A stretch of 20,000 bases of DNA from the IMG/VR virus record IMGVR_UViG_2724679462_000001, one strand, 5' to 3'. The position numbers and the translations under genes are program-made. Origin of the DNA: an uncultured virus (IMG/VR IMGVR_UViG_2724679462_000001) (Duplodnaviria > Heunggongvirae > Uroviricota > Caudoviricetes). How positions within the stretch are numbered: the first letter of the stretch is position 1; the number at the start of each line of letters is the position of its first letter. The notes under the pieces were generated by a model. It was not told where the DNA came from, searched no databases, and saw nothing but the letters and a program-made list of their open reading frames with translations. Positions 1-20,000 of the stretch are shown piece after piece.

Positions 1-1304
1 TTCCTTGCCACCTCTTCGGCGAAAGCGACCGCCTGCACAGCGAGATAGGACAAGTGACCGGTGTAATACTGCACCTGAGCCATGATCGCCTGAAGGTCTG
101 CCAAGTCCTTGCCCATCACGAAGATCGCATGACGCAAGTCCGAACCGATTGTCGTCGAATGGGCACCTTCTGCGCCATCGACTGAGAAGCGCTTCGCAGC
201 AACTTCCATCTGGGTCAGATGTTCCCGCATCGTCGCCATCGGCGTGACAACAGCGCGCATCTCAAGAAACAGCTTCGGAACATTCGCGCTTTTGAAGGCC
301 TCCTCCATCACCCCGAACAGCTTGTCGAAGTTCAGATCCTCGTGAGCTTGCTTTCCCTCCGCGGAGGCACGCAGATTCGTGATCTCGGAGGAGAGGGCGT
401 TGAGCGTCATCTTCCGGCCATCGTACTCGACTTCCATCGGCTGGAGCAGTGGTTTCAACGCGGCGACGTTCTTCATCTTGTCGATGGCGAAGTTCGGCTG
501 CTTCAAGTCTCGCTCAGCGATCTCCTGGAGCAACGCGATGCGCTGCTGCATGACGAGCTTCAAGGCGGAGAAGAGCGGTGCAACCCGCGTCATCTCCTGC
601 GAATACTCGCCCTTGCTGACGATGTCGTGAAAGACCGGGTCACGCTGACTCAGGAACATGAGCACTCGCTGGTCGCGCGCCTCTTGCCTGAAGAACGTAT
701 CGATCACCCTCTGCATCGTGAAGATGCCTTCGTTGTCCTCGCCCGCGTACTCGCTATCCGGCTTGATGCGATACGGACGGTTCTCGAACGCATGCATGGC
801 CGTGCGCAGTTCCTTCGATGCCTTCTCGAATTCCTCGGCCGCCTTCTCTGCTTGCTTGGCCTTGCGCTCCAGTTCCGCTTCGGCATTTTCAGCGGTCGGC
901 TTGTCGTCCCCAGAGAGCCACTTGAAGATCTTGTAAATGACGGCGATCACCGCAGCGATGCCCGCCGCAATCAAGATCCAGATCCCCTTGCCGATCGACT
1001 CCAGCGACACCTTCAGACGAGTCGAGGTCGGCTGTACCGAGTAGTAGGCAACCGGCGCCTTCCCACCGAAGTCCGGCAAGATGCGCAGGCCTTCCATCGC
1101 GAGCGCCTGGCTCATGCCACGCTGCTCCTCGATTTCACGCCGCAAGACGAGCAAGTCCTCGACACGCTCTTCCATCGAGAAGAGTTCGACCACCTCTTCG
1201 TCGAACTCCGGTGCCACGCCCGTACCGATCGTTTCCACGATCTGCGGCACCAATTCCAGATCCGTGTCGAAGTCCAAACCCGCGTTCAGACTTTGATTGA
1301 ACAT
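1..1304 (-). CDS. Probable virion head/ejection protein (3' end runs off the window)
   Basis: Not in the ORF track because it is truncated. ATG at 1304-1302 overlaps the upstream stop (TGATG). Translation: MFNQSLNAGLDFDTDLELVPQIVETIGTGVAPEFDEEVVELFSMEERVEDLL...ALAMEGLRILPDFGGKAPVAYYSVQPTSTRLKVSLESIGKGIWILIAAGIAAVIAVIYKIFKWLSG. The acidic propeptide with SME/AME/SLE motifs followed by a hydrophobic helix is typical of phiKZ-like processed head proteins. The same frame reads open at the window start (...SYLAVQAVAFAEEVAR). Confidence 0.8.
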   Translation of the reverse strand, partial: MFNQSLNAGLDFDTDLELVPQIVETIGTGVAPEFDEEVVELFSMEERVEDLLVLRREIEEQRGMSQALAMEGLRILPDFGGKAPVAYYSVQPTSTRLKVSLESIGKGIWILIAAGIAAVIAVIYKIFKWLSGDDKPTAENAEAELERKAKQAEKAAEEFEKASKELRTAMHAFENRPYRIKPDSEYAGEDNEGIFTMQRVIDTFFRQEARDQRVLMFLSQRDPVFHDIVSKGEYSQEMTRVAPLFSALKLVMQQRIALLQEIAERDLKQPNFAIDKMKNVAALKPLLQPMEVEYDGRKMTLNALSSEITNLRASAEGKQAHEDLNFDKLFGVMEEAFKSANVPKLFLEMRAVVTPMATMREHLTQMEVAAKRFSVDGAEGAHSTTIGSDLRHAIFVMGKDLADLQAIMAQVQYYTGHLSYLAVQAVAFAEEVAR

Positions 1305-1750
1305 CAGACAGCTCCGTTCATAAGATCGAAAGCAAGCTGCGCGAGCGCGAGAATCTCGACCTTGTGTTCGTTGTTGAACTGGTGACTGTCGCCATCCACC
1401 CACTCAGCGACGCCGAGCAGGTTGTCGTAGAAGCCGAGGTCCAGGTCGATGATCACCTGGCCGCACGGATGCACTGCGTGGTAACGCAGGAACCAGAACT
1501 CGCGGACCTGGGCGAGCGCGTGCTTCACGTCGAAGACGACTTGCTCGTTGAAGCCCGCGATCAGCTCCATCACCTGCGGCAGCACGGTGAAGTTGTAGTG
1601 CGTGCTCGGCGCGTCGACTGGCGCCGAGGGGATCGACACGAGTCGCGATGCAGCCAGCGCAACGGCCGTGCCGATGATACGGCCGCGATCGCCCAACGAC
1701 GAAATGGCGGTGTCTGCGCGATTGTAGAAAGAAATGAATTGCGGTTTCAT
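1304..1750 (-). CDS. Hypothetical protein, probable small virion head protein (148 aa)
   Basis: Lies in a tight operon between two probable head genes, is coupled to the next gene by TGATG, and has phage-core codon usage. Function inferred from context only. Confidence 0.7.
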   Translation of the reverse strand: MKPQFISFYNRADTAISSLGDRGRIIGTAVALAASRLVSIPSAPVDAPSTHYNFTVLPQVMELIAGFNEQVVFDVKHALAQVREFWFLRYHAVHPCGQVIIDLDLGFYDNLLGVAEWVDGDSHQFNNEHKVEILALAQLAFDLMNGAV

Positions 1751-1771
1751 GATGTCAGCTCGTGGTTGTGG

Positions 1772-3055
1772 TTAGGCAAACTGCCGAAGCGATGCGGCTC
1801 GTACGAAGAGGTCGTTGTTCGCGATGGTCTCCAGCTCGCGCTGCAGCTTCTCTTGCGAAATGCGACGGCGGCGAACCGGCGAAAGGAAATCGCGCACGTA
1901 GCCGAGCAACTGCTGTCGGTCTTTCACGCCCGCGATGACTTCGTCGATCACCGTGAGGTCTTCGGTGTACGAGGTGATCTGTTCTTCCGTCAGCTTCTTG
2001 TTCTTCATCGCTTCGACCAGCTGATCGCGCACGCGGCCGAAACGCACTTTGGAGAGCGCGTAGACGTCTTCTTCCATTTCGAGCGAGTCCGACGCGCACA
2101 TGAGGAAGCACAGGACCCAGCTAACACCATAGGTGAGTGGGCCGGCGGCCATCATGGCGAGCTTCACGGCTTCCGTGAACAGGTAGGAGACCGTGCTGCG
2201 GTACTGGATGTGGCCGGAGTCACGCATGAGCTTGTCGAGGGCCGTGACGATGTCGCGACCAGCACCATGGCGAGCAGCGAACTGGTCAGCCAGCACTTCG
2301 AAGCTGTTCATGTCGTAGAGCGACGTGCCGAGTTCCGATTCGATCTCGCGCGCGATGTTCGAAACCACGACAGTCTCGATCACCCTCTTGTCCGAGGACT
2401 TGGCAAGCGCTTCAGCATCGAGGTCCTTCAGACCGGCCGCGTCCTTCACCTTCACGAGCACAGCTTCACGATCTTTCACGTTGCCCGACTGGTCGAGCTT
2501 CTTCGAAAGGCCCGCCAGGATCTGGTTGGTCGAGAGCGTGGCGCTGATCAGCTCGAAGTAGCCGAAGACATGTCCCAGTTCGTGCAGGACCGTCGATGCG
2601 ATTTCGGCCGGCGTCAACCGTTTGCGGAAGAACGTGTCAACCGGCATGTACATCGTGCTTTCGACGTTGCTGAACACGCCGGATACACGACCATTCTTGC
2701 GGTCCACGCGGCCGAGCGGTCGCACCTTCGCATCCGCGATCAGCTTGTCACCGTCGGTGTTCGGTAGGTATTGCTGCCGCACCCAGTCCGCCCAGCGGAT
2801 GAGCACCGGATTGTTCTTGTTGATGAACGGCGGCATCACAGCCGGACCCGAATCGCCCCACATGATCCGAACGTTCATTCCGGTGTAGTGCGCGATCAGC
2901 GACGACAGCTGCTGCGCTGCCGGATGGTCCGGAAGGGATTCCGCGCTTAGGTCGCTCAGCTCGGTGAAGATCCCGGTCAACTCACGGAAGAAGGCGCCCG
3001 ACTGGAAGTCGATGCCTTCCACAGCGATCGCAAGCGTGCGGTTCTTAAGCCACAT
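1772..3055 (-). CDS. Probable virion head protein with zinc-metallopeptidase motifs (427 aa)
   Basis: TAAGGA SD upstream. N-terminal AVE|GIDFQ is a possible prohead-protease site. HELGH (HExxH) plus downstream FEVLADQFAARHGAGRDIVTALDKL resembles the M48/gluzincin third-ligand motif. Confidence 0.78.
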   Translation of the reverse strand: MWLKNRTLAIAVEGIDFQSGAFFRELTGIFTELSDLSAESLPDHPAAQQLSSLIAHYTGMNVRIMWGDSGPAVMPPFINKNNPVLIRWADWVRQQYLPNTDGDKLIADAKVRPLGRVDRKNGRVSGVFSNVESTMYMPVDTFFRKRLTPAEIASTVLHELGHVFGYFELISATLSTNQILAGLSKKLDQSGNVKDREAVLVKVKDAAGLKDLDAEALAKSSDKRVIETVVVSNIAREIESELGTSLYDMNSFEVLADQFAARHGAGRDIVTALDKLMRDSGHIQYRSTVSYLFTEAVKLAMMAAGPLTYGVSWVLCFLMCASDSLEMEEDVYALSKVRFGRVRDQLVEAMKNKKLTEEQITSYTEDLTVIDEVIAGVKDRQQLLGYVRDFLSPVRRRRISQEKLQRELETIANNDLFVRAASLRQFA

Positions 3056-3181
3056 GGCGTGCGTCCTTAAAGAGGGAAGTGAAAACTAACCTAGGCTCCT
3101 CATGCTGTGTATTCAGCCAGGAGTCGCTAGTGGTCATAGTGATTACTGGGCTTTCCCTCACGAATTCCCAGCACCGCCACC

Positions 3182-4999
3182 ATGTCAAACGCAGCAAATC
3201 AGCAGGAGATCAAGGGCTACGAGTGCAAGCACGTCGTCTATTGCCCGCCTCCGAAATACGAACGCGGTGACTACCACCTCGTGAAAGAAATCATCCACTT
3301 CAAGGACGGCACGACGAAGCCCAACGTCCGGATGCTCAAGGATTACAAGCGCGACTTCTATGTGACGAAGAAGGGCTACCGCACGCACAAGGACAAGAAG
3401 GAGTGGGAAAAGATCGAGCGGCTGGACAAGCTCCAGTCGACGCAGTCCGAGCTGAATTTTTCGATAGCGAAGGCGCTCGGCATGGCGGGCATGAAGGGCG
3501 ATCCGCGTGTGATGAAGCGGTCCCCGTATCTGTACGGCAGCGACATCCTGTCCACGTGCGTCATCAAGAAGATGTACATGGACAAGTTCCCGGACCTCAA
3601 CACGCAATACAGCGTGGCGTGCTTCGACATCGAAGCGGACGTGGTTGAAGGCGAGAACGACATCATCATGGCGACACTCTCGTTCAAGGATCGTGTCTTC
3701 ACCGCCATCCAGAAGCGTTACATCGGCAACCTCCATCAGGCGGAGGAGAAGCTACGGCAAAAGTTCGATCACCACATCGGTGATGTGTACGCCGATCGCA
3801 ACATCAAGTGGGAAATGATGATCGTCGAGCGTCCCGTCGACATCGTTCTTGAGTGCTTTAAGCGCGCCCACGAATGGAAGCCTGATTTCGTAGCGATCTG
3901 GAACATCGCCTACGACATGAAGAAGATCCTGGAGTGCCTGGAGAAGGCTGGTTATCGGCCGGAAGACGTCTTCAGCGATCCGGCCGTGCCGATTCGCTAC
4001 CGGCACTTCAACTTCAAGCTGGGTCCGAACATGAAGGTGACGGCCTCAGGCAAGAAGAGTCCGATTCCGCCGCAGGCTCAGTGGCACACCGTGTTCTGTC
4101 CCGCGAGCTTCTATTTCATCGACGCGATGTGCGTCTACTGGAACCTGCGAAGCCAGAAGGGGAAGGATCCGTCGTACTCGCTGGACTTCATCCTGCGCAA
4201 GACCTTCAAGGACAAGATCAGGAAGCTCAAGTTCGAAGAGGGTGCTCACCTGCGCGGGATCGACTGGCACCTGTTCATGCAGAAGCACTACAAGCTCGAA
4301 TACGTGATCTACAACGCGTTCGACTGCGTGTCCATGGAACTGCTCGATGAGGCGACGAAGGACTTGCAGCTGACCATGCCGAGTTTCGCGGGCTGGACGG
4401 ACTTCTGCAACTTCAATTCACAGCCACGGCGACTGGTCGACAAACTTCACTACTACTGCCTGGAAGAGGCAGAAGAGAAGCGTGTGATTGGCAGCACGTC
4501 GGATGAGATGAAGACCGAGATGGACGATCTCACGCTCGGGCTGAATAACTGGATCGTGACCTTGCCGGCTCACTTGGTCGCAGACAACGGTCTCTGCATC
4601 ATCGAAGAAAACGACATGTTGCGGACCAACATACGTGGACACGTTGGGGATCTCGATGTGTCGGCCAGTTATCCGAACGGCGAGTGCGTCTTCAACATCT
4701 CGAAGGAAACGACCTACAAGGAGCTCTGCAAGATCCAGGGCGTCAGTGAACGAACGCAGCGCTTGCAGGGCATCAATCTGTCCGGTGGTGCTACGAATGC
4801 GGTGGAGTTCGCCTGCGAGATGTTCGGCATGCCTACGCTGGACCAATGGCTCGAAGCCTTTGCTGAAACACAGGGTCAGACGTTCGAGATTCCGAAGTAC
4901 ACGAAGCTACTCACCCGTGCGGACACCGTCTCCACATCAGGCGAGGACTTCTACGACGACGACGAGGACGATGACGACGAAGATGAATCAGATTTTTGA
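3182..4999 (+). CDS. Split family-B DNA polymerase subunit (3'-5' exonuclease + polymerase motif A), phiKZ gp82-like
   Basis: ExoI FDIEAD, ExoII WNIAYD, ExoIII YNAFDC, and PolB motif A DLDVSASYPNGECVFNISKET. No motif B or motif C (YGDTDS) is present, consistent with the two-gene polymerase of phiKZ-like phages. Confidence 0.88.
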   Translation: MSNAANQQEIKGYECKHVVYCPPPKYERGDYHLVKEIIHFKDGTTKPNVRMLKDYKRDFYVTKKGYRTHKDKKEWEKIERLDKLQSTQSELNFSIAKALGMAGMKGDPRVMKRSPYLYGSDILSTCVIKKMYMDKFPDLNTQYSVACFDIEADVVEGENDIIMATLSFKDRVFTAIQKRYIGNLHQAEEKLRQKFDHHIGDVYADRNIKWEMMIVERPVDIVLECFKRAHEWKPDFVAIWNIAYDMKKILECLEKAGYRPEDVFSDPAVPIRYRHFNFKLGPNMKVTASGKKSPIPPQAQWHTVFCPASFYFIDAMCVYWNLRSQKGKDPSYSLDFILRKTFKDKIRKLKFEEGAHLRGIDWHLFMQKHYKLEYVIYNAFDCVSMELLDEATKDLQLTMPSFAGWTDFCNFNSQPRRLVDKLHYYCLEEAEEKRVIGSTSDEMKTEMDDLTLGLNNWIVTLPAHLVADNGLCIIEENDMLRTNIRGHVGDLDVSASYPNGECVFNISKETTYKELCKIQGVSERTQRLQGINLSGGATNAVEFACEMFGMPTLDQWLEAFAETQGQTFEIPKYTKLLTRADTVSTSGEDFYDDDEDDDDEDESDF

Positions 5000-5008
5000 A
5001 GCGAGTAA

Positions 5009-5296
5009 ATGATGAAGAAGTTGGTTGACATCCCGATGCGGGATTTGGAGGACCTGCTGGACTGGCACGCTGGTCAGGCAGAGCGTCACGAAAGGCTGGA
5101 GAAGCAGCATACTGAGAAGTATGCGCGGTTTGGAAAGCACGGTGCGTGCATCGTGCGCGGTGACCAGAAGCGGGCTGACTTCCATCGACGAGCGGTGAAA
5201 GTCGTTGCATCGGCCCTGGATGATCGCGCTCTGACTCAGTGCAAGGAGAACTGCACTGTGCCAGCCGGACAGACGTGCTGTGCCGTAACCGCGTGA
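5009..5296 (+). CDS. Hypothetical protein (95 aa)
   Basis: Starts 9 bp after the polymerase stop and ends just before a stem-loop. Cys-rich C-terminus (CKENC...TCC). Confidence 0.6.
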   Translation: MMKKLVDIPMRDLEDLLDWHAGQAERHERLEKQHTEKYARFGKHGACIVRGDQKRADFHRRAVKVVASALDDRALTQCKENCTVPAGQTCCAVTA

Positions 5297-5315
5297 ACCA
5301 AAAAACGCGAAGAGC

Positions 5316-5356
5316 GAACATAGGCCTTCTCCCCTGCGGGAGAGGGTCCTATGTTC
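5316..5356. terminator. Intergenic CATA-stem-loop-TATG element, probable terminator
   Basis: GAACATAGGCCTTCTCCC-CTGC-GGGAGAGGGTCCTATGTTC imperfect inverted repeat between convergent genes, preceded by an A-run. Confidence 0.7.
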
Positions 5357-5386
5357 AGAATCGCGAAAATTCTCGCAGTGGTGTGC

Positions 5387-7120
5387 TCAATGGCAATCGA
5401 GCGAAACTGTAGTACAAGAATCCAGAATTCCCACCGCATTACCGCCGTTCCAGCTGTAGTAATCGTTGTTGTGAGTAATACAAGCACGGAAGGATTGTGG
5501 GGGGACTTCGTCTCCAACGACGTTGCTGAACGTTTCTGAAAACGTGTAGGTGAGTGAGGAAGCGCCACCCGTCAACGTACAACTCGGAGAGCCAACACCT
5601 ACAGGCGTCGCTTGCCATCCGGCAGAACACGACATGGCGTCGCCCGGTCCGGCGCAGCCAACGCATCCAGGGAATTTTCCGAGATAGGGTATAAGCTGAT
5701 CGCCAGTCGCCTGTCCGGTTCCGCGTCCTTCGACCTTTATGCTGTATGTCGGTCCCCACTTCCCAGCGCCGAAGCCACTGGTTACATCGACGTTGTCGGC
5801 AATCTTTGTGCAACTAGTGCTCGTGACAGATGCAGCGGCGCAGTTTACGACACTTCCGTTGCCGGTGCATACAACGAAGGAATCTGCCTCGTCCCAGTAT
5901 GCGAACATCTGGGCCGCGGCGCCTACCGTGCTTACAAGTCCTTGCGCGACGGTAAGTGCGGTCCATGCCTTAACCACGAACCCGCCCACATTTAGGGTCG
6001 GCCAGACCTTGCTTGCAAAGGAGGCAAACAGCGTACTGAAGGACGGCAGGAGTCCGCAAGAGGAGAACTGTTTGTATGGTGCGCTGCCGGTAGAACTGAT
6101 CGGCAAGACGCTTGCGAAGTACGCCCCGGCGGTAGTCCCGCTGGGCTGGACGACAAAGCTTGGGAATTGATCATTGAACACCCGCTCGGCCACCGATATG
6201 ACGCAATTCGTCAATTCCGGTTTTGGATAGAGCTTAGCGGTGCTCGAATACAGAAAAAGCATGTATTTGACAAACGCTGCGACGCCGTTGATGCGTCGTG
6301 TCACGGGGTTTTGAACTAAATTAAGCTTGAAATTTGGCGATTGCCCTTTTACAAGTGTTGTCGACGCGCTCCCACCGTAGTACGCAAAGAGCTGACCCAC
6401 CGTACTTTGCAAAGGCGGGATTTTAGTCGGCTCGGGTCCGTCGGTATAAACTACCCAGGTTATAAAGGTATCGTTGTTGACCGTAACGTTATTCTGTCCG
6501 GCGTCCGTCAACCAAATTTTCGAAAATGGTTCTGTTCCATTAAGAAGATAGAACGGTAGTGGCGTAGTGACGAGTGTGGTCGTGTCCAGGGTCTTGCCAA
6601 CCGCACTTGTCTTTGCAGTTGACGAAGACGCAATTGCTGCACTGGCATCAAGTGCTACCGCCCATGCCGCGTTAACGGTTTTATTGTCGGACAGCGGTGA
6701 AATGCCGGCTTCTAGATCCCGCTGTGCGCTTTCGGACAAGGCCTGGAACTGAGAAGAGGATTGGATTGCTTTCGTTATCTGGTCGGCTGTCAAGCCTGCG
6801 GGGATAGCCGCGAGGTCGAGCGCGATTCGTACCATGGCGACGACCGTACTCGTGCGGTCAAGTACCCCGTTGGCGCTTCCAAGTGAGAGAAGATATGGGT
6901 TACCTGATGAATCGCCGGCGATTAGAAACGGCACGGTTCCGTCTGGCTGGAGTGGCAGAATCGACCCGGGGACGTAATCAGCATCGGACGACGAAATAGT
7001 CGTAATTAGCTTCGTTGTGGCGGGGGGAACTGAGGCAGCAATCGACTGGTCGCCACCGCAGCCCACAACCGCAACTATCATGGCCGCAGCAACACACAAG
7101 AGAATGAACCGAGCTTTCAT
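5387..7120 (-). CDS. Accessory lipoprotein of unknown function (577 aa)
   Basis: Signal peptide with lipobox MKARFILLCVAAAMIVAVVG|C and GAGG SD. Ser/Thr/Gly-rich with a Cys-rich C-terminal domain. Visibly more A/T at third codon positions than the flanking core genes. Confidence 0.8.
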   Translation of the reverse strand: MKARFILLCVAAAMIVAVVGCGGDQSIAASVPPATTKLITTISSSDADYVPGSILPLQPDGTVPFLIAGDSSGNPYLLSLGSANGVLDRTSTVVAMVRIALDLAAIPAGLTADQITKAIQSSSQFQALSESAQRDLEAGISPLSDNKTVNAAWAVALDASAAIASSSTAKTSAVGKTLDTTTLVTTPLPFYLLNGTEPFSKIWLTDAGQNNVTVNNDTFITWVVYTDGPEPTKIPPLQSTVGQLFAYYGGSASTTLVKGQSPNFKLNLVQNPVTRRINGVAAFVKYMLFLYSSTAKLYPKPELTNCVISVAERVFNDQFPSFVVQPSGTTAGAYFASVLPISSTGSAPYKQFSSCGLLPSFSTLFASFASKVWPTLNVGGFVVKAWTALTVAQGLVSTVGAAAQMFAYWDEADSFVVCTGNGSVVNCAAASVTSTSCTKIADNVDVTSGFGAGKWGPTYSIKVEGRGTGQATGDQLIPYLGKFPGCVGCAGPGDAMSCSAGWQATPVGVGSPSCTLTGGASSLTYTFSETFSNVVGDEVPPQSFRACITHNNDYYSWNGGNAVGILDSCTTVSLDCH

Positions 7121-7264
7121 CGCGGACCTCGACGCTCAGTAAAGGGCGTTGCTCTACTGATGACAGCTTAGTGGAGAGACACCAGACGTCAAGGCGAACC
7201 TGACTCCCGGTACGTTGCCGCCTCGCAAAACTCTTACCTAAGGCGCTAAATAAAAGAGCGCAGG

Positions 7265-7296
7265 CATAAAGGCCCGGGCGATCGCCCAGGCATCTA
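7265..7296. terminator. Stem-loop downstream of endolysin, degenerate member of the CATA-stem-loop family
   Basis: A-rich tract, then GCATAAAG-GCCCGGGCGATCGCCCAGGC hairpin, about 35 bp beyond the endolysin stop. Confidence 0.55.
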
Positions 7297-7330
7297 TTTC
7301 GTTCTATCGGACCGACAGCGCCCGCAGTTA

Positions 7331-8152
7331 TTAGCCGAAGATCTGTTTATAACTGTCAGCGAGTCGGCCGTCGTAATTGTTCTGCGCGTGCTGGTTCTTG
7401 CCATTGTACTGATTGGCAAACGTCGTCCAGTCGCGCGCACGGAGCGCCGTGATCATGGCTCCGCCGTTCATGTCTTCCAGGAAGTTGCAGAACGCGTCGA
7501 GCTGGTTCGATTCGCTCACTGCCATCGCGGCCACGTAATCCTCCACCGACCGGTAGCCGGCCTGGATGTAGTAGTAGCCCATGATCTGGAAGAGGCCCCA
7601 GGACGCGGAGCGCATCGCGAGACCCGGTGCAACGCCGTGCTGTTGCAGAATCGCTTCCGCTTGATTCAGACGATCCCACTCTTGCGTGCCGCCGAGATAG
7701 CCGCCCGGATCCGGGTTGATGAGGTTCGGATACTGTGCGACGAGCTGGTTGATCTGCGTCTGCGACATCACGGTCTGCAGCGTGCGATACAACTGATGAC
7801 GCTCGAAGAGGATCGTGCATCGACCATCGTTCAGAAAGCCTGCACCCGAGGTCTCTACTTGACACACGGTTTGTACCGTTGCGACGTCCACACCGAGCCG
7901 ATGACCGGCTTCTTGATAGGCAGCAAGGCTCAGGTACTTCTGCGCGATGAAGGGCTCCAGATAAGCCTGTGTCGCGACGTCATAAATGCCCGTGACCGTG
8001 AGGTGGTTCTTCGACTGGTAGACGCAAAGCGCAGAGACGGATTTCGGACCGAACTGCCCGTCGACAGTGAGATTCGCGCCCGTCTTTTCGTTCAGTGCGC
8101 GTTGGATGAGTTTGGCTTTGGCGGTATTGATATTCGGAGGCAGTGCGCTCAT
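7331..8152 (-). CDS. Modular endolysin: PG-binding domain + DUF3380 N-acetylmuramidase
   Basis: N-terminal LIQRALN...VDGQFGPKS...YQSKNHLTVTGIYD matches PG_binding_1. C-terminal VETSGAGF...ILFERH, SASWGLFQIMG and WTTFANQYNG are DUF3380 motifs. Start moved from the track's GTG at 8236 to the ATG at 8152, which is preceded by AGGA/TGGA. Confidence 0.9.
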   Translation of the reverse strand: MSALPPNINTAKAKLIQRALNEKTGANLTVDGQFGPKSVSALCVYQSKNHLTVTGIYDVATQAYLEPFIAQKYLSLAAYQEAGHRLGVDVATVQTVCQVETSGAGFLNDGRCTILFERHQLYRTLQTVMSQTQINQLVAQYPNLINPDPGGYLGGTQEWDRLNQAEAILQQHGVAPGLAMRSASWGLFQIMGYYYIQAGYRSVEDYVAAMAVSESNQLDAFCNFLEDMNGGAMITALRARDWTTFANQYNGKNQHAQNNYDGRLADSYKQIFG

Positions 8153-8157
8153 GGTGG

Positions 8158-8244
8158 TCCAGTCCTGTGAGTATGCGGCGTTAAACCTCCACCCCAGAAG
8201 CCCAATACGTCGGGCCTCCGGAGTGAAGGTCGTCACAGGATGGA
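8158..8244 (-). promoter_or_regulatory. Structured RNA leader sequestering the endolysin RBS
   Basis: Inner 21-bp stem (8210-8230 with 8185-8205; five G.U pairs, no mismatches on the minus strand). Outer stem TCCATCCTGTGA / TCACAGGA-C-TGGA covers the SD. Confidence 0.65.
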
Positions 8245-8266
8245 TGTGCGACTTTTGAAGCGAGAC

Positions 8267-9040
8267 TTACTTGCCGAAGTAAGCCGTGAGACGCGTGCGA
8301 CCCTTCTCGGTCAGGCCGTATGCGAGCAGCGGCTGGAAGTCGACTTGCTTGAGCACAGCCTGGCGGGACTTCGGATCGGCGAGCGTCTTGAGCAGCGTGA
8401 CGATCTTCTCGAAGCCCTTGCGATGCTCCTTCGAGAGGGGCACGTGTTGCACGAAGCGGAACACATGCGTCTCGCGCAGCGCACCTTCACGATGGTGATG
8501 AAAGAGGGCGAGGATCGCGGTGAGCGTCGGGCGGAAGTCGGCTTCGAGGTTGTTGATCGCCGAGATAAGCGCCTGGTAGAAGTTGACCTGCTGTTGCGTA
8601 CCGTCCTTCACGGAGATCGGCATGCCGGGCTTCATCTTGTCCAGATACTCGTTGATCGTGTTGAGCACGATCTTCGCCGGAATCGAGGCGTCCTTCATCA
8701 GGTTCTCGATCTGCCGCTTCACTTCTTCGGCCGTGCTGGTGGCGCCGACCACAGCGACTGATACGGGCGCCTGAACCGGAGCCTCGGGCGCGGGTGCCGG
8801 CGTCGGAGCCGGTGCAACTACGGGAGCTGGGGAGACGAGCGCGCCGGTGGCGCTACCGATCGCCGCTTGCGCGCTAGCGGCGGCCTTCTCAGCACTCGCG
8901 GCAGCGTCTTGCTGCGTGGCTGCACCGGTCATCTGCTGGGCGTCCGACTGGGTGATGGCGGGCGTCGGCGGCGTTTCCGGCGTGGTACCGGTCGCCGCTG
9001 CGTCCTGCTGGTCCTGCTGGTTCTCTTGAGCGTCGCTCAT
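8267..9040 (-). CDS. Hypothetical core-like phage protein with Ala/Pro/Gln-rich N-terminus (257 aa)
   Basis: AAGGAAAG SD, strong codon bias, directly downstream of the RNAP subunit gene. Low-complexity N-terminal ~100 aa followed by a helical-looking domain. Confidence 0.8.
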   Translation of the reverse strand: MSDAQENQQDQQDAAATGTTPETPPTPAITQSDAQQMTGAATQQDAAASAEKAAASAQAAIGSATGALVSPAPVVAPAPTPAPAPEAPVQAPVSVAVVGATSTAEEVKRQIENLMKDASIPAKIVLNTINEYLDKMKPGMPISVKDGTQQQVNFYQALISAINNLEADFRPTLTAILALFHHHREGALRETHVFRFVQHVPLSKEHRKGFEKIVTLLKTLADPKSRQAVLKQVDFQPLLAYGLTEKGRTRLTAYFGK

Positions 9041-9065
9041 GGTGCTTTCCTTTCGAGGAGAGAGG

Positions 9066-10388
9066 TTAGATAAGGGCGGTCTTGTAGTTCATGCGAGCCA
9101 CCTGCAGCGCGGACCCGTGCATCTTTTTCATAAATAAAAGCAAGAAGATGTTTCCGTACTCGGCGATGGCAGCAGAGAGAGCGGTCGGACTGAGCGCGAG
9201 CTTCTCGCCCACGCATACAGCGCAGTAATCCGTCTTTTCCAGCTTGCAAAACATGGAGCTACGCAAGAGGATTTTCTTGCCCATGTACTGGCCGGCAGCC
9301 TCCAGGTCCGGGATCTTTTCGTGACCGTCTTGCGTCACCACGGAGAATCCCGGCAGCTTGTGGACGGAGTCGTTGTCGACATGGATCTCCAGACCGAGGC
9401 GCGCTCCGCAGTCTTCTTGCGTCACCGTCATGTTCGACGACGCTCGCAGCAGCCACTTCACGGCCTCACCGCCGAGCATGGTTTCCGCACCACGGTTGAA
9501 CGAGCCCGCGCGAAGCGAGTTGTTCATCGCTGGGAACTTGTTGATGTCCCAACCTTCGGAGAGGGAGTTCTGGATGAGATCGACTTCGACGCCATCGCCC
9601 AGGCCCGACTCCGCGCCGTGCATCAGGAACAGCTTCGAGCGCACGACGTCGTAGGACTTCTTGGTGATGAGGAAGTTGGCACCTTCATCGTCCTTCAGAT
9701 ACTCCTTGTCGAATTCGATGAGCTTCTTCATGATGCCCGCGATCACTGCCGGATCATTCAAGCGATCCTTGTTCTCTTCAAGCAGCTTCTTACGCAGCGC
9801 GAGAAGGCCGGGTGGCGCTTGCATCGTCTTGCGCGTCACGGCAGGTACGCACAACTGAGTGAAGCCCGCGAGGTAAAACATGGCGTCGCAGAACTTCAGG
9901 TACTCGCTAACGTAAATCGGCGCTACCTGTGCCTCCGCCTCCGGCACGGGATCGCCGGACTTAGGCTCGTCTGCCAGCCGCTTGATCACGTAGGCTTCCA
10001 ACTTGCCAGCATCGACGCGACCGGTCACAAACGGCACCTTTTTGCCGAATGGCCAGATGATCGCGGTGAAGTTGAAGAGCACGTTGCCGTAGGTGGTCTT
10101 CACGTCCTCGTAGGCGTTCGGAGTCTCGCCAACCTTCAGCTCGATGTGATCCTTGATCTTGAGGGGCGGCTCTTTCGGGTCCGCGTCCTCGATCAGCGTC
10201 AATGCATTGCCTTTCTCCGGATCCACGAAGAAATGTCCAGACGGTGTTTGGACTATGCGATAAGGATAGGCATCATTCTTCCATGCCTCCATCCCTTCGC
10301 GGATCAGACTGAACGCAGAGATCACCCACGCGCGCCGTCGATACTCGTCGGCCTGCATGGCCTTGAGGAAGAACTCTCTTTTTGTCAT
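9066..10388 (-). CDS. Phage multisubunit RNA polymerase, beta' C-terminal subunit (phiKZ gp80-like, probably virion RNAP)
   Basis: Bridge-helix-like RAGSFNRGAETMLGGE, zinc-site residues EDCG, RSSMFC and YCAVCVG, and trigger-loop-like MKKMHG, in the order found in RpoC. Only 440 aa and lacks NADFDGD. GAGGT SD. Confidence 0.88.
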   Translation of the reverse strand: MTKREFFLKAMQADEYRRRAWVISAFSLIREGMEAWKNDAYPYRIVQTPSGHFFVDPEKGNALTLIEDADPKEPPLKIKDHIELKVGETPNAYEDVKTTYGNVLFNFTAIIWPFGKKVPFVTGRVDAGKLEAYVIKRLADEPKSGDPVPEAEAQVAPIYVSEYLKFCDAMFYLAGFTQLCVPAVTRKTMQAPPGLLALRKKLLEENKDRLNDPAVIAGIMKKLIEFDKEYLKDDEGANFLITKKSYDVVRSKLFLMHGAESGLGDGVEVDLIQNSLSEGWDINKFPAMNNSLRAGSFNRGAETMLGGEAVKWLLRASSNMTVTQEDCGARLGLEIHVDNDSVHKLPGFSVVTQDGHEKIPDLEAAGQYMGKKILLRSSMFCKLEKTDYCAVCVGEKLALSPTALSAAIAEYGNIFLLLFMKKMHGSALQVARMNYKTALI

Positions 10389-10398
10389 ATTGACCTCA

Positions 10399-11139
10399 CT
10401 ATTCGTAGAACCAGTCCGAATGAGCCGGGTCGGCGGACCTTGCGCGCCGGTCGACGGTGTCTCGCGACAAGCTCAAAGCTTGCGACGCCGCGCGCAGGCT
10501 TTCATACCTAGTGCCCTTCACGTTCACCGGTCGGCTAGTCTTACGACCCAAGTTCCTCATGCGCTCGATATGCTCTTCGGAGTAAGTCCGGTCGAGGTTA
10601 GCTCTGGAGATCTTCTGCTTATGATCGTCAGTCAGGCTTTTCCCAGTTCGCGCCCGACGCAGCTTCTCAATGTGTTCCGGCGTCTTCTTATATCCCTTGA
10701 GGGCCTCGCTAATGTTGGCCTTGTGTTCCGCCGATTTCGCGACGCCGAGACCACGACCAACGGCTGACGCCCTCATTCGCGCAAGCGACCTTTCTGAGAG
10801 GACCAAGCCCTTCATTGGATTCCGAGCGTTCGAACCCGCGTTGAATACACGACCAGCGACGAAGTACCGATTCAAGAATTCTTGTTCGCGGTCGTACGCA
10901 TCTTCTCGCGTGTCTGTTAGCACCGACTTTATTCTGATTGCTGGACTTTCTCGATAGGCTTCCTGGAGTGCCGCACAATGGTGCGCACCTCTTCGAAGGT
11001 TCCACTCATGTTGCCGGATCCGAGTGTGTAGATCACCCGAGCTACCGACATACATGAGTCCGCTCGGCTCATGGATGATGATGTAGACGCCACAATACGA
11101 AGTCCTGGGTGGGACGTCGGCGAAGTCACTGAGGTCCAT
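10399..11139 (-). CDS. Free-standing GIY-YIG homing endonuclease with NUMOD3 repeats and C-terminal HTH
   Basis: GVYIIIHEPSGLMYVGSS motif, conserved R (TRIRQH), E (DREQEFL) and FN. Four NUMOD3-like units (SAEHKANISEA, TPEHIEKLRRA, TDDHKQKISRA, SEEHIERMR). YESLRAASQALSLSRDTV HTH. Start placed at ATG 11139 after GGGGA. Confidence 0.9.
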   Translation of the reverse strand: MDLSDFADVPPRTSYCGVYIIIHEPSGLMYVGSSGDLHTRIRQHEWNLRRGAHHCAALQEAYRESPAIRIKSVLTDTREDAYDREQEFLNRYFVAGRVFNAGSNARNPMKGLVLSERSLARMRASAVGRGLGVAKSAEHKANISEALKGYKKTPEHIEKLRRARTGKSLTDDHKQKISRANLDRTYSEEHIERMRNLGRKTSRPVNVKGTRYESLRAASQALSLSRDTVDRRARSADPAHSDWFYE

Positions 11140-11989
11140 GCTTGATCCCCGTCGTTTCCTTGATCTCGCACTTGAGCAGCAAGTCACCGATCGCAATGTC
11201 GGCCTTGGTCAGGATGTCGAGGTCGTTGATGAAGTCCTCAATGTGCGCCTTGATGACGCTGCGCGGGCTCTCGAAGCCGTCGGTCGAGATGATCGCCATC
11301 GACACGAGGTTGGCTGCGATGTTCTGCACCGGCATGCCTTCGAACGCCCGGCCCACGAGGTTGGCGTAGATCATGAACGGGTGGCCGAAGTCGATGCCGC
11401 TTGCGATGTAGTGGTCCAGGATCAGGTCAAGGCCACCTATGTGATTCTTGAAGCGACGGTACGCATCGAGGTACTTCTGACGAGCCGCTGCGTGATCTTC
11501 GGGTTCCTCCAGCTCAACCCGATCGCTCGTGATCTCGATGATTTTCCGAATCGTGCGTTGACTCACGGCGTGGATGTCCACCAACAGCTCTTCAGCCGTG
11601 TGACTGGTGGTCACCGAGAGGACTTCAGCGAGCAGCTCCTCCGGATGCAAGTCCATCGCGCAGTGCTGAAGGATGATGTGCGGATCCTGATACGACTCGA
11701 TCGCATGAAGTCCGGAGAGCAGCGTCGTGAGATGACTCACCCGTGCCTCGTCATTCGGCTCGACACCCATTGCCTTGAGCAGCGTGACGAGAATGTCTCG
11801 GGTAGTGTCGTAGATCCGCTGGACGGTCTGACCTTGATCGGTCGTGTCGTCCGTCATCAGGATCTCGACGAAATCGTCCGAGTAGTCCGGCAGTTCCAGC
11901 GCATCCAGAGCAGCGTGCGCTTCTTCAATTGTTTGGGTGAATTCGGGCGAGGCTGCCCCCGCCAGATAGTCCCGCAAGATGTCAATCAT
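11126..11989 (-). CDS. Hypothetical core-like phage protein (287 aa), first gene of the RNAP-subunit operon
   Basis: Acidic protein with phage-core codon bias beginning at MIDILRDYL (ATG 11989, GGGA upstream). The track's extra 43 codons lie in AT-rich intergenic DNA. Confidence 0.78.
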   Translation of the reverse strand: MIDILRDYLAGAASPEFTQTIEEAHAALDALELPDYSDDFVEILMTDDTTDQGQTVQRIYDTTRDILVTLLKAMGVEPNDEARVSHLTTLLSGLHAIESYQDPHIILQHCAMDLHPEELLAEVLSVTTSHTAEELLVDIHAVSQRTIRKIIEITSDRVELEEPEDHAAARQKYLDAYRRFKNHIGGLDLILDHYIASGIDFGHPFMIYANLVGRAFEGMPVQNIAANLVSMAIISTDGFESPRSVIKAHIEDFINDLDILTKADIAIGDLLLKCEIKETTGIKHGPQ

Positions 11990-12143
11990 AAATGGCGAGT
12001 CCCGAAATAGAAAAATACCGACGGTATTAATGCTGTAGCGAAAACCATCGACGCCAACCCGATCTGATCGAGCCAGGGAAATGGAACGGTCAAATAATGG
12101 ATCGCAGAAACAGTACAACTAACTTTCTCAGGACGTTTCACTT

Positions 12144-12869
12144 ATGACCAAGAAGAGTCAAGCGCGCATTCAGCGCGACATCGCAGAAGGCAAGCGTAAG
12201 CCTGCCGCTCGTTCGGTAAACATGTCGGTGAACCAGCCGATCAAGCCGACGCAGAAGGCCGATGGCTCGTTCTCGATGTCGGCAGCAGATCGGATCCTCG
12301 CCGAGTGCCGTGCGGGCGCGGACATCCCGAAGCACGAGCAGAACACCTGCTGGGACGATCTGACCGGCGTCTACCAGCAAATGTCGGGCATGCTCCTTCG
12401 CCACACCGAGATTTCCCTGGTGCTGAACGACAACGAGCTGATGTCCTTCATCGAGGACAAGGACACGTTCAAGACCAACGTCAAGCTGTTTGCAAGCGAT
12501 CTGCGCAAACTGAGCGACGAGCTGCAGCAGCTGCGCGCGCTGCACGCTGGCAAGGTCGGTGGCAGCGAAGACCCGGACGAAGTCCTGCACTCGATCCATA
12601 TCTTCGAGCAGTACAACCTGTGGATGCAGAAGCACGACGGCGTCCTCATGCCGACGGTCTACCACATCCTCGAAGCGACGAACCAGGCTGAGCTTGCTCG
12701 CGGTCGCGCTCACTCGGCAAACGGTCAACTGAACGGCGATGCGCCGGAGCTCGCTGTCGATCCCGCTGTGCTCGACGTGAACCAGATCACCGATGTGACC
12801 TTCAACGACGAGAACGTCGGTCAGGTCGTCGGCGTGCCGGCCACGGCCGACGAAGTCGCTCCCCAGTAA
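12144..12869 (+). CDS. Hypothetical core-like phage protein (241 aa), basic N-terminus, coiled-coil centre, acidic tail
   Basis: AGGA SD, strong codon bias, divergent from 11989. Confidence 0.82.
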   Translation: MTKKSQARIQRDIAEGKRKPAARSVNMSVNQPIKPTQKADGSFSMSAADRILAECRAGADIPKHEQNTCWDDLTGVYQQMSGMLLRHTEISLVLNDNELMSFIEDKDTFKTNVKLFASDLRKLSDELQQLRALHAGKVGGSEDPDEVLHSIHIFEQYNLWMQKHDGVLMPTVYHILEATNQAELARGRAHSANGQLNGDAPELAVDPAVLDVNQITDVTFNDENVGQVVGVPATADEVAPQ

Positions 12870-12890
12870 TCGAAAGAAGAGAGGTTAGTT

Positions 12891-14441
12891 GTGAGTGTTC
12901 ACAAAGAACATCAACATCCTGGAATGATTCTCCAGGACGTCGCTCCGGCAGACGCCGTGCTCGGCATGGACACGATCGAAACGGAGTACCAGGAACCGGC
13001 CGTGTCGACGCCGGAAGAAAAGCAGGAAGACGTCGAGATCGCCGGCATCGGTCACCTGCCGCAATCGGAAACCACTCAACAGGACGCTGAGGTGTTCTTC
13101 CCGCTCGACGGGGAGTGGGACACCAACGGCACGTTCCTCATCGGCCAGGCCGACACGCAAGATCGTGCGTCGCGTGCGATTGCCGCGATGCCGAACCTGG
13201 ATCTGACCGATACGGAAAGCGGTCGTGAATGGGTCGACTACATGCGCGAAAGCATGATCAGCGCACCCAACAAGGATCAATGGCGTGCCGCGGTCGATCG
13301 CGACGGCAGCGAATGGCGTCAGGGTGTTAAGTCCGAGCGCGGCAATCTCGCCATGGGTGCGATGTCGTTCAAGAACGTGTCGGGCGAGCTGCTCACAGGC
13401 GAAAAGGCCGTCCTGCAAGTTCGGGCGCTGCTCGGCCTGGGTAGCACCATCCAGGTTCCGCTCTGGCACTCGGGCTTTCACATCACCATCAAGGCCCCGT
13501 CGGAGATCGCACTGCTCGAACTCAACCGTCGCCTCATGGACGAGAAGATCGTCATGGGTCGCACCACCAACGGTCTTGCGTTTGCGAACACGGCTTCTTA
13601 TTTGAACGGCGGGCTGCTGGACTTCGCAATGGAACACGTGTACGACACGTCGCTCCAGGAGAAGGACATGGCTCGCATCAAGGCCATGATCGAGACGCCT
13701 GACCTGCCGCTGCTGTTCTGGGGCCTCGCTTGTGCGATCTGGCCGCGCGGTTTCCAGTACGCTCGTCCGTACCTCGATCCGATCACGAACGAGGAAAAGA
13801 TGCTGCGCGAGAAGCTCGCGGTTGGCAAGCTCCTCTTCGTGGACACCAAGGCACTCACGCCGTGGCAGATCTCGCACATGGCGCATCGTGGCAGCGGTAC
13901 GATGACGGCCGATGCAGTGAAGCGTTACAAGACGGAGTTCACGGTCGGCCAGCCGCGTCGCGTTCAGTTGTCGGAACACATCGCCGTCACGCTCAAGGTG
14001 CCGTCGGCTAACGACTACGTGATCTCCGGTTACAAGTGGATCGGCGAAATCACGCGCGTGGTCGACGAAGCGTTCCAGTTGCCGCCGGAAGATCAGCGCC
14101 GCACGAACTTCATCGTGCAGCACGGCAAGGCGACGAACATGCGTCAGTACATCCACTGGGTCGCCGAGATTCATCCGGGTGCCGCGACCATTACTGATCG
14201 TGAGACCATCGAGAAGATCATCGACGATCTGTCCAGCAACGACGAGGTGCGCCGCAAGTACTTCGACGAGGTGAAGAAGTTCATCGATGATTCGACGATG
14301 GCCGTGATCGCTACGCCGACGGCGAACACGAAGGAAGAGAAGCAGTTGCCGCGCTTCCCGCATCTGTTGCCGATGAATGTCGAGCAGACTTTTTTTACCC
14401 TGCTCGAACAGAAAATCAGCCAGATCTCCCTCCGCAACTAA
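12891..14441 (+). CDS. Core-like jumbo-phage protein (516 aa), possible tail/baseplate assembly chaperone (G-like)
   Basis: GAGGT SD before GTG and strong codon bias. Slippery heptamer 15 codons before the stop. The chaperone role is inferred only from the frameshift architecture. Confidence 0.8.
   Translation: MSVHKEHQHPGMILQDVAPADAVLGMDTIETEYQEPAVSTPEEKQEDVEIAGIGHLPQSETTQQDAEVFFPLDGEWDTNGTFLIGQADTQDRASRAIAAMPNLDLTDTESGREWVDYMRESMISAPNKDQWRAAVDRDGSEWRQGVKSERGNLAMGAMSFKNVSGELLTGEKAVLQVRALLGLGSTIQVPLWHSGFHITIKAPSEIALLELNRRLMDEKIVMGRTTNGLAFANTASYLNGGLLDFAMEHVYDTSLQEKDMARIKAMIETPDLPLLFWGLACAIWPRGFQYARPYLDPITNEEKMLREKLAVGKLLFVDTKALTPWQISHMAHRGSGTMTADAVKRYKTEFTVGQPRRVQLSEHIAVTLKVPSANDYVISGYKWIGEITRVVDEAFQLPPEDQRRTNFIVQHGKATNMRQYIHWVAEIHPGAATITDRETIEKIIDDLSSNDEVRRKYFDEVKKFIDDSTMAVIATPTANTKEEKQLPRFPHLLPMNVEQTFFTLLEQKISQISLRN
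14390..14396 (+). other. Candidate -1 programmed ribosomal frameshift site T TTT TTT
   Basis: ACT TTT TTT ACC is in X XXY YYZ phase. The -1 frame is open from here into ORF 14447..14866. Confidence 0.65.
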
Positions 14442-14446
14442 GACCG

Positions 14447-14866
14447 TTGCATGTCGCGCAGCCAGACTTTGGCGAGCAAGTCGAGGACGAGAATCCCCTG
14501 AGGGCCGCAATGGAGCGCGGACCCACGGTGCTCAACTCCTCGGACGTGCAGCTGGCGCTGCGCGACTGCTACGAAACCACCTACCGCATTTACGACCATT
14601 CGCGGTCCGGGCACAATGACGCGCTCGCACTGGTCGCGATGCGTGAGGCGGAAGATAGTTCGTCGGGTGGTCTTCTGTACGAGCAGATTCGGCGATTCGA
14701 AGAGCGGCAAGTGTACAAGCACTTCGGTCTGAACCTGGTCCAGTTCCTCGAGCTGCCGTCAGACATCGTGCGGTTCGTTTTGGAGATGTCGCTCAAGCGT
14801 CAGCAGAGCAATGCGAAGACGCAGGAAGACGTGGTTGATGAAATTCAGCGCATGGCGGAGGGGTGA
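14447..14866 (+). CDS. Hypothetical protein (139 aa), probably the -1 frameshift extension (T-like) of 12891..14441
   Basis: Good codon bias, but a TTG start with no SD. The segment YKHFGLNLVQFLELP resembles the helix-turn-'FLxLP' pattern of tail-chaperone T domains and T4 gp51-like proteins (by eye). Confidence 0.72.
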   Translation: MHVAQPDFGEQVEDENPLRAAMERGPTVLNSSDVQLALRDCYETTYRIYDHSRSGHNDALALVAMREAEDSSSGGLLYEQIRRFEERQVYKHFGLNLVQFLELPSDIVRFVLEMSLKRQQSNAKTQEDVVDEIQRMAEG

Positions 14867-15312
14867 TGATCGAGCAGGTGGCTGTGCAAGACATCTTCGC
14901 TTCTGCCTGTCAGGCGCTGGTTGTGCCGGTCAACGTAGTCGGTACAATGGGCAAGGGTTTAGCGAAAGCCTTCGCTCATCGGTATCCAGGTCTTGAAGCA
15001 GCGTATCGCGATGCGTGCCGCCGGCGGGTGTTTTCAACGCGCGGTCTGTTTGTATGGAAAGCGGAGAACGGGAAACTGATCGTCTGCTTTCCGACCAAGC
15101 GTCACTGGGCCCACCCATCTCGGCTTCACTGGATCGACGAAGGTCTGAAACGACTGGCGCGCGATTTCGAGAGGTATCAGATCCGGTCTATCGCCATGCC
15201 GATGATCGGATGCGGGGAGGGCAAGTTGCGATGGGATGACGTCTATCCCTTGGTGATGGAATGGCTCGACCCTTTGGAGCTGCGTGTACGGATTTGTTTG
15301 TCGCCACGCTGA
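14863..15312 (+). CDS. Macrodomain ADP-ribosylhydrolase, DarG/TARG1(Poa1p)-type
   Basis: DIF...LVVPVNVVGTMGKGLAKAF, FPTKRHW (catalytic Lys position) and SIAMPMIGCGEGKLRW. GGAGG SD, start overlapping the upstream stop. Confidence 0.88.
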   Translation: MMIEQVAVQDIFASACQALVVPVNVVGTMGKGLAKAFAHRYPGLEAAYRDACRRRVFSTRGLFVWKAENGKLIVCFPTKRHWAHPSRLHWIDEGLKRLARDFERYQIRSIAMPMIGCGEGKLRWDDVYPLVMEWLDPLELRVRICLSPR

Positions 15313-15392
15313 AACCCAAAAAAAAAGAAGGAAGGTCATAACGGGAGGGCGCGAGCCCTCCCTCTATGCCGTCTTCCTTATAATTACTTCAG
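15279..15392 (+). repeat. 114-bp imperfect direct repeat, left copy
   Basis: About 80% identical by eye to 18033-18146. Comprises the macrodomain gene 3' end, an A9 run, a stem-loop and TTACTTCAG. Confidence 0.9.
15328..15379. terminator. CATA-stem-loop-TATG element, probable terminator
   Basis: AAGGAAGGTCATAAC-GGGAGGGC-GCGA-GCCCTCCC-TCTATGCCGTCTTCCTT, with a GNRA loop and an A9 run on the left, between convergent genes. Confidence 0.75.
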
Positions 15393-15396
15393 TATG

Positions 15397-16767
15397 TTAC
15401 TCGTCGGCCTTGTCTAGCGTGGTTGGTGGAATGCCTGCAAAGTTTGAGAAGATGCCGCACTCTTGATCGTACGACAGCCGAACCGCACCGATCGGACCGT
15501 ATTGATTTTTGGCGACGATTAGTTCTGCGACCCCTATATCAGGAGTGTCGGGGTTGTAGTACTCGTCGCGGTAAACGAAGGCCAGCAGGTCGGACTCATC
15601 TCCTAGTTCGTGCCAATTGCCAAGATCTGACCGGATGGGCCGTTTGTTTGGGCGAGCTTCCAACAACCGTGTGACCGGGGCAGTGACGATAATGGCGCAA
15701 TTGAGTTCCCTGGCAAGGCTCTTAAGGGAACGCGCTACTGCGTCCTCATGTGCAACGTTACCCGGGTCGACTTTTATATACGTGATGGAGTCTACTAGGA
15801 CTAAGCCGAGTGCGCCGAATTGCTTCTTTGCCGCTAAACAACTGTCCCGCAAGGAAGCTAAGTTTAGCTCAGTGGTGTCATCTAACAGCATGTGACACTC
15901 CTGTAATTTCTGTATGGCATGTACGGCGCGGCTCCAATCTTCGTCGAGAAGTCGTCCGCGCAAGAACCGAGAGTAAGAGATTTGGCCCGTGATCGTGAGA
16001 AGCCTATGACCTACTTCCTTCTTCCCTATTTTCGTCGAGAAAATAAGTACGGGCATACCCATCTCGGCTGCTACATAGCCTGCTATTCCGAGTGACAAGT
16101 TCGTCTTGCCCATACCGGGCCGGGACGCGATGGTGATAAGTTGCCCCGCGTGGAGGCCGTCAATTGTTCTGTCCACGTCAACAAGGCCCGTCGAGATGCC
16201 ACCAATATCAGCGTTAGAATGATATTGTCGATCGAGTCCTTCTACCATATCCTCCAAGGTTTCTTGGAGGGTGCTCAGCTCGCCGAGTTGGCAACGTCGC
16301 TCTTTCCGCTCTCTCATCTCGTCCACGACCGCACGGATGCCTTGTGCGACGTCGCGCCAAGCAATATCTTCGTTTTGCGATTCGGAGATCGACACTGCAT
16401 CTTTCGGAAGACCTTGGATACCCATTAAGGGCTCTTCGGCTAGGTCTGCGGGTCGCACAAAGATGGGGATTACACGGGCGGTATCATCTTCGTGCCTGCG
16501 CAGAGCAGTATCCAGTTCCTTTTCGTAGCAGTATCCAGAGGCTATGAAGCTAGGGCTGATTAAAGGAAGAATGATGTCCGCGCTCTCGATGTTGCGGTCA
16601 ATCTCGGCCTTCCAGTTAGTGCCGGGGGTTATCCTACGGTCTGACCAGCTCGATATTTTTCCGCGCCGCTTGAGAGACGCGAGTTGTTCTTCGAGACTTT
16701 CCTTGTAGCGCTCGTCTTTGTGCGAATAGCTGATAAAGACGGAGATTTGATTCGGGCTATCGGTCAT
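15397..16767 (-). CDS. TIR domain fused to a degenerate DnaB C-terminal (RecA-fold) helicase domain (456 aa)
   Basis: TIR: VFISYSHKD, WSDRRITPG, LISPSFIASGYCYEKEL, VIPIFVRP. DnaB_C: GISTG, SRPGMGKT, DEDW, RSLKSLAREL, KRP-SDL, FVYRDEYY, AELIVAK, GPIGAVRL. Confidence 0.92.
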   Translation of the reverse strand: MTDSPNQISVFISYSHKDERYKESLEEQLASLKRRGKISSWSDRRITPGTNWKAEIDRNIESADIILPLISPSFIASGYCYEKELDTALRRHEDDTARVIPIFVRPADLAEEPLMGIQGLPKDAVSISESQNEDIAWRDVAQGIRAVVDEMRERKERRCQLGELSTLQETLEDMVEGLDRQYHSNADIGGISTGLVDVDRTIDGLHAGQLITIASRPGMGKTNLSLGIAGYVAAEMGMPVLIFSTKIGKKEVGHRLLTITGQISYSRFLRGRLLDEDWSRAVHAIQKLQECHMLLDDTTELNLASLRDSCLAAKKQFGALGLVLVDSITYIKVDPGNVAHEDAVARSLKSLARELNCAIIVTAPVTRLLEARPNKRPIRSDLGNWHELGDESDLLAFVYRDEYYNPDTPDIGVAELIVAKNQYGPIGAVRLSYDQECGIFSNFAGIPPTTLDKADE

Positions 16768-17050
16768 GGCGTCGACATGTTGGTTCGTATGGGCGTACTT
16801 TACCCCTTATCCGCTTGGGGCAACGGGCTCAAGTCACATCAAGAACGATAGCAAGCGACCAGCTCATCGCTTCTGAACGACGGCTTAGATCGATACCCCG
16901 AGGCGCAGCCCCATTGCGGCGAGCGAGGTTGACGACAGTTGATCGGAGAAATCCGTTGCTTGATCGAAGCGGCCGCTCAAATGACACAGGCAACGCAATG
17001 CCGAAAGGCGATAACGGGCCCGTTTCTTTCGTTGCCCGCCGCCGGCTGCA

Positions 17051-17959
17051 TCATGGGCGCAGTGCGCCCCTCCCGAGCATGCCCATCAGCGTCTTCGCGT
17101 TTCGCTGACCCTGGTCTTCCCAGTTATTGTTGAACACCACGTGTGTGCTTTCAACCGCCTTCGAGATGTTGATGATCTGACTCGACAATCCCGCCAGCTC
17201 TTCCTCGTTATAGTCGTAGTTGAATCGTGATGACGCCGCCGACGCGTCCTTGATATTCCACGTTTCGTGGTTGCGGCCGTGCAGTCGAATCAGAGCCAGC
17301 TTCGGGTTCGTGACTTCCCACACCGCCGGGATCGAATTGGCAGAAGTATTCGGCTCGTCGACTACGACATTCACAAGGCCGCGCTCGCGCTCCAGCGCAA
17401 GGGTCGATGCGGTCGCTTTCTCCGAAAACCAAGAGCGATGCCGAAATTCGACGGCGAGCGTGAAGCCTTCCATCACGTCCGCGCAGTGCTCGACGTGCGC
17501 GCGGCCGTCTTCGTTATTCACGAGCCAAGGGGCAAATTGGAAGTGCACCGCGCCAAGCTTTCCGGCCTGGCGCAGCGGTTCAATCGCCTCCACGTATCGG
17601 CGCCACAGCTCGCGAAGGATTTCGCCGGGTGTGTCCTTGTAGTACAGGTTCTTTTTGTCGCTGGGCGGGAGCGCGGCCTGGATGTCTTTCGGCAGCTTCG
17701 CGCGATCTGTCTGGTGTCCCGTGAACAGCCTAAACGCTTTGATATTGAAAACGAAATGGTCGGGCGTACGCTGAGTCCAAAGGACCGAGTTGGACCCGTT
17801 CGGCATCGCGTAGTAGCTGGAATCGACTTCGACCAGAGGAAATTGCGACGCATAGAATCGCAGGCGGGCTTCGGCACTCGTGCAGCCAGGCGGATAGAAC
17901 CGCTTGCTGGCAATTAGAGTAGGGTCTGTCCAACTGGCAGTGCCGACTCGGATGTTCAT
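17051..17959 (-). CDS. DUF72 (YecE-like) TIM-barrel protein (302 aa)
   Basis: IRVGTASW, LRFYASQFPLVEVDSSYYAMP, FNIKAF, FQFAPW, AVEFRHRSW, IRLHGRN, YDYNEEEL and HVVFNN are DUF72 motifs. Confidence 0.9.
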   Translation of the reverse strand: MNIRVGTASWTDPTLIASKRFYPPGCTSAEARLRFYASQFPLVEVDSSYYAMPNGSNSVLWTQRTPDHFVFNIKAFRLFTGHQTDRAKLPKDIQAALPPSDKKNLYYKDTPGEILRELWRRYVEAIEPLRQAGKLGAVHFQFAPWLVNNEDGRAHVEHCADVMEGFTLAVEFRHRSWFSEKATASTLALERERGLVNVVVDEPNTSANSIPAVWEVTNPKLALIRLHGRNHETWNIKDASAASSRFNYDYNEEELAGLSSQIINISKAVESTHVVFNNNWEDQGQRNAKTLMGMLGRGALRP

Positions 17960-18032
17960 GGCGATGTGGGATCGGGAGGAATGTCTGACATACTAGCAAC
18001 ACCTTCGACAAGCGATCTTCTACGCGCTCGAG

Positions 18033-18146
18033 GCTGCGGGTCCGTATTTGCCTTTCGCCAAGCTGAGAAGCAAAAAAAAAGAAGTATCCGACATATCGGG
18101 AGGGCGCCAGCCCTCCCTTTATGCCGTCTTCCTTTCATTACTTCAG
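18033..18146 (+). repeat. 114-bp imperfect direct repeat, right copy (contains orphan macrodomain 3' end LRVRICLSPS*)
   Basis: Aligns to 15279-15392. CTG CGG GTC CGT ATT TGC CTT TCG CCA AGC TGA versus CTG CGT GTA CGG ATT TGT TTG TCG CCA CGC TGA. Confidence 0.9.
18090..18128. terminator. CATA-stem-loop-TATG element, probable terminator of the 57-aa gene
   Basis: GACATATC-GGGAGGGC-GCCA-GCCCTCCC-TTTATGCCGTC, with an A9 run at 18072-18080. Confidence 0.72.
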
Positions 18147-18311
18147 CGACGTCATTGCGCGCTGCGCCTGCAGGTTGTGTCCAGCGTGATCCGCGATGAC
18201 GAGTGAGAGACCGCTGAGGATGAAGAACACGGTGATCAGGAAGCCGCGCTTCGCAGCGCCGTTGTTTGCTTTCTTGCCCGAGTGGTAATTGTTGTTTGCA
18301 AAGTTGATCAT
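18138..18311 (-). CDS. Small single-pass membrane protein (57 aa)
   Basis: Below the track's length cutoff. MINFANNNYHSGKKANNGAAKRGFLITVFFILSGLSLVIADHAGHNLQAQRAMTSLK*. GGAG SD 6 nt before ATG, followed by a stem-loop. Confidence 0.72.
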   Translation of the reverse strand: MINFANNNYHSGKKANNGAAKRGFLITVFFILSGLSLVIADHAGHNLQAQRAMTSLK

Positions 18312-18366
18312 GATTCGCTCCGAAGTAGATTGGTTTTGCTATCGATCTCTCGATGGCTTCGGGCGA

Positions 18367-18393
18367 GTCATATGTGTCTGAATTTGTTTTGAA
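18367..18393 (-). promoter_or_regulatory. Possible phage early (virion RNAP) promoter
   Basis: The minus strand reads TTCAAAACAAATTCAGACACATATGAC: an AT-rich tract plus CATATGAC, 6/8 to the phiKZ early consensus TATATTAC, about 55 nt upstream of the 57-aa gene. Single occurrence in the window. Confidence 0.45.
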
Positions 18394-18418
18394 TCCCGAT
18401 CTGGCAAGTTGCTACAAT
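18389..18418 (+). promoter_or_regulatory. Putative sigma70 promoter for hns
   Basis: TTGAAT-18 bp-TACAAT with an extended -10 TG, 24 bp upstream of the ATG. Confidence 0.5.
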
Positions 18419-18442
18419 CCCGCGTTCTTCTGGAGAAACAGC

Positions 18443-18763
18443 ATGGCAATGCAACCGAGTGCGCGGCTCGACAAACTGCGCGAACAATTGGCGAAGGTGC
18501 AGGGGCGGATCGCTAAGGAAGAAGGGGTGCGACGGACAGCCGCGCTTGAGGAAATCAGTTCGCTGATGGCTCAGTACGGACTGACGGTCGCGGACATCGG
18601 GGTGAAAGGAAAACGAGGGCCGGCGAAGAAGACGAAGGCTGGGGCAAAGAAGCCAGTCGCTGTGAAGTATCAGGATCCGAAGACAGGTGCGACGTGGAGT
18701 GGGCGCGGTCGTGAGCCGCTCTGGATCAAGGGCAAGAGGCGCGAGCGTTTCCTTATCGCATGA
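18443..18763 (+). CDS. hns: H-NS family nucleoid-associated protein (106 aa, Burkholderia Bv3F-like)
   Basis: N-terminal coiled coil, MAQYGLTVADI, and DNA-binding motif KYQDPKTGATWSGRGREPLWI. Start at 18443 after GGAGA rather than 18353. Confidence 0.92.
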   Translation: MAMQPSARLDKLREQLAKVQGRIAKEEGVRRTAALEEISSLMAQYGLTVADIGVKGKRGPAKKTKAGAKKPVAVKYQDPKTGATWSGRGREPLWIKGKRRERFLIA

Positions 18764-18776
18764 CGTTCAGTCATCG

Positions 18777-19160
18777 TCACTTCGCCGGAGCATAACGCGA
18801 TGGACCTGACACGCCTCCGCCATTTCCTGGCTGACAAACATACAGCGTCCTTCCTATACGTACCGAGTCTCCGTGGACGCCTCCGGCACTGTTTGGGTAG
18901 GCGCAATTCAAGTCCGGGTTTATACAGTACCAAGGCGAGTCTTCCCCCGGCGAACCAGGTCCCGGCATACAGCGACGAGATGCGCACAAATTGCTTTCGG
19001 CGGTCACGTTGGGATAATTTGGCGGCATTCCGTCTGAGCACACTTGCCCGTTCTTCAGGTTCTGACTTTTAGCCTCGCCCGAGACGCCACCCAAGAGCAA
19101 CACACCGAACCAGATTAGGGACGCTGACGACTTACAAATCTGGTTCCGATGCATGGCCAT
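18777..19160 (-). CDS. Putative secreted Cys-rich protein (127 aa)
   Basis: Hydrophobic leader SLIWFGVLLLGGVSGEAKS, six Cys in the mature part, Gly/Pro-rich. Confidence 0.6.
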   Translation of the reverse strand: MAMHRNQICKSSASLIWFGVLLLGGVSGEAKSQNLKNGQVCSDGMPPNYPNVTAESNLCASRRCMPGPGSPGEDSPWYCINPDLNCAYPNSAGGVHGDSVRIGRTLYVCQPGNGGGVSGPSRYAPAK

Positions 19161-19291
19161 TCCCCGAAAGACGGAAAAATTTTTGTGCGCAAATGAAGTT
19201 AAGGCTAACTATGTCCTTCCCGCCAGAGATTTCCGGATCACAAGGGTTGACCCCTAGCGAACAGGATGAAGGTCGATCTGACATAAATGAA

Positions 19292-19492
19292 TCAGCCCTT
19301 TTCGGACGATCGCGCCAGATTTTCCCACCGCCGCTGCAACAGGTCGATCACATTTTGCTCGCAGGCTCGCCGGGCTGTTGCCATCTCGAAATACTCCTCG
19401 ATCGCTGTTTCGACCTGGGCCGGATCGTCCCCGACGATCTGATTCCATGGGCCGACGCTGCCGGTGAGATAAAAACCATCTGCGCGGTCTCC
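19292..19492 (-). pseudogene. Possible 3' gene remnant
   Basis: A minus-strand frame with coding-like codon use (GDRADGFYLTGSVGPWNQIVGDDPAQVETAIEEYFEMATARRACEQNVIDLLQRRWENLARSSEKG*) begins right after a TAA with no start codon at its 5' end. Family not recognised. Confidence 0.3.
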
Positions 19493-19517
19493 TTAGGGTT
19501 CTCCCGCGTTGGTCGCT

Positions 19518-20000
19518 CTAATGCGGAATTGGATATGAGCAGAGATAGACTCGCCCCGAGGGGGCGAGTCTATCCGCTGGAGTGGCTAAATTAACGCTCA
19601 TCTCCTTGTATGTGCACCATTCCGACGGGCAATTATCACCCTGGCATTCTCGATTAATGTCAGTTCGGGAGGCGGGCACGGCAGGATATCCCGACTTCCG
19701 ATTGTCCCAGCAGTTTGCAATCGTGCCTTCGCGACAAAGGTCCGTGCCTTTAACCTGATATGCTGGAGTCGACCCCGACCAAGCAGTTGAAGCCCAATCG
19801 CGCCCTGCCCAATTCGCCTCGGTATACGTATAAACCCAATCCAACTTCCTTTCCGACGGGGCCGTTGTTTCGGGGACTTGTGCTGCAACGGGTGCGGGCG
19901 CAGGAGCTTGTGCAGTAGTGGGTGCGGACGCAGGAGCTTGTGCGGTAGTGGGTGCGGACGCAGGAGCTTGTGCAGTAGTGGGAGCGGACGCAGGAGCTTG
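19518..20000 (-). CDS. C-terminal part of a probable surface/secreted protein: Pro/Ala/Thr repeat linker + Cys/Trp-rich domain (5' end outside window)
   Basis: The frame of track ORF 19518..19844 stays open to the window edge: (QAPASAPTTA)n-QAPAPAPVAAQVPETTAPSERKLDWVYTYTEANWAGRDW. Six Cys in the terminal domain. Confidence 0.7.
   Translation of the reverse strand, partial: QAPASAPTTAQAPASAPTTAQAPASAPTTAQAPAPAPVAAQVPETTAPSERKLDWVYTYTEANWAGRDWASTAWSGSTPAYQVKGTDLCREGTIANCWDNRKSGYPAVPASRTDINRECQGDNCPSEWCTYKEMSVNLATPADRLAPSGRVYLCSYPIPH
19890..20000. repeat. 30-bp coding tandem repeat (at least 3.7 units, truncated by the window edge)
   Basis: GGGTGCGGACGCAGGAGCTTGTGCAGTAGT units with single substitutions, encoding QAPASAPTTA on the minus strand. 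Confidence 0.92.

Follow-up and report, generated by a model that had tools for sequence, protein, structure and literature searches.

A TIR domain joined to a degenerate DnaB helicase domain in a cassette of a phiKZ-like jumbo phage: a candidate one-protein immune device

What might a protein do in which a TIR domain stands where the replicative helicase DnaB carries its primase-binding domain, and in which the helicase domain itself has lost the residues of a motor? A gene with this layout lies in a stretch of 20,000 nucleotides from an uncultured tailed virus (IMG/VR record IMGVR_UViG_2724679462_000001), and we refer to this whole stretch as the window. The positions of the gene, its domains and its surroundings are collected in Table 1. 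Pfam searches placed TIR_2 at residues 10-114 (E 1e-18, 68.4 bits against a cut-off of 28), with the TIR profile also above its cut-off (36.9 against 21.3 bits), and DnaB_C (PF03796) at residues 190-442 over profile positions 1-255 of 255 (E 2e-58, 198 bits). The primase-binding N-terminal domain PF00772, which was present in every real DnaB of at least 430 residues among the matches listed, was absent from the 456-residue protein by Pfam, and the TIR domain occupies its place. The PADLOC ThsB1 model PDLC00420 matched residues 9-157 at 5.8e-43. In the AF2 model (mean pLDDT 87.7), a long helix at 133-159 is followed by a second at 167-183, which corresponds to the linker helix of DnaB (LQETLEDMVEGLDRQY, residues 167-182); alignments to DnaB chains begin at residues 156-168. 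The best Foldseek domain match was the E. coli DnaB C-terminal domain 6kza_B (TM 0.89, target-normalised), and the closest solved chains were DnaB C-terminal domains, among them 9oa1, 6kza and 8a3v, whose entry titles name complexes with lambda P, DnaC and DciA. The protein shares 38% identity with the host DnaB (L001) across 333 residues, and the nearest proteobacterial DnaB is 42% identical to its pseudo-DnaB_C domain. The original prediction had proposed that the TIR domain replaces the DnaB N-terminal domain while the linker helix and RecA fold are kept, and the motif strings, the DnaB alignments and the full-length profile match bear this out.

Table 1. Features of the TIR-pseudo-DnaB locus, in window coordinates.
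Feature	Position	Strand	Basis and remarks
Left direct repeat (~100 nt)	15279..15379		holds G+C-rich hairpin between the convergent macro and TIR-DnaB genes
TIR-pseudoDnaB_C gene	15397..16767	(-)	456 aa, intact ORF, ATG start, no internal stop
Degenerate DnaB_C (RecA-fold), residues 190-442	15442..16200	(-)	Pfam, alignments, Foldseek
Retained DnaB linker helix, residues 167-182	16222..16269	(-)	DnaB-chain alignment, AF2 model
TIR domain, ~residues 8-130	16378..16746	(-)	Pfam TIR_2, PADLOC ThsB1 model
Glu84 codon, C-Y-E-K-E-L motif	16516-16518	(-)	alignment to L6 and Cat1 TIR chains
DUF72 gene	17051..17959	(-)	Pfam DUF72 5e-54; inside the repeat-bounded cassette
Right direct repeat	18033..18134		82% identical to left copy; bounds the 2.75-kb cassette

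Residue by residue, we aligned the helicase domain with the Vibrio cholerae DnaB chain 6t66_A, chain 2vye_A and the host DnaB. The Walker A Lys221 (SRPGMGKT, 215-222) and the Walker B Asp326 (LVDSITYI, 324-331; vdsity against vdylql) are retained. The catalytic Glu is replaced by Lys246 (FSTKI, 243-247; ifstki against ifslem), the H3 Gln by Pro364 (TAPVTR, 362-367; apvtr against sqlnr), the ssDNA-binding Arg-Glu-Ser-Gly of H4 by Gly-Asn-Trp-His at 383-386 (SDLGNWH, 380-386; sdlgnwh against sdlresg) and the arginine finger by Gln422 (AKNQYGP, 419-425; aknqygp against gkqrngp). The strings DEDW (275-278), RSLKSLAREL (346-355) and YRDEYY (399-404) are present in the intact frame. Every one of these losses and retentions had been named beforehand, and the E. 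coli motifs that were then quoted agree with the aligned DnaBs. The catalytic Glu assigned to the TIR domain required a refinement: the CYEKEL motif (80-85) is present as claimed, but the relevant residue is Glu84, not Glu82. In an alignment with the solved TIR chains of L6 (plant) and Cat1 (CRISPR-associated), Glu84, in K-E-L, falls on the Glu of their conserved C-x-x-E-L motif, a Glu that we take to be the catalytic residue of both. From this conserved Glu we predict NADase activity for the TIR domain.

The combination of TIR and DnaB_C domains recurs in about 40 protein clusters, far more than chance would give. Comparing 40 fusions with 136 real DnaBs, we found the catalytic Glu in 1 of 40 fusions, the H3 Gln in 3 of 40 and the arginine finger in 4 of 40, against 136 of 136 DnaBs in each case. 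None of the six residue states seen most often in the fusions, which cover the 37 of 40 listed, has the H4 Arg; in the DnaBs the Arg, Ser and Gly of this loop occur in 136 of 136 and its Glu in 134 of 136. The Walker A Lys is found in 33 fusions and lost from 7, and the Walker B Asp is kept in 40/40. At the lost positions the family carries new residues of its own, namely Lys/Arg (32/40), Ser (37/40), Tyr (31/40), Trp (27/40) and Asn (39/40), which indicates remodelling and not decay. On the TIR side, Glu84 and 16 other positions (17 in total) show no variation in 39 of 39 proteins of the family. A search for such fusions, proposed at the outset along with the question of whether their losses coincide, gave the same residues lost in 36-39 of 40. 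Retention of the catalytic residues by homologues, which was to count against the idea, was seen in the basal member P0040, whose helicase motifs are intact, and not in the other 39.

In a tree rooted on cyanobacterial DnaB, the DnaB_C domains of the fusions arise from within DnaB diversity as a single clade of 40 (support 0.766), a single origin in which the 39 degenerate members form a clade of their own (support 0.998) with P0040 as sister. The tree was re-rooted because the midpoint root fell inside the long fusion branch; root-to-tip distance is 2.5 for the fusion family versus 1.4 for the DnaBs. Both the TIR and the DnaB_C domain are under purifying selection. For the closest pair, dN is 0.139 (TIR) and 0.225 (DnaB_C) with dS saturated; NG86 dS was undefined through saturation in 18 of 20 pairwise domain comparisons, and only the closest-pair dN values are quotable.

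The company that this TIR subtype keeps elsewhere is informative about the helicase domain. Among 35 relatives scanned (37-53% identical, mostly 45-53%), 24 have the same TIR subtype fused to other modules, which include Roc-COR (8), TPR/NB-ARC-type (7), nSTAND4 (3) and CHAT (2) as well as others. These usual partners suggest that DnaB_C stands where such proteins carry a sensor or switch NTPase. The converse arrangement, other effectors carried on degenerate DnaB_C, had also been proposed as a search target and did not turn up: there was no other effector on pseudo-DnaB_C among the matches of 250-798 residues that outscored real DnaBs, and all 120 longer proteins listed were intein-bearing DnaBs. 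Short matches to DnaB_C alone were either real DnaBs cut short or fusions lacking their 5' end.

Homologues are rare, single-gene and low in GC, and they sit in variable bacterial regions, a patchy and mobile distribution. The nearest relatives of the window protein are 70-71% identical and include a protein from Burkholderia gladioli, and a survey of 395 other genomes of the family found the fusion in 3, alongside a normal dnaB. The GC of the gene is 0.475 against 0.615 in its region. Across 9 bacterial loci there is no conserved neighbour gene, and an integrase or transposase is found at 4 of the 9. Strong PADLOC defence matches lie within 6 kb at three of these loci, namely Drt5 (7e-222), a Ppl-like gene (1e-45) with Mrr, and PD-T7-4 (6e-67), and none was recognised at the other six. 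As to whether homologues sit in defence islands, the question raised at the outset, these loci give a moderate signal. In phages the picture is sparser still: the fusion occurs in none of 50,697 phage records, where the matches listed are matches to the DnaB domain, and among IMG/VR viral contigs the four loci found are all TIR-only matches.

How, then, did such a gene come to lie in a phage? The contig belongs to a jumbo phage of phiKZ-like type, a relative of Burkholderia phage FLC9, and the fusion is absent from FLC9. Together with the DUF72 gene it forms a 2.75-kb cassette in the phage accessory region, flanked by the two direct repeats of Table 1, which the 9.38-Mb assembly contains nowhere else; 56 nt of the left copy match the equivalent intergenic spot of FLC9 at 80%. 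GC3 is 0.59 in the cassette and 0.77-0.80 in phage core genes. Carriage by a jumbo phage, as first proposed, is thus correct, but GC3 and the relatives identify the gene as a foreign cassette and not a jumbo-phage invention. A DnaB-like frame of the phage itself, divergent and distinct from the fusion, is found on contig C275 (phrog_19, 4e-11), and the PHROG matches of the fusion protein itself are DnaB-like replicative helicases. A Logan contig spans positions 14000-19800 without any difference, possibly from the same sample; metagenome contigs X2-X4 match parts only and bridge nothing. By megablast, positions 12000-20000 of the window had no match among phages, the sequencing runs listed for the window sequence included no RNA runs, and promoter and terminator consensus scans of the window gave nothing decisive.

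Two neighbours were considered as partners. DUF72 was rejected as a conserved partner, as none of the 9 bacterial loci has it beside the fusion; DUF72 matches occur in 10 phage records, none of which is a jumbo phage of this group. The macro gene was rejected in the main reading as a ThsA-like or antidote partner, being syntenic in FLC9, which does not carry the fusion; the product of this core phage gene has no domain besides the macro domain. An ADP-ribosylglycohydrolase gene lies 1.1 kb from the Methylophaga homologue, an observation that keeps such a partner in view as a side note.

Our preferred reading, to which we give about even weight, is that the fusion is a one-protein immune device of abortive-infection type, with a TIR NADase as effector on a pseudo-helicase scaffold and sensor. 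The C-terminal two thirds would be a DnaB domain deprived of ATP hydrolysis, arginine finger and ssDNA-binding loop that keeps the RecA fold, the linker helix by which DnaB subunits are joined in rings and, in most members, the P-loop, with the TIR domain in the position of the DnaB collar. Since the motor residues are lost while fold and linker are kept, this part most likely acts as a scaffold and sensor that forms or switches rings, and not as a motor. We suggest that an infection cue, probably linked to DNA replication, alters the assembly state of the scaffold, and that the changed assembly brings the TIR domains into contacts that start NAD+ cleavage, whereupon the infected cell would cease to support the invader. 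In the window, the foreign cassette would have entered a bidirectional terminator native to the phiKZ-like jumbo phage that resides in the cell, and it would guard the phage-carrying cell against competing phages. Several points weigh against the device. A constitutive ring would cluster the TIR domains permanently, so a control step must exist; the carrier phage would also be harmed by NAD+ depletion; six of the 9 bacterial loci have no recognised defence neighbour; and with the Walker A Lys lost from 7 of 40 members, nucleotide binding may or may not matter. The best PADLOC match is a Thoeris ThsB model, and this would favour production of a signal over NAD+ depletion.

A rival, the model of the original prediction, which we regard as attractive but rather unlikely, is an integrated decoy in which the pseudo-DnaB mimics the helicase surface gripped by loaders or inhibitors of the invader (lambda P, DnaC-like or DciA-like), so that their binding would open or reshape the ring and fire the TIR NADase. 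Retention of the linker helix and the entire C-terminal fold alongside loss of catalytic and DNA-contact residues is what a decoy would be expected to show; the domain derives from proteobacterial DnaB, its closest solved chains include the complexes with lambda P, DnaC and DciA, and temperate Burkholderia and Pseudomonas phages encode their own DnaB-type helicases. However, the longer root-to-tip distance and the new conserved residues at the ATP site would fit a new ligand or an assembly switch equally well, and if the hosts' own loader is DciA, as we assume, a decoy would have to avoid binding it. The further step, that the jumbo phage captured such a decoy device and thereby excludes competitors dependent on the host replisome, a machinery that the jumbo phage can do without, is similarly doubtful. 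An alternative close to Thoeris, in which the TIR domain would make an ADP-ribose-derived signal upon sensing by the pseudo-helicase and an unlinked effector elsewhere would execute the response, draws on the PDLC00420 match. We consider it improbable, since no ThsA-like gene of the SIR2, SLOG or membrane-macro kind lies beside the fusion at any of the 9 bacterial loci or in the window, the adjacent macro gene is phage core, and where this TIR subtype occurs elsewhere it mostly forms the effector end of STAND and Roc-COR proteins.

The retained ring contacts could also serve a poison subunit that co-assembles with a replicative DnaB, either the host's or a competing phage's, into stalled mixed rings and blocks replication, the TIR domain being an added effector or a substitute for the collar. 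The ring-contact linker helix, the fold and the identity to host DnaB would permit this, but a constitutive poison would be toxic to the bacterial chromosomes that carry the fusion, and the invariant Glu84 shows that the enzyme matters; we judge this very improbable. Finally, the gene could have no defence role: either it serves the phage as a replication helicase whose N-terminus is unusual, or it is a passenger without function that came with the cassette. Its place on a phage contig and its PHROG matches speak for this, as does a report of divergent DnaBs in Group 1 jumbo phages (PMC7824862). Against it stand the loss of the catalytic Glu, arginine finger and DNA loop, the absence of the fusion from all 50,697 phage records and from FLC9, the phage's own DnaB-like frame, and an intact ORF with close homologues and low dN, which together leave it hardly credible.

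The original prediction knew of no described system with this architecture, and a full-text literature search found none. The nearest likenesses are to systems with TIR effectors (TIR-STAND/Avs-type, TIR-SAVED, TIR-STING, SPARTA and Cat1), in which TIR effectors with oligomerising modules are activated by assembly. The likeness consists of an N-terminal TIR domain with a conserved-motif Glu, invariant in the fusion, of a TIR subtype that is elsewhere joined to NB-ARC/TPR, nSTAND and Roc-COR modules, and of a single gene in variable regions; the difference is that the partner is a dead-motif DnaB_C domain of the SF4 helicases in place of STAND, SAVED, STING or Argonaute. SIR2-HerA and DUF4297-HerA (Nezha) couple an NAD+-consuming effector to a ring-forming P-loop ATPase, and they consist of two genes, one for a HerA/FtsK-type ATPase and one for a SIR2 effector. 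In contrast, the fusion is one polypeptide with a DnaB/RecA-type fold, a TIR effector and lost ATPase residues. With DnaB the fusion shares the full DnaB_C domain, linker helix, Walker A, Walker B Asp and C-terminal fold, but it is without the primase-binding domain and carries other residues in place of the catalytic Glu, the H3 Gln, the H4 loop and the arginine finger. From Thoeris ThsB, whose ThsB1 model its TIR domain matches, it differs in having no ThsA partner in 10 loci by Pfam and PADLOC and in the pseudo-helicase of about 300 residues attached to the TIR domain. DnaB_C proteins have also been described adjoining type XI-like retron reverse transcriptases in Bacteroidota and Bacillota, a shared recruitment of DnaB_C to a putative defence locus; these are separate ORFs without TIR, whereas the fusion is a single protein (PMC13712802).

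If the fusion is an immune device, pseudo-helicases would join the sensor and scaffold modules that drive TIR NADases, and the series from a motif-intact basal member to 39 dead-motor members would be a natural record of a housekeeping motor turned into an immune scaffold. If the decoy is true, helicase loading would be a target of bacterial immunity open to direct test, and the protein would be a bacterial counterpart of the integrated-decoy receptors of plants, aimed at a conserved step of invader replication. The repeat-bounded cassette bears on how large lytic-type phages gain host-type defence genes. Partition genes adjoin the phiKZ-like jumbo phage, an observation that bears on whether some large lytic-type phages persist as episomes.

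The fusion protein carries a TIR_2 match followed by a complete DnaB_C match, and no Pfam match to the DnaB N-terminal domain was found in it. An AlphaFold2 model built from an input of 39 family sequences had a mean pLDDT of 87.7 and placed a beta-alpha TIR unit at residues 9-130, then a long helix at 133-159, joined through a low-confidence hinge to the DnaB linker helix at 167-183, and a RecA-type domain at 190-445. The top Foldseek matches of this model were DnaB chains, with a TM score of 0.89 (normalised to the target) for the E. coli DnaB C-terminal domain 6kza_B. Residue states were read from alignments of the fusion protein to solved DnaBs and to the host DnaB, and these bore out each DnaB substitution listed in the original prediction. 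When aligned with the solved L6 and Cat1 TIR chains, TIR Glu84 paired with the Glu of the conserved C-x-x-E-L motif, which we take to be the catalytic residue of those TIRs.

Positions of the features discussed, by window, protein or contig
Feature	Position	Strand	Detail
Fusion gene	window 15397-16767	-	intact ORF, 456 codons
TIR_2	fusion protein 10-114		Pfam E 1e-18
DnaB_C	fusion protein 190-442		complete, profile 1-255 of 255; Pfam E 2e-58
Walker A SRPGMGKT	fusion protein 215-222		kept
Walker B	fusion protein Asp326		kept
Catalytic Glu	fusion protein Lys246		substituted
H3 Gln	fusion protein Pro364		substituted
Arg-Glu-Ser-Gly	fusion protein 383-386		substituted by Gly-Asn-Trp-His
Arginine finger	fusion protein Gln422		substituted
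Direct repeat, one copy	window 15279-15379
Direct repeat, other copy	window 18033-18134
GIY-YIG/NUMOD3 homing endonuclease gene	window 10399-11196	-	Pfam 1.5e-10; phrog_314 2.2e-26
Macro-domain protein	window 14863-15312	+	DarG macrodomain model 2.8e-46
H-NS-like protein	window 18353-18763	+	C-terminal H-NS domain 1.4e-12
Membrane protein, two halves	window 19518-20000; L095 13785-14312 (contig C445)	- (window)	cut by contig break
DnaB-like open frame	C275 11259-12206 (locus L100, genome G000)	-	535 aa; phrog_19 4e-11 (weak)
Extended fusion frame	L006 707-2455		582 aa; DUF3775 1.5e-13
ADP-ribosylglycohydrolase gene	L010 4194-5132		7.5e-29

The further TIR + DnaB_C fusions that the original prediction proposed looking for exist: a search of 5.8 billion proteins returned about 40 clusters at 36-71% identity, from Burkholderia, Paraburkholderia, Caballeronia, Achromobacter, Massilia, Noviherbaspirillum, Marinobacter and metagenomes, and additional fusion loci occurred in Ralstonia, Shewanella, Methylophaga, Rhodocyclaceae and one Nitrospirota genome. 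We aligned 40 fusions with 136 full-length DnaBs out of the same searches. Seven residues (host numbering E252, Q335, Q374, R393, S395, G396 and R432) were invariant in all 136 DnaBs, while Q335 was retained in 9 of the 40 fusions and each of the other six in at most 4. The residues replacing the lost motifs are conserved in their turn: Lys or Arg occupies the former catalytic Glu position in 32 of 40, Tyr333 is replaced by Ser in 37, Leu336 by Tyr in 31, Ser395 by Trp in 27 and Gln431 by Asn in 39. The Walker A Lys is present in 33/40 and the Walker B Asp in 40/40. Retention of the catalytic residues by homologues, which the original prediction named as counting against it, applied as a set to one fusion, P0040, a 486-aa protein from a metagenome contig of 204,844 bases with intact FSMEM, DYLQL, SQLNR and KQR motifs; it alone combines the catalytic Glu, H3 Gln and arginine finger, and the 39 other fusions are degenerate. 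In a FastTree LG+gamma tree (273 C-terminal-domain columns, 177 tips, rooted on cyanobacterial DnaB), all 40 fusions formed a single clade (support 0.766), within which the 39 degenerate fusions grouped at 0.998 with P0040 as their sister; median root-to-tip distance was 2.5 for the fusions and 1.4 for the DnaBs. The simplest history has a single fusion event, involving a helicase domain that still worked, and then a single loss of motor function, with P0040 as a candidate living intermediate. The TIR is the better conserved half of the protein, and 17 of its positions, including Glu84, are invariant in 39/39 family members. Neutral decay, likewise named as counting against the original prediction, is excluded by the low dN of the closest pair with DNA, the window and locus L093 (0.139 for the TIR, 0.225 for DnaB_C), although synonymous sites are saturated and an exact ratio is not obtainable. 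At L006, in a Burkholderiales metagenome bin, the fusion frame extends beyond DnaB_C into a DUF3775 domain, a possible three-domain variant.

We queried the scaffold separately, with residues 150-456 alone. The matches that outscored real DnaBs were all TIR fusions, some of them truncated, and the proteins longer than 798 residues among the matches listed, 120 in all, were intein-bearing DnaBs. No other effector on a pseudo-DnaB_C, as the original prediction had suggested seeking, was found in these searches. The same TIR subtype was joined to other modules in relatives, at 37-53% identity over about 150 residues (mostly 45-53%). TIR-only loci numbered 72 from genome contigs and 4 from viral contigs; of these 76 we took 45, from which we removed 5 short ORFs with only a TIR, 3 whose matches were piecewise and 2 containing internal stops, leaving 35 ORFs. 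The TIR was joined to Roc-COR in 8, to TPR with NB-ARC or similar in 7, to nSTAND NTPase 4 in 3, to CHAT in 2, to AAA_35, AAA_22, GUN4 or FGE-sulfatase in 1 each, and to no recognised module in 11. Conflict systems are usually built in this way, with the TIR as the effector and a variable partner as the sensor or switch.

The window covers the final 20 kb of contig C339, which is 74 kb long and belongs to a 9.38-Mb bacterial assembly. Positions 1-15312 hold phiKZ-type genes, including an endolysin, a DNA polymerase (phrog_3011, 1.6e-216) and an RNA polymerase beta subunit (phrog_2962, 2.2e-142). The closest phage, Burkholderia phage FLC9, shows 29-58% protein identity, with gene order conserved up to and including the macro gene; the genes next along in FLC9 map to the end of contig C275. 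Two direct repeats of about 100 nt, 82% identical and the only two copies in the assembly, enclose the fusion gene together with a DUF72 gene. Since each repeat contains a G+C-rich hairpin and a 56-nt part matches the FLC9 intergenic spot after gp364 at 80%, the repeat appears to be a bidirectional terminator native to the phage that now stands, through duplication, on both sides of a 2.75-kb insert; recombination with a circular donor in one crossover would give this pattern. GC3 was 0.586 in the fusion gene against 0.77-0.80 in three phage core genes, and whole-assembly GC was 62.8%; the gene is foreign both to the phage and to the host assembly. None of 50,697 phage records contains the fusion, the matches listed being to the DnaB domain. 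The cassette junctions are supported by a Logan contig that spans 14000-19800 in one piece with zero differences; it comes from run X1, a run that may be the assembly's own source.

The fusion gene occurred in 3 of 395 other genomes of the same family and in none of 45 genomes of the window's genus. We compared nine bacterial loci, seven from the genome-contig search and two from a scan of 396 same-family genomes, and found no recurring neighbour across them. PADLOC was run on 59 of 88 neighbouring ORFs, those with plain housekeeping Pfam matches being left out. As to whether homologues sit in defence islands, strong matches lay alongside the fusion in three of nine loci: Drt5 (7e-222) and two kinase genes in Massilia; a Ppl-like ATPase (1e-45) and an Mrr nuclease in Nitrospirota, where three integrase genes also adjoin the fusion; and PD-T7-4 (6e-67) in genome G221. 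The other loci had no recognised defence gene; a TacA-GNAT toxin-antitoxin pair adjoins the fusion at L006, integrases or transposases lay near it in four of nine loci, and nothing of these kinds was recognised at the rest. In a Ralstonia genome (G142) the GC of the fusion gene was 0.475 in a surrounding region of 0.615. The gene thus looks rare, horizontally moving and self-sufficient, which fits a defence role without proving one.

Domain, residue and family evidence confirmed a TIR domain on a degenerate DnaB, and the proposed function stands in part: from sequence and context, the protein appears to follow a TIR-effector design in which a pseudo-helicase takes the place of the sensor or scaffold. 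This placement would be a new twist on the design and is directly testable. Full-text searches of the main text of openly accessible papers yielded no description of the architecture, and likewise turned up nothing relevant on defence systems triggered by helicase loaders. A 2026 survey (PMC13712802) describes DnaB_C proteins beside type XI-like retron reverse transcriptases; there too DnaB_C is recruited to defence-type loci, but as separate ORFs.

In DnaB rings the linker helix docks on the adjacent C-terminal domain and holds the ring, and the ATP sites lie at subunit interfaces, where the neighbour supplies the arginine finger. Loaders such as lambda P, DnaC and DciA grip the linker-helix/docking-helix module. 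Bacterial TIR NADases switch on when ordered contacts are imposed on their TIR domains. From this anatomy, the fusion protein would assemble as a DnaB C-terminal tier lacking ATP hydrolysis or a grip on ssDNA; a remodelled, conserved interface pocket would set its assembly state, and the TIR collar would sense that state. We put this mechanism, combined with a defence role, at about even chances. Its more specific version, in which the pseudo-DnaB is a decoy for helicase loaders, as in the original prediction, we consider unlikely. A smaller weight goes to Thoeris-like signalling, for which the TIR scores 5.8e-43 against a ThsB model but no ThsA is linked to the fusion gene; the poison-subunit and non-defence roles are likewise given smaller weights.

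The macro gene, directly beside the inserted TIR gene, is conserved in the phiKZ group and present in two tandem copies in FLC9; its product is a candidate ADP-ribose-removing counter-defence enzyme. At L010 (Methylophaga), 1.1 kb downstream of the fusion gene, there is an ADP-ribosylglycohydrolase gene and, after it, a NERD nuclease. With the macro gene of the window counted too, an ADP-ribose-processing enzyme is close to the fusion in 2 of 10 loci. The free-standing homing endonuclease gene separates the RNA polymerase beta-subunit gene from the next conserved gene, whereas their homologues in FLC9, gp357 and gp358, are directly adjacent. The H-NS-like protein, in the phage accessory region, has several host paralogues at 33-42% identity. 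The open frame on C275, a second jumbo-phage contig, matches a DnaB-like helicase family and probably encodes the replicative helicase of the phage itself, in a divergent form. This agrees with a published report of a divergent DnaB in group 1 jumbo phages (PMC7824862). The split membrane protein, with its Pro/Ala/Thr-rich tandem repeat, connects C339 to C445, a 14.3-kb contig with ParA- and ParB-like partition genes and a gene for a MarR-type regulator. C445 terminates in a multi-copy repeat that is common to many contig ends and is probably an insertion sequence. The join and the partition genes hint that the strain maintains the jumbo phage as an episome.
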